Shown here piece by piece: positions 1 through 64,000 of a stretch of DNA of 64,000 nt. Origin of the DNA: an uncultured virus (IMG/VR IMGVR_UViG_3300044733_004038) (taxonomy: Duplodnaviria > Heunggongvirae > Uroviricota > Caudoviricetes). The DNA is taken from the IMG/VR virus record IMGVR_UViG_3300044733_004038; one strand, given 5' to 3'. A program made the translations under genes and the position numbers. The notes beneath the pieces were generated by a model. It was not told where the DNA came from. It made no database searches and saw only the letters and a program-made list of their open reading frames with translations. Each line of letters begins with the position of its first letter. The first letter of the stretch is position 1.

Positions 1-1978
<1,978 letters not shown>

Positions 1979-2076
1979 TCATACTCCATTCAAGGCGCGA
2001 AATGAAAAGTATTGTGCTGTTGCGCAGCACAAAACTAATTGACATAGTATCATCTCATTTTGTAGCTGTTTTTTAT

Positions 2077-2481
2077 CTATCGCTTAAAAACTGTTAGATT
2101 TTTTTCGTTATTTGGTTCAAAAGATGGCCTAAAGCCAATTATAGGCTCAATTGTTCTTTTCTCACTTTTGCCTTCAATTTCCAGCTTTTCTTCTTGTTTT
2201 TCAGGTTCAGCCTTGCTACCCATTACCGCAAACGCCGCTGCCCTAGCCCAATGGTTTTCAGACTCAACTAAAGCAGTTGCAAGAACTAAATCGTACGAAC
2301 TTAGTAATGCAGAAACTGTTGAAGCAGAAATTGGTTTGTCGATGCCTAAAATTCCAGCCCAAACTACGCCTACTCTTTGCAGATCTGACTCTATTTCACT
2401 TTCAACAAATTGCTCAAAAAATGCTTTGGTAAGCTCAAGGTGACTATGCTCTTCTGGCTTATCTTTTCTTGACTTTGCCAT
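2077..2481 (-). CDS. Hypothetical protein, weakly DUF6378-like
   Basis: ORF with GAAGGT RBS; LQRVGVVWAGILG...ISASTVSALL resembles a degenerate DUF6378. Confidence 0.5.
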   Translation of the reverse strand: MAKSRKDKPEEHSHLELTKAFFEQFVESEIESDLQRVGVVWAGILGIDKPISASTVSALLSSYDLVLATALVESENHWARAAAFAVMGSKAEPEKQEEKLEIEGKSEKRTIEPIIGFRPSFEPNNEKNLTVFKR

Positions 2482-2539
2482 TTGTTACCTTCACTTTCAG
2501 CCGTGCCGATGTGAAGATACTATCTTGGCCTATTCTCCG

Positions 2540-3538
2540 CTAATCTAACCAAACTGTGTACTCAGCAGTCACTCTACCTTTGACTGGATCTATAAAATGC
2601 AGCCGCTGAGATGGTCGGCCAATCGCGCCGACTACTTCTCTTGCGTACTCGTTGTGAGACTCTGGCGAGCCAGAAATAAATACTCTTCCACCATTTGACA
2701 TAGTGAGTGTTGTTGGAGTGTGCCAATGACCCATGTATACGTCTTTGAACTCTTCAATTACACCAGTCGCCCAAGCATTTGCTTTTCTCATGATACTGCC
2801 AAATGATTTTGTCTCGTCACCATGAACTAGCAACGCTCTGTACGCACCTATTTGTACTATTTGATACCAGTCAGGAGACATTTGCCATGTGACGTTTTTT
2901 AGATCTTTTGTTCTGTCCATAGCTATTCTGTAAGAGATCGCGTCGATGTTGTCGTTGCCAGGCATTTCACCTTTGCGGCCGAGGCGGCCGTGGTTGCCGT
3001 ACTCGCAGACTACGTTTACTTTTTCAAAGAAGTCTGCAAACGTTCTGACCATTGTTTCTTCGATCTTGACTGTCTCAAATAGTTGCTCAAATAGATGAGC
3101 TTCAACTTCCCACGCTTGACCTGGAAATATCGTGATGCCTTCAACCATGTCTCCGCCAAACATAAGAGTACACTCACGCACTGGATGATGAGTGCGTTGA
3201 AGCGTAGTGAGCTCGAGAACTTTTTGAGTGAATTGCTCCATACGAGCACTGCACGTCTTAAGGCCGTAAGTAACCGTTTTCTTACCATTTTGCCAATCAG
3301 TGGCATGCACTAACGCAACTTCTGGCTTTATTTTTCTTGGATCTTTTGGCGGTACAGAGTGCGGCACTTTCTTGCCATTGCCGACGGCGAGTGCGGCATC
3401 TTTAGCTGCAACTAAGACTGCTTCTACTAAGTCATCTGCTTTTCGCTTTGCCTTGTACTCGGCTTGCTGCGCGCGCTTTAGCGCGGCTCTCAGCTCGGTG
3501 ACTTCGTCTTCTTTGCGAATATCGTCAGCGAGACTCAT
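2540..3538 (-). CDS. Calcineurin-like metallophosphoesterase (phage Mre11/SbcD-like)
   Basis: TDWQ, GGDMVEG, GNHG, HGD and GHWH motifs. Confidence 0.85.
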   Translation of the reverse strand: MSLADDIRKEDEVTELRAALKRAQQAEYKAKRKADDLVEAVLVAAKDAALAVGNGKKVPHSVPPKDPRKIKPEVALVHATDWQNGKKTVTYGLKTCSARMEQFTQKVLELTTLQRTHHPVRECTLMFGGDMVEGITIFPGQAWEVEAHLFEQLFETVKIEETMVRTFADFFEKVNVVCEYGNHGRLGRKGEMPGNDNIDAISYRIAMDRTKDLKNVTWQMSPDWYQIVQIGAYRALLVHGDETKSFGSIMRKANAWATGVIEEFKDVYMGHWHTPTTLTMSNGGRVFISGSPESHNEYAREVVGAIGRPSQRLHFIDPVKGRVTAEYTVWLD

Positions 3539-3785
3539 CGACCTTGGTCACCAATTCTCCGCGACGGTAGCGGCTAATCACGTTTATTGCAAGTTTGTGC
3601 CCTCGCTTGGACATCGCTCGTGAAATGTTTGACGCTGGTATTGAGTGATCGTCTAGCGCCGCTAGTAGATCTTTTTGTTCTTCTTTTGACAGTGTACTTA
3701 GAATCACGGCTATGCGCGACTTTTTTCCTTGCCCGACTGCGCTGTTCTTTATTTCATTAAATAAATCGCCCACTGGAGTCTCCAA
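3525..3785 (-). CDS. Hypothetical protein, possible HTH
   Basis: ORF overlapping the phosphoesterase start; ASNISRAMSKRG...ISRYRRG. Confidence 0.6.
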   Translation of the reverse strand: METPVGDLFNEIKNSAVGQGKKSRIAVILSTLSKEEQKDLLAALDDHSIPASNISRAMSKRGHKLAINVISRYRRGELVTKVDESR

Positions 3786-3963
3786 TCGTCTTAGGAGTAT
3801 ATACTTATATGTGTACTATATCACACTGGTGTAATCCTTATCACGATTCTAAACTGTTATTCAAAGAATTTTTAAGTTTTATTTAATAGTGTCACTTGCG
3901 ATGACTTTTATGTAGTATAGTGGCAATACTAACTTTTGTAAACATCTCTCTCAAAGGTAATTA

Positions 3964-6609
3964 ATGACGGCATGGGAATCTGCAACCGATAGACTTGGAC
4001 CAGCTGCGTCTTGGTACGCAAACATGGGCTGGCGTATTTTACCGTGCTATGGCATTGTAAACGGTAAGTGCACGTGCGGAAGCGTTCACGCAGAACCCAA
4101 GGACGTAGGTAAGCACCCTAGTGTAACTGAATGGAACGTTCAAGCAACTAGTGATCTAGCAGTAGTTACTCGCTGGTGGGAACAAACACCTGAAACTAAC
4201 GTCAGCGTATACTGTCGACCTAGCGGCTTTTTTGTAATAGATATCGACCCAAGAGCGGGCGGCCCAGACTCGTTTGAAAAATTTGAAGCGCTGGTTGAAG
4301 GAGCGCTTCCGCCAACTGTTGAAGCGATCACCGGCGAATACACGTACAATGGTCGTGTGTCTAGAGGACGCCATTTATTCTACAAGTGCGACGAGTCTGA
4401 GTCACTGGTCGGAAACTTAAAGAAATCTGGTCTTGACGGAATAGACATTAAGCACAATGGATATGTGCTAATAGCGCCGTCACGTCACTTCTCAGGAGTG
4501 TGCTATGAGTGGGTAAAAGGCAAGGCGCCGTGGGAAATTGAAATTGCAACCGCGCCCGAAGAGCTGCTGTCTGCGCTGCGTAAACGAGGGCGTAAGTCTG
4601 CAACAAACGTTGGAGAAGGCGATTGGTCATTTCTAGGAGAGCTTGACTTTGCAGGCGAAAGAATTGATATTGACAAGTTTTTGCGCGATGGTATTGATGA
4701 AGGATCAAGAGCAGTCGATATATACGCAATGACATGTGCATTGGCAAATAAGTTTCCTGTAAATACAGAAGCAGGAAAACTTGCTGTTGAGACGATGATG
4801 ATTCGCTTTAACGCAGAAAAAGTTCGACCGCCTCTAGAGCTTGAAGGTCCAGGCGGACTGTTAATGCACGTGCGTCGTGCAATTCAATTTGTTCTTGACA
4901 ACCCAAGAACTGAAAAAATATGGCCAGGACTAAATGAGTGGGCCGTGAAATCACAAGAAGAGTCGCGCGCAGCATTGAAACGATCACCGCAAGAAACCGC
5001 GACACAAGCTGCGTTTGAAGCTGAGTCAAAGCAAGCGTACGCTGCTTACTCGCAGCAAAGTAATCTGCCCGGCACTATTGGCGGAACTGTAATGTCATCA
5101 GTTGAAGATGGCGATTCACTTGCTGATGCAAGCAGACTGTCTAATATTGACGTTCCAAAAGACCCAGACGCGCTTGGTGAAGACGAAGGTGGTGAACCGG
5201 GTAAACGAACATTGACAGACACTGGAAACGGTAGAAGACTTATTGATTCTTTTGGCGCAGCAGTTCGGTACACTCCAGGGCTTGGTTGGTTTCATTGGGA
5301 CGGCGGATATTGGAAGCCAGATGTTGAAAATTTGGAAATGCGCGAACTTGCTAAAAAAGTCGCGCCCATTATTGCCAGCGAAGTAGTTCACTACCTTGAC
5401 GATGCAGATAAGCAGTCAGAGGTGATTAAGTGGGCGCAGCAGGCAAAATCAAACGCACGGCTTACCGGGTCAATTGAAAACGCGACGTCCGATCCGAGAA
5501 TTTTGGTAGGTGTAGAAAACTGGGACTCCGATGAGCACTTGCTTGGAGTTTTGAATGGAGTAGTTGATTTACGCACCGGTGAACTATTGAAAGGTCGGCC
5601 TGACCTTTACATAACTCGTCGTGCGCCTGTGTCGTACAATCCAGGTATTCGCAACGTACGCTGGGAGCAATTCATCGAGTTCGCTACCAACGGAGACAAA
5701 GAATATCAAGAGTGGATTCAACGCGCAGCTGGTTACTCGCTGACTGGTCTTCGAACTCATGATGTTATGTTTTTAGTTTACGGGCCTTCAGGGTCTGGAA
5801 AAAACACGCTAGTAGAAGCGCTTGTCAAGGCTATGGGCACTCAACAGTACGCTTGGCCGTTAGACTCTAGTATTCTTGCTCAAGGAGACGGTCACGCCAG
5901 CGGAGCAGATTTGTATCACTGGGCTGAGCTTAGAGGTCGTCGTCTTGTGTGGGTTGACGAACTTCCAGACAACGAGCGCATGAAAGAAAACTCAGTTAAA
6001 AAGCTGACTGGTTCATCTGAGATCTCAGCGCGTTCGCCTGGTGAAAAACCATTTACGTTTCAGTCACGCGCTAAATTGTGGGTAACAACTAATCACCGGC
6101 CAATTATTAGTGATGATGCGATGTGGCGACGTATTCGGCCAATTCCAATGCTCAACGTTCCTGAAAACCCTGATCCTGGCCTTAAGCACTATATTTTTGA
6201 TCCTGAAGGCGCGCTGCCTGCTGTTCTGTCGTGGGCAGTTGAAGGCGCGATTAAGGTACTTAATTCTTCATCTCGTGACTCGCTTGGCTGGTGTAATGTT
6301 GTAAGCGCCGCAGCAGAAGTCTATAGAAAAAATGAAGACCGTATCGGCTTTTTCTTGACTGAAGAAACTAAAGAGTCTGAAGGAACAGCAACCCCTGTTA
6401 AGTCACTGTACTCTGTGTACCGTCTGTGGAGTGACGAGCGAGGTGAAAAGCCAATGACACAAATTGCGTTTCAACGCAAGCTTAGCGAGCGTGGTATTGA
6501 AATTAACGGCGTAGGATCACGAGCGCAGATCATGCATCGCCAACTTGTACCTCGTGTAGTTCAAACTGGCGAAGTTGATTGGAGCGTTGCAGCACGGTTT
6601 GCTAGATAA
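3964..6609 (+). CDS. Bifunctional DNA primase-polymerase fused to D5/P4-type SF3 helicase
   Basis: N-terminal CTCG...GKHP, VIDID and GRHLFY; D5_N-like TDTGNGRR; Walker A GPSGSGKN; Walker B VWVDE; NHRP; AMWRR. Confidence 0.92.
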   Translation: MTAWESATDRLGPAASWYANMGWRILPCYGIVNGKCTCGSVHAEPKDVGKHPSVTEWNVQATSDLAVVTRWWEQTPETNVSVYCRPSGFFVIDIDPRAGGPDSFEKFEALVEGALPPTVEAITGEYTYNGRVSRGRHLFYKCDESESLVGNLKKSGLDGIDIKHNGYVLIAPSRHFSGVCYEWVKGKAPWEIEIATAPEELLSALRKRGRKSATNVGEGDWSFLGELDFAGERIDIDKFLRDGIDEGSRAVDIYAMTCALANKFPVNTEAGKLAVETMMIRFNAEKVRPPLELEGPGGLLMHVRRAIQFVLDNPRTEKIWPGLNEWAVKSQEESRAALKRSPQETATQAAFEAESKQAYAAYSQQSNLPGTIGGTVMSSVEDGDSLADASRLSNIDVPKDPDALGEDEGGEPGKRTLTDTGNGRRLIDSFGAAVRYTPGLGWFHWDGGYWKPDVENLEMRELAKKVAPIIASEVVHYLDDADKQSEVIKWAQQAKSNARLTGSIENATSDPRILVGVENWDSDEHLLGVLNGVVDLRTGELLKGRPDLYITRRAPVSYNPGIRNVRWEQFIEFATNGDKEYQEWIQRAAGYSLTGLRTHDVMFLVYGPSGSGKNTLVEALVKAMGTQQYAWPLDSSILAQGDGHASGADLYHWAELRGRRLVWVDELPDNERMKENSVKKLTGSSEISARSPGEKPFTFQSRAKLWVTTNHRPIISDDAMWRRIRPIPMLNVPENPDPGLKHYIFDPEGALPAVLSWAVEGAIKVLNSSSRDSLGWCNVVSAAAEVYRKNEDRIGFFLTEETKESEGTATPVKSLYSVYRLWSDERGEKPMTQIAFQRKLSERGIEINGVGSRAQIMHRQLVPRVVQTGEVDWSVAARFAR

Positions 6610-6614
6610 CAGAT

Positions 6615-6687
6615 TTGGCGCTTTGGGAGAGAGCGGCGCCAATAAGAACCGGGTTGGCGGCCTGAGAGAGACTGCCAGCCCGGTTCT
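6615..6687 (+). terminator. Tandem hairpins between convergent genes
   Basis: TTGGCGC/GCGCCAA and AGAACCGGGTTGGCGG/CTGCCAGCCCGGTTCT stems. Confidence 0.7.
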
Positions 6688-6689
6688 AT

Positions 6690-7322
6690 TTACAAATTTA
6701 ATCTCAAACTTTCAAAGTTATCTAAGTCATATGGAAAGTCAAAGTCAGTTGTTTCGTCGTCAATAACCGTGTGAATTTTATTGTCGTGATAGTTAGGTCT
6801 AACCATGCTTCTGTAAGTTCTCCACGCTCCTGGCGGAGGAACATTTCCTTTAATAAGAGCGTCGAGGTGACTATCGATCAGCGCGTGCGCTGAGTCATCA
6901 AACGCAAGTGTAAAAATCTCTGGTCGTCCGCCAGTAATAGTTGAATGATTATGACGAAGAAACCACATTATTTTTCCAGAAGTTGTCATAATTGTTTCTA
7001 CTGCGCTGTCTGAGTAGTAGACATCTCCAAATGCAAGAGTTGTCCTGCCAGAGGACCATAGTTCTCTTGATGATCGATACTTTGCAAAATCTCCCCAGCT
7101 GGGGTCGTGAGGTGGAATATACAACTTTGTTCCATGATAAAAGTACTCTTCAGACTTTCCAACTACGTACACGTCCGAAGTATACTTAAGAAATTGCTTG
7201 CACGTTTTGTGCAAAAGTTTTTCACCGTCAACGCTGACAAAGTGCTTTGCTGTGCCTTTGTAGTTTCCCCAGCGAGAACCGTCGCCAGCAGCAAGTATCA
7301 ACACTCTGTTGTTAGTTGTCAT
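6690..7322 (-). CDS. Nucleotidyltransferase (NTP_transf / LicC-like)
   Basis: LILAAGDGSRW...K, FGDVYY and terminal DFD motifs. Confidence 0.8.
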   Translation of the reverse strand: MTTNNRVLILAAGDGSRWGNYKGTAKHFVSVDGEKLLHKTCKQFLKYTSDVYVVGKSEEYFYHGTKLYIPPHDPSWGDFAKYRSSRELWSSGRTTLAFGDVYYSDSAVETIMTTSGKIMWFLRHNHSTITGGRPEIFTLAFDDSAHALIDSHLDALIKGNVPPPGAWRTYRSMVRPNYHDNKIHTVIDDETTDFDFPYDLDNFESLRLNL

Positions 7323-7370
7323 TTTTCCTCTGCAGGCATTGGCCTAAGTTGTCTTAAAAGTTACTGACGA

Positions 7371-7625
7371 TTAAGGGACAATACTTGTAATTACTCCATT
7401 TGTAACTGTGACTGTTTTCCCATTTGAAGATGTAAATGTCCCTGACGCACCAGTCACAGAAGGACCAGTAGGACCAGTAGGACCGGTAGGACCTTGAATG
7501 CCTTGTGGTCCTTGAAGGTTAGAAACAACTACTTCAGTAGTAGAAGTAGTCGTCTCGACAACTACAGTTGTTTCTTCAACTGTAACTGTAGTGTTACTTT
7601 TATCAACGTAAACAACACTTGACAT
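7371..7625 (-). CDS. Short collagen-repeat virion protein
   Basis: QGPQGIQGPTGPTGPTGP followed by GASGTFTSSNGKTVTVTNGVITSI. Confidence 0.7.
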   Translation of the reverse strand: MSSVVYVDKSNTTVTVEETTVVVETTTSTTEVVVSNLQGPQGIQGPTGPTGPTGPSVTGASGTFTSSNGKTVTVTNGVITSIVP

Positions 7626-7978
7626 TAGTATGTCACTTCTGCCGCAACAGTAACTGTTCCTTTGACAAGTCGTGTAACGACGCCACCTGACGAAACTAAT
7701 TCAAGATCGTAAGTATATTTTGCTGGCACCAATGAAGCAGTTGAAGCAGCGCTAATCGCTATGTCAATTGTGCCAGCAGATCCGCCAAGAGTGATGCCGC
7801 CTCCCGCTGAGCTGGTAAGTGAAATTAGAGGCTCTCTGTCGCGACGATTGACGGCTCTAACTTTCATTCGTGCTGTGTATCCAGTGAGGTTGACTGCATT
7901 AGAGTCAATTTTCCACGTTAGCCGCTGCGAGTACGTAGTTCCTTGTTCAATAGTTAAATTAAGAATCCCTGCAGTCAT
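7625..7978 (-). CDS. Beta-sandwich tail-associated protein (BppU-N/LtfC-like)
   Basis: NLTIEQGTT...NLTGYTARMKVR...YTYDLEL...RLVKGTVTV pattern. Confidence 0.75.
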   Translation of the reverse strand: MTAGILNLTIEQGTTYSQRLTWKIDSNAVNLTGYTARMKVRAVNRRDREPLISLTSSAGGGITLGGSAGTIDIAISAASTASLVPAKYTYDLELVSSGGVVTRLVKGTVTVAAEVTY

Positions 7979-8067
7979 TATAAATTCCTTTACGCGAAGG
8001 TACTAAGGTACTTTACCATTAAACTTAAGTATTGTTTTTTGCTTAAAGCTTTGTATAATATGGCTAA

Positions 8068-8406
8068 ATGAAAGAAGAACGCCCTTGGGGACACTACGAA
8101 GTTTTAAGTGAAACTTACGGAATAAAGGTTAAAAAACTTTGGATAGCCAAAGATCACCGCATAAGCCTGCAGTCTCATCAACGCAGGACTGAGTACTGGA
8201 CTGTTGCTGAAGGACTAGGAAAACTTGAACTAGATGATGCAGTCTTCGCGATGTACCCAGGCGCTATGTTCGCGATAGCACCTGAAACTAGACATAGAGC
8301 GAAAGCTACAAGCGACAGTGGAATGACTATTGTCGAAGTGCAACTAGGAAAGTATCTTGAAGAAGACGACATCGTTCGCTACGAAGACGACTATAAGCGT
8401 ACTTGA
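8068..8406 (+). CDS. Cupin, mannose-6-phosphate isomerase type II C-terminal-like
   Basis: ERPWG, SLQSH..RTEYW and EVQLG.YLEEDDIVRYED motifs. Confidence 0.88.
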   Translation: MKEERPWGHYEVLSETYGIKVKKLWIAKDHRISLQSHQRRTEYWTVAEGLGKLELDDAVFAMYPGAMFAIAPETRHRAKATSDSGMTIVEVQLGKYLEEDDIVRYEDDYKRT

Positions 8407-8535
8407 GAAGCACTATCTAAACCTTTAGTCCATATTTTTAGGGCTGTAAAATTCGCGCGTACTATGTAAGGTAAATAGGCGATAAAATATAACTACAGCC
8501 CGTACTAGAGGCACATACCCTAGGAGACTGACAAC

Positions 8536-9126
8536 ATGAAAACAATTGGTGCTATTTTGTTATTTCTTAGCGGAATACTTGGACCAACAACTGCGCAGAA
8601 TCTAGAAAAAGCTGACGATCACCGCGTTGAAAAAGCCTTTGAAACCAATAGAAAAACGGGCAAATTCAGTGAAGAATGGGTAAGTCATGAGAGGCTTGAC
8701 GCGCCTAAACAAATAAAATTTGCTCATGGCAATGTGTCCTGGCTACCGTCACTTGCCAAGCAGGCAGGTTGGCCTGATCACACCATCGACAAATTAACCC
8801 AAATCGTGTTGCGTGAATCTGGCGGTTGCCCGAACAGACGCGGTGGAGACATGGTGGATAAGAACTGCAACATCACAGGCGTCTCCGAATGGAATCATCG
8901 CTCCGACACAGGACTACTACAGATCAACGGCGTCAACTATGACCTGTCAAGAAACAAGTGGGCTGCGGTCTGCCGACAGATGAACATCTGCACCCAAGAA
9001 CCATTGCTTGACCCGTTGACGAACTTGAAGGCTGGCCTAGTTCTTTATAATCTTTCAGGCTTTGAGCCGTGGAACCCTTGCAATTGGCGGGTTTGCAAAG
9101 CGTCAACAACTACAACAGCGCCGTAA
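8536..9126 (+). CDS. Secreted lytic transglycosylase (SLT/lysozyme-like)
   Basis: Signal peptide; RES, GLLQIN, DPLTNL and GFEPW motifs. Confidence 0.8.
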   Translation: MKTIGAILLFLSGILGPTTAQNLEKADDHRVEKAFETNRKTGKFSEEWVSHERLDAPKQIKFAHGNVSWLPSLAKQAGWPDHTIDKLTQIVLRESGGCPNRRGGDMVDKNCNITGVSEWNHRSDTGLLQINGVNYDLSRNKWAAVCRQMNICTQEPLLDPLTNLKAGLVLYNLSGFEPWNPCNWRVCKASTTTTAP

Positions 9127-9129
9127 TAA

Positions 9130-9189
9130 AAAATAAAAAGAGGTGGCCTACCGTCACCTCCGAGCGGTAGGCCGACCCCCTTTATTATT
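9130..9189. terminator. Bidirectional terminator-like hairpin
   Basis: GGCCTACCG/CGGTAGGCC stem flanked by A- and T-rich tracts between convergent genes. Confidence 0.65.
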
Positions 9190-9298
9190 GTCCTAAGGTA
9201 GCTGTCACTTAGGTCTGTATGAGGCGCTTGCATGTTGTGCCGCTGCTGCTATCTCCTTCTGTAATTACCAAAGATTGTTAACTTCAGAAAGTCATATG

Positions 9299-9493
9299 TC
9301 ACTTAGACGTAGATTGTTTTCTTTCGTTCTTATTGAAGTGAAGATCATGAGTACGAAGAGGATGACCAAACGAAAGTCGAGTACGACGTTTTCCAGCTTT
9401 TGTCCCAGACACAGTTTCTGTTTCTCCAGTAAGCGGATTAACTCTTACTCGACCAGACCCACGGTCTTTTGACATTTTCTTTTTCTTTCCCAT
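9299..9493 (-). CDS. Small basic hypothetical protein
   Basis: ORF in tandem with the lysis genes; K/R-rich. Confidence 0.55.
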   Translation of the reverse strand: MGKKKKMSKDRGSGRVRVNPLTGETETVSGTKAGKRRTRLSFGHPLRTHDLHFNKNERKQSTSK

Positions 9494-9504
9494 CGCCTTA
9501 TTAC

Positions 9505-9756
9505 CTACTTCTTTAACTTGCCGGTTGCGTGATCGTTGATGTGTTGATCAAGTTTTTCTTCTGTTCGCACGCCTGTCGCCTCTACGCGATCAATTGATCT
9601 GCCAAGCGATTTTCCAAGATTTTCAATCTTGTCAACAACAAAGTTGTGATCTTCTTTGTTTTCACTCCAGTGCTTTTTACTGTCGCGTCGATCTTTTTCT
9701 ATCAACGCTACCGCAATTGCTCCAAACACACCGACCACAGCTACAACGATTTCCAT
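9505..9756 (-). CDS. Membrane-anchored coiled-coil protein (holin/lysis-associated candidate)
   Basis: N-terminal TM helix, ...LDQHINDH tail, directly downstream of the endolysin. Confidence 0.65.
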   Translation of the reverse strand: MEIVVAVVGVFGAIAVALIEKDRRDSKKHWSENKEDHNFVVDKIENLGKSLGRSIDRVEATGVRTEEKLDQHINDHATGKLKK

Positions 9757-9760
9757 GGCC

Positions 9761-10603
9761 TTAAATACCTAGCAACTTAAAGACTTTGCCACCAGCTTTT
9801 CCGTCGGCGGCAAGTTTATTTGCAACTTTAAACTTCTTAACAGCTGCTGCAAGCAATGGCCCATACTCTCCGTCAACTGGACCTTGGTAGATGCTTTTTG
9901 CTTTAAGCGCTTGTTGAAGTTGACGAACTTTTGGTCCACGAGAACCAATGTCTAACGAGTCCGCATCGTCATTTGCTGGTGCAGGCTTAGAAGCAGAAAC
10001 TGCAACAGGTGCTGGAGTTTCTTCTTTTGCAGCGGCAGCGGCAGGCGCTGGCACAGTTGAAACTTCTTCTCCAGTGAACGCTGCAACCGCAGCTGGTACA
10101 TCGTCACCGGCGACGTAGCGCAGGTGCCACGGCTCTTCCGGTACGACTTCCCACGAGAAACCAAAGTCTTTTACGTTATCAATCAACCACTCAAGACGAG
10201 CACCGCTTGCAGTGTGAACGTCTACAGCGATACCTAAGTTATGCTGCGACGTGCCAGGAGCTGCAAGACTCGCGAGTTTCTCGTTCTTCTTGTACCACTT
10301 AACGCCTTCAAACGTGCGAGTACTGTTACCGTTTGCTTCTTTAGTATAGCGCTCGAGGAACACCTTGAGCTGAGCATCGTACGAGCGATACGTATCTCCA
10401 GATGAGACTGGCTTAAGCTCGACACCGTCTGCTTTAGCTTTTGCGACCATAGCCGCCCAGGCGTCGGCTGCAAGATGATGAAGTTTGCCACCACCAACTG
10501 CTGTTTTGAGCAGAGCGTCTGGAAGTTTTCCAGGTTTTACTCCTTTAAGATCCGCAGGTAGCTTGACAGGCACTACGTAGTCCCATGCAACTTTCTTCGC
10601 CAT
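9761..10603 (-). CDS. Endolysin: M15B (VanY-like) peptidase with peptidoglycan-binding domain
   Basis: YRS, PGTSQHNLGIAVD and EPWH motifs; C-terminal LQQAL...VDGEYGP...ADGKAG. Confidence 0.88.
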   Translation of the reverse strand: MAKKVAWDYVVPVKLPADLKGVKPGKLPDALLKTAVGGGKLHHLAADAWAAMVAKAKADGVELKPVSSGDTYRSYDAQLKVFLERYTKEANGNSTRTFEGVKWYKKNEKLASLAAPGTSQHNLGIAVDVHTASGARLEWLIDNVKDFGFSWEVVPEEPWHLRYVAGDDVPAAVAAFTGEEVSTVPAPAAAAAKEETPAPVAVSASKPAPANDDADSLDIGSRGPKVRQLQQALKAKSIYQGPVDGEYGPLLAAAVKKFKVANKLAADGKAGGKVFKLLGI

Positions 10604-10906
10604 TATGTGCTCCTAATTAGAGATGAGTTTTGGAGGTTGTTCTTCATACATATTACTCATGGTATGGAGTGGGTGATTTTTGACAAAACACCTTTTCAAC
10701 CGCAAGTATTGTAGAATATTGCAATGAAGACAAACCCTTATTCATCGGTAAATACCGACGTCGTTTCTGCCTACGCACGTGTAGTGACGGTGCCGACTAC
10801 GTCATAAGTTTTGGAAAAAATGATGCCTCTTCTCATCTAGCAACTATTTCAATCTGGAGAGCAATGAAAATGCTGAAAAAGATTTAGTAAAAGGTATAAT
10901 TAAAAG

Positions 10907-11704
10907 ATGCCAGAAGGACACTCAATAAGACACCTAGCGAACTTAAGTGATGCTGCCTTTAAAGGTAAAAAAATAACTGCAACAAGTCCACAAGGAAGAT
11001 TCGCTGCTGACGCCGCAGTTATTGATCAAAAACAAATGACAGGCGCTGGCGCTCATGGTAAACACTTGTTTCTTAAATTTGATGACGAACACGCGGTTCA
11101 TATTCATTTAGGTTTGTACGGTTGGCTGCACTTTAACAACGGAACTAAGGCAAAACCAAAAGACAGTGTTCGTCTTCGTCTTGAGGTTGATGACTTTTAC
11201 GCTGATTTGATAGCGCCAACGGCCTGCGCCTTACTAACCCCTAGTGAAGTAGAAAAGATACTTGATCGTCTTGGACCAGATCCGATACATCCACAAGCAA
11301 ATCCAGAACATGCTTGGAACAAGATTAAGAAAAGTTCTAAATCTATTGCTGCTCTTTTAATGGACCAATCAGTGATTGCTGGTATTGGAAATGTGTACCG
11401 TGCTGAACTATTGTTCAGATCAAATACTTCTCCGTTTATTCATGGCTCACAGATATCCAAAGAAAAATTTGAAAGTATCTGGAAAGATTCAGTTGAATTG
11501 TTAAAGCTTGGTTCTATTGATGGTAAGATACGTACTGTAAAACCCGAACATATAAGTGAAGAAGAGATTAAAGTACATGGTTGCTCGCAAAATAGTTATG
11601 TCTATAAACAAACAGGCGGACTTTGTCGAATTTGTAGCGACACTGTGAGGCAGGAAACTCACGCTGGAAGAGAATTATATTGGTGTCCAACGTGTCAGAA
11701 CTAG
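10907..11704 (+). CDS. nei: Fpg/Nei DNA glycosylase (endonuclease VIII-like)
   Basis: N-terminal PEG, GKHLF, HLGLYG, H2TH LMDQSVIAGIGNVY, C-terminal Cys4 zinc finger. Confidence 0.92.
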   Translation: MPEGHSIRHLANLSDAAFKGKKITATSPQGRFAADAAVIDQKQMTGAGAHGKHLFLKFDDEHAVHIHLGLYGWLHFNNGTKAKPKDSVRLRLEVDDFYADLIAPTACALLTPSEVEKILDRLGPDPIHPQANPEHAWNKIKKSSKSIAALLMDQSVIAGIGNVYRAELLFRSNTSPFIHGSQISKEKFESIWKDSVELLKLGSIDGKIRTVKPEHISEEEIKVHGCSQNSYVYKQTGGLCRICSDTVRQETHAGRELYWCPTCQN

Positions 11705-11922
11705 CGCAAGAAACACTTTCAACTTATGTTGACGGTGACCACGACCTTTTCGCACATTACGTAGACAAGGTTAAAGCGACAGAGGCGGCAATATTTGGAA
11801 CCCCAGTTGTCGCTTTATGTGGTAAAGTTTGGATTCCATCTCGTGATCCAGACAAATTTCCAGTATGCCAAGAATGCAAAAGCATATACGAAAAAATGTT
11901 CAATAACGAGAACAATAAGTAA
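11692..11922 (+). CDS. DUF3039 actinobacterial zinc-binding protein
   Basis: GDHDLFAHYV...GTPVVALCGKVWIPSRDPDKFPVCQEC. Confidence 0.88.
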   Translation: MSELAQETLSTYVDGDHDLFAHYVDKVKATEAAIFGTPVVALCGKVWIPSRDPDKFPVCQECKSIYEKMFNNENNK

Positions 11923-11959
11923 GCAATTTTCAACTTTTATATAGAAACGGCGGTATGTT

Positions 11960-14008
11960 GTGAGTATCTTTTCTTTTCGCATTAGTGATGAGTTTGTCGC
12001 TAGTTACAAAGAGAAAAAACCGCCGTTTGGATATCAAGATGCCGCGGGCAACTCTGTAGGTGAAATTACTTTTCTTCGGACGTATTCACGACTAAAAGAT
12101 GACGGCACAAAGGAAACGTGGCCTGAAGTATGCGAAAGAGTCATTAACGGAATGTACTCGCTTCAAAAAGATCACTGCAAATCAAACAGACTTCCATGGA
12201 ATGATACAAAAGCTCAAGCGAGTGCTAAAGAAGCTTTTGACCGTATGTACAACCTTAAGTGGACACCGCCAGGGCGCGGTCTGTGGGTCATGGGCACGCC
12301 GCTTGTCAATGTTCAGCGAAACTCTGCCGCGCTGCAGAACTGCGCTTTTGTTTCAACTATTGAAATGAGTAAAAACAATCCAGCCAAACCATTTGCATTC
12401 CTTATGGAAGCATCAATGCTTGGTGTTGGCGTTGGATTTGATGACAAGGGTGCCGACAAAGACTTTACTATCTACGAGCCTGGCGCGACTGAAACTCCAG
12501 TAGTAATTGAAATACCAGATACTCGTGAAGGCTGGGTTACGTCGGTGGCAACATTGTTGAACACTTATCTAAAATCTGATCAAAATGAAGCTGTATTTGA
12601 CTATAAGCTTGTTCGCCCAGCCGGCGCGCCAATTAAAACATTTGGTGGAACTGCGGCTGGCCATGAGCCATTGTTGAAACTACACTCTCATATTCGTCGT
12701 CTTTTCAACAATCGAGCTGGTGAAAAGCTTACAAGAAAAGATATTGCTGACATCGGCAACCTCATCGGTGTATGCGTAGTTTCTGGTAACGTTCGTCGTT
12801 CTGCTGAATTGTTGATTGGTCGCATTGATGACCAAGACTTCTTGAACTTAAAGAATGCTGAAGTATTTCCAGAGCGCAACTCGTATAACGCTGACTCACC
12901 GGGCTGGGGCTGGATGTCGAATAACTCAGTTGAAACAGCAGTTGGAACAGATCTGTCACCTATTGTTGAAGGTATCGCAAGGAACGGTGAGCCTGGCGTT
13001 ATTTGGATGGACGTTTCTCGTAAGTACGGGCGTCTTGCAGACCCAGTAAATAATAAAGATCATCGCGTTGCCGGGTACAATCCTTGCGCCGAGCAAAGTC
13101 TAGAGTCATACGAGTGTTGCACGCTTGTTGAGACATATCTAAACCGTCATGAGTCTTTAGAAGACTACAAGCGCACTCTTAAGTTTGCGTACCTTTACGC
13201 AAAAACAGTGACGTTACTACCAACTCACTGGGAAGAAACAAATGCGATTATGCAACGGAACCGTCGCATTGGAACGTCAATGTCGGGTGTTGCAAACTTT
13301 GCAGATATTCATGGCTTGCCAGTTCTTCGTGACTGGATGGACGCAGGATATGCGACGATTAAAGACTATGACAATACGTATTCTGAGTGGTTAGGAATTC
13401 GCGAGTCAATTAAAATGACCACTGTCAAGCCGTCAGGTACAGTTTCAATTCTTGCTGGAGAGTCTCCAGGCGTTCACTGGACGCCAGGAGGTAAGTACTT
13501 TAACCGTGCAATTCGTTTTTCAAACGACGATCCAATGTTGCCATTGTTCAAAATGGCTAACTATCGTGTTGAACCAGCAAGCGAGTCTCCAATGACTACT
13601 TCTGTTGTGTTCTTTCCAATTAAGTCTGAGGCTGAACGCGCTGAGCGTGACGTAACAATCTTTGAAAAGATGTCGCTTGCCGCTACCGCGCAACGGCATT
13701 GGTCAGATAACTCAGTCTCTGTGACAATTTCTTTTGATCCAGACACTGAAGCACGGCACATTGGCACAGTTCTTCACATGTATGACGGTCAGATGAAGAG
13801 CGTTTCGTTCTTGCCAAGTGGAAACTCCACGTATCCGCAGATGCCGTATACTCAGATCAGTGAAGAAGAGTACAACTCGAGCATGGGAAGTCTTTTTCCA
13901 ATTGATTTTTCAGGCGTCTATGGTGGTCTTGCCGCCGACGCTATTGGTGAAGCTTACTGCACGACGGACGCGTGTGAGATAAAGTTTATCAAAGACAATC
14001 AAAAATAA
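11960..14008 (+). CDS. nrdJ: Class II (adenosylcobalamin-dependent) ribonucleotide reductase, monomeric RTPR type
   Basis: RTYSR, PPGRGLW, NCAF, GNVRRSA, NPCAE, TTVKPSGTVS and C-terminal CTTDAC. Confidence 0.93.
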   Translation: MSIFSFRISDEFVASYKEKKPPFGYQDAAGNSVGEITFLRTYSRLKDDGTKETWPEVCERVINGMYSLQKDHCKSNRLPWNDTKAQASAKEAFDRMYNLKWTPPGRGLWVMGTPLVNVQRNSAALQNCAFVSTIEMSKNNPAKPFAFLMEASMLGVGVGFDDKGADKDFTIYEPGATETPVVIEIPDTREGWVTSVATLLNTYLKSDQNEAVFDYKLVRPAGAPIKTFGGTAAGHEPLLKLHSHIRRLFNNRAGEKLTRKDIADIGNLIGVCVVSGNVRRSAELLIGRIDDQDFLNLKNAEVFPERNSYNADSPGWGWMSNNSVETAVGTDLSPIVEGIARNGEPGVIWMDVSRKYGRLADPVNNKDHRVAGYNPCAEQSLESYECCTLVETYLNRHESLEDYKRTLKFAYLYAKTVTLLPTHWEETNAIMQRNRRIGTSMSGVANFADIHGLPVLRDWMDAGYATIKDYDNTYSEWLGIRESIKMTTVKPSGTVSILAGESPGVHWTPGGKYFNRAIRFSNDDPMLPLFKMANYRVEPASESPMTTSVVFFPIKSEAERAERDVTIFEKMSLAATAQRHWSDNSVSVTISFDPDTEARHIGTVLHMYDGQMKSVSFLPSGNSTYPQMPYTQISEEEYNSSMGSLFPIDFSGVYGGLAADAIGEAYCTTDACEIKFIKDNQK

Positions 14009-14068
14009 GTAATGTGACTATGTCTAGTTATGAACTAAAAAGAAAGCTAGGCACAAGACTACAGAACA

Positions 14069-14971
14069 ATGTCAATTGTAATTGGGTCGAGCTCTATGAC
14101 ATTGCAAAATGACATGTTTGCAAAAGATTTTTTTAAGCAAAATGTCCGTCTTATAGAAATTGAGCTGTTTTCCTTTTGCAACAGAACATGCTGGTTTTGT
14201 CCAAATTCAGAAATTGATAGACTTTCGCACAATGTTGTTCTTGAAGAAAGCACGTACTTAGACATAATTTCGCAGTTGGCGAAAGTAAACTATGACGGTG
14301 AGATTACGTATAGCAGATACAATGAGCCTTTGTCTAACAAAGACATAATCTTGTCTCGAATAAAAGCTGCTCGAGACATGCTTCCTTTAGCTAAACTGCG
14401 CACAAATACAAACGGAGACTATCTAGATAGAGAGTATATTTTTCAGCTTCGCGACGCTGGACTAAACGAACTATTTGTGCAGCAGTACCTTAGTAATAAT
14501 GAACTTTACGATCATAAAAAAATTTCGTCAAAATTGTTCAAAAAAGCTGTAGATCTTGGTTTTACGTACTCAATTGTTTCAGATATTCCTGGGCAAAGAA
14601 TTGAGGTAAATCTCAATACAGTTGGAATAACTACGCACATACGCGCTAGAAATTTTAGCAAAGAAGGCTCGGGTAGAACTAAATTTCTTAGCTCTATTGT
14701 GTCTAGTTCATATGTTCGAACAAAGTCTTGCAGTCAGCCGTTCAACAATATGTACGTTGACTACAACGGAAATGTCATGGTTTGCTGTAACACCCGCTCA
14801 GATATCAACAGTCACGCTGGCGGAATCATGGGCAACGTGTCAAAAAATAAACTATGGGAAATATTTATTTCTGATGCGTATGCTCCTTGGAGAAACATGC
14901 TTGGTCAAGACGGAATAAAAACTGGAATATGCGCGACGTGCAAGATAGGTCTTTCTACTAATGAGTTCTGA
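14069..14971 (+). CDS. Radical SAM protein with SPASM/twitch domain
   Basis: CNRTCWFC motif, NEPL, NTNGD; C-terminal C..PF...CC...C..C; start uncertain. Confidence 0.88.
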   Translation: MSIVIGSSSMTLQNDMFAKDFFKQNVRLIEIELFSFCNRTCWFCPNSEIDRLSHNVVLEESTYLDIISQLAKVNYDGEITYSRYNEPLSNKDIILSRIKAARDMLPLAKLRTNTNGDYLDREYIFQLRDAGLNELFVQQYLSNNELYDHKKISSKLFKKAVDLGFTYSIVSDIPGQRIEVNLNTVGITTHIRARNFSKEGSGRTKFLSSIVSSSYVRTKSCSQPFNNMYVDYNGNVMVCCNTRSDINSHAGGIMGNVSKNKLWEIFISDAYAPWRNMLGQDGIKTGICATCKIGLSTNEF

Positions 14972-15929
14972 AACTAAGTTTTCTGTAGACAGCATCACCG
15001 AACACCCAGTCGCTGGACGCATCTACACCGTCCAAGAACTCAATAATCTTACAATTACTAATAACGACTCAGAACCATTGATATTTCCTGGCGTCACATA
15101 CTTAGCGCTATCTGTTCCTCAGTACGGTCATATGTTGCACGACATCTACGCGCAATGGCGTATGATTCAAAGCATGTACGACGCGCAAATTGTTCTCACA
15201 AATTTATCTAATAAGGGAATGTATTATGGCAACGGCTGGCTACACAAGGTTATTGATGACTTCTTTGATTTAACAGGCTACAATAAAGACCACGTCATTG
15301 ATATCTCGCGCTACAACTACAAGTTCGAGCGTGTTGTTGCCATATTTGACATGTGTAACCTCACCCCGTATTTCCGCCACTACCTGCCGTTCTGTAGCTG
15401 CTACATGGGAACTGAGGCATGCGGGAGCAGTGAATGGTTCAAGTACAACCAGGATGCCGTGAAAATACTACGACAGGACCTTAGTCATTTGTTTCAACCG
15501 CCATCTAACAGTCGTATCTACATATCACGCAGCCGTTATAACGAAGAATATAAGCGACAGGCTGAGCGCGGTTTGAACTTAGAACGGGCACGACTTAGAT
15601 ACTTTGCTGACGAGCAAGCAGTCGAAGACCTCTTTGTAGCAAATGATTATAAAGTAGTGCATGCACAGGACTATGGTTTATACGAACAGGTCCGCGAGTT
15701 CAGCCAAGCAAGTCATGTTGCAAGCATCTCAGGAGCTGGTTTACTTAACTTAATGTGGTGCGATGCTCACACAACTGGTATAGAAATATGTGCGGTGCCA
15801 AGATACAAATGGCATTTTGACATTTTTGCACAGTACGCGAATGTCAGCAACTATAAAAAAGTAGACACTATTGGTTATGATATACAAATGACGCTAAAAA
15901 CCATTAGCTCTGCGCTACAAGATATATAG
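14961..15929 (+). CDS. Glycosyltransferase family 61-like
   Basis: QYGHML, IYISRS, EQVREFSQA and SGAGLLNLMW motifs. Confidence 0.8.
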   Translation: MSSETKFSVDSITEHPVAGRIYTVQELNNLTITNNDSEPLIFPGVTYLALSVPQYGHMLHDIYAQWRMIQSMYDAQIVLTNLSNKGMYYGNGWLHKVIDDFFDLTGYNKDHVIDISRYNYKFERVVAIFDMCNLTPYFRHYLPFCSCYMGTEACGSSEWFKYNQDAVKILRQDLSHLFQPPSNSRIYISRSRYNEEYKRQAERGLNLERARLRYFADEQAVEDLFVANDYKVVHAQDYGLYEQVREFSQASHVASISGAGLLNLMWCDAHTTGIEICAVPRYKWHFDIFAQYANVSNYKKVDTIGYDIQMTLKTISSALQDI

Positions 15930-16138
15930 CTAAGGCGCTACATAACCAAGGTTTCTTATAAAAATTAGCCTGTGCAGGCGCGGTGCGACTAGTTGCTGCA
16001 GGCTGCTAGATATCGTCCTGCTCACTTGCACTCAGTTCACTCATGGCGCATTGGACAGGGTTTAGCGCCTGTGAACTCGCAGGTCTAGAATACGGGATAG
16101 AATTTGCGGTAGGGAGAGACTTACGATATGGAAGTCTT

Positions 16139-16393
16139 ATGGAACAGATAAAGAACATATGCCTGAGGATTCTGGCAACTTTTGCTGCGTCAGGTCTTGG
16201 CGTTGTTGGAGCTGGCGCTATTGCAGGAATTCCTTTGTATAAAGCCATATTCATGGCTGGCATCGCTGGTGTAGCAACTGTGATTGAAGGGCTATCTCGC
16301 GCGTTTTTAGATGATGGAAAGCTCAGTTTAGCTGAAATCAATGATGTATTTAATAAAGTAGATCGCAAAAACTCTACAGAGAAAGCACAATAA
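16139..16393 (+). CDS. Holin-like membrane protein
   Basis: Two hydrophobic helices then DDGKLSLAEINDVF; start reassigned to ATG 16139. Confidence 0.6.
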   Translation: MEQIKNICLRILATFAASGLGVVGAGAIAGIPLYKAIFMAGIAGVATVIEGLSRAFLDDGKLSLAEINDVFNKVDRKNSTEKAQ

Positions 16394-16398
16394 ATTAC

Positions 16399-16551
16399 AT
16401 GCCAGTAGCTGAAGAAGCCGTTGTACACATTGATAAGGCCTTGGAACAACTAATAGGACGCAGTCTTTTGTCTTCTCTTGAGGTCTGTGACACTCTACTT
16501 GATCTTCGTCAGTTGATTACAGAATACGAAAACACTAGCCATGAAAACTAA
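16399..16551 (+). CDS. Small hypothetical protein (50 aa)
   Basis: MPVAEEAVVHIDKAL...DTLLDLRQL; fills the gap in the operon. Confidence 0.5.
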   Translation: MPVAEEAVVHIDKALEQLIGRSLLSSLEVCDTLLDLRQLITEYENTSHEN

Positions 16552-16741
16552 GTTGTTAGTTATCGCCGCGGGAATTGCGATAGCATCGTCCTGCGGCTAC
16601 GACGGTTCATATAGATACTCATGCCAAGATCCAAAAAACTGGGAAAGTAAGGAATGTGAGCCACCAATATGCGAAGTAGATGGAAACTGCACAAAAACAT
16701 TACTTGGATGGGATCCAACAGAGGAGACAATCGCGCCATGA
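16541..16741 (+). CDS. Cys-rich lipoprotein
   Basis: Lipobox IASSC; CQDPKNW...CEPPIC...C. Confidence 0.7.
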   Translation: MKTKLLVIAAGIAIASSCGYDGSYRYSCQDPKNWESKECEPPICEVDGNCTKTLLGWDPTEETIAP

Positions 16742-17025
16742 GACCACGACTGACACCAGCAGAGCTTGACGCACGACTTAAGTTTGTTATTGGTTGCGTG
16801 CTTGGTTTTGTTTTGACAATTACTACTATTGGCGTTCTTTGGGCTTTGGTATTTGTTACTCAGCCAATTGGCGCTCAAGCCGAAAACGACAAAATGTTTT
16901 TTGGAGTTCTGTCCTCAGTGGCTACTTTCATTACAGGAACACTTGCGGGTTTGATGATTTCAACAGGGCGCAATGCAGAAGACAAAAATGGCAATGGAAT
17001 TCCAGATCATCTTGAAGGCTCATAA
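16738..17025 (+). CDS. Two-TM membrane protein
   Basis: ATGA overlap with the lipoprotein stop; two TM helices; DKNGNGIPD tail. Confidence 0.7.
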   Translation: MRPRLTPAELDARLKFVIGCVLGFVLTITTIGVLWALVFVTQPIGAQAENDKMFFGVLSSVATFITGTLAGLMISTGRNAEDKNGNGIPDHLEGS

Positions 17026-17432
17026 TGTACGAGTACAGAATTAAACGAGTTCTTAAAGTCGTAGACGGAGACACTATAGATGTTGATATTGATCTTGGGT
17101 TTAATATTTCTTACTACCAGCGAGTCCGTCTTGCTGGCATTGATACACCAGAATCTCGCACTACGGACTTAGCCGAGAAGGCGCTTGGGATTGAGGTAAA
17201 AGATCGCGTCAAGCACCTCATTGACAACGCAAAAAAAATTGTCATCAAAACTGAAAAACCAGACAGTTCAGAAAAGTATGGACGCATTCTTGGCTGGTTG
17301 TATCTTGACGGAGCAGAAACTTCTGTCAACCACGCGCTGATTGCCGATGGCTACGCTTGGGAGTACATGGGTGATGCAAAAGTAAAAGACTATGGGGTCT
17401 TAGCAGCAAGACGCGCTGCAAGCAAAAAATAA
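17025..17432 (+). CDS. Thermonuclease (SNase family)
   Basis: VVDGDT, RVRLAGIDTPE and KYGRIL motifs. Confidence 0.9.
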   Translation: MYEYRIKRVLKVVDGDTIDVDIDLGFNISYYQRVRLAGIDTPESRTTDLAEKALGIEVKDRVKHLIDNAKKIVIKTEKPDSSEKYGRILGWLYLDGAETSVNHALIADGYAWEYMGDAKVKDYGVLAARRAASKK

Positions 17433-17538
17433 TGGAAAACAATTATTTTTACAACTTAGAAAGTGTAAATTCTTTTTACGATCCAGAAGACAGAGAATCG
17501 TACATCTATGACCCAGAACTAACAAGTAAGGCAGTTGA

Positions 17539-17787
17539 ATGCGTGTTTGGATAGATCAAGACTTATGTACTGGCGATGGACTGTGCGCAGAGGTGGCCCC
17601 GGATGTTTTCATCATGCTGGAGGATGGACTGGCCTACGTTCAAGAGAATGGCAAAGTATTTTCCAAGCTGCGGGGAAACGAAGAAGGCGCAAGCGGTTTA
17701 GCCTCTTTCGCAGAAGACCGCCTTGGTGATGTTGTTGAAGCTGCAGAAGACTGCCCTGGTGAATGTATTTTTATAGAAGTTGACTAA
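17539..17787 (+). CDS. Ferredoxin (single cluster, C-x2-D-x2-C...CP)
   Basis: LCTGDGLCAEVAPDVF...DCPGECI. Confidence 0.9.
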   Translation: MRVWIDQDLCTGDGLCAEVAPDVFIMLEDGLAYVQENGKVFSKLRGNEEGASGLASFAEDRLGDVVEAAEDCPGECIFIEVD

Positions 17788-17819
17788 ACAGCGTAGTTGG
17801 CAGTATATTTAACTACAAT

Positions 17820-18170
17820 ATGGGAAGCCACGTTGGCGAATCAATAGATAGAAAATACAAAAAAGCATTCGACAAAGACGTCGAGTGGATGACACACGCT
17901 GAGTGCAAAGGCATGACTCATCTGTTTTACGAGCCGCACAACGAGCAAGAAAGCGCGCGAATAAGGCGCGAAGAGTTGGCAAGAGCAATATGCAAAGTTT
18001 GCCCCGTCGCTATTGAATGTAAACAATTTGCTCGGAGAAACAGCGAATACGGCATCTGGGGAGATGAGTTAGAAATTGAAAGATGGCGAAAAGGGTACAT
18101 CGTCAACGACATTTCACTGAAACATAAACTACGCGGTTTTCACAGAACTTTACAAAGACAAACTAATTAG
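17820..18170 (+). CDS. whiB: WhiB family transcription factor
   Basis: W..AEC...ICKVCPVAIEC...GIWG. Confidence 0.88.
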   Translation: MGSHVGESIDRKYKKAFDKDVEWMTHAECKGMTHLFYEPHNEQESARIRREELARAICKVCPVAIECKQFARRNSEYGIWGDELEIERWRKGYIVNDISLKHKLRGFHRTLQRQTN

Positions 18171-18562
18171 TCTAAGCTATGGTACAAATTATGAACCGGC
18201 TTGTAATCTTTCGGTGCGTTTTCTCTGTTTAACGTTTTATATGTTCCTTTAGAGCTTTTCATTAACTCGCCGGGAAGCCCTGTTTCTTCGCATACTGATG
18301 TTGACATCGCTTCGTACTTTTCAATGATTTCGCTCATCATGTAGTACTTGCGCATGTCTTTTGAATTGTAGTAAAAGCGCAGTTCTCCAAATTTTTCTTT
18401 AATTTGAAAGATAGTATAGTCTGGGTCAATAAGAGCTAGCTGATAGTCTAAGTCCCAAATTAGTTGATACCAACCCTCTCCACAGAATATTTTTTTACCA
18501 TATTCTTTATGCATTCTGTCTATGACATGCGAAAGATCTATTCTGTAAGTTTCTGCGTTCAT
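18167..18562 (-). CDS. Conserved phage hypothetical protein (QIKEKFG-LRFY family)
   Basis: CGEGW, QIKEKFGELRFY and CEETGLPG motifs. Confidence 0.75.
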   Translation of the reverse strand: MNAETYRIDLSHVIDRMHKEYGKKIFCGEGWYQLIWDLDYQLALIDPDYTIFQIKEKFGELRFYYNSKDMRKYYMMSEIIEKYEAMSTSVCEETGLPGELMKSSKGTYKTLNRENAPKDYKPVHNLYHSLD

Positions 18563-19341
18563 TAAAACCTCTCTGTAGTAACAACACTGCCGCGTCTTTC
18601 AGACTCTGGCGGCAACTCTTCTCTGACGAGACAACGAAGAAGCCACCTGTCTGTTCCGTCATATCTTGGACTAAATGGCTTACGTCCGTGAATTGCTCTA
18701 CTGTTATTGATGATAAGAACATCGCCGGCTCTCAACGTAACTTCTTCAGTGTTACTTGCTATCACTTTATTTAGCTCGTCAAGCGCAGTTTGCGCCTTTG
18801 TATTAGTTCCTTGAACAAACGCTTGATCATGCGTTATCTGGTATCCATTTGACGTTTCTTCTAGTATAGACAGTTCTACTCGTTGGTCTTGTTCTCCATT
18901 TGTCCGAAAACTTGCATCAACTCTTGTAGTGTACTGCGTTTTAAGCAGCTCAGTTATTGATTGAGCGCTCAGCGATTTGACTAATGTCTTTACGTCAGCG
19001 TACGTTGTCGCCGCGTTTTTGTCGCCGCGAAGACACGCAAGAACTACGTAGTCTGGCTTATAAGGATGAAAAGCGGTTTCAGTGTGAAGTGCTAGATCTA
19101 CCTTAGATGACGTAGATATCTGTTCAGACTCAGTGCTTTTTATTGGAAACAAATGATGAATTAGTTTTCCATTTTGCTCTTGAGTATAGCCAATTGTATA
19201 ACCGTATGCAAGTGAAAGATTCAACAGTTCGGCGTATGCGTCTGGCAAACGGACTTGAGTTTCATGAGAAAGCGGAGTAGGCGGTATATCACCAAAGTAG
19301 CAACCACTTATACGTCTTACAGAAAAGTCCTTTAGCGCCAT
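18562..19341 (-). CDS. Fe(II)/2-oxoglutarate dioxygenase, TauD/clavaminate synthase (AsnO/VioC-like)
   Basis: LHTETAF, PDYVVLACLR, IHGR and DRWLLR motifs. Confidence 0.88.
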   Translation of the reverse strand: MALKDFSVRRISGCYFGDIPPTPLSHETQVRLPDAYAELLNLSLAYGYTIGYTQEQNGKLIHHLFPIKSTESEQISTSSKVDLALHTETAFHPYKPDYVVLACLRGDKNAATTYADVKTLVKSLSAQSITELLKTQYTTRVDASFRTNGEQDQRVELSILEETSNGYQITHDQAFVQGTNTKAQTALDELNKVIASNTEEVTLRAGDVLIINNSRAIHGRKPFSPRYDGTDRWLLRCLVREELPPESERRGSVVTTERF

Positions 19342-19349
19342 TACAAAAT

Positions 19350-19844
19350 TTAATTTGTTGTGTAGCGACTCTGCTGGTTACGTAGCTGATGCCGCTGAAT
19401 TCCATAATATAGCGGATAAGTGTGCGATAGACCAAGCCCACGTGCTATAGCAGATAGCGACACACCGTTGCTGTACGCCGCCGCAAGCTGCTCGTAGTAT
19501 TCTCGTGTTCCTTCAGCCCGCGCTGATTTAATTTTAGCGAGCAGCTCGTCAGTAGCTGGAGTAGTTTTTGATGCACTCTTTCTTCCTGCTGATTTTGGAG
19601 TGAGACCCGCAGTCATGACGCGACGGCGAAGTCCAGAGTACGCGACTCCAAGCTCATTGGCTAGACTTAGCAGACTTCCTTTTTTGTCAACAAAATCAAC
19701 AAGTAACCGAGTGTACTCGGCACTGGCAACATGCGCAGGAGACGTCTGCGCTCTAGAACCATACGCTCTTTTGGCAAGAGACAGTATTGGCTTGATTCTT
19801 TCTGCGTATTCTGCGACTAAGTTGTTCTTTTCTTCAGATGTCAT
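19350..19844 (-). CDS. Tandem HTH DNA-binding protein
   Basis: SLLSLANELGVAYSGLRRR and SLSAIARGLGL. Confidence 0.7.
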   Translation of the reverse strand: MTSEEKNNLVAEYAERIKPILSLAKRAYGSRAQTSPAHVASAEYTRLLVDFVDKKGSLLSLANELGVAYSGLRRRVMTAGLTPKSAGRKSASKTTPATDELLAKIKSARAEGTREYYEQLAAAYSNGVSLSAIARGLGLSHTYPLYYGIQRHQLRNQQSRYTTN

Positions 19845-19931
19845 TATTTCTCCTGTAGCATATGTGCGTTATACAATGATTATACAACCATATAAAGCAC
19901 AAAAGTGCACACAAAGAGAAATAGTGTTGAG

Positions 19932-20129
19932 CTACTCCATGTCGTTCTTGAGCATTACATGAACGTAATGGACGAACAAAGCAACTCCAGTTGCGATCAT
20001 AGCCATTCGTCTAGTGTCGCCAGACAGCGTGATAAACACGACAACACTACCTGCTAGGGTAAATGAGAGTGCTGCTGTCTCGTTTGCGAACTTTTTAGCA
20101 AAGCCTACTGGACTGAATTTTCTTTTCAT
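19932..20129 (-). CDS. Small membrane protein
   Basis: Two hydrophobic segments, directly after the large surface protein. Confidence 0.6.
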   Translation of the reverse strand: MKRKFSPVGFAKKFANETAALSFTLAGSVVVFITLSGDTRRMAMIATGVALFVHYVHVMLKNDME

Positions 20130-20132
20130 AAC

Positions 20133-23100
20133 TTACTCCTCGATATATTTGTAGATACTGTTACGGGTAAACTCTTTGTCATCTTCGTCTTCTTCTCCAC
20201 CTGCAATCTCTCCTGCAGCTTCTTGCTCGGCTTCATTCTCTTTTCGTGCTGCGTTGTTGCTGTCACTAACGCTGCCACTGCCACTGCCCGAACTGCCGCC
20301 GCTAGGCGCGCTAGGGGCTCCCGCAGCCGCGGTGCCAGCCACGGCCATGGTTGATACGGCTGCAGCTGCAGCGACAAGAGAACGACGAGTTCCAACATCA
20401 ACGCTAGAGTCAACTGGGACATACGTGTCAAATACTCCAGCAAACACATTGATTTCTTCTTGGAATGCTTCTTTTACTTCTGTTACAGCTCCCGCAAGTG
20501 CCTCGGCAATTTCAGTACCCGCTTCTTGCGAGACCTCGGCAACAACGATTGCGGCAAACACTTCTGTCGCTTGTTCGCCGTCAATGCTTTCAAGCACTTT
20601 GGAGCTCGTTGCCAGTTCCGTTGCTTGGTCACTAGGAATACCACCTTCCTGTTGAATTACCAATGTGACAACTTGTCCAACTTGCTCGCCCGTAATCGTG
20701 TCCGATTCCAAGACGTCCACGATGACGCCGAGCGACTCTTCGTTAAGTTCATTACCCAAGACTGCGGTAAAGGTTTCAATCAAAACCTCGGTGCTTACTT
20801 CTTCGTCAAAGACTGCATCAAGTGCGGCGCCCAAATTGTCTGCGGTAAGACCGTCTTTCAATACATCAACGATAAGGTCAATGGTTTCTGCATCGGAAAG
20901 GTCATCGTCAAACACGCTGTCAAAGATTGCTTCTGTTTCTGCTTGACTGAGATTTGTTTCAAGCAAGTCGTCAAGTACGGTCATAGTGTCTGCAGCCGAA
21001 ATGTCCTCGTCAAATACTGCGTCCATAACTTTGTCTAGGTCACCAGAACTAAGCGGACCATCAAAGATTGACACCAAAGCCGACACCATATTCTCAGCAG
21101 AAGTATCCTCCGAGAATGCTGAATCCAAAACTACTGTCAACTGTTCGCTGGTGATGTCTGCATCCAGCATCGTCGTCAGTGCTTCAGTGAATACATCTGC
21201 CGAAACATCTTCGGTAAACACGGCTTCTAGGACATTGTCAAATTGAGCGTCGGTAAGTTCTGCGCCAAGGAGCGTGTCAAGAACAGCGCCAACCTCGTCA
21301 GCCTCAATATCAGTAGTGAACGTATTTTCAAGAATATTGTCCAATATGACCGTTGTGATTGGCTCGTCGTCTTCTATGTCTGTGACGGTATAATCATCTG
21401 GTGGAATTATTACTACTACCGTTTCAGTTTCTGTTGGGTCTACTTCAATTGGTAGTAAAGTTGTTTCTGTTGATTCCCACTCTTCTGGGATGGTTACTGT
21501 TGGCAATTCGGTTCCAGGTAATGTTTCTGTTGGAAGCGTCACCGTTGTGGATTCTGTTTCAGGTAATGGGATTATGTATGGTGGTTCTGTTGTATCAGTT
21601 GGCGAAGAGTCGCCTCCGTTATCGGATTGACCAGGATTATTGGGACCTGGAACGGGCTGATAGGGAACTGTTGTAGTTGTACTAGTGGTAGTAGTTGTTA
21701 CGGGAGTCGGGTCAATAACTGTTGCATCAATAGTTACTTCAGGGCCATAGGTGCAACTACCAGTTCCAACCCCAACACACCCGCCCGTCATTGCTTTGAT
21801 ACCAAAACGAACTGGTCCATATCCTGTCGTGACAGGGTTACTGCCAGAAAACATCCCAGTGCTCAACGAGTAGTTGGTTCCTTGATTAGTCCAAACGCCC
21901 CAGCCACCTGATGTTGCTCCACCAATTACGGTGAGGTCGTAGAAACTAACTGAGTAACCGTAGATGACGCAATTGCTTGCCGCCGATGCATCCCAATCAA
22001 GGTCAACACTTCCGTCTGCGTTTGCAACAGCCGTCAAGTTCGTAACTGGATTCAGGTAAGCCGCAGTGATTGTGTTGTTGGACTCCACATACCCAGAGCC
22101 AGAGAAATTGTTTGTGTTTAGCGCAGTAACGCCAAATGTATTTCCACTGGCTGTTGAGAACGAGTTTGCGCTTGCTCCGTTGTAACTGGTTGACCCGTTG
22201 TTCCAAGAGTTTGCAAATTGAATAGCAGTGGTGTTGCCGTTGAATGTACTACCTGAAACTGTTTGGTTGCCAGCGCCAACAGCCCAACTTGTTGGAATCC
22301 AAGACGAGAAATACAAGCCAATACCGTTTGAAGTAAATGTCGAGTTGGTTACCTGTTGACGGTTGAGCCCATTCAACGAAGCGCCAGCCTGTGTATTGTT
22401 GGAAAATTGCGTGTTGTTTATCTTGAAAAATCTTTGTCCAGATATTCCGTAGGTGTTATTAGAAAAAACCGAATCATAAACGTATGTGCGATTTGTGTAA
22501 TCAGAATCCGTTTGACTTAAAGCCGATGGCGTTGAACCATAGTCTCCAGCAATACCAATATATAGATAGTCAAATGTTGTATTCGTTAGGGTTGAGACAG
22601 AGCCATTGTTATTGTTAAATACCGCAGAGCCTCCACTCATTCCAGTGAAGCGAATGTTGGTGGCAGACAAAGTGCCCGAACCATTAAGTATCAGACCGCC
22701 GTTAGTTGCTTGTCCTTGCTTTAAAGTCATGTCCGAAATGGTCAGTGACTTGGTGCTTGCAATATTGAATGGGCGATAGAGATTGTTTCCATCAATTATT
22801 GTCTGTGTTCTTCCGTTTCCTGTGACTGTGAGGTTTTGTGTAACTTGAGGGAGCGCACTGGTCAAGGTGATTGTGCCATCAATATCAAAAGTGATTGCGT
22901 CGTAGATTCCACCTGCGGTTGCATTCGCTTGGGTGATTGCCCAGCGAAGAGTTCCGCTTGAACCATCATCTAAGAGACTCGTAACTTCGAGCGATGTTGG
23001 TGCAGGAATCGTAGTAGTTGTAGTAGTTGTCGTCGTAGTACTTGTGGTAGTTGTACTACTGGTAGTAGTGGTTTGGGCAACAGTAGTTGTAGTTGTAGGC

Positions 23101-24062
23101 GCAACCGTTGGAGCAGTTTCATTATTTGATGCAACTCCACCAAATGATGTACAGGTTCCAGAAATGCAACGCTCAGTGGAGCCAGCCTCGCTGTCAACCA
23201 TCAGCGCTGGAGGTAAGCCTGAATCGTCAAGGTTAAACGAAGCAAAACCAAGTTTATAAGTACCGCTTATAGAGACTTGATATGTTGAAGTTTGCCAACC
23301 CGTAGAGCCATAAGAATTTGTTGAGTAGTCGCCAGTGCCAGGATTGGTGAATCCAAGAAGTGCGTATTGCTTGACATAGTTGTTTACCGTTACTACTGGA
23401 GTGCCAGTAACAGTCACAGGAATGAGTGATGTGATAGAGCCATCGTTAAAAGGAACATAGTCAGTTCCGACATAGTTCCACGCCATTGTATATGTCGTTC
23501 CTGCTGTAAGTTCCACTTCACGAGTTATCCATGCTGCGTCTGTCGGTGTACCTTGACCGTTGCCTGATGCTTGCGCCTGCGATGTAAGCATGTTTTTGAT
23601 TTCTGTTACCGAGCCAGCCGAAAGGCTCAAAGCACTTGCCGCTTGGTCAAAAGTCTGTTCACCTTTGGGTTGAAGCAGAACAGCATTTGTTCCGTTATTA
23701 GGGGAGAATGTCCAACTGCCAGAAGCAACTGCTGGTGCGTAATACGGACTAGACGGACTTCCAACAGCACCTCTAGAGCCGTGAGTAAAAGTACGAGAAC
23801 CAGTAAATATAGTTACGCCACTACCGTTGCCAGTTATCGTGTTGCCTAACGTTCCTGTCTGAGAACCTTTGTTCCAACCAGTGAAAGTTCCATCCTCAAA
23901 ACCTGTGTTCGAGATATTCGAGATAGTGGCGGCCTGAACTGACGTCACGGGCGGCATGACAAGCGCGATCAGTGCAGCGGGTACGAGAATCCACGCTCCG
24001 CTTCTAATTATTTTACTAAATGCTTTTTGCTCTCTCCCCCAGACAGATCGAGCTTTTCGCAC
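20133..24062 (-). CDS. Large secreted/surface protein (beta-helix repeats, FN3-like domain, Thr linkers, acidic helical repeats)
   Basis: Signal peptide, GTLRWAI..AN beta-helix cap, N/S/T-rich repeats, PVTNLTA...LDWDA FN3-like, poly-T tracts, ~17-aa acidic VFDED repeats. Confidence 0.8.
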   Translation of the reverse strand: MRKARSVWGREQKAFSKIIRSGAWILVPAALIALVMPPVTSVQAATISNISNTGFEDGTFTGWNKGSQTGTLGNTITGNGSGVTIFTGSRTFTHGSRGAVGSPSSPYYAPAVASGSWTFSPNNGTNAVLLQPKGEQTFDQAASALSLSAGSVTEIKNMLTSQAQASGNGQGTPTDAAWITREVELTAGTTYTMAWNYVGTDYVPFNDGSITSLIPVTVTGTPVVTVNNYVKQYALLGFTNPGTGDYSTNSYGSTGWQTSTYQVSISGTYKLGFASFNLDDSGLPPALMVDSEAGSTERCISGTCTSFGGVASNNETAPTVAPTTTTTVAQTTTTSSTTTTSTTTTTTTTTTIPAPTSLEVTSLLDDGSSGTLRWAITQANATAGGIYDAITFDIDGTITLTSALPQVTQNLTVTGNGRTQTIIDGNNLYRPFNIASTKSLTISDMTLKQGQATNGGLILNGSGTLSATNIRFTGMSGGSAVFNNNNGSVSTLTNTTFDYLYIGIAGDYGSTPSALSQTDSDYTNRTYVYDSVFSNNTYGISGQRFFKINNTQFSNNTQAGASLNGLNRQQVTNSTFTSNGIGLYFSSWIPTSWAVGAGNQTVSGSTFNGNTTAIQFANSWNNGSTSYNGASANSFSTASGNTFGVTALNTNNFSGSGYVESNNTITAAYLNPVTNLTAVANADGSVDLDWDASAASNCVIYGYSVSFYDLTVIGGATSGGWGVWTNQGTNYSLSTGMFSGSNPVTTGYGPVRFGIKAMTGGCVGVGTGSCTYGPEVTIDATVIDPTPVTTTTTSTTTTVPYQPVPGPNNPGQSDNGGDSSPTDTTEPPYIIPLPETESTTVTLPTETLPGTELPTVTIPEEWESTETTLLPIEVDPTETETVVVIIPPDDYTVTDIEDDEPITTVILDNILENTFTTDIEADEVGAVLDTLLGAELTDAQFDNVLEAVFTEDVSADVFTEALTTMLDADITSEQLTVVLDSAFSEDTSAENMVSALVSIFDGPLSSGDLDKVMDAVFDEDISAADTMTVLDDLLETNLSQAETEAIFDSVFDDDLSDAETIDLIVDVLKDGLTADNLGAALDAVFDEEVSTEVLIETFTAVLGNELNEESLGVIVDVLESDTITGEQVGQVVTLVIQQEGGIPSDQATELATSSKVLESIDGEQATEVFAAIVVAEVSQEAGTEIAEALAGAVTEVKEAFQEEINVFAGVFDTYVPVDSSVDVGTRRSLVAAAAAVSTMAVAGTAAAGAPSAPSGGSSGSGSGSVSDSNNAARKENEAEQEAAGEIAGGEEDEDDKEFTRNSIYKYIEE

Positions 24063-24073
24063 TCTATTCCTTG

Positions 24074-24310
24074 CTATTCGTAGTTTTCCTCAGAAGGTTC
24101 GTGTACAACGTCACGCCATGCGATGACTCGTGTCGCGTCTACTAGATAACTAGTCACGTCTCCAAGATCTTCAATCGCGATAAGCAGATCCGCTCTGCGC
24201 GAGATCTCCTCAGGATCGTCAAGATCATCGGCGACGTTGCACAGCGTTTCAACACATGCCTTTACTCTGCGAAGAGCTCTAGCGTGTCTGTCTTCTTCTG
24301 TGTATCGCAT
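24074..24310 (-). CDS. Hypothetical protein
   Basis: 78-aa ORF upstream of the surface protein. Confidence 0.55.
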   Translation of the reverse strand: MRYTEEDRHARALRRVKACVETLCNVADDLDDPEEISRRADLLIAIEDLGDVTSYLVDATRVIAWRDVVHEPSEENYE

Positions 24311-24410
24311 GATGTGTCAAATCATATCTACTCTCCGCCCCGGCGAGAACTCTCTTCCGCCAACTATTTCTACGGCGGAGGCGGAGGAAGAAGAGATATA
24401 TAAGGTTGAA

Positions 24411-24742
24411 TTTTTCGCCGCAGTTATTTCTATAGAAGAACGCCTTCGTCACTGCTGTCACTGTCTGCGCTTGGGGTGCTCTTGCGCCTACCGCCCTCTC
24501 TTCTATCGCCGCGGAGGAAGGGGAAGAAGGGATGCTTTGACGCTATTTTTTCGCCGCGGTTATTTCGCTAGTAGAAGAGAAAGCGGAGGAGGAGGAGAGG
24601 GAGGGGAAGGCACTCTTGGGACGTCAAAAGTTCGCCGCTCCTAAGGTACTATTCTTGTGCGAAGAGGTGAGAAGAGGAGTAGAGGGCAAGTATAGTACGT
24701 TAGGAATTTGGGGCCTAGTTGCAGTTTTTCGCCGCAGTTATT
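24411..24742. repeat. Three iteron-like direct repeats TTTTTCGCCGC(A/G)GTTATT
   Basis: Copies at 24411, 24547 and 24725. Confidence 0.75.
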
Positions 24743-24836
24743 GACTAAGGAAGAAGAGAACGAAGAAAAAAGAAAGAGAGAGGGAAAAAAGTGTACTAGG
24801 GGATTTTCTGTGTGCGCGCACAACAAAGTGTCTTAG

Positions 24837-24977
24837 TACTGACTATATTAACTATATAGCATACTACTATATTCAATTATTTTTAGTATACACGTATACG
24901 TATACGTATAGGGGTAACGAGAACTATAGTTGAAAATAGTAGTATGCAAAAATATAGTTACTTTTGTATAGTCAGTA
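24837..24977. repeat. AT-rich imperfect inverted repeat centred on a 16-bp palindrome (candidate origin or terminus)
   Basis: TACTGACTATA/TATAGTCAGTA and GCATACTACTAT.TTCAA/TTGAA.ATAGTAGTATGC arms around TATACGTATACGTATA (24895-24910). Confidence 0.7.
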
Positions 24978-25059
24978 ATACTTTATAGTCGATGCCGTGA
25001 TACAATGATGTCTGTACACAATAACGTGTACAATAAAAAATGTACAGAACGGACAAAAA

Positions 25060-25566
25060 ATGAGTGACGTTGAATCTGTTGAATCCGCTCGAGTAGCGAC
25101 GGAAAAGGCCATGGCAATTCTGGGAGTCTCGCTTGAGGAAATTGAAGAGGCTACTGAGATTAGACGAGAGAATGGTCCTCGAGACCAGAGGATCTGCGTC
25201 TGTGGCCACGCGATGCACAAGCATACGATCGTCGAGGGTCGTGGGCAGGTCGTGTGCAAACCGTCGGCCATGCACTGCCCGTGCAAGAACGCGCGTCCGG
25301 TAATTAAGACAAATGATACCCGATGCTTTCTTCGTAAAACGGAAGGTCCCGGCGCTGAGCACGCCTTGAGTCGCGGAATGGCCGAGGCGCTTAAGCGAGG
25401 CAAATCGTTCGAGTGGATCGTGCCAATCGTGTGCGATAGATGCGAGCAGCCGACCGACAAGATTATTCCAACTCCGATTGGTCAAGGAACTACTGGAGTC
25501 TACAAAAAGAATGAAGCATCCGCGCTAAACGCACTGTTGTGCCGTGAGTGCTTTACGGCTATATAG
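25060..25566 (+). CDS. Cys/His-rich zinc-binding hypothetical protein
   Basis: CVCGH...H, CPC, CDRC and CREC motifs. Confidence 0.75.
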   Translation: MSDVESVESARVATEKAMAILGVSLEEIEEATEIRRENGPRDQRICVCGHAMHKHTIVEGRGQVVCKPSAMHCPCKNARPVIKTNDTRCFLRKTEGPGAEHALSRGMAEALKRGKSFEWIVPIVCDRCEQPTDKIIPTPIGQGTTGVYKKNEASALNALLCRECFTAI

Positions 25567-26219
25567 TGCACTTCAACGTCGTAATCGCCACACCCGGCAG
25601 AATGTTTCATGCCGAGTACGTACAGAGTTTGGTTAAGACAACTCGAGTACTTAACTCGCTTGGACTTAATTACACATTTTTGAACAAGTACTCGTCGTTT
25701 GTGCCGACGGCACGAGAGCTGACCGCTATCGACAAGTGGCAGCACGACTACGACTCAAATCAGATCGCCGGTGGAGAATTCACCTACGACAAGATCGTGT
25801 GGATCGACTCAGATATCGAGTGGGATGCTCACGACTTTGTGAAGCTCCTTCAGTCAGACAAGGACATCGTTTCCGGGCTGTACGTTTTAGATACCGCAGG
25901 CACAGTAGCGGTCAATTACCCAGACGATCGAGGTGTGCCCAAGCGAGTGAACAAGGTCGAGTTCCTCCTCCACGATCTTCCTGTTGAAGTTGGCGGCGTC
26001 GGCTTTGGGTTTCTTGCGGTGAAATCTGGAGTCTTTGAAAATATGCCAAGACCTTGGTTTCTCATCGCAAGACTGCAGTGGAGCTCTGAATCTGAGATGA
26101 GGGTGAACGTTGGAGAAGACTACTCATGGTGCGCCAAAGCTCAGCAGTCAGGATATAAAATCTGGATAGATCCGACGATAAAGGTTAGACATCACAAGGA
26201 GACGGTTTACGAAGTATGA
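25566..26219 (+). CDS. GT-A fold (GT2-like) glycosyltransferase
   Basis: WIDSD DxD motif, VSGLY, GFGF, GEDYSWC and WIDPT..VRHHK. Confidence 0.8.
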   Translation: MHFNVVIATPGRMFHAEYVQSLVKTTRVLNSLGLNYTFLNKYSSFVPTARELTAIDKWQHDYDSNQIAGGEFTYDKIVWIDSDIEWDAHDFVKLLQSDKDIVSGLYVLDTAGTVAVNYPDDRGVPKRVNKVEFLLHDLPVEVGGVGFGFLAVKSGVFENMPRPWFLIARLQWSSESEMRVNVGEDYSWCAKAQQSGYKIWIDPTIKVRHHKETVYEV

Positions 26220-26473
26220 AGAAACAAGAGCTCATTTCTACGATAATTAAAGATATAACAGTCGCGATGGTGAACAACGAGAAGCCCTCCGTTGAGCAGA
26301 TCGCAGAAGCTGTCGTGACTCCAGTTGACGCGTTTATGAAATCAATTGAGGATCAACTAACGGAACTAATAAAAGACTGGGAAGAGAAAATGTCGGACGA
26401 CGACAAGACACTCTATAGTCTCGGATTGAGAAGAGCCTTGGACATCGTCAGAGGAGAATCTCCGCTAAGATAA
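26216..26473 (+). CDS. Hypothetical protein
   Basis: ATGA-coupled ORF. Confidence 0.65.
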   Translation: MKKQELISTIIKDITVAMVNNEKPSVEQIAEAVVTPVDAFMKSIEDQLTELIKDWEEKMSDDDKTLYSLGLRRALDIVRGESPLR

Positions 26474-26477
26474 TAAC

Positions 26478-26564
26478 CGCGCAGTAGCATTAACGGTAGA
26501 GCAACCGCGTCCATGACCCCATGGTTGGGCGGTAGGTTTCTTGGTTCGAGTCCAAGACTGCGCA
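26478..26564 (+). ncRNA. tRNA-like RNA with expanded (20-nt, hairpin-containing) anticodon loop
   Basis: Acceptor GCGCAG/CTGCGC, GGTAGAGC D region, ACCGC/GCGGT stem, CTTGG-TTCGAGT-CCAAG T-arm; no encoded CCA. Confidence 0.65.
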
Positions 26565-26576
26565 CAAAAAACACAC

Positions 26577-26651
26577 GCCCTTGTAGCTCAGTGGTAGAGC
26601 AACCGCCTTGTAAGCGGTAGGTCGTCAGTTCAATCCTGACCGAGGGCTCCA
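26577..26651 (+). tRNA. tRNA-Thr(TGT)
   Basis: Full cloverleaf GCCCTTG/CGAGGGC, anticodon loop CTTGTAA, TTCAATC T-loop, encoded CCA. Confidence 0.95.
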
Positions 26652-26837
26652 TCCGCTAAGCCATTCTCAGAAGCATTTTCTTGAGCAGACTTTTCAACCG
26701 TCAAAACCCTGTTTCTAAAAGACATCCGAGAGGCAGGTCCAATCTCCTCTCTCACTCAAAAAACTCTCGCATCCTCTTCTCTGTTGTATACTTACCCTGA
26801 GCTCTCATCCGAAGGCTCACTAAGGAGAAATGAAAAT

Positions 26838-27038
26838 ATGGAAGCATTCTTGAGTGAAGCGAATAAGAAGCTTGTCGCCTCTTACGTTCGTTCGTTCATC
26901 TCTGCGGCGATCGCAGTGTACCTCTCAGGTAACACGGATCCGTCGGCACTCTGGGCAGCGGGAGTTGCTGCAGTAGTTCCTTCAGCAGCACGCTACCTAA
27001 ATCCAAAAGACAAAGCCTTTGGCCGCGGGTCAAAGTAA
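26838..27038 (+). CDS. Holin-like membrane protein
   Basis: AAGGAG RBS; SYVRSFISAAIA...RYLNPKDKAFG, two TM segments. Confidence 0.7.
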   Translation: MEAFLSEANKKLVASYVRSFISAAIAVYLSGNTDPSALWAAGVAAVVPSAARYLNPKDKAFGRGSK

Positions 27039-27067
27039 TCACAACCAAACAAGGAAAAATCACCTCC

Positions 27068-27259
27068 ATGACAACAGCAAAGAAAAAAGCTCCAGCTCCG
27101 AAGAAAGCTGCAGCTCCAAAGAAGAAAGCAGAACTCCGCACAGATGCTCCAGTTGTAGCTTCAACTCCAACTCCAGCTCCAGTGCTAACTCCACCTTCAG
27201 CTCCAGTTTCAGCGAAAAAGAAGCCTGGCTTCTTTGCTCGTTTGTTCGGCGCGAAGTAA
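27068..27259 (+). CDS. Small K/A/P-rich protein
   Basis: KKKAPAPKKAAAPKKK...KKPGFFARLFG. Confidence 0.65.
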   Translation: MTTAKKKAPAPKKAAAPKKKAELRTDAPVVASTPTPAPVLTPPSAPVSAKKKPGFFARLFGAK

Positions 27260-27272
27260 TTCTGCACAAGAC

Positions 27273-27312
27273 GAAGAGCCCGGGTACCGCTCTCTCCCCG
27301 CCCGGGCTCTTC
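27273..27312 (+). terminator. 12-bp hairpin after the K/A/P-rich gene
   Basis: GAAGAGCCCGGG/CCCGGGCTCTTC. Confidence 0.65.
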
Positions 27313-27341
27313 ACTTCACATCTAAAACGTAGTACATTCAC

Positions 27342-28301
27342 ATGAGCGAACTCGAGCCACTGTCTTTAGAGCCTGAGCGTCCAGAGCTTCAGGTTGACTC
27401 TCCGATAAATATCCGCCCGCAACTCGAAGCACTTGGCATCGAGGAAGTAGAGCGCGGCATCTGTCACGACAACTACGAGAACCGCGCGATTCTTCGTCGA
27501 CACAAGATGGGCTGGGATCCGGTCTATGCTTCTAACGGAGTGCCGACCGGTCTTATTCAAGCTCGCAGCGACGAGATGGCCAAGGCCAGAAGAATGCTCT
27601 CGCTCACAGAGAAGAAACCAATTCTAGTTGACCCAGACCGAGTCAACTCTGATTACATTACCGGCCTCGATCTACTCGCGGAATCTGCGGCTGACTATCT
27701 CGTTCCACCTTGGGTAATCGGCGCTACTCGCAACTGGATAAAAGAACAGAACGAAGGTGGCCTTCCTGCAGGTAGCAGAAGAAAACCAGCGGCGATGCCA
27801 ACGCGTTGTCGTCATGTCAAGGAAGACGGCATTCGCTGTATGCTCTGGGCGTCTGGCCGCGCGAAGGACGACGGCTACTGTCGTATTCATCTGGGCTCAG
27901 TTCAGCGTAAGCCCGGTGAAAATATAGAGCGCGCTCGAGCAAAGCTAGTACAGGCAGCGCCGTACGCTGTTGACGTTCTCGAAGATCTTATGGAGAACGC
28001 TCTTAGCGAGCCGGTGAAGTTGAAGGCCTCAACCGAGATTCTTGATCGAGCTGGAGTTCGTGGAGGAGTTGAAGTCGACGCCAATTTGAATGTCACCGAT
28101 TCGCGCAGTGCAGCTGATATAGTAGCAGATCGTCTAGCTCGTTTATCGAGAAGCGCGATCGAGGTCGCGTCTCGACTAGTCGACGCTGGAGTTAGTGAAT
28201 CAGAGTCATCGATCGAAAGAGACAATAGTGACGGCGAAAATAACGAACCTAGAGAACTATCGAGCACGAGCACAGAAGAACGAACAGAGGCTGAATCATG
28301 A
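27342..28301 (+). CDS. Probable terminase small subunit
   Basis: RC...C...CRIHLG zinc motif then AAPYAVDVLEDLM...SEPVKLKASTEILDRAG, as recalled from actinophage TerS-like proteins. Confidence 0.6.
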   Translation: MSELEPLSLEPERPELQVDSPINIRPQLEALGIEEVERGICHDNYENRAILRRHKMGWDPVYASNGVPTGLIQARSDEMAKARRMLSLTEKKPILVDPDRVNSDYITGLDLLAESAADYLVPPWVIGATRNWIKEQNEGGLPAGSRRKPAAMPTRCRHVKEDGIRCMLWASGRAKDDGYCRIHLGSVQRKPGENIERARAKLVQAAPYAVDVLEDLMENALSEPVKLKASTEILDRAGVRGGVEVDANLNVTDSRSAADIVADRLARLSRSAIEVASRLVDAGVSESESSIERDNSDGENNEPRELSSTSTEERTEAES

Positions 28302-28471
28302 CACTGGAGATACTGACCTCGCACGCTCAAGAGCACATCACCCAGCTGGAAGCCGACATCGAGAAATCAAAGACTCGAGAGGAACACATTCGGATGACCA
28401 CGCGGCTGAACGAAGCGATTCATCTTCTTGACGGAATCATCGAGCTCTATGGCGCGCAAATCGCTTCGTAG
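28298..28471 (+). CDS. Small hypothetical protein (57 aa)
   Basis: ATGA-coupled; MTLEILTSHAQEHITQLEADIEK... Confidence 0.55.
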   Translation: MTLEILTSHAQEHITQLEADIEKSKTREEHIRMTTRLNEAIHLLDGIIELYGAQIAS

Positions 28472-29228
28472 TAACCTACGGGACACATTTCTTCTCGAGG
28501 CACAATCTCATCTTGGCACTCGAGTTCGCACCGGAGTCTTAAGTCCATTCGCGCAACGGGTCGGCTACGCCGGCCATGCTTTGCCGTGGTCAGGAGCGTT
28601 CATCGACTGTGTCGCTCGAGACGCCGGCCTGGCTATGCCTTCCTGTGTGCAGACCGCTGCCGGCCTGAGCGAGTTTATAAGAGCTAGACGGTTGACAGAG
28701 AGACCCCGGCCCGGGGACATTGTTTTCTACGCATGGCCGACCGCTGCCATTTTTGGAATGCCGCACGTTGGGATCGTACTCGAGACTCATCGGTATCGGT
28801 CAGCGGGAATATTCACGGCGATCGAGGCTCAAATAAATTCAGGCCTGCCTAAGGCGTCAAAGGACCGAGACGGTGTGTTTATTAGGGCCCGCGAAAGAAA
28901 CGACGTTCTCGCGTTCGTCAGGCCTGAGTTCAAACATCGGCCTGCCATAGGCGAATTACCCGAGACCGCTGCCAAAATATCAATTCGCGCGATTCGGCCA
29001 AGCAGTAAGCCTAACCTAGACACTGAGGCTTTGCAACGAGCGTTGGCCTTGAAGTGTAACCTTGAAGGATACATTCCAGGAATCTTCGACGAGAAGACGA
29101 AGAGAGCTTTAGCTCGTTGGATGCGCTCAATTGGATTTGTTGGAGACGACTCTGAAGCTGGACCCGAGCTTAATTCACTCGAGCGACTTGGACGAGAGAC
29201 TGGACTTTTTCAGATCACCATTGAATAA
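28449..29228 (+). CDS. CHAP-like amidase (catalytic Cys replaced by Ser) with PG-binding-like C-terminus
   Basis: PWSGAFIDCV, PRPGDIVFY, HVGIV and IEAQ; LQRALA...GIFDEKTKRAL. Confidence 0.7.
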   Translation: MARKSLRSNLRDTFLLEAQSHLGTRVRTGVLSPFAQRVGYAGHALPWSGAFIDCVARDAGLAMPSCVQTAAGLSEFIRARRLTERPRPGDIVFYAWPTAAIFGMPHVGIVLETHRYRSAGIFTAIEAQINSGLPKASKDRDGVFIRARERNDVLAFVRPEFKHRPAIGELPETAAKISIRAIRPSSKPNLDTEALQRALALKCNLEGYIPGIFDEKTKRALARWMRSIGFVGDDSEAGPELNSLERLGRETGLFQITIE

Positions 29229-29252
29229 TCCAGAGTTTATATAATTCTGGTA

Positions 29253-29660
29253 ATGATAAGAGACAGCTACCCAAAGACTCGTTGCGACGAGTGTAATCAG
29301 GATACTCACGTTCAAAATCCAAAATACGTGGAAGACGTAGATATCGACTACGAGCCTCGTGAAGAGTATCCGCAAGTTATAAATGGCATGGTCCTTGACT
29401 TACTTGGCGGCTATGGCATGTTCGTCGATTTTATGTTTGAAGAACCAGAACGAGAAATGACAGTGCTCTGTCACGACTGCTTTCTAAAGGTTGCTCGCGC
29501 TCTTCCAAACATTTTTCGAGCCGGTGCCCCGTATCACACTCTTTTTGAAGACGAAGACGAACACTCGTGCTGCGAGTTTTCTTGGACTAGAACTGGAGAC
29601 GATCAGCTACTCTTTGGCGATACCGAAGGCAACTGGGTTTCCAGAGATGATAATATATAA
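29253..29660 (+). CDS. Acidic Cys-containing hypothetical protein
   Basis: CDEC and CHDC; ATG 7 nt after TATAAT (leaderless). Confidence 0.7.
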   Translation: MIRDSYPKTRCDECNQDTHVQNPKYVEDVDIDYEPREEYPQVINGMVLDLLGGYGMFVDFMFEEPEREMTVLCHDCFLKVARALPNIFRAGAPYHTLFEDEDEHSCCEFSWTRTGDDQLLFGDTEGNWVSRDDNI

Positions 29661-29666
29661 TTATTA

Positions 29667-30209
29667 ATGAACATACAACAGACACAGGAGAAAACGATGC
29701 GCAAGTACAATCAAGTAATAGAAGAAAAAATAATGATGTTCCAAACACTGAAAGACAACGTTCAACTTACGTTGCTTGAATCTACTCAACCACTCAGCGT
29801 TCTTGAGCTTCAGCAAGCAATTAGCCAGATGACCGGACGAAAAGCCGATCCGGTGTCAGTGAGAAACGCGTTGATTCGTTTGGAAGCCGCCGGCCTGGTA
29901 AGCAAGCGTACCGAGACCATGGATGAACGTCTCATTCGCTCATCAATGAAAGCGCCTAAAGGCTATCAAGCGTCGCTGTACTGGGCTAAAGGCAACGTTG
30001 TGCCTCCACGCACCGTCGCTGAAGCTGTACCGGGCGTCGTCCTTAAAACTGGACGTCGGCCTGCTAGCACTCGAAAAGGCAAGACCGCTGCCAAAAAGCA
30101 CACTGCAGATCAGCTCATCGATCTTCTTGTGAGCGAGCGAACAGCGAAACTTCAGGCCCGGGTAGCCGAACTTGAAGACCGTCTGGCAAAAATTAAACGC
30201 CTAGCTTAG
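29667..30209 (+). CDS. Winged-HTH DNA-binding protein
   Basis: PLSVLELQQAI...VSVRNALIRLEAAGLVSKR; start may be 29697. Confidence 0.7.
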   Translation: MNIQQTQEKTMRKYNQVIEEKIMMFQTLKDNVQLTLLESTQPLSVLELQQAISQMTGRKADPVSVRNALIRLEAAGLVSKRTETMDERLIRSSMKAPKGYQASLYWAKGNVVPPRTVAEAVPGVVLKTGRRPASTRKGKTAAKKHTADQLIDLLVSERTAKLQARVAELEDRLAKIKRLA

Positions 30210-30256
30210 GCTTCTGATTTGATACAGTTGGCTCATGAACGTGAGCCAGTTGTATC

Positions 30257-30487
30257 GTGTTGGGCTATAACCTTCTCTTAGTCGAGACACCAATTGAGGC
30301 AATGATCGCAGCTGAAGTCGGCGCTTACGACTTTTTTTACGAGTCAAGCGAGTGCTGCAACTGCGGAATGGTTGTTGGCCCGACAGACGACGAATTCTTT
30401 CCAGCTGTTGTAGTATGCGATCAATTAGAAGTATCATGGGTTGTTTGTGTTGAGTGCGCATTCCCAGTCATGAGTCCTCATTCTTAG
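30257..30487 (+). CDS. Zinc-binding hypothetical protein
   Basis: CCNC...CVEC; start uncertain. Confidence 0.5.
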   Translation: MLGYNLLLVETPIEAMIAAEVGAYDFFYESSECCNCGMVVGPTDDEFFPAVVVCDQLEVSWVVCVECAFPVMSPHS

Positions 30488-30534
30488 GTTTCCAGAGTTT
30501 ATATAATGACTCTACACCAAACGAAAGGACAACA

Positions 30535-30789
30535 ATGAAAGTATCATCAGTCGAACTTGCAGAGCTGGAGCACGTAGTTAGCGGAATAGACACGCCGGTG
30601 CTGCGTGATCGGTTTAGAACAGAGTTCGCAGCCGGACGCATACCAGTTGTAAAAGACATCGAGGTCTTCTATCGCTGGTTCGTGTATCACCGAGCTTGCG
30701 ATGATGGCTTCCGCTTTGAGAAGAGCTATGCAGACGCTCATATTGACACAGCTCTTCGCCGAGTAATCGATCCACTTGGCGAGAGCTAA
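30535..30789 (+). CDS. Cassette hypothetical protein
   Basis: Repeat promoter and GAAAGGAC RBS; MKVSSVEL...DAHIDTALRRVI. Confidence 0.75.
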   Translation: MKVSSVELAELEHVVSGIDTPVLRDRFRTEFAAGRIPVVKDIEVFYRWFVYHRACDDGFRFEKSYADAHIDTALRRVIDPLGES

Positions 30790-30839
30790 TCCAGAGTTGT
30801 TACAATATCACTATCAACTTCAACGAAAGGACGCAAAGA

Positions 30840-31034
30840 ATGAAAACGAAAGCTAAGCCTCTACGGCCGATGGTCGTATACAAAGGGCCGAATGGTCGGT
30901 ACTTTGGCATACACCGCACGTACGACGGCCACAACACCGAGGTGGTCGGCCCGACGTTCAGTGGGTTCAAGACTGCTAAGGAAGCGCGCCGCGCCGCGCT
31001 AGACCTTGGGTTTGAGCCAATCAACAACGTTTAG
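30840..31034 (+). CDS. Cassette hypothetical protein
   Basis: Repeat promoter and RBS. Confidence 0.7.
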   Translation: MKTKAKPLRPMVVYKGPNGRYFGIHRTYDGHNTEVVGPTFSGFKTAKEARRAALDLGFEPINNV

Positions 31035-31180
31035 AAGAATTGGCTGATAGCCAGGAAGGTGCGGAGCTGACACTCCGTTAAACAGGCAGAACTGAGTTCA
31101 ACGAATGTGGCGTCTTGAGCGGCCTTCCGAACTTTCCGGAGTTTATATAATGTATTTACACCAAACGAAAGGACAAGACA

Positions 31181-31594
31181 ATGAATACGCAACGACGACG
31201 TACAGTGGAATTCACTGGAGGGTCAATTACGTTCACTGAACGTAGATACACAAGCAGCCGAGAGCTGACAGCAGCTCCTCGGATGTACGTAAGCATCGAA
31301 GATGAGACACTTATGAGCAACCTTGCGAATCGCAAGCGTCGCCCGTACAATGTCTACAAGTCGATGATTCACTCGAGCGGACTTGCAGGAGTGCTTGACA
31401 TCAGCAAATTGAGCTGGTCGCAGCACGCCGGTTGCACATGCAACTGCTCTCCAGGTTTCATCCTGAAGAGTCAGCAGGTGACGTTCGACGATGGCTCGTC
31501 AACGTGCTACTGGGACGCTTGGGTCAAGCTCCATGGCGCAAGTCATGTTGATGACTCGAAGCCAGCAAGAGTGCTGGCGTCAGCAACCCTGTAA
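31181..31594 (+). CDS. Cassette hypothetical protein (WSQxAGCxCxCSPGF motif)
   Basis: Repeat promoter and RBS; conserved-looking Cys motif. Confidence 0.75.
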   Translation: MNTQRRRTVEFTGGSITFTERRYTSSRELTAAPRMYVSIEDETLMSNLANRKRRPYNVYKSMIHSSGLAGVLDISKLSWSQHAGCTCNCSPGFILKSQQVTFDDGSSTCYWDAWVKLHGASHVDDSKPARVLASATL

Positions 31595-31693
31595 CACCCC
31601 TGATATACAATGAATTCAACTCTGGGAACGAGCGTCTTTGATTCTCGTTTCCAGAGTTTATATAATGACTATACACACAACGAAAGGACAATA

Positions 31694-32026
31694 ATGACAA
31701 CATCAACAGTAATCACGACCTCAACAGTCGAAGTAGCAGAGCAGGTTGCAATTCTCGATGAACTTGCAACTGAGATTGCGATTGCAGAGTTCAACTCTGC
31801 GAAAGCAGCAATCAAGGCGTTTGAAGCGAAGAAAGCAGAAGCGGAGCAAAAGCTTCGTGCAATGCTTGGTGACGCGAAGAGTGGCACAATCAATGGAACT
31901 GTTCGTGTGCGAATTCAACATCGCAACATGAGCAAGATTGATCGTGAAGCGCTCAAGACTGCGTTCCCTGAAGCGCACGACGCTACGCTAGTTCAGTCGT
32001 CTTACACGGTCCTCGACGCCAAGTAA
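31694..32026 (+). CDS. Cassette coiled-coil hypothetical protein
   Basis: Repeat promoter and RBS; coiled coil then SKIDREALKTAFPE. Confidence 0.75.
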   Translation: MTTSTVITTSTVEVAEQVAILDELATEIAIAEFNSAKAAIKAFEAKKAEAEQKLRAMLGDAKSGTINGTVRVRIQHRNMSKIDREALKTAFPEAHDATLVQSSYTVLDAK

Positions 32027-32194
32027 GAGCCCAGACTGATGCCGTGCATAGTAATGCAGGCTGACGTTCGGTCTGGCCTAGACTGTCTTGCCAATGCGTG
32101 AGGACGCGGTAAGACAGCCTAGGCCTGTAATTCCAGAGTTGTTATAATGTATTCGTCAAGCAATAACGCTTGGCAATGACGAAAGGACAAAGCA

Positions 32195-32572
32195 ATGGGT
32201 GACAGATTCGTCGTGGGATTCCGCGACACTAAAGATACTCCTCCCGTGTGGCTATACAGTCACTGGGGTGGCAGCGACAGACTGAGCTTGATTGCCACGG
32301 CAATCGAGAAAGCTCGTCCACGCTGGAGCGATTCAGCATACGCGACTCGCATCGCAATCTCCTCAATTGTGGGAGACTCGTGGAGTGAAGAGACTGGCTT
32401 CGGCATTACAGCCGGCGGCCGGGACTTCTGTGAGCCTGATACAGATGACGTGCATCTCGTCACCTGGTCAGACCAGACTGTCGTCACTCAGGACATCGCT
32501 GGAGAGCATGACCTTGTGAACTTCGGTTTCGAAGTCTTTCTATCAGTGTGCTCGCACGAGCACGCTGTCTAG
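32195..32572 (+). CDS. Cassette hypothetical protein (MGDR...YSHWGG family)
   Basis: Repeat promoter and RBS. Confidence 0.75.
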   Translation: MGDRFVVGFRDTKDTPPVWLYSHWGGSDRLSLIATAIEKARPRWSDSAYATRIAISSIVGDSWSEETGFGITAGGRDFCEPDTDDVHLVTWSDQTVVTQDIAGEHDLVNFGFEVFLSVCSHEHAV

Positions 32573-32688
32573 AGAATCAACTCCCGGTCGGAAGTTGAGC
32601 ACAGAACTGCTGTCGGCTGAAACCCTCCTCAGCCGGCAGCTTTCCAGAGTTTATATAATGTATTCACACCAAACGAAAGGACAAAATA

Positions 32689-33135
32689 ATGAATGACAGT
32701 TCAACAGAAGTTGTAGGGCACATGCTCTACTTAGAATTTAGGCACGACAAAACGTCGTATCAAATGATGATGTTTCCGCCGCTTAGGTCGTCTTCATCGC
32801 TTATGATGCCGTTTACAGTATTCCGTCGACAGATCTCGCCAGCGGTAGCACGCAGACAGTGGCGATGCTACACAGGCCCGACGCCAAGCCCTGTTATGCC
32901 AGGACCCGGCAGTGCTGAAGTTCAGGCATCGACTTGGCTGACGTCGTTGACAGACTCGACAATGCAGCAGCTTTCAACTCGAGGCTGGGCTCTGTACAAA
33001 GAGCCAATCGTCGTCGAGCTCACGCAGAAGGATGTCGATGACGCGGCCAGAGGCAAGCTCGCGTACAAGGCTCTTGGCCGAGTCAACAAAGCTCGCAAGT
33101 TTCTTAGTTTTGAAGATTACTGGAAGCAGAGTTAG
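32689..33135 (+). CDS. Cassette hypothetical protein
   Basis: Repeat promoter and RBS. Confidence 0.7.
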   Translation: MNDSSTEVVGHMLYLEFRHDKTSYQMMMFPPLRSSSSLMMPFTVFRRQISPAVARRQWRCYTGPTPSPVMPGPGSAEVQASTWLTSLTDSTMQQLSTRGWALYKEPIVVELTQKDVDDAARGKLAYKALGRVNKARKFLSFEDYWKQS

Positions 33136-33207
33136 CTTCCAGAGTCTTTATAATAATAATGAATAAGTAAGTAACACACCAAACGACAAACAACGAAAGG
33201 ACACAAA

Positions 33208-34200
33208 ATGTTATCAAGTACAGAATACGACAAGCTCCACCCGGGGCTAGACAAAGTGCTGCTTGCAGCAGCGGGGCAGACTCTGCACTCAGAGTTCGCG
33301 GATAAGATGAAGTCAATGGTTCTCGACGCAGGACGCGTCAAGGCTAAGACTATCGCTCCGAAGAAGAAAGTTCCAATGATATCTGCAGACGCGCTTGTAG
33401 GCGAGAAGAGTTACACTCGACCAAATGGCGAGAACTACTACTCACGCAAGTGGGGTGAGCATGACGATGTCATGGTGCTTCGCAAGTCGAGAGACATGTC
33501 AGCATACGTACTTTTGTACGGCGCACCAGGTTGCGGTAAGACTGCTGTTGTTGAAGCTGCGTTCACTGGCGAGTCCGGTGGCTTGTTCACAGTGCTCGGC
33601 TCAGGCGACACAGAAGTTGCTGACTTAGTCGGCGGATATGTGCAGACACCAAGTGGTGGCTTTGTCTGGGAGGACGGCCCACTGCTTAAAGCAGCGGAGT
33701 GCGGCGGAGTGCTGCTCATCGATGAGGTAGGTCTTATCGACCCGAAGGTGCTCAGTATCGTCTACGGTCTCATGGATGGCCGTCGTGAATACACTGTGAC
33801 TGCTAACCCAGAGCGTGGGACAGTGAAAGCTGCTCCAGGTTTCTACGTAATCGCAGCGACTAACCCGAACGCTCCAGGCGTGCGATTGTCTGAAGCTCTC
33901 TTGTCACGATTCCTTGTGCAAGCAGAGATGACGACTGATTGGTCGCTCGCTCGTAAGTTAGGAGCTCCGGTGCCAATCGTCACTGCGGCGCAAAATTTAA
34001 GTAAGAAGCAGCAGTCGTCTGAAGTCTCATGGGCTCCTCAGATGCGTGAGCTTCTAGCGTTCCGCGATCTCGCAAAGGAGTTCGGCACATCATTCGCTAT
34101 CGCGAACTTGCTAGCTGCCGCTCCCGAGATGGATCGCCCAGTCGTGGCTGACGTCTTCACCCGAGTATTCGGAGAAGAGTGTCGCCCGGCGAAGATCTAA
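33208..34200 (+). CDS. MoxR/CbbQ/NorQ-type AAA+ ATPase
   Basis: Walker A GAPGCGKT, DLVGGY, Walker B LLIDE, ATNP and EALLSRF. Confidence 0.9.
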   Translation: MLSSTEYDKLHPGLDKVLLAAAGQTLHSEFADKMKSMVLDAGRVKAKTIAPKKKVPMISADALVGEKSYTRPNGENYYSRKWGEHDDVMVLRKSRDMSAYVLLYGAPGCGKTAVVEAAFTGESGGLFTVLGSGDTEVADLVGGYVQTPSGGFVWEDGPLLKAAECGGVLLIDEVGLIDPKVLSIVYGLMDGRREYTVTANPERGTVKAAPGFYVIAATNPNAPGVRLSEALLSRFLVQAEMTTDWSLARKLGAPVPIVTAAQNLSKKQQSSEVSWAPQMRELLAFRDLAKEFGTSFAIANLLAAAPEMDRPVVADVFTRVFGEECRPAKI

Positions 34201-34318
34201 GCGCTGCCTTTCGCGCTCAGTCTTCGTTGGTTGGTCTCCCGTAGGTGTGCGGGAGGCTAACCTCTCTTTCCAGAGTTTATATAATTGATAGTACAAGGAC
34301 AACAAAGGACAAGGACAA

Positions 34319-36112
34319 ATGACACATTTTAAGATTAATAGCTCTCGAGCTGAGGCTACGCCACCCGAGTGGTTAGGCGTAGGCGTGCAGATCGGCCAGA
34401 TTACAAATATCTGGGCAGAACGCGCAGATGTTATCGCGTACGTCGGCCCAGGCGCCGGTGGCGGCGTGGCACCAGCGTGCTACAACCCAATGCTTGCAGA
34501 GATCGAAGTAGATGTGACGAGAGCGTTTGGCAAGTCAATAACGCCGGCGTCGATCGGCGACATGACGCAACGCAGCGTTCAGTTCGACTGGCCTAAAGCT
34601 TCTGGTGTCATATTCCATGAAGCTCTCCACGCTCGGTTCTCTCGCTGGGATCTCATTAAAGCGCAGAAGGACCTCGAGTCTCTTGAGTTCAAAGCACTCG
34701 TGCTTCTTGAAGAAGGTCGTATCGAGAACTTAGGCGTCACCTTGATGCCAGGTAACTCCGGGTTTCTCCGCGCTTGCGCGCTCGAGATAGTGATGGCTGA
34801 CCTCAATGTCACCGGTGTAGACACCAGCAGCATGTGGACAGCAGCGCACATGGCGGCACTCACGTCAGCACGCGTAGATGCGGGTTCACTCGAGCTGTCA
34901 GACATCGAGACTGTAGAGGAAGTTCTAATCAATAAGCTTGGTGTAGAGCTCTTCACTAAGCTTCGCAACCTATGGCTGCAAGCTCAGGACTACACTTCAC
35001 ACAGTTCAATTGAAGGTCTCTACCCTGTCGCCCGTGAGTGGGCAAGATTAGTTAAAGAGGCAGCAGCTGAAGCTGGTGAGCCAGAGCCTGGTCAAGGTGA
35101 ATCAGGGCTAGGCGAGCTTGGCGAGTTCGGGGAAGCACTCGAGGAAGCACTCGAGGAAGCAGCTGGCAACGCAGCTGTCGGTGGTTCAGCCGATGCAGCA
35201 GATCAACAGACGCAAGAAGAATGGGAGCGTGAAGTTAAAAGTCGAAGCGGTGCAGCGAAGCAGCAGAAAGAACACAAGGACGCTGCGGACAAAGTATTCG
35301 GTAGAGGCACTGGGCCAGAATCTTCTTCTGAGACAAACAGTCGTCTAGTTGAAAAGCGCGCTCCACGTGGTGATGAACGAGCAGCAGCAGTCAAGGTAGC
35401 GCAGATGCTTGAGAAAGCTAAGTATCGTGAGCGTGACGAGACTGAGATTAAGTCGATCGTTCCTCCTGGCCGGTTGCGCACGCGCGCTATGGTGCAGGGA
35501 GCAGCGTTTAAGTCGAAGGGCATCATGACGCAAGTAGAGCCATGGCGCCGGACTAAGCGCACGCACACTGACGACCCAACTCTCACTGTCGGCGTAATGG
35601 TCGACATCAGCGGTTCAATGTCCTCGGCGATGGAGCCGATGGCAGTGACAGCGTGGGTCATGAGCGAAGCGGTGCGGAGAGTTCAAGGCCGTGCGGCGAT
35701 GGTTTACTACGGCACTGGGGTGTTCCCAACATTGAAGCCCGGGCAGCACTTGTCAGAGGTGACAGTGTACTCGGCGCCAGATGGAACTGAACGCTTTGAG
35801 AAAGCATTCAAAGCGCTTGATGGTTCGTTGAACTTGCTCAATGGCGTAGGCGCGCGATTGCTCGTCATCGTTAGCGATCTGTGTTACACTCACGAAGAGA
35901 CGAAGAACGCACGACGCTGGTTAGATGAGTGCGAAAGACTTGGTGTCGGAGTCATGGTTGTGTCTCCGTTAGCGAGTGACGACGCTCGTCGACTTCTCAA
36001 TAGCTCGAGCACCAAGTCAGTGCAGCTCGTCGAGAAGATTACAAGTGCCGCAGACGTAGCGACGCAGATAGGATCTGCAGCAGCAAGAGCGCTGGAGTCA
36101 GTTCAACGCTAA
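34319..36112 (+). CDS. VWA-domain protein with N-terminal HEXXH (CobT/NorD-like partner)
   Basis: FHEALH...LEEGRIE; acidic linker; PPGRL; MIDAS DISGSM, T and VSD. Confidence 0.87.
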   Translation: MTHFKINSSRAEATPPEWLGVGVQIGQITNIWAERADVIAYVGPGAGGGVAPACYNPMLAEIEVDVTRAFGKSITPASIGDMTQRSVQFDWPKASGVIFHEALHARFSRWDLIKAQKDLESLEFKALVLLEEGRIENLGVTLMPGNSGFLRACALEIVMADLNVTGVDTSSMWTAAHMAALTSARVDAGSLELSDIETVEEVLINKLGVELFTKLRNLWLQAQDYTSHSSIEGLYPVAREWARLVKEAAAEAGEPEPGQGESGLGELGEFGEALEEALEEAAGNAAVGGSADAADQQTQEEWEREVKSRSGAAKQQKEHKDAADKVFGRGTGPESSSETNSRLVEKRAPRGDERAAAVKVAQMLEKAKYRERDETEIKSIVPPGRLRTRAMVQGAAFKSKGIMTQVEPWRRTKRTHTDDPTLTVGVMVDISGSMSSAMEPMAVTAWVMSEAVRRVQGRAAMVYYGTGVFPTLKPGQHLSEVTVYSAPDGTERFEKAFKALDGSLNLLNGVGARLLVIVSDLCYTHEETKNARRWLDECERLGVGVMVVSPLASDDARRLLNSSSTKSVQLVEKITSAADVATQIGSAAARALESVQR

Positions 36113-36117
36113 AGATC

Positions 36118-36172
36118 GCCGGCCCGGGGTGGACACACTTTACTTGTCCTTTAGTGTTCCTCCCGGGTTGGT
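36118..36172 (+). terminator. Long hairpin after the VWA gene
   Basis: GCCGGCCCGGG...ACACT/AGTGT...CCCGGGTTGGT followed by a T-rich tract. Confidence 0.6.
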
Positions 36173-36225
36173 TCATTCTTCCAGAGTTTATATAATGTAC
36201 GTAACAACAACGAAAGGATAACCTA

Positions 36226-36444
36226 ATGACAATTCACTATTTCGCTGCCGATGGAAACTACGGCAATGCTCGTCAATTAGTCGTCGTCGACACATCAGAC
36301 TGGACCGAGGACGAGTGGGAAGACGTCGACAACGCGCCTGAAGGCGAGCGTGGAAGTATCGCGCTGCAGTTGTCAGGCGGCAAGATGAAACCGACGGCGC
36401 AGTTAGCGCTGCCGTTGGTGTTCCCTGACGCCGCACAATCATGA
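36226..36444 (+). CDS. Acidic cassette hypothetical protein
   Basis: Repeat promoter and RBS. Confidence 0.7.
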   Translation: MTIHYFAADGNYGNARQLVVVDTSDWTEDEWEDVDNAPEGERGSIALQLSGGKMKPTAQLALPLVFPDAAQS

Positions 36445-36644
36445 GTGAAGGCACGGTCCTCTACTCAGTAGTGGTCCGGCTGTGCGTGAGGCGCGGGCCT
36501 GACGCATACACAGAGATAGACGGTGAGGTATTCGCAGCTGTCTCGCAGGGAATAGAAGACGCAGAGATGGTTGACATCCTCGACATCGAGGTGCTGCCTG
36601 AACCGCCTGATGCTAAGATCATTGCGTTCCCTAAACGCGATTGA
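36441..36644 (+). CDS. Acidic hypothetical protein
   Basis: ATGA-coupled. Confidence 0.6.
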   Translation: MSEGTVLYSVVVRLCVRRGPDAYTEIDGEVFAAVSQGIEDAEMVDILDIEVLPEPPDAKIIAFPKRD

Positions 36645-36646
36645 GA

Positions 36647-36735
36647 CATCGGCCTGGTGGAAGGCTGCAGAGGCAAGACCGCTGCCAATTTCAAGCATCG
36701 GCCTGGCGGGAGGCTGCAAGGCAAGACCGCTGCCA
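36647..36735. repeat. Tandem ~49-bp repeat CATCGGCCTG-N18/19-AGACCGCTGCCA
   Basis: Copies at 36647-36687 and 36696-36735. Confidence 0.8.
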
Positions 36736-36767
36736 CTTTGGACATCCAGAGCTGTTATAATGTAGTT

Positions 36768-36938
36768 ATGGGAATCTTAGGACTGTACATCGCTTATCGA
36801 GCAGGTAAACGACGAGCTATGCGTGACTACAACGACAGCGTTGTTGGTCTAGACTTAGACGAAATCTGCGCAGTTTGCAAGCAGGAACTTCGATTCCACT
36901 CAAACGATGCGAACCTGAGTTGCCCGATCTCGATATAG
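36768..36938 (+). CDS. Small leaderless cassette protein
   Basis: ATG 6 nt after TATAAT; MGILGLYIAYRAG...CAVC..H..C. Confidence 0.65.
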   Translation: MGILGLYIAYRAGKRRAMRDYNDSVVGLDLDEICAVCKQELRFHSNDANLSCPISI

Positions 36939-36969
36939 ACTCGAGTTCCAGAGTTTATATAATGGTTGC

Positions 36970-37116
36970 ATGACTACAACGACGAAACAACAGGTACGTA
37001 TTGAGAGAAGCATTCACACTTGGAACGTAATAACTCCGTCTGGAGTTAGGTACTTCAGAAAGAAAGAAATAGCTGAAGACTTAGTCAGGTGCATCGAAAA
37101 GCAAAATAAGAAGTAA
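36970..37116 (+). CDS. Small leaderless cassette protein (48 aa)
   Basis: ATG 6 nt after TATAAT; MTTTTKQQVRIERSIHTWNV...; fills the space between two repeats. Confidence 0.65.
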   Translation: MTTTTKQQVRIERSIHTWNVITPSGVRYFRKKEIAEDLVRCIEKQNKK

Positions 37117-37168
37117 ACTCGAGTTCCAGAGTTTATATAATGCATATATAACAACGAAAGGACGCAAT

Positions 37169-37462
37169 ATGAAATACACGAAGAAACAATGGGGAACAAG
37201 AGAGCCGTTTGAAGGCGTCATTGCGGAGTACTTCGCGATAGGCGACTTGTTCGGGCTTGAAGTGCAAGTGCAGACTAGCGGACTCATCGTCGGGACAGTT
37301 TGGAAGACAATTCCAGCGACGTACTGGGAGCCGGCAGACGTAGATTGCATTCACGAACAAGAGTTCACCAACGTCGATGAGGCGATGGTCGCTCTCGAGA
37401 AGTACGACGACGACGCGGTTGCGGAAGAGATTCGCTACGACAGAATGATGTCAGAGTACTAG
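37169..37462 (+). CDS. Acidic cassette hypothetical protein
   Basis: Repeat promoter and RBS; PATYWEPA. Confidence 0.75.
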   Translation: MKYTKKQWGTREPFEGVIAEYFAIGDLFGLEVQVQTSGLIVGTVWKTIPATYWEPADVDCIHEQEFTNVDEAMVALEKYDDDAVAEEIRYDRMMSEY

Positions 37463-37509
37463 TCCAGAGTTTATATAATTAAACTATCAACATGACACAG
37501 GAGAACAAC

Positions 37510-37677
37510 ATGGCAGTAAACACAGAGAATGAATTCGAACTCGCAATCAATGAACTCGAGCGGTTGCTTGGTGTAGAGCACCTCGGCGTGAGAACGTCGA
37601 CACAGTTCAAGCTCGGCATCTCGGGCGTATGTCTCATCATTGCGGCACTCACACCGCGCGAACCTCTGTGGGATTAA
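37510..37677 (+). CDS. Cassette hypothetical protein
   Basis: AGGAG RBS before ATG 37510. Confidence 0.6.
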   Translation: MAVNTENEFELAINELERLLGVEHLGVRTSTQFKLGISGVCLIIAALTPREPLWD

Positions 37678-37687
37678 GGAGCAGAGC

Positions 37688-37894
37688 ATGCGGACAGAGT
37701 TTTACTCAGTAGTCGAGACGCCGCGGTGCGTTCATTGCGGATACAAGGGTGAGGTAGAAGTACCGAACTCAGGCCTTGCACGACGCAGTGCGGGCGCGTT
37801 GATACAGAACGCGTTCCCTGATCTAAGCAGAGGTCTTCGTGAGCAGCTTGTTTCAGGCACGCACCCAGAGTGCTGGGCCGAGATGTTCGGATAG
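37688..37894 (+). CDS. Zinc-binding hypothetical protein
   Basis: AAGGAG RBS; CVHCG...IQNAFPDLS...REQLVSGTHPECW. Confidence 0.75.
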   Translation: MRTEFYSVVETPRCVHCGYKGEVEVPNSGLARRSAGALIQNAFPDLSRGLREQLVSGTHPECWAEMFG

Positions 37895-37954
37895 AGCAAC
37901 TCGAGTTTCCAGAGTTTGTATAATGTTTATATACACAACGACAAAGGAAAAATC

Positions 37955-38257
37955 ATGAAAACCTACACGATCACAAAAACAGACAACGCAGTTACAATCG
38001 ACTTCGACATCGACTACTTCTACGCTAACTGCAACAACGCAACAATCGACTTCAACGAACTTGGCCTCGACCCGATATTCACAATTCACTTCGTCGACAA
38101 TCAGCCATTCATTAATCTCGGCAACGACGCCGCCACGTTCTCGTTCGAGGCCCCACTCTTCGACGAATCTGAAATCGAACAAGTTTTCAACTACGATGTC
38201 CTTCTGGCCCTCATCGCGACTGACAGCCGCTTCGACAACGGCCAAAGTCCCTACTAA
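37955..38257 (+). CDS. Highly acidic cassette protein
   Basis: Repeat promoter and AAAGGA RBS; D/F/N-rich. Confidence 0.75.
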   Translation: MKTYTITKTDNAVTIDFDIDYFYANCNNATIDFNELGLDPIFTIHFVDNQPFINLGNDAATFSFEAPLFDESEIEQVFNYDVLLALIATDSRFDNGQSPY

Positions 38258-38289
38258 ACTTGAGTTTCCAGAGATTGTATAATGAATAT

Positions 38290-38538
38290 ATGAACAACCA
38301 CACAAAAATCATCAACGTCGACTTGGCCACCGAAAACCTTCTCGACGCCATTATCGACCTAAAAAACACTATTCCGGACTCGTTTGTCCGCGTCGTCGAC
38401 ATTGCCACCGAATCCACCGGCTGGCCAAATATCGACATCGTTTTCAACGAATCCGACTCGGAAACTCTCGCTGAGTGGTTGGGTCAAGAGGACGACATGG
38501 AGTTCTTTGATTCACAAACTTCGATCTTCAGTCTTTAA
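38290..38538 (+). CDS. Acidic leaderless cassette protein
   Basis: ATG 6 nt after TATAAT. Confidence 0.7.
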   Translation: MNNHTKIINVDLATENLLDAIIDLKNTIPDSFVRVVDIATESTGWPNIDIVFNESDSETLAEWLGQEDDMEFFDSQTSIFSL

Positions 38539-38569
38539 CTCGAGTTTCCAGAGATTGTATAATGAATAT

Positions 38570-38707
38570 ATGAAAACATCAACCAAATGGAACGCGGAAA
38601 GTCGCCAAGCCTTTGCGGATAGAAATATCCTCAGAGCTCAGCAGATTCCTAACAAGCGCAAGCTTGCGAATCGTCAGGCTTGCCGCGTAAAGAAGTGGGA
38701 CTTCTAA
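38570..38707 (+). CDS. Basic leaderless cassette peptide (45 aa)
   Basis: ATG 6 nt after TATAAT; LRAQQIPNKRKLANRQACR. Confidence 0.65.
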   Translation: MKTSTKWNAESRQAFADRNILRAQQIPNKRKLANRQACRVKKWDF

Positions 38708-38758
38708 AGTTCTGCTTCTTTCAAAACTAAAACGACACACTACAAAAGGAGAACAATA

Positions 38759-39235
38759 ATGGGAATGGACGTAATGGGAAGAAACGCCAAAAGTGAAATG
38801 GGCGAATACTTCCGACGCAACGTTTGGGGCTGGCGCCCGCTGTGGATCTACGTAGAAGATATGCACGTAGACACCGCATCAAAGGTGAAGAATGCTCAGA
38901 CTAACGATGGTGATGGGCTGAACGAAGATGACGCTTACGCGCTCGGTCTGAAGCTCTACAACGACATTGCAGATGGTATCGCTGCTCGCTACGTCTCAGA
39001 ACGTGATGCGGCTATTGCTGCGTTGCCGGACGAGCCATGCAAGTACTGTGACGCAACAGGTATCCGAACGGATACGGTCGGCGTCAGCATGGGCATGGAC
39101 AAAAAGAAGACGTGCAATGCATGCGATAGCAAAGGCAAGGTTCGCCCTTGGGAAGCGCACTACAGTCTTGACGTAGACGATATTCGCGAGTTCGCAGACT
39201 TCTTAGTTGAGTCCGGCGGATTCAGCATTTATTAA
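38759..39235 (+). CDS. Hypothetical protein with DnaJ-like CxxCxxxG zinc motifs
   Basis: MGMDV...YFRRNVWGWRPLW; CKYCDATG and CNACDSKG. Confidence 0.8.
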   Translation: MGMDVMGRNAKSEMGEYFRRNVWGWRPLWIYVEDMHVDTASKVKNAQTNDGDGLNEDDAYALGLKLYNDIADGIAARYVSERDAAIAALPDEPCKYCDATGIRTDTVGVSMGMDKKKTCNACDSKGKVRPWEAHYSLDVDDIREFADFLVESGGFSIY

Positions 39236-39265
39236 GTAATAACAACAAAAACAAAAGGAGACATA

Positions 39266-39538
39266 ATGACAACAGAAACAGAAACAAAAAATAGAGCTAA
39301 GCCAGGTTCGCGGACTGAAGAGCTCCCAGAACTTGCAGCGGGCATAAGTTTGCCGGCTGGGTACTCAGCAGCGTACTTTCGTCGCCGAAAGAAGCTTGCG
39401 GTGTTGCGAGCGGATGATCGTACTCACTATCTCGTATTCGACATCATGACAGGCACGTCAGTCAAAGTAGACGACACGAAACAAGCGTGCCGGCTGATGT
39501 CACAGGTCGCTAAGGGTGAGGTCACTCTAGCTGTATAG
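39266..39538 (+). CDS. Hypothetical protein
   Basis: AAGGAG RBS. Confidence 0.7.
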   Translation: MTTETETKNRAKPGSRTEELPELAAGISLPAGYSAAYFRRRKKLAVLRADDRTHYLVFDIMTGTSVKVDDTKQACRLMSQVAKGEVTLAV

Positions 39539-39667
39539 TCGCTGCCATAGCGAGTAGAGTAGCGCCGATAATCAATCGCTGAGACTTTGATCGGCTCTAC
39601 TTCTTGCTATCCAGAGAATGTATAATGGTATCTACAATCAGGTATAAGAAACGACAAAGGAGAAGAC

Positions 39668-39877
39668 ATGGGAGTCATACTAGAAAGTCACATCGAGAAA
39701 ATGCTCGAGTTGGCGCATGCCGTAAAGAAAATTGGCATTGAGAAAATTGCAGAGTCGGCTGGCACTACAGCGAGGAAAGTTAATCGCTTTGTCACTGACC
39801 CGACAACGTCGAAGAACTCCGATATTCTGAAAATTAAGCGTGCGGTAGAGGAGTTAAGCAATGAAGGTAAAAGCTGA
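39668..39877 (+). CDS. Small HTH-like protein
   Basis: GIEKIAESAGTTARKVNRF; repeat promoter. Confidence 0.65.
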   Translation: MGVILESHIEKMLELAHAVKKIGIEKIAESAGTTARKVNRFVTDPTTSKNSDILKIKRAVEELSNEGKS

Positions 39878-40163
39878 GAGGTTTTTGTCAGATCTGCAAA
39901 GTGGAGTCTACGACGACGTCGCGTTCTCGATAGAGACTGCGGTGACGCGCCATGCGCAGAAGATCCGCGCTAAGCGCTCAGTCGCCGACTACGAGACTGG
40001 AGACCTAGTTGTTGTAAATGACCTATGCGGGTACGAAGCCCTGCGCGGCGCCGAGTGCGTTGTTGCGGCTAAGTGGCCTAGATCATTGATAGTCGAAGGC
40101 AAGCTTGATGGAAAAGAGTTCCGTTATGCGATGTCACCTGTCGTACTCGACAAAAAGGTATAG
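39861..40163 (+). CDS. Hypothetical protein (possible SH3/KOW fold)
   Basis: GAGGAG RBS; YETGDLVVV...G...V. Confidence 0.6.
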   Translation: MKVKAERFLSDLQSGVYDDVAFSIETAVTRHAQKIRAKRSVADYETGDLVVVNDLCGYEALRGAECVVAAKWPRSLIVEGKLDGKEFRYAMSPVVLDKKV

Positions 40164-40171
40164 TTGACTGC

Positions 40172-40762
40172 ATGACAACGATAGTTGCAGTAACTGGCAG
40201 TGGCTGGACTGTAGTTGGGTCTGATTCGCGTGTCACTGAAGAAGATGGGCGCGTCTACGTTCTACCTAAAGGTTCAGCCAAGGTCGCGCGGAATCGTGCG
40301 TATCTGCTTGGCGCTGCAGGCGACGTGCGCGCGATCAACATCTTGCAATACGCATTCCGTCCGCCTGACGCTAAGAATTTTGTCGGCACCCGACTTGACA
40401 AATTCATAACGAGCGACTTTGTTCCGTCACTGCGTGCGTGCTTTAACGAGCAAGGTTACACAGCGCCTTCACCCAACAAAGATCATTCAGATGAGTCTGG
40501 ATCAATAATACTGGCTGCAGTCAATGGTGCGGTGTACGTCATCGGAGAAGACTACTCGTGGGTTAAAGACACAAGTGGCATCTACGGCCTTGGCACTGGA
40601 AGTCCATACGCGCTCGGTGTGCTGTACGCTCTTCTTCCAGAAGGTGCGGACAACATAGATAAAGCTAAGGCTGCGGTCAAGACTGCGCTTACTGTTGCGG
40701 CAAGGTTGGACGCAAACACGAGCGCGCCGTTCAACATACAAGTTCAGAGCGGGCCGGTTTAG
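40172..40762 (+). CDS. Ntn-hydrolase, proteasome beta-subunit/HslV-like protease
   Basis: N-terminal M-T-T-I, DSR, K33-equivalent, GAAGD, GTGSPYA and D..T. Confidence 0.85.
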   Translation: MTTIVAVTGSGWTVVGSDSRVTEEDGRVYVLPKGSAKVARNRAYLLGAAGDVRAINILQYAFRPPDAKNFVGTRLDKFITSDFVPSLRACFNEQGYTAPSPNKDHSDESGSIILAAVNGAVYVIGEDYSWVKDTSGIYGLGTGSPYALGVLYALLPEGADNIDKAKAAVKTALTVAARLDANTSAPFNIQVQSGPV

Positions 40763-40825
40763 TTCCAGAGAATGTAATATATAAAATAAGAAAAGTAAGA
40801 CACAATACAAACTACAAAGGAGAAA

Positions 40826-40933
40826 ATGATGAGAATAGATATAGAGTTCTACAATACTGCCGCTGCGGTTGCTTGGGCAGTCGCGGTGTTCTTAATCGCC
40901 GGTATGTCGATATCGCGCAAGCGTGGTCGATAA
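40826..40933 (+). CDS. Small single-TM protein (35 aa)
   Basis: AAAGGAG RBS after a repeat promoter. Confidence 0.55.
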   Translation: MMRIDIEFYNTAAAVAWAVAVFLIAGMSISRKRGR

Positions 40934-41142
40934 TGAGAGTTGTTCAAGCTATGTTTCAAGCTATCATTGCGAGCTTCTTCGCGGTAGCTGGCTGGTCTCT
41001 GTGGAAAGAACGCGGTGAACTAAATCGTCGTGCTAAGTACGGCGATCGCGTAATAGTCAGAAGCTCAGAGGCTGACGACAGAAAAGCATCATGGGAAAGT
41101 ATCATGCGTGCAACTGACGAATCATACAGGAGCTCACGATGA
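40933..41142 (+). CDS. Small membrane protein
   Basis: TAATG-coupled, N-terminal TM helix. Confidence 0.6.
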   Translation: MRVVQAMFQAIIASFFAVAGWSLWKERGELNRRAKYGDRVIVRSSEADDRKASWESIMRATDESYRSSR

Positions 41143-42383
41143 AAGTAAAAAATAAGTTTGCAATTGTGGCGGCGATAGTTGCCGTCGTAATCGCCTTAAT
41201 CTATGGAAATGCGGAAGCCGTTGCTACAGCTCAGTGGAATATTGATCGCATTGATCAACGCTCACTGCCGTTGAACAAAGACGTTTCGCTGGCGCTTAAT
41301 GGTCAAGGCGTCACTGTCTACGTAGTTGACAGTGGCATACTCTCGTCGCATGAAGAGTTTACAGGCAGAATTCGTGCGGGTTTCACTAAAATTCTTGATG
41401 GGCGAGGAACTGAGGACTGCTACGGACATGGCACTCATGTCGCCGGCGTAGTCGGCGGGTCAACCTACGGCGTAGCGCCAAAGGTGACTCTTGTCCCTGT
41501 GCGGGTCACAGACTGTAGTGGTAATGGTTGGACGTCTGACATGATCGCGGGCATCGACTGGGCAGTAGCAGATCACAAGACTGGCGAGCCTGCAGTCATG
41601 AATATCAGCATGAGTGGAAACTTGTCATCAAAAGTAAATGCTGCGGTCGATCGCGCGATTGCAGATGGAATTGTAGTAGTTACTGCAGCCGGCAACAACA
41701 ATAAGGACGCGTGCAGTTACTCGCCGGGGTCTACTCCAAGCGCGATCAACGTTGCGGCGAGTGATGAAAACGACGCTAGGTGGTCATGGGCTAACTACGG
41801 CAAGTGTGTTGACATATTTGCTCCAGGCGCAAACGTGCTGTCAGCGTGGGCTACGTCGCCAACAGCGTCTAAAACTCTTAAAGGTACGTCACACGCGGCG
41901 CCACACGTCACCGGCGTCGCGGCGTTAGCGCTACAGAATAGTCCAGCGCTGTCTGTAACTGACGTTACTTCGTTGATTGTGAGTTCTGCCACCAGCGATG
42001 CGATTACTGACGCTGGCGTGGGTTCTCCAAACAAGTTGCTGTACGCTCCATTGTCTGGGTCTAGTTCTGCGCCTGCGGTGACAACAACAACTTCAACAAC
42101 AATTGTCAAAGAGATCGACAATGGGACTGAAGTGCCGTCGTCTACTTCTGTAACAGTTGCGGTGACGAAAACTTCAGAAGGCTACGAGATCGCAGTTGAA
42201 TCTTCGCTCCCCGGAACAAAGATGCAAATTAGCGCACTAGCAAAAGCTAAGTCATCCTTTACTTGGACGAAGACTTCTTCAGCCAGCGGTGCGGTAAAGT
42301 TCACGACGACTAGAAACCTAAGTGGGTATAATGTAATCGTACTTGTAGGTGGAGCGCCGTACAGCTCGATTGCAGTTGGATAG
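41139..42383 (+). CDS. Secreted S8 subtilisin (proteinase K/aqualysin-like)
   Basis: Catalytic VVDSG, HGTHVAG, AAGN and GTSHAAPHV; signal peptide; PNKLLY. Confidence 0.93.
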   Translation: MKVKNKFAIVAAIVAVVIALIYGNAEAVATAQWNIDRIDQRSLPLNKDVSLALNGQGVTVYVVDSGILSSHEEFTGRIRAGFTKILDGRGTEDCYGHGTHVAGVVGGSTYGVAPKVTLVPVRVTDCSGNGWTSDMIAGIDWAVADHKTGEPAVMNISMSGNLSSKVNAAVDRAIADGIVVVTAAGNNNKDACSYSPGSTPSAINVAASDENDARWSWANYGKCVDIFAPGANVLSAWATSPTASKTLKGTSHAAPHVTGVAALALQNSPALSVTDVTSLIVSSATSDAITDAGVGSPNKLLYAPLSGSSSAPAVTTTTSTTIVKEIDNGTEVPSSTSVTVAVTKTSEGYEIAVESSLPGTKMQISALAKAKSSFTWTKTSSASGAVKFTTTRNLSGYNVIVLVGGAPYSSIAVG

Positions 42384-42552
42384 TGCTCGCGGCTGTCAAA
42401 CGCGCAATGCTGTGGCTGTGGCAGCCGGCGCCTCGAGCGAGGCTAGAAGAAGAAAAAGAAGAAGATCTGTGGTGGTTTTACATAAAGTAATCACTTGTTT
42501 AAGTTTCCAGAGTTTGTTATAATTAACTTGTCAACTACGAAAGGACAAACAA

Positions 42553-42957
42553 ATGACAGCAGTAAGCAGATCACTTGCGCAGGAAATTACTAACGAGCTT
42601 GAAAAAGCTGCAGTGGCAATCTTCGCAAAACATGGTCTCGAGCGAGGCAAAGTCTCCATAAAGTACGGACAACTTTACTCACTCAAGATTGAAGCTCAGC
42701 CAGTCGAGACTGGACCAAATGGAGTCAATCTCGCTTCAGTAGAAGCGACAGATTACATTCGTTTTGGTTCGATGTACGACTTGCCGGAAGGTCTTCTTGG
42801 AAAGACTTTCTCAGTCAATGGAAAAGAGTATGCGTTTGCGGGTATCGCGGCTTCGCGGTCGAAGTACCCAATTTACGTACGTGAGGTTGCGACTGGGAAG
42901 CATTCATTCTTCCAAGAATCAGTCAAGCGTTACTTCACCCCAGTAGGGGTGAAGTAA
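42553..42957 (+). CDS. Cassette hypothetical protein
   Basis: Repeat promoter and RBS; RSKYPI motif. Confidence 0.75.
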   Translation: MTAVSRSLAQEITNELEKAAVAIFAKHGLERGKVSIKYGQLYSLKIEAQPVETGPNGVNLASVEATDYIRFGSMYDLPEGLLGKTFSVNGKEYAFAGIAASRSKYPIYVREVATGKHSFFQESVKRYFTPVGVK

Positions 42958-43196
42958 TGCGCATCGCTAAGCAGCAGCATTGGATGCAGCATGCGGCGTG
43001 CGCCGGCAAAGGAGATTTGTTCCATAACGAGAAATCGCGTATAGTCACGCGGCAGGCCAAGGTCGTCTGCGCTGGGTGCTTAGTCAGGCAGGAGTGTTTG
43101 GACTACGCGCTAGACAACGAACAGATCGGCGTCTGGGGCGGACTTACTGGTAATGAGCGGCGTAGGCTGCGGCGCACTGCACGCCGAACTCGTTAA
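42957..43196 (+). CDS. whiB: WhiB family transcription factor
   Basis: W..HAAC...VCAGCLVRQEC...GVWGGLTGNERR. Confidence 0.92.
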   Translation: MRIAKQQHWMQHAACAGKGDLFHNEKSRIVTRQAKVVCAGCLVRQECLDYALDNEQIGVWGGLTGNERRRLRRTARRTR

Positions 43197-43264
43197 GTCA
43201 GTCGCAGAATCTATCTGGAGAACGTGGTATACTTAACAACTACTATTGTCTAAAAGGAGTACCA

Positions 43265-43465
43265 ATGAACGAAGCAGCCGCAGAAGAAGAGGAAAGCGGT
43301 GGCGCTACAGATCGCAACGAGCGCTTGCCAAAACGAAAAGATAAATGGAAATGCCCAAAGTGTGGCGAGACTGTCATTCTTCATGTGAAAGTATCTGAGC
43401 CGCCAGTGTGCCACAATCCGAAAGAGCACACGTCAACTGGAGTGGCCATGGAACTAGTTAAGTGA
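43265..43465 (+). CDS. Zinc-ribbon protein
   Basis: WKCPKCG...C....H. Confidence 0.7.
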   Translation: MNEAAAEEEESGGATDRNERLPKRKDKWKCPKCGETVILHVKVSEPPVCHNPKEHTSTGVAMELVK

Positions 43466-43647
43466 TCGATGGTTCAATCGATGTTGTATGGCGTCTTCTT
43501 GCGCTGGCAGAACGCAATGGACTTGGTCCGTCCGCGCCTGTGATGAGAAACGCAGCTGAAGAGATACAAATGCTGCGGACTAAAGTTGAAAGCCTAAATC
43601 AAGAACTCGAGCGCGTGCGGACTGAACGCAACTTTGGCGCGGTGTAA
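43462..43647 (+). CDS. Coiled-coil hypothetical protein
   Basis: AAEEIQMLR motif, GTGA-coupled. Confidence 0.6.
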   Translation: MIDGSIDVVWRLLALAERNGLGPSAPVMRNAAEEIQMLRTKVESLNQELERVRTERNFGAV

Positions 43648-43691
43648 ATAAATAGCCAGCCGGTTTTTAGTCGGCTGGCCGATTATTTATT
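43646..43691. terminator. Bidirectional terminator
   Basis: AAATAAATA-GCCAGCCGG/TCGGCTGGC-TATTTATTT between convergent genes. Confidence 0.7.
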
Positions 43692-43693
43692 TG

Positions 43694-43945
43694 TTATTTG
43701 CTGTGAAGCGCGGCGTCGATGCGCGGATTATTTTTGAGCAAGTCGACGATGAAGTCGCAGTTGGCAGCGAGGTATTCGTAGTACTCGTTGCTGTTGACGC
43801 TGTTTACGCAGTAGCTGTCGATGCCGTTTAGGTTGCCGATGTGCGATATGGCGTACGGGTCGCCGTAGTAGTTAAACGTGACAGTAGTCAAGTATTCAGG
43901 TTCGTGATGGATGTTGATTATTTGGTGTGTTTGTATGTTTGTCAT
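43694..43945 (-). CDS. Leaderless cassette protein
   Basis: Minus-strand repeat promoter, ATG 6 nt downstream; MTNIQTHQII... Confidence 0.7.
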   Translation of the reverse strand: MTNIQTHQIINIHHEPEYLTTVTFNYYGDPYAISHIGNLNGIDSYCVNSVNSNEYYEYLAANCDFIVDLLKNNPRIDAALHSK

Positions 43946-44022
43946 GTAATCAATATAACAACTCTGGAAACTGGAGTTAGCCAGCCGGTTTGGCCGGCTG
44001 GCTGACTTACCATTTACGAAGA

Positions 44023-44271
44023 TTAAACTTCGTAAGCTAGAGCGTATCCCTTGTCTCGCTTTGCGTACACTTTTTCGTACGCGGCTGACATTGCTGCTTG
44101 GCCTGAGTGATACACTTGCACGCTTGACTGGCGGTTGATCTTCTCTGCCATGCCCCACGAGCAACGCAACACTGAACCATCTGCGATTACCTCGTAGACT
44201 TTCTTCTTGCCATTCTGACCTCGTCCCATTGGGCCGATGTCGCTTCCTTTAAGCAAGCACCATTTTTTCAT
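44023..44271 (-). CDS. WGR-domain-like protein
   Basis: KKVYEV...CSWGM...Q...AYEKVYAKRDKGY; repeat promoter and RBS. Confidence 0.7.
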   Translation of the reverse strand: MKKWCLLKGSDIGPMGRGQNGKKKVYEVIADGSVLRCSWGMAEKINRQSSVQVYHSGQAAMSAAYEKVYAKRDKGYALAYEV

Positions 44272-44413
44272 TTTCGTCCTTTCGTCGTTACCAGCGTTGT
44301 GCTGATGAGATAAATATATCATCTCCGGAACTAGAGCGGACTCTGACTAAGCCGGCCTACGACTTCAGTTCCGGAGATGATACATTGTATCTATCAACGA
44401 CGAAAGGATGAGC

Positions 44414-44584
44414 ATGAGAACGTTAAATGACGCTCTCGTCGAGGTACAGATCGGTATCCAAGACGCGAAAGCCGATTACCCGGATCTGGGCGAAGACGAC
44501 ATCGTTGCGGAGGTAGTTCGCAATGTCGCGTCATCGTATCCGATGACAATCGCGTGCGAGCTGCTTCGACGCTACGGGCATTGA
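44414..44584 (+). CDS. Cassette hypothetical protein (56 aa)
   Basis: Repeat promoter and GAAAGGA; MRTLNDALVEVQIGIQDAKADYP... Confidence 0.65.
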   Translation: MRTLNDALVEVQIGIQDAKADYPDLGEDDIVAEVVRNVASSYPMTIACELLRRYGH

Positions 44585-44649
44585 TTCCAGAGAAGTTAAT
44601 ATAATTCTGTCAGCCAAAATGGTTGGCACTTACGAAAGGACGAAATGAA

Positions 44650-44874
44650 ATGGCAATGACAGACGAAGCACTCTCGACTGTTCGAGAGAGCAAAGGCGCG
44701 TTCAGAGGTTACATGCTCTACGGCAAAACCCTTGAACTTTGGTTCGCAAGCCCGACTGGTGACTCGAGCGATTCCGTCATTTTAAAGATGGAATGCGAAA
44801 GCAACGAGCAGGCTGCGGACATCGCGGCGGTACATCAACGTGTCTGGGGTCACTCAAACTCGTACGCTTATTAG
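44650..44874 (+). CDS. Cassette hypothetical protein
   Basis: Repeat promoter and RBS; SPTGDSSDS. Confidence 0.7.
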   Translation: MAMTDEALSTVRESKGAFRGYMLYGKTLELWFASPTGDSSDSVILKMECESNEQAADIAAVHQRVWGHSNSYAY

Positions 44875-44983
44875 TTAGATCGCTGGCGCCCGGGAATCGT
44901 CGCCCGGGCTGCTAAGCTTTAGGGAACTCAGTTCCAAAGAAGTTAAAATAGTACTATCAACTACAATGACGAAGGAGACTTAA

Positions 44984-45241
44984 ATGACGAAAGCACGTAA
45001 AATGTTTTTTGTTGCCCTGGCAGCAGTTGCGGCTGTAGGCTTAGTCAAGGTCGCGCAAGAGAGTGGCAAGTACACTTGCAACTCGCCGGCCGTGACAGTG
45101 CAGGAAGGCCAGACGCTACACGGCATCGCTCAGGCAAATTGCTCAGGCAACGTTGTAAATGCCATGGACGACTTAGTTCTAAACCTTGGCACGTCTACAA
45201 TCTACCCTGGGCAAGAAATTCAGCTGCCAACCCAGGGCTAG
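44984..45241 (+). CDS. Membrane-anchored LysM protein
   Basis: TM helix then VTVQEGQTLHGIA...IYPGQEIQLP. Confidence 0.85.
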   Translation: MTKARKMFFVALAAVAAVGLVKVAQESGKYTCNSPAVTVQEGQTLHGIAQANCSGNVVNAMDDLVLNLGTSTIYPGQEIQLPTQG

Positions 45242-45373
45242 ACTGTCTGCACAGGCACGCACTGCGTTTGTGAGTCACTTCGCCGGCTGGAATTGAAAAG
45301 TGGCTGGCTGAGGTCGTGTAAATGATCTGAGCGGTTGCAATTGTGGTATATTAAAATTGAAAGTGAGGAACAA

Positions 45374-45655
45374 GTGACAAAAAATCAACCAGGAACGTTT
45401 GCGGCTATCTTTTTAAGTTTAGCAATTGCTATTCCACTGATTGTTATTCCGTTTGTTGGAGAAACAAGTCTCGCAGCCGGCATCGTCTTCATCACGAGCC
45501 TTGGGCTGCTGCTGCCAGCGGTGCACTTCGCAACTGTGTGGTCTGTCAAGCGTTTTGCGCAAAAAGATTCAAAAACCTTACTTGGAGTAGTAGCTCCTAA
45601 AAAAGATGCGGATCAAGGTGTACTTTATGACGAAAATGATATACCATCGATCTGA
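45374..45655 (+). CDS. Membrane protein
   Basis: GAGGA RBS with GTG start; two TM helices. Confidence 0.6.
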   Translation: MTKNQPGTFAAIFLSLAIAIPLIVIPFVGETSLAAGIVFITSLGLLLPAVHFATVWSVKRFAQKDSKTLLGVVAPKKDADQGVLYDENDIPSI

Positions 45656-45659
45656 CGCT

Positions 45660-45797
45660 ATGACAAAGGAAGAAGAATGGTCAATGAGTTACTTACAAAG
45701 ACGAAACGCGGAGCTAGAAATAGAGAACGCGTTGCTGAGAAAGAAACTAAATGACTTCAGCCTTATCGAGCGAACTAATGAGTTTGATCGTGAGTAG
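45660..45797 (+). CDS. Small coiled-coil protein
   Basis: LQRRNAELEIENALLRKKL. Confidence 0.5.
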   Translation: MTKEEEWSMSYLQRRNAELEIENALLRKKLNDFSLIERTNEFDRE

Positions 45798-45912
45798 CGA
45801 AATGCTACTCGTCGAGGCGGAGGAGCTTATCGCACGCTCCCGAGCTCAGTTGGCAATGACGCCAACTGACGAGCCAGTGCGGCACAAACAACAAACAACG
45901 AAACGAGGAATA

Positions 45913-46092
45913 ATGTCAACTCCAACTCCACAAGCTGCAGCGCAGCTTTACGCAGAAGGAAAGCCAATTGTAGAAGTAGCTCAAGCTTTGGGCGTAACCT
46001 ACGGCAAGGCCCGTAAACTTATCAATGAAGCAGGCACTCCAGTTCGCGATGCTTCGTCGCGTCTCAAGGGTCGCACTCGCCGCAAGGCCTAA
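45913..46092 (+). CDS. HTH DNA-binding protein
   Basis: GAGGA RBS; LYAEGKPIVEVAQALGVTYGKARKLINEAGTPVR. Confidence 0.8.
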   Translation: MSTPTPQAAAQLYAEGKPIVEVAQALGVTYGKARKLINEAGTPVRDASSRLKGRTRRKA

Positions 46093-46253
46093 TGAACTGG
46101 CGTTCACGTTTTCGTGACGTTATTTGGACGTCGGTAGTGGCAGCAGGCTGCGGAGTAGTCTCAGTCGTTTCTGCCATTGCCGGCGCCAACACACCTGTGC
46201 CGATAGCCTTTGGGTTGGCTGGACTGATTGCTGTACGGTTGAACGATCAGTAG
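46092..46253 (+). CDS. Small membrane protein (53 aa)
   Basis: TAATG-coupled; MNWRSRFRDVIWTSVVAAGCG...; two hydrophobic segments. Confidence 0.6.
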   Translation: MNWRSRFRDVIWTSVVAAGCGVVSVVSAIAGANTPVPIAFGLAGLIAVRLNDQ

Positions 46254-46308
46254 ACTCGAGTTCCAGAGTTTGTATAATGTATATACCAACAACGACAAAA
46301 GGACAAAA

Positions 46309-46677
46309 ATGAAAACGCAACTCAAAACTGACACCTACGAAATCACGCTTACCGACATCGACAACGAAACTGTCAGCTTCGACGCAAAACTGTCACTCGC
46401 CTACTTACTTACAACTAAGTCCGGCATCGACGACCCAACCGAAACCACTGAGTTTTTCAACAACTTCAGCCACGACTACAACGGCAACGTCTTCGACTTC
46501 GTCAATATCGGCTTTTCAGCCGACGAAACACTTAACTACGGCGTACGCTACGACTACGCCGGTTCAGACTTCTGCGACGACTTCGACGACTGCATATCGG
46601 CATTCGGCAAACCAATCATCGACTTCATCGACGCTCACTGCAAACTGCTTAACATTCCCTTCTACCCAAACCGCTAA
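46309..46677 (+). CDS. Highly acidic cassette protein
   Basis: Repeat promoter and RBS; D/F-rich. Confidence 0.75.
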   Translation: MKTQLKTDTYEITLTDIDNETVSFDAKLSLAYLLTTKSGIDDPTETTEFFNNFSHDYNGNVFDFVNIGFSADETLNYGVRYDYAGSDFCDDFDDCISAFGKPIIDFIDAHCKLLNIPFYPNR

Positions 46678-46784
46678 ACTCGAGGTTCGGCCGGCCGGCC
46701 ACAAACTGGCCGGCCACTCGAGTTCCAGAGATGATATATTTATCTTGTCAAGCAAACAAGCCTGACAACGACGAAAGGACAAAA

Positions 46785-47090
46785 ATGAAAACCATGATTA
46801 AACCAGAAATTGGAATGGGAGCATCCGTCTCATTCTGCGCCGACACGATTGCGATGACTGTTATCGCGGTCAGTGAAAACAACAAAACAGTGGTCGCCCA
46901 ACGCGACAACGCTGTTGCAACCGGTGCGCCAATGAGCAATCAGTGGATTATCACACCAAATCCACAAGGCGAAACAATGACGTTCACGCTTCGCGCGAAT
47001 GGCCAGTACGTACTGCAAGGATCCTCGATGAGAGGCGGCCTCAAGCTCTACGTCGGCGAGCGCCACGAATACTACTGCTACGAATTCTAA
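46785..47090 (+). CDS. Cassette hypothetical protein
   Basis: Repeat promoter and RBS; PEIGMGAS...FTLRANG. Confidence 0.75.
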   Translation: MKTMIKPEIGMGASVSFCADTIAMTVIAVSENNKTVVAQRDNAVATGAPMSNQWIITPNPQGETMTFTLRANGQYVLQGSSMRGGLKLYVGERHEYYCYEF

Positions 47091-47225
47091 TTGAATTCGA
47101 GGAGCCGGGCCGGTTGGGGCCCGGCTCTTCAAGCAGTCTTCTCAACTCGAGTTTAGTTGAGCATTTTCCAGAGTTTATATAATTTAATTGTCAAGCAAAC
47201 CCGCTTGGCCCGACTGAAGGACGTT

Positions 47226-47792
47226 ATGACAATTACTGCCGTAGACACACTTCGCCACATGGCGACTCCAAAGCAGATCAGCTTTGTCCGCGACTTGCTC
47301 GCAACCCGAGAGGTTGACGCGGATACTGCGGAGCACATTGAAGACACGATCTCTGCTGGCCACTACACAAAGTCGCACGCAAGCTCGGACATCAGCTCGT
47401 TTCTGGCGCTGCCTAAGCGCGTGAAAGCGACCGGCGGAATGCAGACACTTCTCGCAAGCGTGCCGAAATCAAAGTACGCAATCCCTGCGGACGAACTCGA
47501 GCTGTCGTCAGTCAAAGTAGCAAATGACTTGCTTTTTGTTGAGATCAAAGAGTACATGAACACTCTCTACATTCGCACGCTCCATGGAGCTCCGGGCGCG
47601 TTTAACCGCGGCAAGCTTACAGCGGAGCAGACTAAAGAAGTCGTCGCAATTCTCTCGGTTGATCCGTACAAGTACACGCAACTCTTCGGCAAGCACTACT
47701 CGTGCTGCGGTTCATGTGGAGCTGAGCTCACAGATGTTCGCTCTCGTGAGTTGCAACTTGGACCTGAGTGTCGAAAAAAGTTTGGATTCTAA
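47226..47792 (+). CDS. DUF6011-like zinc-finger protein
   Basis: ATPKQISF N-terminus; CGSCGAELTDVRSRELQLGPEC. Confidence 0.8.
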   Translation: MTITAVDTLRHMATPKQISFVRDLLATREVDADTAEHIEDTISAGHYTKSHASSDISSFLALPKRVKATGGMQTLLASVPKSKYAIPADELELSSVKVANDLLFVEIKEYMNTLYIRTLHGAPGAFNRGKLTAEQTKEVVAILSVDPYKYTQLFGKHYSCCGSCGAELTDVRSRELQLGPECRKKFGF

Positions 47793-47826
47793 AGCAGTGT
47801 ATAATGAACTAACAAAGGAGACAGAA

Positions 47827-48012
47827 ATGAAAGAACCAGAAATGTACAAGGTTACGACAATCACGCGTGATGGTAAGTCCATCGTCGCGTATGTCACTCC
47901 TGAGCGTCGCGTTTCATACGCTCGTTCAATGAGAGAAGAGTACGGCAGCTCGGTTACGGTAGAGTCTGCGTCACTTGAAGAAATTCAAGCGATGGAAGAA
48001 ACCAACATCTAG
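47827..48012 (+). CDS. Hypothetical protein
   Basis: AAAGGAG RBS after a degenerate repeat promoter. Confidence 0.65.
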   Translation: MKEPEMYKVTTITRDGKSIVAYVTPERRVSYARSMREEYGSSVTVESASLEEIQAMEETNI

Positions 48013-48079
48013 CATCGCGCTGAATAAAGTCGTAGCAATCCCGCTACGCAAAAAGACAAAATGACAAGGAGAAATAATA

Positions 48080-48421
48080 ATGTGGGTATTTACACAGACA
48101 GGCTTTTTAAGTGCGGTTCGCCACCGCGAAGATGCAGACGCGCTCGTAGTGCGTGCTCGAGATCTCGAGTCGATTCAGGCAATTGCAGACTTTGCAGAAG
48201 CTGACATCATCACGCATGCAGGTTCAGACTACCCGTATCGTGTCTTCATCAAAGACGAGTCTTGGCAAAAGTTCTTGCTCAATGCGGTTGAAGAACTTGA
48301 CTACGACAACTACAAAAACAGAATGCATCATCTGCGTGATGACAGATTCTGCAACGCGCTGTCCAGCGTGTGGTCAGTAATGCTTAGAACAGAAGACCTT
48401 GACGTAAACTCGAGACGCTAA
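48080..48421 (+). CDS. Conserved hypothetical protein (MWxFTxxGFxSAV family)
   Basis: LVVRAR, DYPYR and LDYDNYK motifs. Confidence 0.75.
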   Translation: MWVFTQTGFLSAVRHREDADALVVRARDLESIQAIADFAEADIITHAGSDYPYRVFIKDESWQKFLLNAVEELDYDNYKNRMHHLRDDRFCNALSSVWSVMLRTEDLDVNSRR

Positions 48422-48422
48422 C

Positions 48423-48950
48423 ATGCGGACGTCTACCAAGGTGACAATTGGTGCTGCCGTTTGCTACTCTTTGACTTCTTTTAGTTTAAGCGTGACATTT
48501 GGTGAGCCTGCGGATCTGCAGCCAGTTCGTGTAGAAATCGCAACAGAAACTACGCCTTCAAGCGTGGCGCCTGCTGTCGAGATTGATGCGGCGCCAGTTA
48601 CTAGCACTTCAGTTGCAGAAAGCTCGATAAAGGCGCTGTCAGTAGAGTCAAGTAGACGCTGCCCGGAATTTGAGCCGCTGTTTGCTGAGGCAGGTTTGCC
48701 AGTTGAACAGTTTTCATTCATCGCTTGGCGCGAGTCAAGATGCACTCCAACTGCGTACAACAGCACTCTCAACAGAGACAAGTCAAGAGACTACGGGCTG
48801 CTGCAGATCAACTCAACTTGGAAAACAGTGACTATGCAGATCTGCGGACAGCCGTTTGGGCACTTGGACGTTCTGTTCGCTGTCGAGTGCAACATCGCTG
48901 TTGCAAAGTATCTGTACAACAACGGTGGTCTTGGTCACTGGAGTCTTTAG
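48423..48950 (+). CDS. Secreted lytic transglycosylase (SLT-like)
   Basis: IAWRESRC, DYGLLQINS and CNIAVAKYLY...GLGHW. Confidence 0.82.
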   Translation: MRTSTKVTIGAAVCYSLTSFSLSVTFGEPADLQPVRVEIATETTPSSVAPAVEIDAAPVTSTSVAESSIKALSVESSRRCPEFEPLFAEAGLPVEQFSFIAWRESRCTPTAYNSTLNRDKSRDYGLLQINSTWKTVTMQICGQPFGHLDVLFAVECNIAVAKYLYNNGGLGHWSL

Positions 48951-49177
48951 TGGCAGGCAAACATAAGTGCAAGTTCTGCGATGCCAGACACGACAGCGCG
49001 AACGATGCGATGATTCATGTTGTCAAAAAGCATGCGGACGTAACTTCGTACAAACACTACGACGACCGTGATCACTCGCGCAGGGCAGTTGAAGAGCCCT
49101 GCCCGAGGTGTGGCGCAAGGATGATGCCAATGCTTTCAAAACACTGCCCTTGCGGCTACAAGGCTGCTGCTTCGTAG
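48950..49177 (+). CDS. Zinc-finger protein
   Basis: CKFC...H...H and CPRC...CPC. Confidence 0.6.
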   Translation: MAGKHKCKFCDARHDSANDAMIHVVKKHADVTSYKHYDDRDHSRRAVEEPCPRCGARMMPMLSKHCPCGYKAAAS

Positions 49178-49189
49178 TACAATAGCTCC

Positions 49190-50605
49190 ATGGCCAAGAG
49201 CATCATGGAAGAGCTTGCTAAGTTGCCGCGCGAAGAGCGTGACAAAGTTCTCGACGGAATCGACCCAGAGCTTCTTGTGTGGGACTGGAAACTCTGGGCA
49301 AGGCCGGAACAAGTGCCACCGCCGGGAGATGACTGGTCAATATGGATGTACCTCGCTGGCCGCGGTGCTGGTAAGACGCGGTCAGCTGCGGAGTGGGTTC
49401 GTGATAGAGCTAAGGTCACAAACATGGGCCAACTTCGCTTTGCCCTTGTCGCTCGTACTGCAGCCGACGTTCGTGACGTAATTGTTGAAGGCGAATCTGG
49501 TATCATTTCTGTTTCGCCGCCAAGCGAGCGCCCACTATACGAGCCATCGAAGCGCCGTCTGACTTGGCCCAACGGAAATACGGCTACTTGCTTTACTGCT
49601 GACGAACCCGACGGCCTTCGCGGTCCTCAGTTTCACTACGCCTGGTGCGACGAGATTGCGGCGTGGCGTCAGTCGCCAGACGCTGCGGGCATGACGTCGT
49701 GGGACAACGTTCGAGTTGCAACTCGTCTTGGCGCCAATCCACAAATCATCTGCACTACAACGCCAAAGCGTGTGCCAATGCTGTACGGCTTGCTGAACGA
49801 GGCAGAAAAAACTGGGCGCGTTGTCGTGTCACGAGGTTCGACACTTGACAATGCGGGCAACCTTTCAAGCACCTATCTTGACGCAATCACAGGCGTTTAC
49901 GAGGGCACTCGGTTGGCAGCTCAAGAGCTCTACGGTGAAATGCTTAGTGACATCGAAGGCGCGCTGTGGACTATCGAGCTGATTGAACGCGCCCGGGAAA
50001 AACAACTGCCGCTTGGCGCGCCATTGCGCTGCATCGGCGTCGACCCGTCCGTAGCCGAGAATCCGCGCGACGAATGCGGGATTGTTGTTGTTGCTTCCAC
50101 AGGCGAACGTGACTTGTACAAGCGTCATTCATGGGTTCTCGAGGACGCGTCACTTCTTGGCGCGCCAGACCGCTGGGCCAATACGGTAGTTCAAATGGCG
50201 CGCAAGTGGTCGTGCCCTGTTGTAGCAGAAGTAAACCAAGGCGGCGCACTAGTGCGGAATGCCATCAACACAATCGACCCAACGATCAAAGTATTTGAGG
50301 TTCATTCAAAGGTCGGCAAAGCCTTGCGTGCTGAACCAATCACACTTGCCTACGAGCAAAACCGCGTGCATCACGTCAATTATCTTGCGGACCTCGAGTC
50401 GCAGATGTGCGCATGGATTCCAGGTGAAGGCAAGTCACCAGACAGAGTTGACGCCTTAGTTCACGCACTTACTGCTTTGCTAATCAAGCCACCTGCGGGC
50501 TTCCTCGGAGGAACTATCACAGCCAAGTCGTTGGCGCACAGACGCTTGCCAAGCTTTAGGAACGGCAATGGCCGCGGCGGTGGCCGTGTGTTCTCGCCTC
50601 GCTAG
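49190..50605 (+). CDS. terL: Terminase large subunit
   Basis: Walker A AGRGAGKT, LRGPQF, Walker B WCDE, TTTPK, nuclease GVDP and SPDRVDALV. Confidence 0.93.
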   Translation: MAKSIMEELAKLPREERDKVLDGIDPELLVWDWKLWARPEQVPPPGDDWSIWMYLAGRGAGKTRSAAEWVRDRAKVTNMGQLRFALVARTAADVRDVIVEGESGIISVSPPSERPLYEPSKRRLTWPNGNTATCFTADEPDGLRGPQFHYAWCDEIAAWRQSPDAAGMTSWDNVRVATRLGANPQIICTTTPKRVPMLYGLLNEAEKTGRVVVSRGSTLDNAGNLSSTYLDAITGVYEGTRLAAQELYGEMLSDIEGALWTIELIERAREKQLPLGAPLRCIGVDPSVAENPRDECGIVVVASTGERDLYKRHSWVLEDASLLGAPDRWANTVVQMARKWSCPVVAEVNQGGALVRNAINTIDPTIKVFEVHSKVGKALRAEPITLAYEQNRVHHVNYLADLESQMCAWIPGEGKSPDRVDALVHALTALLIKPPAGFLGGTITAKSLAHRRLPSFRNGNGRGGGRVFSPR

Positions 50606-50655
50606 TGCGGGTATACAATTACACATCAAGTCTTTAAAGAAAGTACGGTAAACAA

Positions 50656-51099
50656 ATGAGCAACGAAGAAACCCCAGCAGTTGAAGAGACTCCAGTCGTG
50701 GCAGAGGCTGCGGTAGTTGTCGAAGAGCAGCCAGTAGCGCCTGCTCCTGAACCAACACCTGAACCAACACCTGAACCTGCGCCGCGTAAGCGTGCGGTCA
50801 AGTCTGGCGTAGGAATTGTCGCAAGCGGTGCGGACAGCGATGACGTGCGGCTTGACATGTGCATCTACAAAAACCCAGCAACACGCAAGTCGTTGTCAGT
50901 ACATCACCTTCAACGTCGTTTAGTCGAATGCGGGTTCAATGAAGCAGGCACTGACAAAGACGGCTGGTATGCAGACGCAACTAAGCGTGCGGTAGAGCAA
51001 TATCAAGCGGCCAACAACCGTGCGGTAACCGGCACTGTCGATGCGGACATGCTTGTAGCTTTGTTCGCTGATGAACCATTCATCAACGTCATCGTCTAA
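50656..51099 (+). CDS. Protein with E/P-rich N-terminus and peptidoglycan-binding domain
   Basis: LQRRLVECGF...DGWYADATKRAVEQYQ...VTGTVD. Confidence 0.78.
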   Translation: MSNEETPAVEETPVVAEAAVVVEEQPVAPAPEPTPEPTPEPAPRKRAVKSGVGIVASGADSDDVRLDMCIYKNPATRKSLSVHHLQRRLVECGFNEAGTDKDGWYADATKRAVEQYQAANNRAVTGTVDADMLVALFADEPFINVIV

Positions 51100-51112
51100 G
51101 CATAGTCACGCT

Positions 51113-51472
51113 CTACATTTCAAACACATCAACTCTATAGTCGAAGCCTTCGCGCTCTACAGCTTGCTCCGCGTCTTCTTCTCGCAAGAAGTAGTGCCAC
51201 TTGCTTTCTACTGAGGAGAATCGCTTTCCATCGTTAAGCCATGGACCTGACCAAGCTTTTCCATCGCTGTGTCGAACAACAACAAATCGCTTTTTCTTTT
51301 CTGCTTTCTCTTTCTGTTGAGCGAACGCAGAGGCGCTAGTCAACATCTCTCTGCCAAATGGATCTCGCCACTTGCTCATCTCTGCTCGAGTGAGAGGAGG
51401 CAAGCTCTTTGCACGCGCGCTTTTCTCACTCAAACTTTGTAGCACACTCACAATGTTTTTTCTTTTCATCAT
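51113..51472 (-). CDS. Leaderless cassette protein
   Basis: TTCCAAAG-TTTT-TATAAT then ATG 6 nt downstream. Confidence 0.65.
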   Translation of the reverse strand: MMKRKNIVSVLQSLSEKSARAKSLPPLTRAEMSKWRDPFGREMLTSASAFAQQKEKAEKKKRFVVVRHSDGKAWSGPWLNDGKRFSSVESKWHYFLREEDAEQAVEREGFDYRVDVFEM

Positions 51473-51824
51473 GTCATCATTATAAAAACTTTGGAATCTA
51501 AAAAAGTAGAGCAACTTTTTTCTTCGCTCGCGCTCAACTTTTCGCAAAGAAAAAAATATTTTTCTAAAAAAGTTGGAGACACTTTACACTTTCTGTATTT
51601 CTATCCATATCCCTCTCTCACGTCCAAGGCAATTATGGCAAGGTACTATACTTCCCCTTGTACATAGTCTTCCGCCGCGGTGAATGACACTAGCAGAAGA
51701 CGCGGCGTGCCTTCGGCACGCACGCAGAGCAGCGCAAGCAGGGTGTGATTTTTCCGCCGCAGGTATTGTCGTGTTCGTCAAACAAGGCAGCGATGTACAC
51801 AATTAAGTATGATACAATAGTGCA

Positions 51825-52358
51825 ATGGAGAGAGCGCAGTTACCTGAGAGTGAGCACCGCCTCCTCGGCGCATTGTCGGGTAACGAGTTAAAGGCCCGTG
51901 TTCGCGAGCTCGTCGCCGCAGGTTGGTCGATGTCAGCCGTGGGCAAGGCCTGTGCGCCGCCCCGCTCCCGATCTACAATAAGATCTTGGATCTCTCCCTC
52001 TTCTTCTTCCGATTCAACAATATCCGCGGTGAAAAACTCAAGCTTTAATTTAGTTCACTCAGTTCACCCCGTTCCTACCGCCCCCGCCAAGAAGGATAGA
52101 TACGCGCCGAAGCGCAAGAACGTTATGCCGCACGCTTCACCGGGGCTCACTGAAGTTGACAAGAGTAGTATCAAGGCTTTAGCGCAACTCGCAAGTAGAT
52201 ATAGATCTACCTCTTCTACCTCCTCCGCCTATGGAAAAGCGAACGCGGATTTCACGCAGTTAGTGAACACGCTGTACTCGAGAGGCGTTACGGTTAGAGA
52301 GATCGCCGCGGCTGCAGAAGTTACCTATCGCGCGATAAATAGGAGAATTACAAGATGA
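51825..52358 (+). CDS. Tandem HTH DNA-binding protein
   Basis: GWSMSAVGKAC...RSTIRSW and GVTVREIAAAAEVTYRAINRR; TACAAT-N6-ATG. Confidence 0.75.
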   Translation: MERAQLPESEHRLLGALSGNELKARVRELVAAGWSMSAVGKACAPPRSRSTIRSWISPSSSSDSTISAVKNSSFNLVHSVHPVPTAPAKKDRYAPKRKNVMPHASPGLTEVDKSSIKALAQLASRYRSTSSTSSAYGKANADFTQLVNTLYSRGVTVREIAAAAEVTYRAINRRITR

Positions 52359-52729
52359 AGGTTCTTCACGATATCTTTCCGGCTCGAGTTCTTGTTGCTC
52401 CGCAGAATCACGGCATCTCGCTTGAGCAGTTGACGACGAAGACCAGCCAGCCGCAACCACCGACGAGGCTTGTTGAGGCGGTTCGCGTGCTGATTACGGA
52501 TTCTCGGGTTTTGATCGCGGCGGACTCACACAAAGGACCTGTGACGATCTTCTCCGAGCCGATTGAACAGTTGAACTGGAGCGGAAGCGCCCGTACCGAA
52601 TCATCACTAACTACCTCTACGGGTAAGACGATTATCTTCGTTCGTGACGATAGCTGCGGTTGCGGAAGCAGATTACGAAGCTGGAATCCGTATAATACAC
52701 TACACTCGAGTAAGGACCCAACTGAATGA
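52355..52729 (+). CDS. Hypothetical protein
   Basis: ATGA-coupled; CGCGSRLRSWNP. Confidence 0.7.
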   Translation: MKVLHDIFPARVLVAPQNHGISLEQLTTKTSQPQPPTRLVEAVRVLITDSRVLIAADSHKGPVTIFSEPIEQLNWSGSARTESSLTTSTGKTIIFVRDDSCGCGSRLRSWNPYNTLHSSKDPTE

Positions 52730-53016
52730 CCGATATCTCAGTATTTCACTTCGTCGTGCTTGCTCTTGGCGTTTACCGCCTGACTAGGCTTGTTACTACC
52801 GATGTACTGCTTGATCGCGCACGGACAAGACTCTGGAAAAAGTATCCGCCCGAACAAGGCGGCATCGGCTACCTGATTACCTGTGACTGGTGCACTAGTG
52901 TTTGGACATCATCAATGACTGTAGTTATGTATATTATGATACCTAACATAGTGTTTGCGGTAGCGTGTGTTTTAGCGCTGTCCGCGATCACAGGACTAGT
53001 AGCCGCGCGTGTTTGA
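52726..53016 (+). CDS. DUF1360 membrane protein
   Basis: YRLTRLVTTD...LITCDWCTSVW, positioned before the portal. Confidence 0.85.
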   Translation: MTDISVFHFVVLALGVYRLTRLVTTDVLLDRARTRLWKKYPPEQGGIGYLITCDWCTSVWTSSMTVVMYIMIPNIVFAVACVLALSAITGLVAARV

Positions 53017-53052
53017 TCGTAAACACGCTCCGTTGATGACGAGGAGAAACTG

Positions 53053-54780
53053 ATGGGCGTCTTCAGGCGCAATCAATCAATAGCACGAACACGTCGCACA
53101 AACGCTACTAATCCGCAGGTATTGTCATCTTCGCTTATCGTGCCTTCTGGATACTCACCAGCTATTTCAGTTCCATATAACGCGCCGCGCGGTCTTACAG
53201 CGGCTGCCGCACAGGTAAGCGTAAACAATAAGAATGAAGCAGAGATGTTCAGGCAACGTCGCTCTGCTGGTTCTAGCCAATGGCAGTCTGAAGCCTGGGA
53301 GTACTACGACGCTATTGGAGAAATTAAATACGCTTTTAACTTAGTTGGCTCAGTCGTGTCACGAATTCGTTTGCACGCAGCAGTTGTTGAGAACCCAGCA
53401 GAGATGCCTGTCAACGTTCGTTCAGCCACTAAGGTGGACGCTGCACTAGCCGCGGCAGCAGAACGCGCGCTATCGCGTCTTGACTCTGCTTACGGCGGCC
53501 AAGCTGGAATGCTTCGAGACGCAGCGTTGAATCTTAGCGTTGCAGGCGAGTGCTATCTCGTGCAGATGCCAGCGCGTCCCGGGCACAGTATTCCAGAGTC
53601 ATGGGACATTCGCTCAGTAGACGAAGTGTCGCTTGACACGCGCGGTAACTACGTCATCTCGCCTCGACGAGAGTTGTCTGGTCAGGACGCTACACGCAAA
53701 GGCGGAATTAAAGTTCCAGGAAGTGCGTTTGTTGGCCGCATCTGGCGCGCGCATCCTCGCTACAGCGACGAAGCAGATTCATCGCTTCGTGGACTGTTAG
53801 ATCTCTGCGCTGAACTTATGCTTTTGAATCGCACGTTCCGTGCAACTGCGCGGTCACGATTAAACGCAGGAGCTTTGTATTTGCCAGACGGACTTAGCGT
53901 CGCTGCTAATCCAGATCCTGACTATCCTTACGACACGGGCTCAGATTTTGAGTCAATGCCGACGCCTGAAGAGCAACAAGACGAATTTGAAGACGCGCTG
54001 ATCGATGCTATGACGACGCCGATCCGCGACGAGGACTCAGCAAGCGCTGTTGTACCGTTGATCATTCGCGGCCCAGCAGAGCTTGGTGACAAGATTAAGC
54101 AGTTCAAGTTCGAGCGTTCGTTCGACCCGTCACTTGCTCAGCGAGCTGACCGTGTTCTTGAGCGTATTCTTCAAGGCATCGACATTCCAAAAGATGTTGT
54201 TACCGGAATGGCAAACGTAAAGTATAGCAACGCACTTCAAATTGATGAGTCGTTGTATAAGGCTCACATCGAACCGTTGATGCTGCTTATCGCCGACGCG
54301 CTGACAGTTGTCTATCTGCGTCCATACTTGATTGCTAATGGATTTGATCCAACGGAAGTTTCACGAATTGTCGCTTGGTACGACCCATCGCAGGTATCAA
54401 CTCGTAATGACCGCGCTGCAGACGCTGACAGTGGATTTGACCGTGGTGCAGTTTCATACGATACTTGGCGCCGTGCTCATGGATTTAGCGAGGCCGACGC
54501 ACCAACAGCTAAGGAAGTCGCTCTTCGTATGATAATCGACAAGGGCGTAATCTCTCCTGAACTTACTCAAGCTGTGCTGACGGCGATCGCGCCTGACGTC
54601 ATGGACGCTGCAAGAAGCGCACAGCAAGCTACGAGCGTCGCGCCTGTGCCGTCTGCACTACAGCAGATTTTGCAGGGCGCGCCAGAGACAGAGACAGCGC
54701 AGCCGAGTGCTGCCGAATCGCCAGTAGAGACGCCGACACCAGAAAAGACGACAGAGCCGACGCCAACAACAGAGGTGTAA
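53053..54780 (+). CDS. Portal protein (mycobacteriophage cluster B-like)
   Basis: WQSEAWEYYDAIGEIKY...SRIRL, NLSVAGECYL, RIWRAHP, RSRL.AG.L and SASAVVP; position after terL. Confidence 0.82.
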   Translation: MGVFRRNQSIARTRRTNATNPQVLSSSLIVPSGYSPAISVPYNAPRGLTAAAAQVSVNNKNEAEMFRQRRSAGSSQWQSEAWEYYDAIGEIKYAFNLVGSVVSRIRLHAAVVENPAEMPVNVRSATKVDAALAAAAERALSRLDSAYGGQAGMLRDAALNLSVAGECYLVQMPARPGHSIPESWDIRSVDEVSLDTRGNYVISPRRELSGQDATRKGGIKVPGSAFVGRIWRAHPRYSDEADSSLRGLLDLCAELMLLNRTFRATARSRLNAGALYLPDGLSVAANPDPDYPYDTGSDFESMPTPEEQQDEFEDALIDAMTTPIRDEDSASAVVPLIIRGPAELGDKIKQFKFERSFDPSLAQRADRVLERILQGIDIPKDVVTGMANVKYSNALQIDESLYKAHIEPLMLLIADALTVVYLRPYLIANGFDPTEVSRIVAWYDPSQVSTRNDRAADADSGFDRGAVSYDTWRRAHGFSEADAPTAKEVALRMIIDKGVISPELTQAVLTAIAPDVMDAARSAQQATSVAPVPSALQQILQGAPETETAQPSAAESPVETPTPEKTTEPTPTTEV

Positions 54781-54782
54781 CA

Positions 54783-55565
54783 ATGTCAACTGAGCCAATT
54801 GATCTTTTAGATTCGTATCAACCAGTTACCGCCGCAGGGCGCGGTCCTTGTTGGGACGGCTATGTTCAAGTTGGAATGAAAAAGAAAAATGGCAAGATGG
54901 TCCCAAACTGTGTGCCTAAAGACGCAGCTACATCTCAAGAATTTGCAAAGTCTCGTCGAGCTCCTAAGAAAGATCGTATCTACGGTTCTAAGAAGAACAA
55001 GCCAGGCTCGGCAGCAGGTGGCAAAAAGATTACGTTCTCTGCTAAGACAGAAACGGCGCTACGCAACAAAGTCAAAGAGCACAATGAAAAAGCTCCAAAT
55101 GGCCGAAGAGCAACGATGGCGCAACTTAAGGCAGTCTATCGTCGCGGCGCTGGAGCATTTTCAAGTTCGCATCGTCCAGGCATGACAAGAGACCGCTGGG
55201 CAATGGCTCGTGTAAACGCGTATCTTCGACTTTTAAGATCTGGACGACCAGCTAATCCAAACTACAAGCAAGACAACGATATTCTGCCAAGCGGTCACCC
55301 TAAATCATCACGAAGTAAGACATCAATCACGGCTTCTGGACTTCTTGACGTCGAGATCAAAGATGAAGCAGATTACGCTACACCAGAAGATGCGATATTA
55401 GCTTTTGCTGAATTTTCTGGTCAAGGCTACGAAATTATCCCGGCGCTTCGCGCCGCGTGGGTTCGTGCTGTGCGAGCAGACGAAAGTCCGTACATAAGAG
55501 CTAAAAGACTTGCTGTTGACTTGTACAGCAGTATTGACTCAGACCTGTTACCAAAGAAGAGATAA
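54783..55565 (+). CDS. Head-module basic protein
   Basis: PCWDGYVQVGMKKKNGKMVPNCVP motif and LKAVYRRGAGAF...WAMARVNAYL domain. Confidence 0.75.
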   Translation: MSTEPIDLLDSYQPVTAAGRGPCWDGYVQVGMKKKNGKMVPNCVPKDAATSQEFAKSRRAPKKDRIYGSKKNKPGSAAGGKKITFSAKTETALRNKVKEHNEKAPNGRRATMAQLKAVYRRGAGAFSSSHRPGMTRDRWAMARVNAYLRLLRSGRPANPNYKQDNDILPSGHPKSSRSKTSITASGLLDVEIKDEADYATPEDAILAFAEFSGQGYEIIPALRAAWVRAVRADESPYIRAKRLAVDLYSSIDSDLLPKKR

Positions 55566-55576
55566 AGTAGGTAAAC

Positions 55577-58500
55577 GTGACTAAGCACAATAAACAAAAG
55601 AAACGCAGCTATCAGTATAGTCACGCGTTTGCTGACCTGCCATTGACATATCAAAAAGCTCTAAAGGGTGCGATCATGGATATGGTCGTCAGTGCAAACT
55701 CAGAGCTGCAAACACATCGTCAGATTTCACCGTACTCTGCTGTAATAGCAGCTTCACGATCTCTTCAAACATCGTCTTCAAGTGCTAAGCCTGCTGCACG
55801 AGTTTTTGCGGCTATACGAGCTGTAAATTCATTTATAAACCTTTCACGAACTGGAAAGCCTGGTGTAGAGCGTCTGTCTAACACAGATCTTTTGCCAGTC
55901 GCGCATCCGCTTTCTACTCGTTCACACACGATGAATGAAGCGTCACTACGCGCTGCGCGTGCACAGTGGCTTGCCGCTGATCCACGAATTGACGATAACT
56001 TACGAAATCTTGTCGCAGCAGCGTACTCGCAGACTCCAGGTTCTGTCGAACATCGCCATGCGTTTACACGAATATCAGTACTTCCAGTAGGCGCTATTCC
56101 ACGCGACATTAGAATCGACGCTGATTTACAGTTGACACCTATCATTGCAGTTCTTGGTCTCGGTGGAAACTCAGACGCTGCTAGAAGTCTTCGTGCCAAG
56201 CTTCAACGTCGCGACCGCAAAGGCCGTTTTGCTGAAATGGGCGGCGGCTGGTCGTTCAAGTTACGTCTGCCTGACGGACTGTTCAAGACGGTGTCGGGTC
56301 GTGTTGTTGGCGCTTCAGGTACTGACGCAATTGAGATCGAGGTAACTGGAAGCAAAGATCTTGACGACGGCGTCTACACTATGCCATCTGCAAAGGGTGA
56401 GTCAGTTAAAGCTGTTCTTCCTACAAAAGCTGTAGAAGAACTTCCAGACCGTGATGATGCTATGGACGATGTCTATGTAGACTCAGCAACTCTCACGCGC
56501 AAGGATGCTCCTAGCGGTTGGAAGCAATTAGGCAAAACGCGACAAGTGGGCCGCACGTCTTATTCTGAATACACAAGCGATGACGGCTATACAGTAAAGC
56601 GCGAAGCACGACCTAACGCGGCTGGCACAGGCGTTGACTACGGCTACTCAGTGCGACGAATGGAAGCGACTGACACTGATCCGTTTGCAAAAGATAAAAA
56701 AGTAATGCGCTCATGGAGCGAGGTTCAAAAAGCTGTTCTTGCTGATCAAGACGACTACAAGCAAGATCTTGAAGCTCTGTCAACACCAGCAGACGAGCCA
56801 CCATTCGCTGTACCGAACACAATTCCAAAGGGTAACGGAGTAAGTATCTCGTTCCCACTTGCTGAGTACGAATATGATTTAGAGACTTTTGCTGATCAAG
56901 TTAAGAGAGCTAATGATCTTGGCGGATTCGTAGAAATTGACACAACACCAACTCTAGAAGGCGCAGATGCAATAGTTGTCACGTTCAATAAGCCGCGTCT
57001 TACACCAGCAGAGGCTAATGCGTTCCTTGGCGGCCCAGGGCGCGACGGAGCATTCGACGCTAGGTTTGAAGACGACAGCGAAGGCTCCGAGCGTGAAGAG
57101 CTGTTTGACGAACTCACTAAAGGCGCTCCAGGCGAGCCACCAACTGGCGCCCCAGGCGAGCCACCCACAGGCGGAGGTCCTGGTAGCCCCGAGCGTGACG
57201 AGTTCCTAAGAAACACAAGTGGATACAACATTGGCAACATTGATGGCGACGAGTACGAAGACCTCATTAGAAACATTGATGATAATGATTCGTTTAATCG
57301 TTCTGAAAAGAAAGCTATTGTCAACGCTTTTGAAGAGCGGCAAGACAAAATGGACGCGGCTAAAGAAATTGAAGATTCTGATGATCAAGACGAGGCGATG
57401 GAAAAAATTGCAAATGACTATTTTGCAAAAATCGCTGACATACTCGGCTACGACGACGAAGAAATTGCGCGTGCGTTTGGCGGAACAACCGAAGGCCCGG
57501 GCGAGCCACCAGCCGGCGCCCCAGGCAAGCCACCTACAGGCGGTCCAGACGAGCCAGACGACTACGGCAAATCTCAAGAGATTGTAAGCAAGCTAACAGA
57601 AGCGTTAGAAGAAAAAGGCGTAGACGTTGATAGTCTAACAGACGATGTGCTTGATTATCTAAACGATCAAGCTTCGCAAATAGAAAATGGCGAAACGTCT
57701 GTAGAAGATGCTGTTAATGCATTTGTAGATAGATGGGGAGACGAGCTTGATCTGCCAACTGCCGGCCCAGGCGAGCCACCGTTTACATCACCAGAAGCTG
57801 CTCGAGACATTCTTGACGAAGGCGCACTTACAGCGGAAGGAATTCTTACAGACATTGATGATGCAGATCTCGATGACTTAGACGACGACGATGCGAACAT
57901 TCTTGAAAAAATCAATAAGCTGTCGGACTCTGCTAGAGACGCGCTAGACAACATAGACCCAGAGGGCTCGCAGCTTAACGATATTTACTTCGATCAAGCT
58001 CGCGCTGACCTTGGAGAAATGGCAGAACTTCTCTCTAACGCGACTAATGCAGACATGCAAGACGCCGGTTCTGTGCTCAAGGAAGCAGTTGATGAGTATC
58101 TCTCTCTTCCAACTATTGATTTTAGTGGTAGGCGTGCAGAACTTGAAGTCGCTGCTGAGCCTTCGGCGCTAGACGGTGTAGTTAGCGAAGTAAAAGCGTT
58201 ATTCGACTCTTATAACAGTGGAGCTGTCGATGCAAGCGAAGTTTTAGATCTACTTGGCGTAGCTATTGACGACGTGCCAAACAACGATCAAATCTATAAC
58301 AGTCTGAAAAAGCAAATAGAAAACGTCGAGCTTCGTGGTTTCTCTATAGAAAAAGCTAAGTCCAACGCCGAGAAATCTATTAGAAAGTTAGCCAGTGAAG
58401 AAGGAGCAGTGCCGTACCTTACTGCAGAAAAAGCTCCTAGTACGCCTGAGACTAACGATCCAGTAGATCAATCATTGTTCGATGAAACGTTTATCACTTC

Positions 58501-61500
58501 TGACGATTCGTACAAACTAAATGTGTTCGAGCAATACAACCCACGCGGACGTGTAGACCAAGACAGCACAGACTACACTGATGATCCTCAGATTTTAGCG
58601 AATAGTTTTACTGCAGAAAATCTACAGAAAGCTCTTCGTCAAGCGTTGGTACCGTCTAGCGATGGTGACGTTGCGATCGGACTTGGCTATTTGCCATTTG
58701 ACGGTGGCGATGAAGCAGTTCCAGCAGAAGCTTTGTATGAATCACTTGATTTTGCTGGAATCGACTCCGACATTGTTGTCGCTGGCATCTACGACTCCGC
58801 GTTACCTGAAGGCAGTGAAACAAACGTTGAGCGCATCACTATGCAGCGAGACGACCTTGACAAGATCGGTGGAGAAGACTTTAACCCGGCTGACATCAAT
58901 ACTGCACGCGATTGGGAAATCAAGCAAGCGATCAAGCGTAATGGCGAGCTAGCAACTCCGCAACGCGCAGCGCTTGCTGTGGCGCAGATGACAGACGCTG
59001 CGAAGAATGAAGAAAAGAATCCAAGCATTAAAGAAGTTGCAGACGATCTTATTAACCGTCAAAATGATCCAAACTTAAACGAGTACAGCGCTGAAAATCT
59101 TGGAAATGTATTAGACAGCTATATGCCGTGGTCGTTTAGTGACTCAGCTGATGAACGAGAAGCTTTTAGAGGTTTCTGGGGAATGCTGATGAGTATCGAC
59201 GGTGGATCAACAAACGATATGGACGACAAGCGACCAGTACAAAGCACTAGCGGCTTCCGTCGCGCAGTCTATGAGTCTGTTAAACGTCAAAGCGGCGGAG
59301 ATGAAGAAGTCGCGCTAGCAGAGTACGACAGGCTGATTAGTGAGTACGGCGGGTACCCGGAGTGGACTACAGGAAAAGAAGCTATCTCTGACGGAGATGC
59401 TGACATATTCTCAGATCAATCTTCAGCTGGAGCGTTTTTCCGTTTGATGGCCGCGTCCGCTGAAAAGAATGATGTTCGCCTTCATCGTTACATCGACGTG
59501 AGAAAAGATGACCCGGCACTTCAGCAGTACCTAACTCCTGGCGTAGTTCTGCCTATTGACGCTCGCTCATTTACAACTAAAGATGAAGCAGCTGAGGATA
59601 TCGTGTCGCTGCTGAAGTATCCTCCAAACAGCGAGACAACGCATATTGTGTTTGAGATACAGCCAAATGAGGGTACTTCAATCTCGTTCGCGTCTGTGTC
59701 TTGGTTTTCAGGAGAAGCAGAGCATATTGCTTGGGGTAATTACGAAGTAGACAGCACTCGCAGAGTTGAAATGGGTGGACGAACAGACTTGACTGTCGTG
59801 AGTTTGCGCCAAGTTTCAGCTTCTGGCGTTGACGCTGACGGTGGTGCAGCTGACTCAGATATTTTTGGACCAGGTGACGACGCAGCAGTTGACACACCAG
59901 CCAAGCCAAACGTCGCAAGCTGGGACAAAGTTGGACCGCAACTCGGTTCAAACCTCGGCGGAACGTACGAAGACCCAGATGGTGACATCTACTACGTAAA
60001 AGAATCTAAGTCTCTCAAGCACGCAGAGAACGAAGCTCTTGCGTCTGCATTCTACAAAGAACTAGGCGTAAACGCTGTAGACGTTCGCGTAGGTGAAGCA
60101 GACGGCGCACCACGTACAGTGTCACCTATTGTTTCAACAACTGGTGAAACTCTTGCTGATCGACTAAATGACGGTGAGTTCATTGATAAGATCCGCGAAG
60201 ATTTTGCAATTGACGCGTGGCTCGGTAACTACGATGTCGCTGGCCTCGTGTACGACAACATAGTTGTAGATAACGATGGAAATCCTCTTCGTGTAGATCC
60301 GGGTGGCGCACTGCTGTTCCGTGCTCGTGGCGCTGAAAAAGGCGACATGTTTGGCGACAGCGTAGGCGAGATTGATACTCTTACAGATCCGGACATCAAC
60401 CCATCAGCATCTAGAGTCTTTGGTGGAATGACTGAAGAACAGCGCAAAGCGTCAGCTCAAAAACTGCTGGACATCACTCCTCAAAGAATTGATCAAATAG
60501 TTGATTCAATCGTCACAGATCCTGGCATGGCTGAAGGTCTCAAAGATCGGTTAAAGAAGCGTCGTGCTGACGTTCTAGACAGATTTGACATTGAAGACTC
60601 TGTACTAAATATGCCAGAAGTTGCTCAGCGGCCGACAGCTCCAGCAGACAAGAGTCCTGAGTCTATCGAAGCATTTAAAGATGAACTTGCTCGTTTTGCG
60701 ATGGACAAAGCAATCGCTAAAGGTTGGAATTGCGAAGGCGGACTAACGTCTGCAGCAACTAATCCATGCGATCTGCCTTCTGTAAACGAGCTAATCGCAG
60801 AAGCAACACCGACAGACGCTGAACTTGCTGAGCCAAAAGTACGGCAACTACCAAGCGATGAAGAAGTTAGCAATGCGTTTGACGTCATCTTTGACGATAT
60901 TGAAACGTATCTTTCTAGCGACTGGGGTCTTGAAGGCAGTGATAAGTCTAAGTACAAGAAGACTCGTGCAAAGATTGAAGATATTCGCGAGCGCTACGAC
61001 GCCGGTGAAATAACTCGTGAAGAGGCAGCAGCTGAACTCGCCGCTCTTCGTGATGAAATTTCAGCAAGCGGCGGTGAGCCAGTTGCAAAAGAAGCCACAG
61101 CTGAAGCGATTGATCATATAATCAAGAACTTAGATGGCACGATCTACGATCCTGTTGTCGTCATCGACAAAGATCTTCCACCGCCTGGTAGCGGACTAGG
61201 ACTTTCAAAAGACAAAGTCACACTGGTAAAACCAGGAATGACAGTTAAGTCTAAAGACGGTGTGACGTACGTTGTTCATCGCTATGATCCATCTAACTGG
61301 AACTACGTCTACGTCAAGCCAACAGACGGTAGCAAGGAAAAAATTAAGTCAACTAAGACTCTTGAAATTGTTGGTGGAGAAGGTGGCGGCGGTGGCACGC
61401 CTACAGCACCGGAACCGTCTGGACCTGAACTCCCAAAAGCTGAAGCCCCGAAAGGGGCTCCCAAAGCTCCTGAAGTTCCGTTTCCAGACAACATGCCTCT

Positions 61501-63337
61501 AGCTCCTAGAGCGCCTGAACCTCCAAAAAGTAAAAAAGATAAACAGCAGGGAGTAGTTGGACCAGGCGTTGAGCCAGTAATTATTGAAGAAGCGTTACCA
61601 TACACTTCTTCAGGAATACCTGGCACGCCGTCTCTTGCAGATGCGTTTGCGTTTGTAGCTTCAGACGAGCCGAATGCAGCAATTATTGGTTCTTACGCGG
61701 CGATAGACTCGACTGACATAGAAGACATGTCAGTTCGTGTAACTAGACTACGCTCTCTTGAGACGTCTGAGCAAATAACTCGAATGAGATACAAGCTCAC
61801 AGCTTGGGCTGGTGAACAATTGTATAAAGATGTACAAGATCTTAAACGCAACGAGTACACAATAACTAATGGAGTAGCACTCAAAGAGATTAGTCGAAAA
61901 GATGCTGCAGTCCCAGCTTTAAAGCCAGATACAAATGTTTATAACAATTGGCGCCACGGAACAACATATGAAGCAACACTACCTAACGGCGTAAAAATTC
62001 AATTTTTCCGTGGAGCGCAAGGCTCTTACACAGACCATGTCTTTTCACGAAGCGTTGAGGACTACGATGAAGTAGTTAATGCCTTAAACAACTATGTAAT
62101 CATAGATGTCCCAGACGGCGTGTCGCCAGACAGCGTGCGCTCAGCATTTAATATTGCTGGCGTTGTTGACCCACGCCCATCGGTAGAGCAAGATTTTCGC
62201 GTTCTTATTGAAAATCGGCTTATGAGCGTGCTTGGTGGAAAAACAAATGCGTCAAGAAATGAAGCTAGACCAGAAGTCAGACAAGAGATTCTCTCTGAAG
62301 TAAAAACTAAATACGGTATTGGAGTTGAAGACGTCTACGTTGGTGTTGGCGCCAATGGCCGTATCGAGATGCGAGTTTCTAAAGAAAAAGCAGCAGCTTT
62401 GGCAAAAGAAGCTAAAATTGAAATTGCAGAGCATAATTTAACTGTGTCTGCTGGGTACCGCCCTGACCCAGAACTTGCGGCCAAAAAGATAGCAGACATT
62501 ATCGTTGGGCCAAACAGAGCACTTATGTCGACGTTGGCAAGATGGACCGAAGGCGTCGGCGGCTCGGGTCAGTCTTCAGAAACTGACATGGCCACGGGCG
62601 GTGCAGACTACGTATTCTTCTCGCCTAAAGACATGACTGTAACCTCAAGTATCGGCTACGGCGTCAGTGACGCCAGTGACGCTACAGTGACATTTGACGC
62701 GGTTGATCTGTTCACGCGACTTGATTTCTATGCCAACTACGTCGATACTTATGGCGCTAGATCTGAAGAAAACGACAATCTTAAGAACGCTGCTCCTGGC
62801 GGCTATGAGCTGATGTTCAAGGACAGAGTTAGCACTGATATGCTAAAAGACATCGTTGTTCACACAAGAGTAGTTCCATTTTTGATTGAAGAACTCAAGA
62901 ACCGCGGAATAACTGAAATAAACGGAAGGTCTGTTGACGAAGTTGTGACAGTTGGCGGTCAAGGTGTAGTTATGGAAAAAGAAGGCGCAGTTAAGAAGTT
63001 CCAAACAAAACTAGATGAAAATCTTAAAACCAGGTTTGGAGAAGATTTTGGTGGCGCGAAAAAGTACAAAGACTGGCTAAATGAAGATCCATCAGGACGG
63101 GCAAAAGAATACGCTCCGCCAGTAGATGAAAACGCGGTCATTGTTGCAGTCAAAGACCTGAACAATGAAAAACAAGAAAGAGTCATCGTTCGTCTTACTA
63201 ACGGCGCGTATCTTTCGTACACCAGGTACACGGGAGCTATTGGCGCACCGTTTACCTATGAGTATCAAGAAATTGAAAACGATTTCCCAGGGTGGACGTA
63301 TCTTACTTCAGATGAACAAAGCAAAGGATCTAACTAA
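55577..63337 (+). CDS. Giant acidic multidomain head-associated protein with VIP2-like ADP-ribosyltransferase, kinase-like and second ART-like domains
   Basis: QRRDRKGRF motif; LHR...RSFT...GEAEHI; GSNLGG..YYVK..NE..DAWLGNYD..N..RVDPGG; H...GGADYVFF...YELMFK. Confidence 0.8.
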   Translation: MTKHNKQKKRSYQYSHAFADLPLTYQKALKGAIMDMVVSANSELQTHRQISPYSAVIAASRSLQTSSSSAKPAARVFAAIRAVNSFINLSRTGKPGVERLSNTDLLPVAHPLSTRSHTMNEASLRAARAQWLAADPRIDDNLRNLVAAAYSQTPGSVEHRHAFTRISVLPVGAIPRDIRIDADLQLTPIIAVLGLGGNSDAARSLRAKLQRRDRKGRFAEMGGGWSFKLRLPDGLFKTVSGRVVGASGTDAIEIEVTGSKDLDDGVYTMPSAKGESVKAVLPTKAVEELPDRDDAMDDVYVDSATLTRKDAPSGWKQLGKTRQVGRTSYSEYTSDDGYTVKREARPNAAGTGVDYGYSVRRMEATDTDPFAKDKKVMRSWSEVQKAVLADQDDYKQDLEALSTPADEPPFAVPNTIPKGNGVSISFPLAEYEYDLETFADQVKRANDLGGFVEIDTTPTLEGADAIVVTFNKPRLTPAEANAFLGGPGRDGAFDARFEDDSEGSEREELFDELTKGAPGEPPTGAPGEPPTGGGPGSPERDEFLRNTSGYNIGNIDGDEYEDLIRNIDDNDSFNRSEKKAIVNAFEERQDKMDAAKEIEDSDDQDEAMEKIANDYFAKIADILGYDDEEIARAFGGTTEGPGEPPAGAPGKPPTGGPDEPDDYGKSQEIVSKLTEALEEKGVDVDSLTDDVLDYLNDQASQIENGETSVEDAVNAFVDRWGDELDLPTAGPGEPPFTSPEAARDILDEGALTAEGILTDIDDADLDDLDDDDANILEKINKLSDSARDALDNIDPEGSQLNDIYFDQARADLGEMAELLSNATNADMQDAGSVLKEAVDEYLSLPTIDFSGRRAELEVAAEPSALDGVVSEVKALFDSYNSGAVDASEVLDLLGVAIDDVPNNDQIYNSLKKQIENVELRGFSIEKAKSNAEKSIRKLASEEGAVPYLTAEKAPSTPETNDPVDQSLFDETFITSDDSYKLNVFEQYNPRGRVDQDSTDYTDDPQILANSFTAENLQKALRQALVPSSDGDVAIGLGYLPFDGGDEAVPAEALYESLDFAGIDSDIVVAGIYDSALPEGSETNVERITMQRDDLDKIGGEDFNPADINTARDWEIKQAIKRNGELATPQRAALAVAQMTDAAKNEEKNPSIKEVADDLINRQNDPNLNEYSAENLGNVLDSYMPWSFSDSADEREAFRGFWGMLMSIDGGSTNDMDDKRPVQSTSGFRRAVYESVKRQSGGDEEVALAEYDRLISEYGGYPEWTTGKEAISDGDADIFSDQSSAGAFFRLMAASAEKNDVRLHRYIDVRKDDPALQQYLTPGVVLPIDARSFTTKDEAAEDIVSLLKYPPNSETTHIVFEIQPNEGTSISFASVSWFSGEAEHIAWGNYEVDSTRRVEMGGRTDLTVVSLRQVSASGVDADGGAADSDIFGPGDDAAVDTPAKPNVASWDKVGPQLGSNLGGTYEDPDGDIYYVKESKSLKHAENEALASAFYKELGVNAVDVRVGEADGAPRTVSPIVSTTGETLADRLNDGEFIDKIREDFAIDAWLGNYDVAGLVYDNIVVDNDGNPLRVDPGGALLFRARGAEKGDMFGDSVGEIDTLTDPDINPSASRVFGGMTEEQRKASAQKLLDITPQRIDQIVDSIVTDPGMAEGLKDRLKKRRADVLDRFDIEDSVLNMPEVAQRPTAPADKSPESIEAFKDELARFAMDKAIAKGWNCEGGLTSAATNPCDLPSVNELIAEATPTDAELAEPKVRQLPSDEEVSNAFDVIFDDIETYLSSDWGLEGSDKSKYKKTRAKIEDIRERYDAGEITREEAAAELAALRDEISASGGEPVAKEATAEAIDHIIKNLDGTIYDPVVVIDKDLPPPGSGLGLSKDKVTLVKPGMTVKSKDGVTYVVHRYDPSNWNYVYVKPTDGSKEKIKSTKTLEIVGGEGGGGGTPTAPEPSGPELPKAEAPKGAPKAPEVPFPDNMPLAPRAPEPPKSKKDKQQGVVGPGVEPVIIEEALPYTSSGIPGTPSLADAFAFVASDEPNAAIIGSYAAIDSTDIEDMSVRVTRLRSLETSEQITRMRYKLTAWAGEQLYKDVQDLKRNEYTITNGVALKEISRKDAAVPALKPDTNVYNNWRHGTTYEATLPNGVKIQFFRGAQGSYTDHVFSRSVEDYDEVVNALNNYVIIDVPDGVSPDSVRSAFNIAGVVDPRPSVEQDFRVLIENRLMSVLGGKTNASRNEARPEVRQEILSEVKTKYGIGVEDVYVGVGANGRIEMRVSKEKAAALAKEAKIEIAEHNLTVSAGYRPDPELAAKKIADIIVGPNRALMSTLARWTEGVGGSGQSSETDMATGGADYVFFSPKDMTVTSSIGYGVSDASDATVTFDAVDLFTRLDFYANYVDTYGARSEENDNLKNAAPGGYELMFKDRVSTDMLKDIVVHTRVVPFLIEELKNRGITEINGRSVDEVVTVGGQGVVMEKEGAVKKFQTKLDENLKTRFGEDFGGAKKYKDWLNEDPSGRAKEYAPPVDENAVIVAVKDLNNEKQERVIVRLTNGAYLSYTRYTGAIGAPFTYEYQEIENDFPGWTYLTSDEQSKGSN

Positions 63338-63340
63338 CTT

Positions 63341-63721
63341 ATGGCCAGAAAACTAAAAATAGCAGACTATAAGTCGTCAGAAACTATGTATCTTCTTGTG
63401 GAAGGTGTTGCAGTTTTAGATACGTCTATAGATGGCAAGCCTGCTGGATCGCGCCCTGTGTTCTCAGTGCGTCTTAGAGGAACTGCAGTTATGTGCCCTA
63501 TGTACTCTCGTACATCCGAGTACCCGTTACAATCTGATGAGGATCTTGATATAAACGAAAAAGAAGGAATAATAAAGTTTACATCGCGCGGTGCTCAGTA
63601 TACTATCCGCGCTTTTCAAGATTCTGACAGGTCTTGGTTTTTGTCAGGTTCTAAGAAGAAAACGGCGTCAGCTGAACAAATGGAAAAAATGTTTAAAGAA
63701 TCAATAGACGGCAGGTACTAA
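63341..63721 (+). CDS. Hypothetical protein
   Basis: Tandem ORF after the giant protein. Confidence 0.7.
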   Translation: MARKLKIADYKSSETMYLLVEGVAVLDTSIDGKPAGSRPVFSVRLRGTAVMCPMYSRTSEYPLQSDEDLDINEKEGIIKFTSRGAQYTIRAFQDSDRSWFLSGSKKKTASAEQMEKMFKESIDGRY

Positions 63722-64000
63722 ATGAACGTTGCTAAACAATGGCCAACAGAGATTAAAGAGAATGAGATTCTCTTCGCTGGTGTCGACGCTGAGAGCGCAA
63801 ATATCACCTACCTCGTGTTTTCAAGCCAAGAAAAAAAGAAAATGTACGTGCGTGCAGACGGTACTTGGCTGCCGATTATGATCGACGACTCCGACATCCT
63901 CAATGATCTTGAGGTATATCAAGTAACTTTAGAATTTATTCCAGTGTACGATAAAGCAGAGGCAGCTGGCACGACCTTAACTTCCGCAGACGCTGACGCC
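63722..64000 (+). CDS. Hypothetical protein, partial (runs off the window)
   Basis: MNVAKQWPTEIKENEILF..., open to the window end. Confidence 0.65.
   Translation, partial: MNVAKQWPTEIKENEILFAGVDAESANITYLVFSSQEKKKMYVRADGTWLPIMIDDSDILNDLEVYQVTLEFIPVYDKAEAAGTTLTSADADA

What the first reader, a model, noticed from the sequence alone, without database searches (positions are those of the whole stretch)
26478..26651. tRNA-like gene with a hairpin in place of the anticodon loop, tandem to tRNA-Thr
Seen: acceptor stem, T-arm and GGTAGAGC are intact. The anticodon stem ACCGC/GCGGT and its flanks (GGTAGAGCAACCGC...GCGGTAGGT) are identical to the neighbouring tRNA-Thr(TGT). The 7-nt loop is replaced by 20 nt that fold into a perfect CCATG-ACCC-CATGG hairpin. 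The acceptor and T stems differ from tRNA-Thr yet remain fully paired, which argues against simple decay. Inference: a decoy for anticodon nucleases or other tRNA-binding defence proteins, an intron-containing tRNA, or a non-translational aminoacyl carrier.
Basis: partly seen in the sequence, partly recalled or inferred. Interest (0 to 1): 0.72.

Follow-up and report, generated by a model that had tools for sequence, protein, structure and literature searches.

The report
Selected anticodon-less tRNA mimic in phage
A lake phage carries, next to its only real tRNA gene, a tRNA-shaped gene whose codon-reading loop is sealed by a hairpin that related phages preserve, so it is a maintained look-alike that likely cannot translate and may act as a decoy for host enzymes that attack tRNAs.

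Summary
The 86-nt gene (26479-26564) keeps acceptor, D and T arms and the anticodon stem of the neighbouring tRNA-Thr(UGU), but a 20-nt capped hairpin replaces the anticodon loop. Four orthologous metagenome loci decide against decay. Three are identical over 86 nt while four-fold sites differ at 32 of 142. One has six changes: a compensatory pair in the inner hairpin, a compensatory 15-48 tertiary pair, and two loop positions. An intron reading fails: every 13-nt excision leaves a non-canonical loop, the window copy has no bulge-helix-bulge, and no splicing enzyme was found among 142 phage proteins. It is best read as a selected, non-decoding tRNA mimic, built like phage T5 RNA1/RNA2 but compact, possibly with an unusual 6+6 acceptor/T-stem fold. 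A decoy role is my best guess (about 0.4). Expression and function are untested, and in a published case a phage tRNA needed its anticodon to protect. This scan has noted the same class in other phages before.

The parts
26479..26564 (+). tRNA-shaped gene with sealed, elongated anticodon arm (86 nt, discriminator A at 26564, no encoded CCA)
26479..26485 (+). acceptor 5' strand: six pairs with 26558-26563; T26485 is either U8 (6+6 fold) or a seventh pair with A26557 (7+5 fold)
26487..26502 (+). D arm: four pairs with a bulged A at 26489; position 15 (26493) covaries with position 48 (26538)
26504..26533 (+). elongated anticodon arm: 5-bp Thr(UGU)-type stem, 2x4 internal loop, 5-bp inner hairpin, 4-nt cap
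26511..26524 (+). inner hairpin; pair 26513/26522 is A-U here and G-C in ortholog L264
26534..26557 (+). short variable loop and T arm (5 or 6 bp, canonical T loop)
26565..26576 (+). 12-nt spacer, poorly conserved (4 of 12 and 6 of 10 aligned sites differ in orthologs)
26577..26651 (+). canonical tRNA-Thr(UGU) with encoded CCA, the only canonical tRNA of the 131.6-kb genome
26216..26473 (+). 85-aa ORF of unknown function that marks the tRNA slot in related phages (context, not part of the RNA)

Best explanation
It is a tRNA-shaped gene kept by selection whose anticodon loop is replaced by a capped hairpin, so its RNA is predicted not to decode, and it likely acts as an uncleavable look-alike of tRNA-Thr(UGU) that ties up a host tRNA-attacking enzyme. 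Shown: the cloverleaf scaffold, the Thr-type stem, conservation far above neutral, and two compensatory changes. Inferred: co-transcription with tRNA-Thr, maturation by host RNase P and 3' trimming with CCA addition, stability, and no decoding, since the arm is about seven pairs too long and has no anticodon loop. Speculative: that the bound partner is an anticodon nuclease or acceptor-end toxin. I put about 0.88 on 'selected non-decoding RNA' and about 0.4 on the whole statement with the decoy role.
For: Orthologs: 4 of 23 loci of the metagenome scan. L271, L276 and L277 show 0 of 86 differences; for L277 four-fold sites differ at 32 of 142 (binomial P 3e-10) and the 20-nt loop at 0 of 20 (P 0.006). 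L264 shows 6 of 86 (four-fold 28 of 142; P 9e-4), keeps 27 of 27 pairs, two of them by changes on both sides. Six random substitutions leave all stems intact with a compensatory pair in 0.6% of simulations, and with the 15-48 switch as well in 5e-6; counting only the three changes that do not resemble tRNA-Thr gives 0.5%. A-U and G-C are the two common 15-48 pairs (22 and 43 of 78 canonical tRNAs). The stem is a Thr(UGU) signature, and the genome has only these two tRNA-shaped genes. tRNA-Thr(UGU) is a prime target of the PARIS nuclease AriB (PMC12409363, passages), and tRNA-Thr and tRNA-Gly of the toxin FaRel2 (10.1101/2024.07.05.602228, passages). tRNAs with a replaced anticodon stem-loop are processed and stable in E. 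coli (PMC3401473, passages).
Against: No expression data: the one RNA run laid does not cover the gene, and all four runs were contigs. Only two distinct versions of the gene exist in my data; the shuffle control of the pair count is not significant (108 of 500), and the 15/16/48 changes could come from gene conversion with tRNA-Thr. The gene is dispensable in the wider family: absent from the slot in 33 of 35 loci, and L012 has an identical tRNA-Thr without it. In the retron-Eco7 case, changing the phage tRNA's anticodon abolished protection, which points to replacement rather than decoy (PMC11555353, passages). The AriB motif next to the cut site (U36-A-A-U) is absent from the element, and it has 3 of the 4 FaRel2 acceptor determinants (lacks G4-C69). 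The host and its defence systems are unknown.
Confidence: 0.4

Rival explanations
1. A natural tRNA scaffold: the tRNA body only makes the RNA stable, and the business end is the capped hairpin and internal loop, which bind a host or phage protein unrelated to tRNA defence.
For: Loop nucleotides are unchanged in all orthologs; the only two changes in the 20 nt are one compensatory pair. Engineered scaffolds work this way (PMC3401473, passages). Look-alikes in other phages carry unrelated hairpins.
Against: Does not explain why the outer stem stays identical to tRNA-Thr(UGU). No partner is known. No other 10-nt or longer match of the loop on either strand of the genome, so no antisense target in the phage.
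Confidence: 0.22
2. A processing or leader element (t-element-like): the fold marks RNase P and 3' cuts that release or stabilise tRNA-Thr and end the upstream mRNA.
For: Sits between an ORF stop (26473) and tRNA-Thr; a weak -10-like hexamer lies just upstream (4 sites found against 2.3 +/- 1.8 in shuffles, so not above chance). The t-element precedent PMC1920247 was seen only as a search listing.
Against: tRNA-Thr is its own processing signal, and relatives place it directly behind the ORF. Shape alone would not require an invariant loop sequence.
Confidence: 0.15
3. A pre-tRNA with a 13-nt intron, giving tRNA-Asn(GUU), Lys(CUU) or Arg(CCU).
For: Lak megaphage tRNAs have unexplained introns (PMC6784885, passages).
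Against: All 8 possible excisions leave G38; 7 of 8 leave G32 and the eighth G33. Among 467 canonical tRNAs G32 occurs in 9, G38 in 14, and G37 after U36 in 4 of 281. Cuts that give Trp here give Arg in L264. No bulge-helix-bulge in the window arm; the one hit in L264 would break the anticodon stem. No splicing endonuclease or RNA ligase family among 142 proteins scanned. The same relaxed ARAGORN run made 158 calls in the genome.
Confidence: 0.05
4. A decaying duplicate of tRNA-Thr with a chance insertion.
For: Bulged D stem, no CCA, patchy presence; D-stem pairs have low predicted probability (0.24 or less).
Against: 0 of 86 differences against an expected 19; the spacer right beside it differs at 6 of 10; two compensatory changes.
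Confidence: 0.05
5. A charged, non-translating aminoacyl carrier.
For: Intact 12-bp acceptor branch; some irregular tRNAs are charged but do not translate (PMC5389517, section 16).
Against: No anticodon, A73 rather than the U73 of the neighbouring tRNA-Thr, no G3-U70, no long variable arm (sequence; identity rules recalled). No aminoacyl-transferase family among 142 proteins.
Confidence: 0.08
6. A DNA-level signal, for example near a physical genome end.
For: Contig depth doubles just behind tRNA-Thr in 3 of 3 DNA runs.
Against: The 15-48 covariation is an RNA tertiary feature; no integrase family found.
Confidence: 0.05

Closest known systems
Phage T5 RNA1 and RNA2 (NC_005859, annotated 'tRNA-like stable RNA with unknown functions')
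   Same: tRNA acceptor, D and T arms with the anticodon loop replaced by internal loop plus capped hairpin; in a phage tRNA cluster.
   Different: T5 RNAs are annotated as 144 and 125 nt with a variable arm; this one is 86 nt with a short variable loop and a Thr(UGU) stem. My model scores them only partly and weakly (10.6 and 17.9 bits), so shared descent is not shown.
Phage T4 rnaC and rnaD (species 1 and 2 RNA, NC_000866)
   Same: Small stable RNAs of a tRNA cluster; rnaC folds with a T-arm-like hairpin and long helices.
   Different: 139 and 119 nt; no clear D arm in the predicted folds.
Canonical tRNA-Thr(UGU) (Rfam RF00005)
   Same: D loop, anticodon stem and variable loop; in L264 also positions 15, 16 and 48.
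   Different: No anticodon loop, different acceptor and T stems, A73, no encoded CCA.
allo-tRNAs and irregular tRNAs (PMC5389517)
   Same: 12-bp acceptor branch possibly split other than 7+5; some are thought not to translate.
   Different: Described splits are 8/4 and 9/3; here 6+6 or 7+5. They keep an anticodon loop. The paper's supplements, which show further irregular forms, were not seen.
Lak megaphage tRNA 'introns' (PMC6784885)
   Same: Conserved insertions in phage tRNA genes, one in a tRNA-Thr(TGT).
   Different: There an alignment with intron-less copies defines a removable insert; here no excision gives a canonical loop. Supplementary Table 6 was not seen.
Engineered tRNA-scaffold RNAs (Ponchon and Dardel approach, as described in PMC3401473)
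   Same: Structured RNA placed on the anticodon stem of an otherwise normal tRNA.
   Different: Artificial; gives a precedent for processing and stability only.

Membership tests
Canonical elongator tRNA (RF00005) | 7-nt anticodon loop with U33 | tested here: not met
   20-nt loop closed by a hairpin
Canonical elongator tRNA (RF00005) | 12-bp acceptor plus T branch, G18-G19, canonical T loop, 15-48 pair | tested here: met
Canonical elongator tRNA (RF00005) | Rfam gathering score 29 | tested here: not met
   28.8 bits, borderline; absent from the gathering search
Protein-spliced intron pre-tRNA (archaeal/eukaryal type) | bulge-helix-bulge at the splice sites | tested here: not met
   none in the window arm; one incompatible hit in L264
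Protein-spliced intron pre-tRNA (archaeal/eukaryal type) | canonical anticodon loop after excision | tested here: not met
   8 of 8 excisions leave G38 and G32 or G33
Protein-spliced intron pre-tRNA (archaeal/eukaryal type) | endonuclease and ligase available | tested here: inconclusive
   none among 142 phage ORFs, mostly 70 aa or longer; host unknown
Group I intron in tRNA | ribozyme core of some hundreds of nt | tested here: not met
   13 extra nt; no intron family among Rfam matches
T5 RNA1/RNA2-type tRNA-like stable RNAs | tRNA scaffold with elongated, capped anticodon arm in a phage tRNA locus | tested here: met
T5 RNA1/RNA2-type tRNA-like stable RNAs | accumulates as a stable processed RNA | not testable with these tools
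   the RNA run laid does not cover it; contigs only
T5 RNA1/RNA2-type tRNA-like stable RNAs | variable arm, 125-144 nt, sequence kinship | tested here: not met
   86 nt, short variable loop; weak partial model scores
allo-tRNA (8/4, 9/3) | acceptor stem of 8 or 9 bp | tested here: not met
   6 or 7 bp; 26478 varies
YrlA Y RNA (RF02553) | family score at or above 69 | tested here: not met
   21.9 bits, spanning halves of both genes
tRNA pseudogene | neutral divergence with stem-breaking changes | tested here: not met
Anti-defence phage tRNA (PARIS, retron-Eco7 type) | protects by replacing the cut tRNA in translation | tested here: not met
   no anticodon; anticodon needed in PMC11555353. The neighbouring tRNA-Thr could fill this role; not tested

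The most novel reading that the evidence does not exclude
An RNA-only anti-defence inhibitor: a purpose-built, anticodon-sealed copy of tRNA-Thr(UGU) with an undescribed 6+6 acceptor/T-stem fold, made together with the real tRNA to soak up the host's tRNA nucleases or toxins. It would be a minimal, testable member of a widespread class of phage tRNA mimics whose job has been open since T4 and T5 were mapped.
Probability: 0.25. Interest if true: 0.85.

Novelty: new variant of a known kind. Interest (0 to 1): 0.57.

Why it matters
Phage tRNA-like RNAs without an anticodon (T5 RNA1/RNA2, T4 rnaC/rnaD) are annotated as of unknown function, and standard tRNA finders miss them. This case shows by natural variation that the sealing hairpin and the tRNA tertiary core are both under selection, so such genes are not debris. 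With 86 nt, a known natural variant and a matching real tRNA next door, it is an easy substrate for asking whether phages use decoy RNAs against tRNA-targeting immunity. The anti-defence phage tRNAs in the papers I read are taken to work by replacing the lost tRNA. A 6+6 acceptor branch would also add to the 7/5, 8/4 and 9/3 folds listed in PMC5389517.

Tried and rejected
Relatives cannot be drawn for a virus record. blastn against 50,697 phage records gave only short T-arm matches, E 0.3 or worse, none covering 80%. The bulged-D-arm pattern gave 60 loci, 2 of them identical copies of the element and no new ortholog. The six-pair pattern in GTDB genomes gave 3 loci, none tRNA-shaped. Because that scan selected for this T arm, the Asn top hits say nothing on ancestry. 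The RNA run X24 (share 0.10) does not cover the gene: no evidence either way. One search used a mis-registered structure and is replaced. The promoter scan is not above chance. Whether the fold is 6+6 or 7+5 is unresolved: energies favour 7+5 by 0.6 kcal/mol (pair probability 0.77 against 0.16), while U8, A9 and the 15-48 covariation fit 6+6. An att-site reading was dropped: the gene is whole and no integrase family was found. A codon-display idea (a Thr codon in the 4-nt cap) was dropped as untestable here. PMC13692257 (passages) has no bearing. PMC10264068 (passages) gives only general background and does not mention decoys or Thr.

Full report
Setting. The window is the first 64 kb of a 131,575-nt virus record with terminal repeats, rated complete. 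WhiB, endolysin and terminase genes and lake-water runs that hold the stretch (23 of 24 rows flagged as a possible source) point to a phage of freshwater Actinobacteria. The host is inferred, not shown. A model of tRNA-like genes finds two matches in the genome: tRNA-Thr(UGU) at 26577 and the element at 26479-26564.

Observation. Default ARAGORN and Rfam at gathering score report only tRNA-Thr; with laxer filters the element scores 28.8 bits against the tRNA model with a 20-nt loop. It folds at z -2.64. The outer stem of the arm is found in 5 of 32 distinct Thr(UGU) genes and 0 of 435 other tRNAs in my loci, so the core was most likely copied from tRNA-Thr(UGU) (inference). The D stem has a bulged A, and CCA is not encoded.

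Orthologs. In viral contigs the Thr-stem pattern gave 3 loci: two identical copies and one unrelated tRNA-Thr with an 11-nt insert. Three lake DNA runs show the gene on one contig with no other letters. The single metagenome scan gave 23 loci, of which 4 are orthologs in the same gene order. L271, L276 and L277 are identical over 86 nt. For L277 the flanking ORFs differ at 35 of 420 and 32 of 258 sites, four-fold sites at 32 of 142 and the spacer at 6 of 10; tRNA-Thr itself differs at 0 of 73. L264 has six changes: 26513 and 26522 turn an A-U pair of the inner hairpin into G-C; 26493 and 26538 turn the 15-48 pair from A-U into G-C; 26494 and 26550 are D-loop and T-loop positions. All 27 pairs are kept. 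The simulation gives 0.6% for intact stems plus a compensatory pair, and 0.5% if the three Thr-like changes are set aside as possible gene conversion. With two distinct rows the tool's own shuffle control is not significant (108 of 500), so the case rests on the comparison with neutral sites and on the simulation. Recombination could homogenise a short stretch, but both immediate flanks differ.

Fold. A26557 can pair with T26485 (7+5) or T26539 (6+6). Nearest-neighbour energies prefer 7+5 by 0.6 kcal/mol. The 6+6 form keeps U8 and A9 and puts the covarying base at position 48, where A-U and G-C are the usual partners (65 of 78). I rate 6+6 slightly more likely, about 0.55. Unambiguous 6+6 scaffolds occur in L214 and in a five-locus repeat family with long arms. 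A search for 6-bp acceptor and T stems in print listed two unrelated papers.

Not an intron. All eight 13-nt excisions leave G38 and G32 or G33; those that give Trp here give Arg in L264. Of 46 canonical Asn, Lys(CUU) and Arg(CCU) loops in my loci none has G32. No bulge-helix-bulge lies in the window arm. No splicing endonuclease, RNA ligase, synthetase or integrase family was found among 142 proteins (small ORFs were mostly not scanned).

Distribution. Of 42 loci found with the downstream 319-aa protein and 35 found with the 85-aa family, only the two identical records carry the element; the slot otherwise holds canonical Thr(UGU), Ile(UAU), Arg(UCU) or Pro(UGG), or nothing. I searched the whole records behind 50 of these loci, 49 of them held, and fetched 14 regions with long or weak matches. 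No ortholog appeared, but G025 has an unrelated tRNA scaffold with an expanded loop (L314, 196-276) and G014 a branched form without a clear D arm (L297, 1760-1843). A generic pattern in viral contigs gave 57 loci, 38 distinct. I picked 17 by eye as long-arm forms; 16 of them have at least 6 of 7 acceptor pairs and 5 of 5 T pairs, and 5 encode CCA. Nine more lie among the 23 metagenome loci, several inside tRNA arrays. The design therefore recurs with unrelated sequences.

Mechanism. Shown: scaffold, Thr-type stem, selection on the hairpin and on the tertiary core. Inferred from established tRNA biology: a shared precursor with tRNA-Thr, host processing and CCA addition, and no decoding. Engineered RNAs of this build are processed and stable (PMC3401473, passages). 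My preferred function is a decoy for a tRNA-Thr-directed host enzyme, because the stem stays identical to the one tRNA that the family keeps most often, and tRNA-Thr(UGU) is a documented target (PMC12409363 and 10.1101/2024.07.05.602228, passages). Against this, the known recognition motifs are only partly present, and a tested anti-retron phage tRNA needed its anticodon (PMC11555353, passages). Scaffold for a hairpin ligand and processing signal are the main rivals.

Known relatives and print. T5 RNA1 and RNA2 are annotated as tRNA-like stable RNAs of unknown function and fold with the same kind of elongated arm, plus a variable arm; T4 rnaC and rnaD are looser parallels. I took this lead from an earlier finding of the scan and checked it here. 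Searches listed no paper whose title or abstract start describes compact anticodon-sealed phage tRNAs or a tRNA decoy. I saw listings only for most hits, the library lacks most subscription journals and old T4/T5 work, and I did not see the supplements of PMC5389517 (passages and section 16 read) or PMC6784885 (passages read). The scan itself has noted this class on at least nine other genomes; a look-up by sequence found no look-alike of this gene.

Verdict. Real, selected and non-decoding with high confidence; function unproven. A new variant of a known but unexplained kind. Interest 0.57.

Noticed in passing
window 26623 onward: Contig depth behind tRNA-Thr is about twice that before it in 3 of 3 DNA runs (157/77, 33/16, 148/65), with no second strain seen upstream. 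This may be the start of a long terminal repeat, or a second phage sharing the downstream 9 kb.
   Followed up: no
L041 about 7696-7779, L042 about 3299-3382, L046 about 3248-3331: A tRNA-like gene in related phages with a UAU anticodon hairpin placed where the D arm should be, followed by a long linker and a normal T arm.
   Followed up: partly
L260, L262, L273, L279, L281: A dispersed repeat in one metagenome assembly: tRNA scaffold with six-pair acceptor and six-pair T stem, long arms of varying sequence, and flanking inverted repeats.
   Followed up: partly
L214 486-568 (minus): tRNA-Ile(GAU)-like gene with a clear six-plus-six acceptor branch in an AT-rich phage.
   Followed up: partly
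L265, L272, L275 (about 685-765): A conserved long-arm tRNA look-alike in tRNA arrays with varying outer stems and a constant inner part; further capped forms in L261, L263/L278, L268/L282 and L269.
   Followed up: no
L314 196-276 and L297 1760-1843: Two more non-canonical tRNA scaffolds in related phages, sharing a similar acceptor stem.
   Followed up: partly
L294, L297, L304, L306: Related phages encode tmRNA just before tRNA-Asn(GUU); default ARAGORN found none in the window.
   Followed up: no
L217 488-572: A long-arm look-alike directly behind what looks by eye like a tmRNA 3' end; ARAGORN made no call there.
   Followed up: no
L002/L248, L206, L230, L231: tRNA genes with 11-15 extra nt after an intact anticodon, probably eukaryote-type introns of giant viruses (the virus group is my guess).
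   Followed up: no
window 10907-19341: Fpg glycosylase, class II ribonucleotide reductase, radical SAM, glycosyltransferase 61, ferredoxin, WhiB and TauD-like genes in one block.
   Followed up: no
tRNA slot of related phages: The tRNAs kept in the slot all read A-ending codons (Thr ACA, Ile AUA, Arg AGA, Pro CCA); ACA is 1063 of 2997 Thr codons in this genome's called ORFs.
   Followed up: no

Follow-up and report, generated by a model that had tools for sequence, protein, structure and literature searches.

Large multi-enzyme proteins encoded among phage head genes have been described as polyvalent proteins (PMC5512222, PMC9503650). Their domains are variable and include ADP-ribosyltransferases (ARTs) together with a kinase, their co-injection is predicted, and the ORF28 family described in PMC9503650 is related to DarT. 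With these head-linked, enzyme-bearing proteins and T4 Alt as precedents, the head-packaged multi-enzyme effector is an established concept (PMC5512222, PMC9503650). In the MuF polymorphic toxins (PMC5576092), a head-linked carrier bears C-terminal enzymes, and the kinase of phage T7 is described as disarming defenses (PMC13645617). Enzymes delivered with the virion act before the phage makes any protein, and thus can pre-empt host defenses. To our knowledge, few of them have been characterized besides T4 Alt. Here we describe a 2586-aa viral protein that has at least two predicted effector domains in one chain, a head-packaging neighborhood, and an architecture that varies among orthologs. 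As judged from sequence and structure models, it is probably a polyvalent effector delivered by the virion.

The window analyzed, a stretch of 64,000 nucleotides, is the first part of a 131,575-bp virus record that has a 127-bp direct terminal repeat and is classed as complete. All features given below with positions in the window lie on the plus strand. The ORF at positions 55577-63337 encodes the giant head-module protein (P0001) and has a GTG start and no internal stop. It is preceded by the genes for the terminase large subunit (49190-50605, identified by Pfam and PHROG), the portal protein (53053-54780, also identified by Pfam and PHROG, with phrog_776 at E 4e-104), and a 260-aa DUF5824-like head-module protein related to the N-terminus of the giant protein (54783-55565). 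It is followed by a conserved gene for a 126-aa protein (63341-63721), a candidate partner or immunity protein, and by the start of a conserved gene for a 241-aa protein (63722-64000). Past the end of the window, the genes for the maturation protease (genome positions 64444-68430) and the major capsid protein (69268-71256) match their DSL-LC01 counterparts (capsid maturation protease, major capsid protein) at 56-72% identity. Pfam coverage of the second half of the genome comprised six head/tail ORFs and four family searches. The head-module location proposed in a first-pass annotation of this DNA was borne out by the Pfam, PHROG and DSL-LC01 matches, which place the giant-protein gene between the portal gene and the protease and capsid genes.

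Among 50,697 phage records, only DSL-LC01 covered the larger part of the giant protein (70%, at 40% identity). Its ortholog WJZ48510 (3289 aa) is 32-42% identical and alike in modules and synteny; it is annotated as hypothetical, and the main text of the corresponding paper (PMC10611076) contains neither 'kinase' nor 'ADP-ribos'. DSL-LC01 was assembled from a lake metagenome, and an actinobacterial host is predicted for it (PMC10611076). The host of the present phage is likely to belong to the (freshwater) Actinobacteria. An actinobacterial host also agrees with the WhiB gene of the virus genome and with a quick tree of the kinase domain, where the giant protein belongs to a clade of 62 rows with many Actinomycetota loci (SH-aLRT 99).

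Neither the full-length protein nor any of 12 segments had a significant match in Pfam or PHROG, and PDB sequence and profile searches with the kinase, ART1 plus kinase, C-terminal, SH3-like, and N-terminal modules described below gave none either. The ESM Atlas search gave no usable match, single-sequence locus scans returned identical copies only, and the BFVD search returned uncharacterized proteins only (Pithovirus at E 9e-5, Tupanvirus, iridovirus 422L, and Bacillus phage SP-15). Two homolog searches yielded 127 further proteins (120 listed of 199, plus 35, overlapping), and many rows of the homolog alignments are close kin. The coverage by homologs delineates five conserved modules (aa 25-400, 960-1415, 1445-1672, 1880-1935, and 1995-2460) with variable linkers between them; conservation at aa 25-400 and aa 1995-2275 goes beyond the modules noticed earlier. 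Relatives of the giant protein reach 5,212 aa, and the inserts found in 16 chosen proteins include VIP2-type ARTs (up to nine), DEDDh exonuclease, UvrD, Nudix, KTSC, GNAT, zeta-toxin, and pentapeptide domains.

The motifs on which the first-pass annotation had based its domain calls were all found at the places it gave, namely LHRYID (aa 1302, nt 59480), RSFT (1330), and GEAEH (1379) in the first ART; GSNLGG (1457), YYVK (1472), DAWLGNYD (1546), and RVDPGG (1572) in the kinase; and PGMTV (1886), EHNL (2285), GGADYVFF (2341), and YELMFK (2410) further on. The catalytic residues in these motifs are near-invariant in the homolog alignments, and the motifs are more than chance occurrences. The very acidic spacers said to separate the enzymes did not hold up, as the inter-enzyme linkers contain only 13-21% D+E. 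The most acidic stretch (aa 501-800, 27-30% D+E) lies upstream of ART1, in an acidic hypervariable spacer (aa 401-950, 56777-58426), and one relative that is 96-100% identical elsewhere lacks about 290 aa of this spacer. The linker after the SH3-like module is Pro/Gly-rich.

A conserved helical domain (aa 960-1170, 58454-59086), defined by homolog coverage and the model and hardly covered by the fold searches, precedes the first enzyme. ART1 (59084-59821) has an R-S-ExE (arginine-type) mono-ADP-ribosyltransferase fold with R1304, S1331, E1380, and E1382. With a model of aa 960-1680 (pLDDT 88.5), which was used for the ART1 and kinase fold searches, Foldseek matched the Vis toxin at E 2.7e-5. 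Structure comparison of aa 1143-1414 matched 6drh, a T6SS ART toxin that we take to be Tre1 (Z 10.4, rmsd 3.8 over 153 aa), and HopU1 (Z 8.6). The profile match to VIP2-like ARTs scored above 87 of 87 shuffles, and E1380 and E1382 align with the ExE of VIP2-like domains. In the 92 homolog rows, R1304 is kept in 90, S1331 in 75 (Pro in 17), E1380 in all, and E1382 in 90; the serine motif is SF[ST], not STS. The R-S-E signature reported earlier is confirmed by these matches and residues. ExE ARTs modify arginine, and the ExE of ART1 predicts that it would ADP-ribosylate arginine as well.

The second enzyme (59909-60592) has a CtkA/HipA/PI4K-type atypical kinase fold with K1475, E1486, D1553, N1561, and D1574, which refines the kinase-like fold of the first-pass annotation. 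Structure comparison of aa 1442-1674 matched CtkA (Z 16.6, rmsd 3.2 over 209 aa), CotH (14.0), PI4KII (13.1), and HipA (12.1), as well as Fam20, and Foldseek matched CtkA at E 4e-5. The domain has the Lys-Glu pair, the catalytic Asp/Asn, and the DFG-like Asp; K1475, E1486, D1546, N1551, D1553, and D1574 are present in 127 of 127 rows and N1561 in 126. CtkA, HipA, and PI3K-like kinases have the canonical catalytic loop D-R/G-H-x-x-N, whereas the loop found here (D1553-VAGLVYD-N1561, N-x-D-x7-N) exceeds it by three residues and has no such His. Judging by the fold, a lipid or small-molecule substrate is also conceivable.

The kinase is followed by a small conserved beta module (61214-61381), probably SH3/Tudor-like, for which sequence-based Pfam matches, many of them to SH3/Tudor-type families, were all below the curated cut-offs. 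Further on, a conserved beta-sheet domain with a helical linker (61559-62383; no clear fold match, best Z 4.4) lies ahead of the third enzyme. ART2 (62384-62974) was assigned with moderate confidence, on a model of aa 1990-2470 (pLDDT 87.7, pTM 0.90), to the DarT-fold H-Y-E ADP-ribosyltransferases, with H2286, R2322, S2333, D2337, Y2345, D2390, and E2411. Structure comparison with 48,161 chains gave seven matches at Z of at least 5, all of them ART-fold enzymes; the top four are DarT structures (Z 7.9-7.0, rmsd 3.3-3.6, 146-154 aa), followed by OspC3 (5.4), a Salmonella NAD/ARF1 effector that is presumably SopF (5.3), and Tpt1 (5.2), all at Z below 8, which the comparison tool calls common. 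Foldseek matched DarT with probabilities of 0.57-0.90 and E-values of 0.05-0.16. A profile match to DarT over 45 columns (Prob 26) pairs E2411 with the catalytic Glu of DarT and scored above 133 of 133 column shuffles, with one shuffle close. Pfam PF14487 (DarT) did not match ART2, although the same family was detected in the EPEC control. Given these Z-scores and E-values, the DarT-fold case rests on the agreement among hits, the profile match, and the H-Y-E triad. Thus the possible second ART-like domain of the first-pass annotation keeps its triad and is refined to a probable DarT fold, and the fold modeling with Foldseek that had been suggested as a check supports the ART1 and kinase folds well and the second ART moderately.

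In the ART2 rows, S2333, D2337, and D2390 are present in 228 of 228, and H2286, R2322, Y2345, and E2411 in 218, 227, 211, and 226, respectively. Such conservation bears on the reading that the giant protein is purely structural, with enzyme folds that survive in the head as inactive relics. The long acidic linkers, the replacement of S1331 by Pro in 17 of 92 homologs, and the unusual kinase loop would fit relics, but in each of the three domains the catalytic residues are conserved at 93-100% across sequences that are only 25-50% identical (S1331 in 75 of 92 rows), and we regard this reading as barely credible.

The closest fold relatives of ART2 leave room for several acceptors. DarT requires R51/R52 and an ssDNA-binding ARTT loop, and DarT1 also D54 (PMC11543638). 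DarT1 and DarT2 (PMC11543638, PMC11125620) are the best fold match of ART2, and the catalytic Glu aligns; by spacing mapped through the residue numbers in PMC11543638, D2337 would lie near DarT1 D54. ART2 appears to differ in that no invariant Arg occurs at the position of R51/R52, as judged from sequence spacing, and in that only 21-24 residues, about half as many as the 43-46 in DarT, precede the catalytic Glu. It appears from the alignments that ART2 lacks the essential Arg and the long substrate loop of DarT, and R2322 could substitute for the former. OspC3 and CopC (PMC11598138, PMC9239266) are the next ART fold match (Z 5.4 and 4.2), and in OspC3 the residues D177 and D231 serve arginine ADP-riboxanation (PMC11598138). 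In the best local alignment, which is not significant (Prob 0.2), S2333xxxD2337 and D-Y2345-VF of ART2 fall on T173xxxD177 and D-F186-VFF of OspC3, and D2390 may be the equivalent of D231. ART2 differs from these enzymes in having E2411-L-M instead of the OspC E-x-H motif, and OspC3 and CopC have eukaryotic targets and a calmodulin cofactor (PMC11598138, PMC9239266).

We give a protein acceptor for ART2 somewhat less than an even chance, a nucleic acid a smaller but appreciable one, and NAD+ hydrolysis or another activity a low one; the domain may not act on proteins at all. DarT serves host defense, whereas ART2 would be phage cargo. It is conceivable, if rather unlikely, that DarT chemistry is reversed here, and that a capsid-borne DarT-fold enzyme beside a HipA-type kinase ADP-ribosylates host DNA on entry without an antitoxin of known type; family searches with positive controls found no Macro (DarG), NADAR, or ARH genes in the genome. 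In the papers examined, ADP-riboxanation is described only for effectors that act on animal cells (PMC11598138, PMC9239266), and a bacteria-directed arginine ADP-riboxanase would be a long shot for ART2. Because ART2 lies between the DNA-modifying DarT and the protein-modifying OspC-type enzymes, its substrate bears on the evolution of ART specificity.

The kinase family was found in 497 viral stretches (80 loci kept) and in 172 matches in prokaryote genomes (79 loci kept), and it occurs in cultured Gordonia, Pseudomonas, and enterobacterial phages. Among 82 kinase ORFs in bacterial genomes, 18 have an ART2 and 21 an R-S-E ART, and none has both. On the quick kinase tree, 11 gains or losses are required to explain the distribution of ART2, and starred branches force at least four of them. 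The ART2 family comprises 364 clusters at 50% identity, and no relative besides DSL-LC01 was found in the annotated phage collection. In the viral set of 80 kinase-bearing loci, which includes truncated and near-identical contigs and copies of the present phage, the portal gene lies upstream in 61, a protease or capsid gene downstream in 51, and either in 72. The kinase and ART2 domains are also fused to MuF in unrelated prophages. MuF (PF04233) was found in 9 of 11 scanned prophage proteins with kinase and ART2, and in 11 of 20 prophage proteins hand-picked from the 79 loci, plus one with Phage_min_cap2.

The conserved N-terminal module (aa 25-400, 55649-56776, defined by homolog coverage) may be a capsid-targeting anchor. 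It consists of a domain related to the upstream 260-aa protein, a QxRDxxGRF motif (aa 210-218, 56204-56230), and a further conserved domain, and it had no match in Pfam, PDB sequences, or the Atlas. The motif is common to the giant protein, the maturation protease, and a 270-aa head protein (3 matches in 9 head ORFs, none in other ORFs of at least 200 aa; shuffle mean 0.011), and its form RDxxG[RKQ][FW] is limited to head proteins. In 113 of 132 full-length homologs, a motif of this type occurs among the N-terminal 400 residues. Many homologs begin with it, as does Pumpernickel gp82; our literature search for the motif found nothing. In Yersinia phage fHe-Yen8-01, gp129 combines the same kinase family with a VIP2-like ART and carries the GenBank note 'phage particle associated protein', which may be lenient since the terminase of that phage is also noted as particle-associated; no paper on the phage was found.

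The claim of the first-pass annotation that the protein is a packaged, injected polyvalent effector is supported by indirect evidence, which includes the multi-enzyme chain and the head synteny. Pfam found no MuF domain (PF04233) in the protein, although relatives have one. According to the mechanism that we favor, a three-enzyme chain would be built into the phage head, delivered with the DNA, and modify host macromolecules at the start of infection. The protein would be expressed late and recruited to the prohead through the QxRDxxGRF motif common with the protease, possibly trimmed by the maturation protease, and ejected. ART1 would then ADP-ribosylate arginines with NAD+ and the kinase phosphorylate its targets with ATP, most plausibly blunting host defenses, ART2 would add a second NAD+-dependent modification, and different lineages would gain or exchange additional payload domains within the linkers. 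The size of the chain, 2586 aa, counts against ejection. The head ORFs of this genome are enriched in a candidate cleavage pattern, h-[TVS]-A-[AS]-[GA], which was set after seeing the sequences; it occurs 11 times where 1.2 would be expected, a count reached in 0 of 1000 shuffles. Protease sites conserved at the borders of the enzyme domains were considered and rejected, as the pattern was found before the RD motif in 7 of 113 homologs, after the kinase in 13 of 132, and before the last module in 3 of 132.

Alternatively, the protein could be a late-acting cytoplasmic enzyme rather than cargo, co-expressed with the head genes in order to block superinfection or shield portal and terminase assembly against sensors of the host. 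A late immunity-type role was proposed for the HipA-like kinase encoded between the portal and capsid genes of Gratiaviridae (PMC8008677), protection of the packaging apparatus is an alternative raised for head-linked ARTs (PMC9503650), and the size of the giant protein would also favor such a role. Packaging is favored instead by the MuF and minor capsid fusions that carry these domains, by the motif common with the maturation protease, and by the homolog noted as particle-associated, and we regard the cytoplasmic role as distinctly unlikely.

The 126-aa gene raises the question of whether the giant protein is instead a MuF-type polymorphic toxin, with ART2 killing or arresting recipients and the 126-aa protein serving as the immunity factor, as in the model of PMC5576092. 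Its family is found behind 40 of 61 ART2-bearing genes and behind none of 64 kinase-only genes, and proteins of 107-142 aa that form one family are encoded behind 15 MuF-kinase-ART2 genes of prophages; however, the homology score between the two small-protein families is within shuffles. In addition, Pumpernickel encodes a homolog of the 126-aa protein, gp83, directly after gp82; no ART2 was detected in gp82, whose C-terminal end is a different kinase of the PI3K/HipA type, so that the correlation with ART2 may reflect lineage only. The Pumpernickel case undercuts the 126-aa gene as an ART2-specific immunity gene, and the toxin reading is very improbable.

As for the target, the first-pass annotation suggested modification of host RNA polymerase and a link to the unusual cassette promoters, as would be the case if a packaged T4 Alt-like ART modified the polymerase to read TCCAGAG-N-TATAAT promoters. 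The repeats do exist, with TCCAGAG-N4-6-TATAAT occurring in 22 copies on the plus strand between 29.2 and 47.2 kb, ahead of small genes, and ART1 is of the Alt/VIP2 R-S-E type, but the repeats already hold a consensus -10 box, and nothing was found that ties them or RNA polymerase to the giant protein. The SH3-like module was considered as a CarD-like polymerase binder, since 3 of 23 such modules weakly match the CarD/TRCF RID family (best E 0.004), and was rejected because the match fell short of significance, with scores at least as high in 2 of 125 shuffles. The switch also leaves three enzymes unexplained, and many relatives with the kinase and ART2 have no ART1; we consider the switch quite improbable.

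The class of virion-linked polyvalent effectors is known, while the domain set of the giant protein and its DarT-fold family are apparently undescribed. Our search of mainly open-access literature found no description of the giant-protein family, a head-linked DarT-fold ART, or the pairing of this kinase with an ART, and the supplements of PMC5512222 and PMC9503650 could list such domains. Two large enzyme families without annotation, the head-linked CtkA/HipA-type kinase and the DarT-fold ART, now have exact catalytic residues. The cultured Gordonia phage Forza (gp78, gp80) and Pseudomonas phage Dolphis (gp117), which carry the same kinase family, and Microbacterium phage Pumpernickel (gp82), which shares the N-terminal anchor, open packaging and injection to experiment.

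Compared with the known systems, the giant protein resembles T4 Alt in its R-S-E ART, which is probably virion-linked as well; Alt has one enzyme and targets RNA polymerase, whereas two further enzymes are present here. Like the MuF toxins (PMC5576092), in whose main text kinases are not mentioned, it has C-terminal enzymes on a probable head-linked carrier, and relatives of its kinase and ART2 domains include true MuF fusions; it differs in having no MuF domain, three enzymes, and a candidate immunity gene only. The kinase has the atypical fold of CtkA, HipA, and CotH and a genomic position like that of the Gratiaviridae kinase (PMC8008677), and it is distinguished from them as a separate family with an N-x-D-x7-N loop that is often paired with an ART. 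The T7 kinase is expressed early and belongs to another kinase family (PMC13645617). The kinase of the polyvalent proteins described in PMC5512222 has lost its C-terminal subdomain, whereas the present kinase, as modeled, still has its C-lobe helices, and 209 aa of it align with CtkA. The giant protein resembles the polyvalent proteins (PMC5512222, PMC9503650) as a large, variable multi-enzyme chain encoded with head genes, and differs from them in combining an R-S-ExE ART, a full-length CtkA/HipA-type kinase, and a putative DarT-fold H-Y-E ART in one chain.

The locus of the giant head-module protein (2586 aa) shares its N-terminal anchor and the downstream gene with gp82-gp83 of Microbacterium phage Pumpernickel (locus L005, 14019-21333). 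At its C-terminal end, however, gp82 has another kinase, one of PI3K/HipA type whose DRHNWN loop is canonical. This amounts to a payload swap, seen here in a phage that is in culture.

Prophage-like genes, mostly proteobacterial, encode the kinase together with a DarT-fold ADP-ribosyltransferase (ART) (loci L144, L147, L158, L162-L165, L167, L168, L170, L172, L181, L182, L196, and L197), and all nine that were scanned contain the head-linked carrier domain MuF. Behind each of the listed genes is a member of one family of 107-142 aa proteins, a position that makes it a candidate immunity family.

Among the head proteins (window 53053-64000 and genome 64444-71256), the motif h-[TVS]-A-[AS]-[GA] is over-represented, with 11 occurrences versus 1.2 expected, and is a candidate site for the maturation protease. 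The protease gene (genome 64444-69252) is organized as one, two or three ORFs among relatives, including fusion of the protease with the 270-aa gene in many of them and a split protease gene in DSL-LC01.

A pattern scan allowing one mismatch identified 22 plus-strand copies of the promoter-like repeat TCCAGAG-N4-6-TATAAT amid small genes (window 29229-47183), versus only two minus-strand copies across the whole genome. An AAAGGA ribosome-binding site lies downstream of several copies. Other phage-borne genes in the window encode an Fpg glycosylase (10907-11704), a radical SAM/SPASM protein adjoining a GT61 glycosyltransferase (14069-15929), a TauD-like dioxygenase (18562-19341), and a subtilase (41139-42383). 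A Pfam scan of the 1309-aa ORF at 20133-24062 (minus strand) gave no significant match.

Some loci (L072, L078, L084, L104, L112, L119) have two giant genes in tandem or the modules divided between two ORFs. The kinase family of the giant protein also occurs in other settings. In related phages, it is encoded by a stand-alone 245-aa gene immediately upstream of the terminase (L108, L109). The family is also found within actinomycete proteins of 4,700-6,900 aa (L123, L125, L127, L132, L136, L137, L198), two of which were scanned and contain Scabin-like, glutamine deamidase, ART or S9 peptidase domains, a domain content that resembles that of polymorphic toxins.
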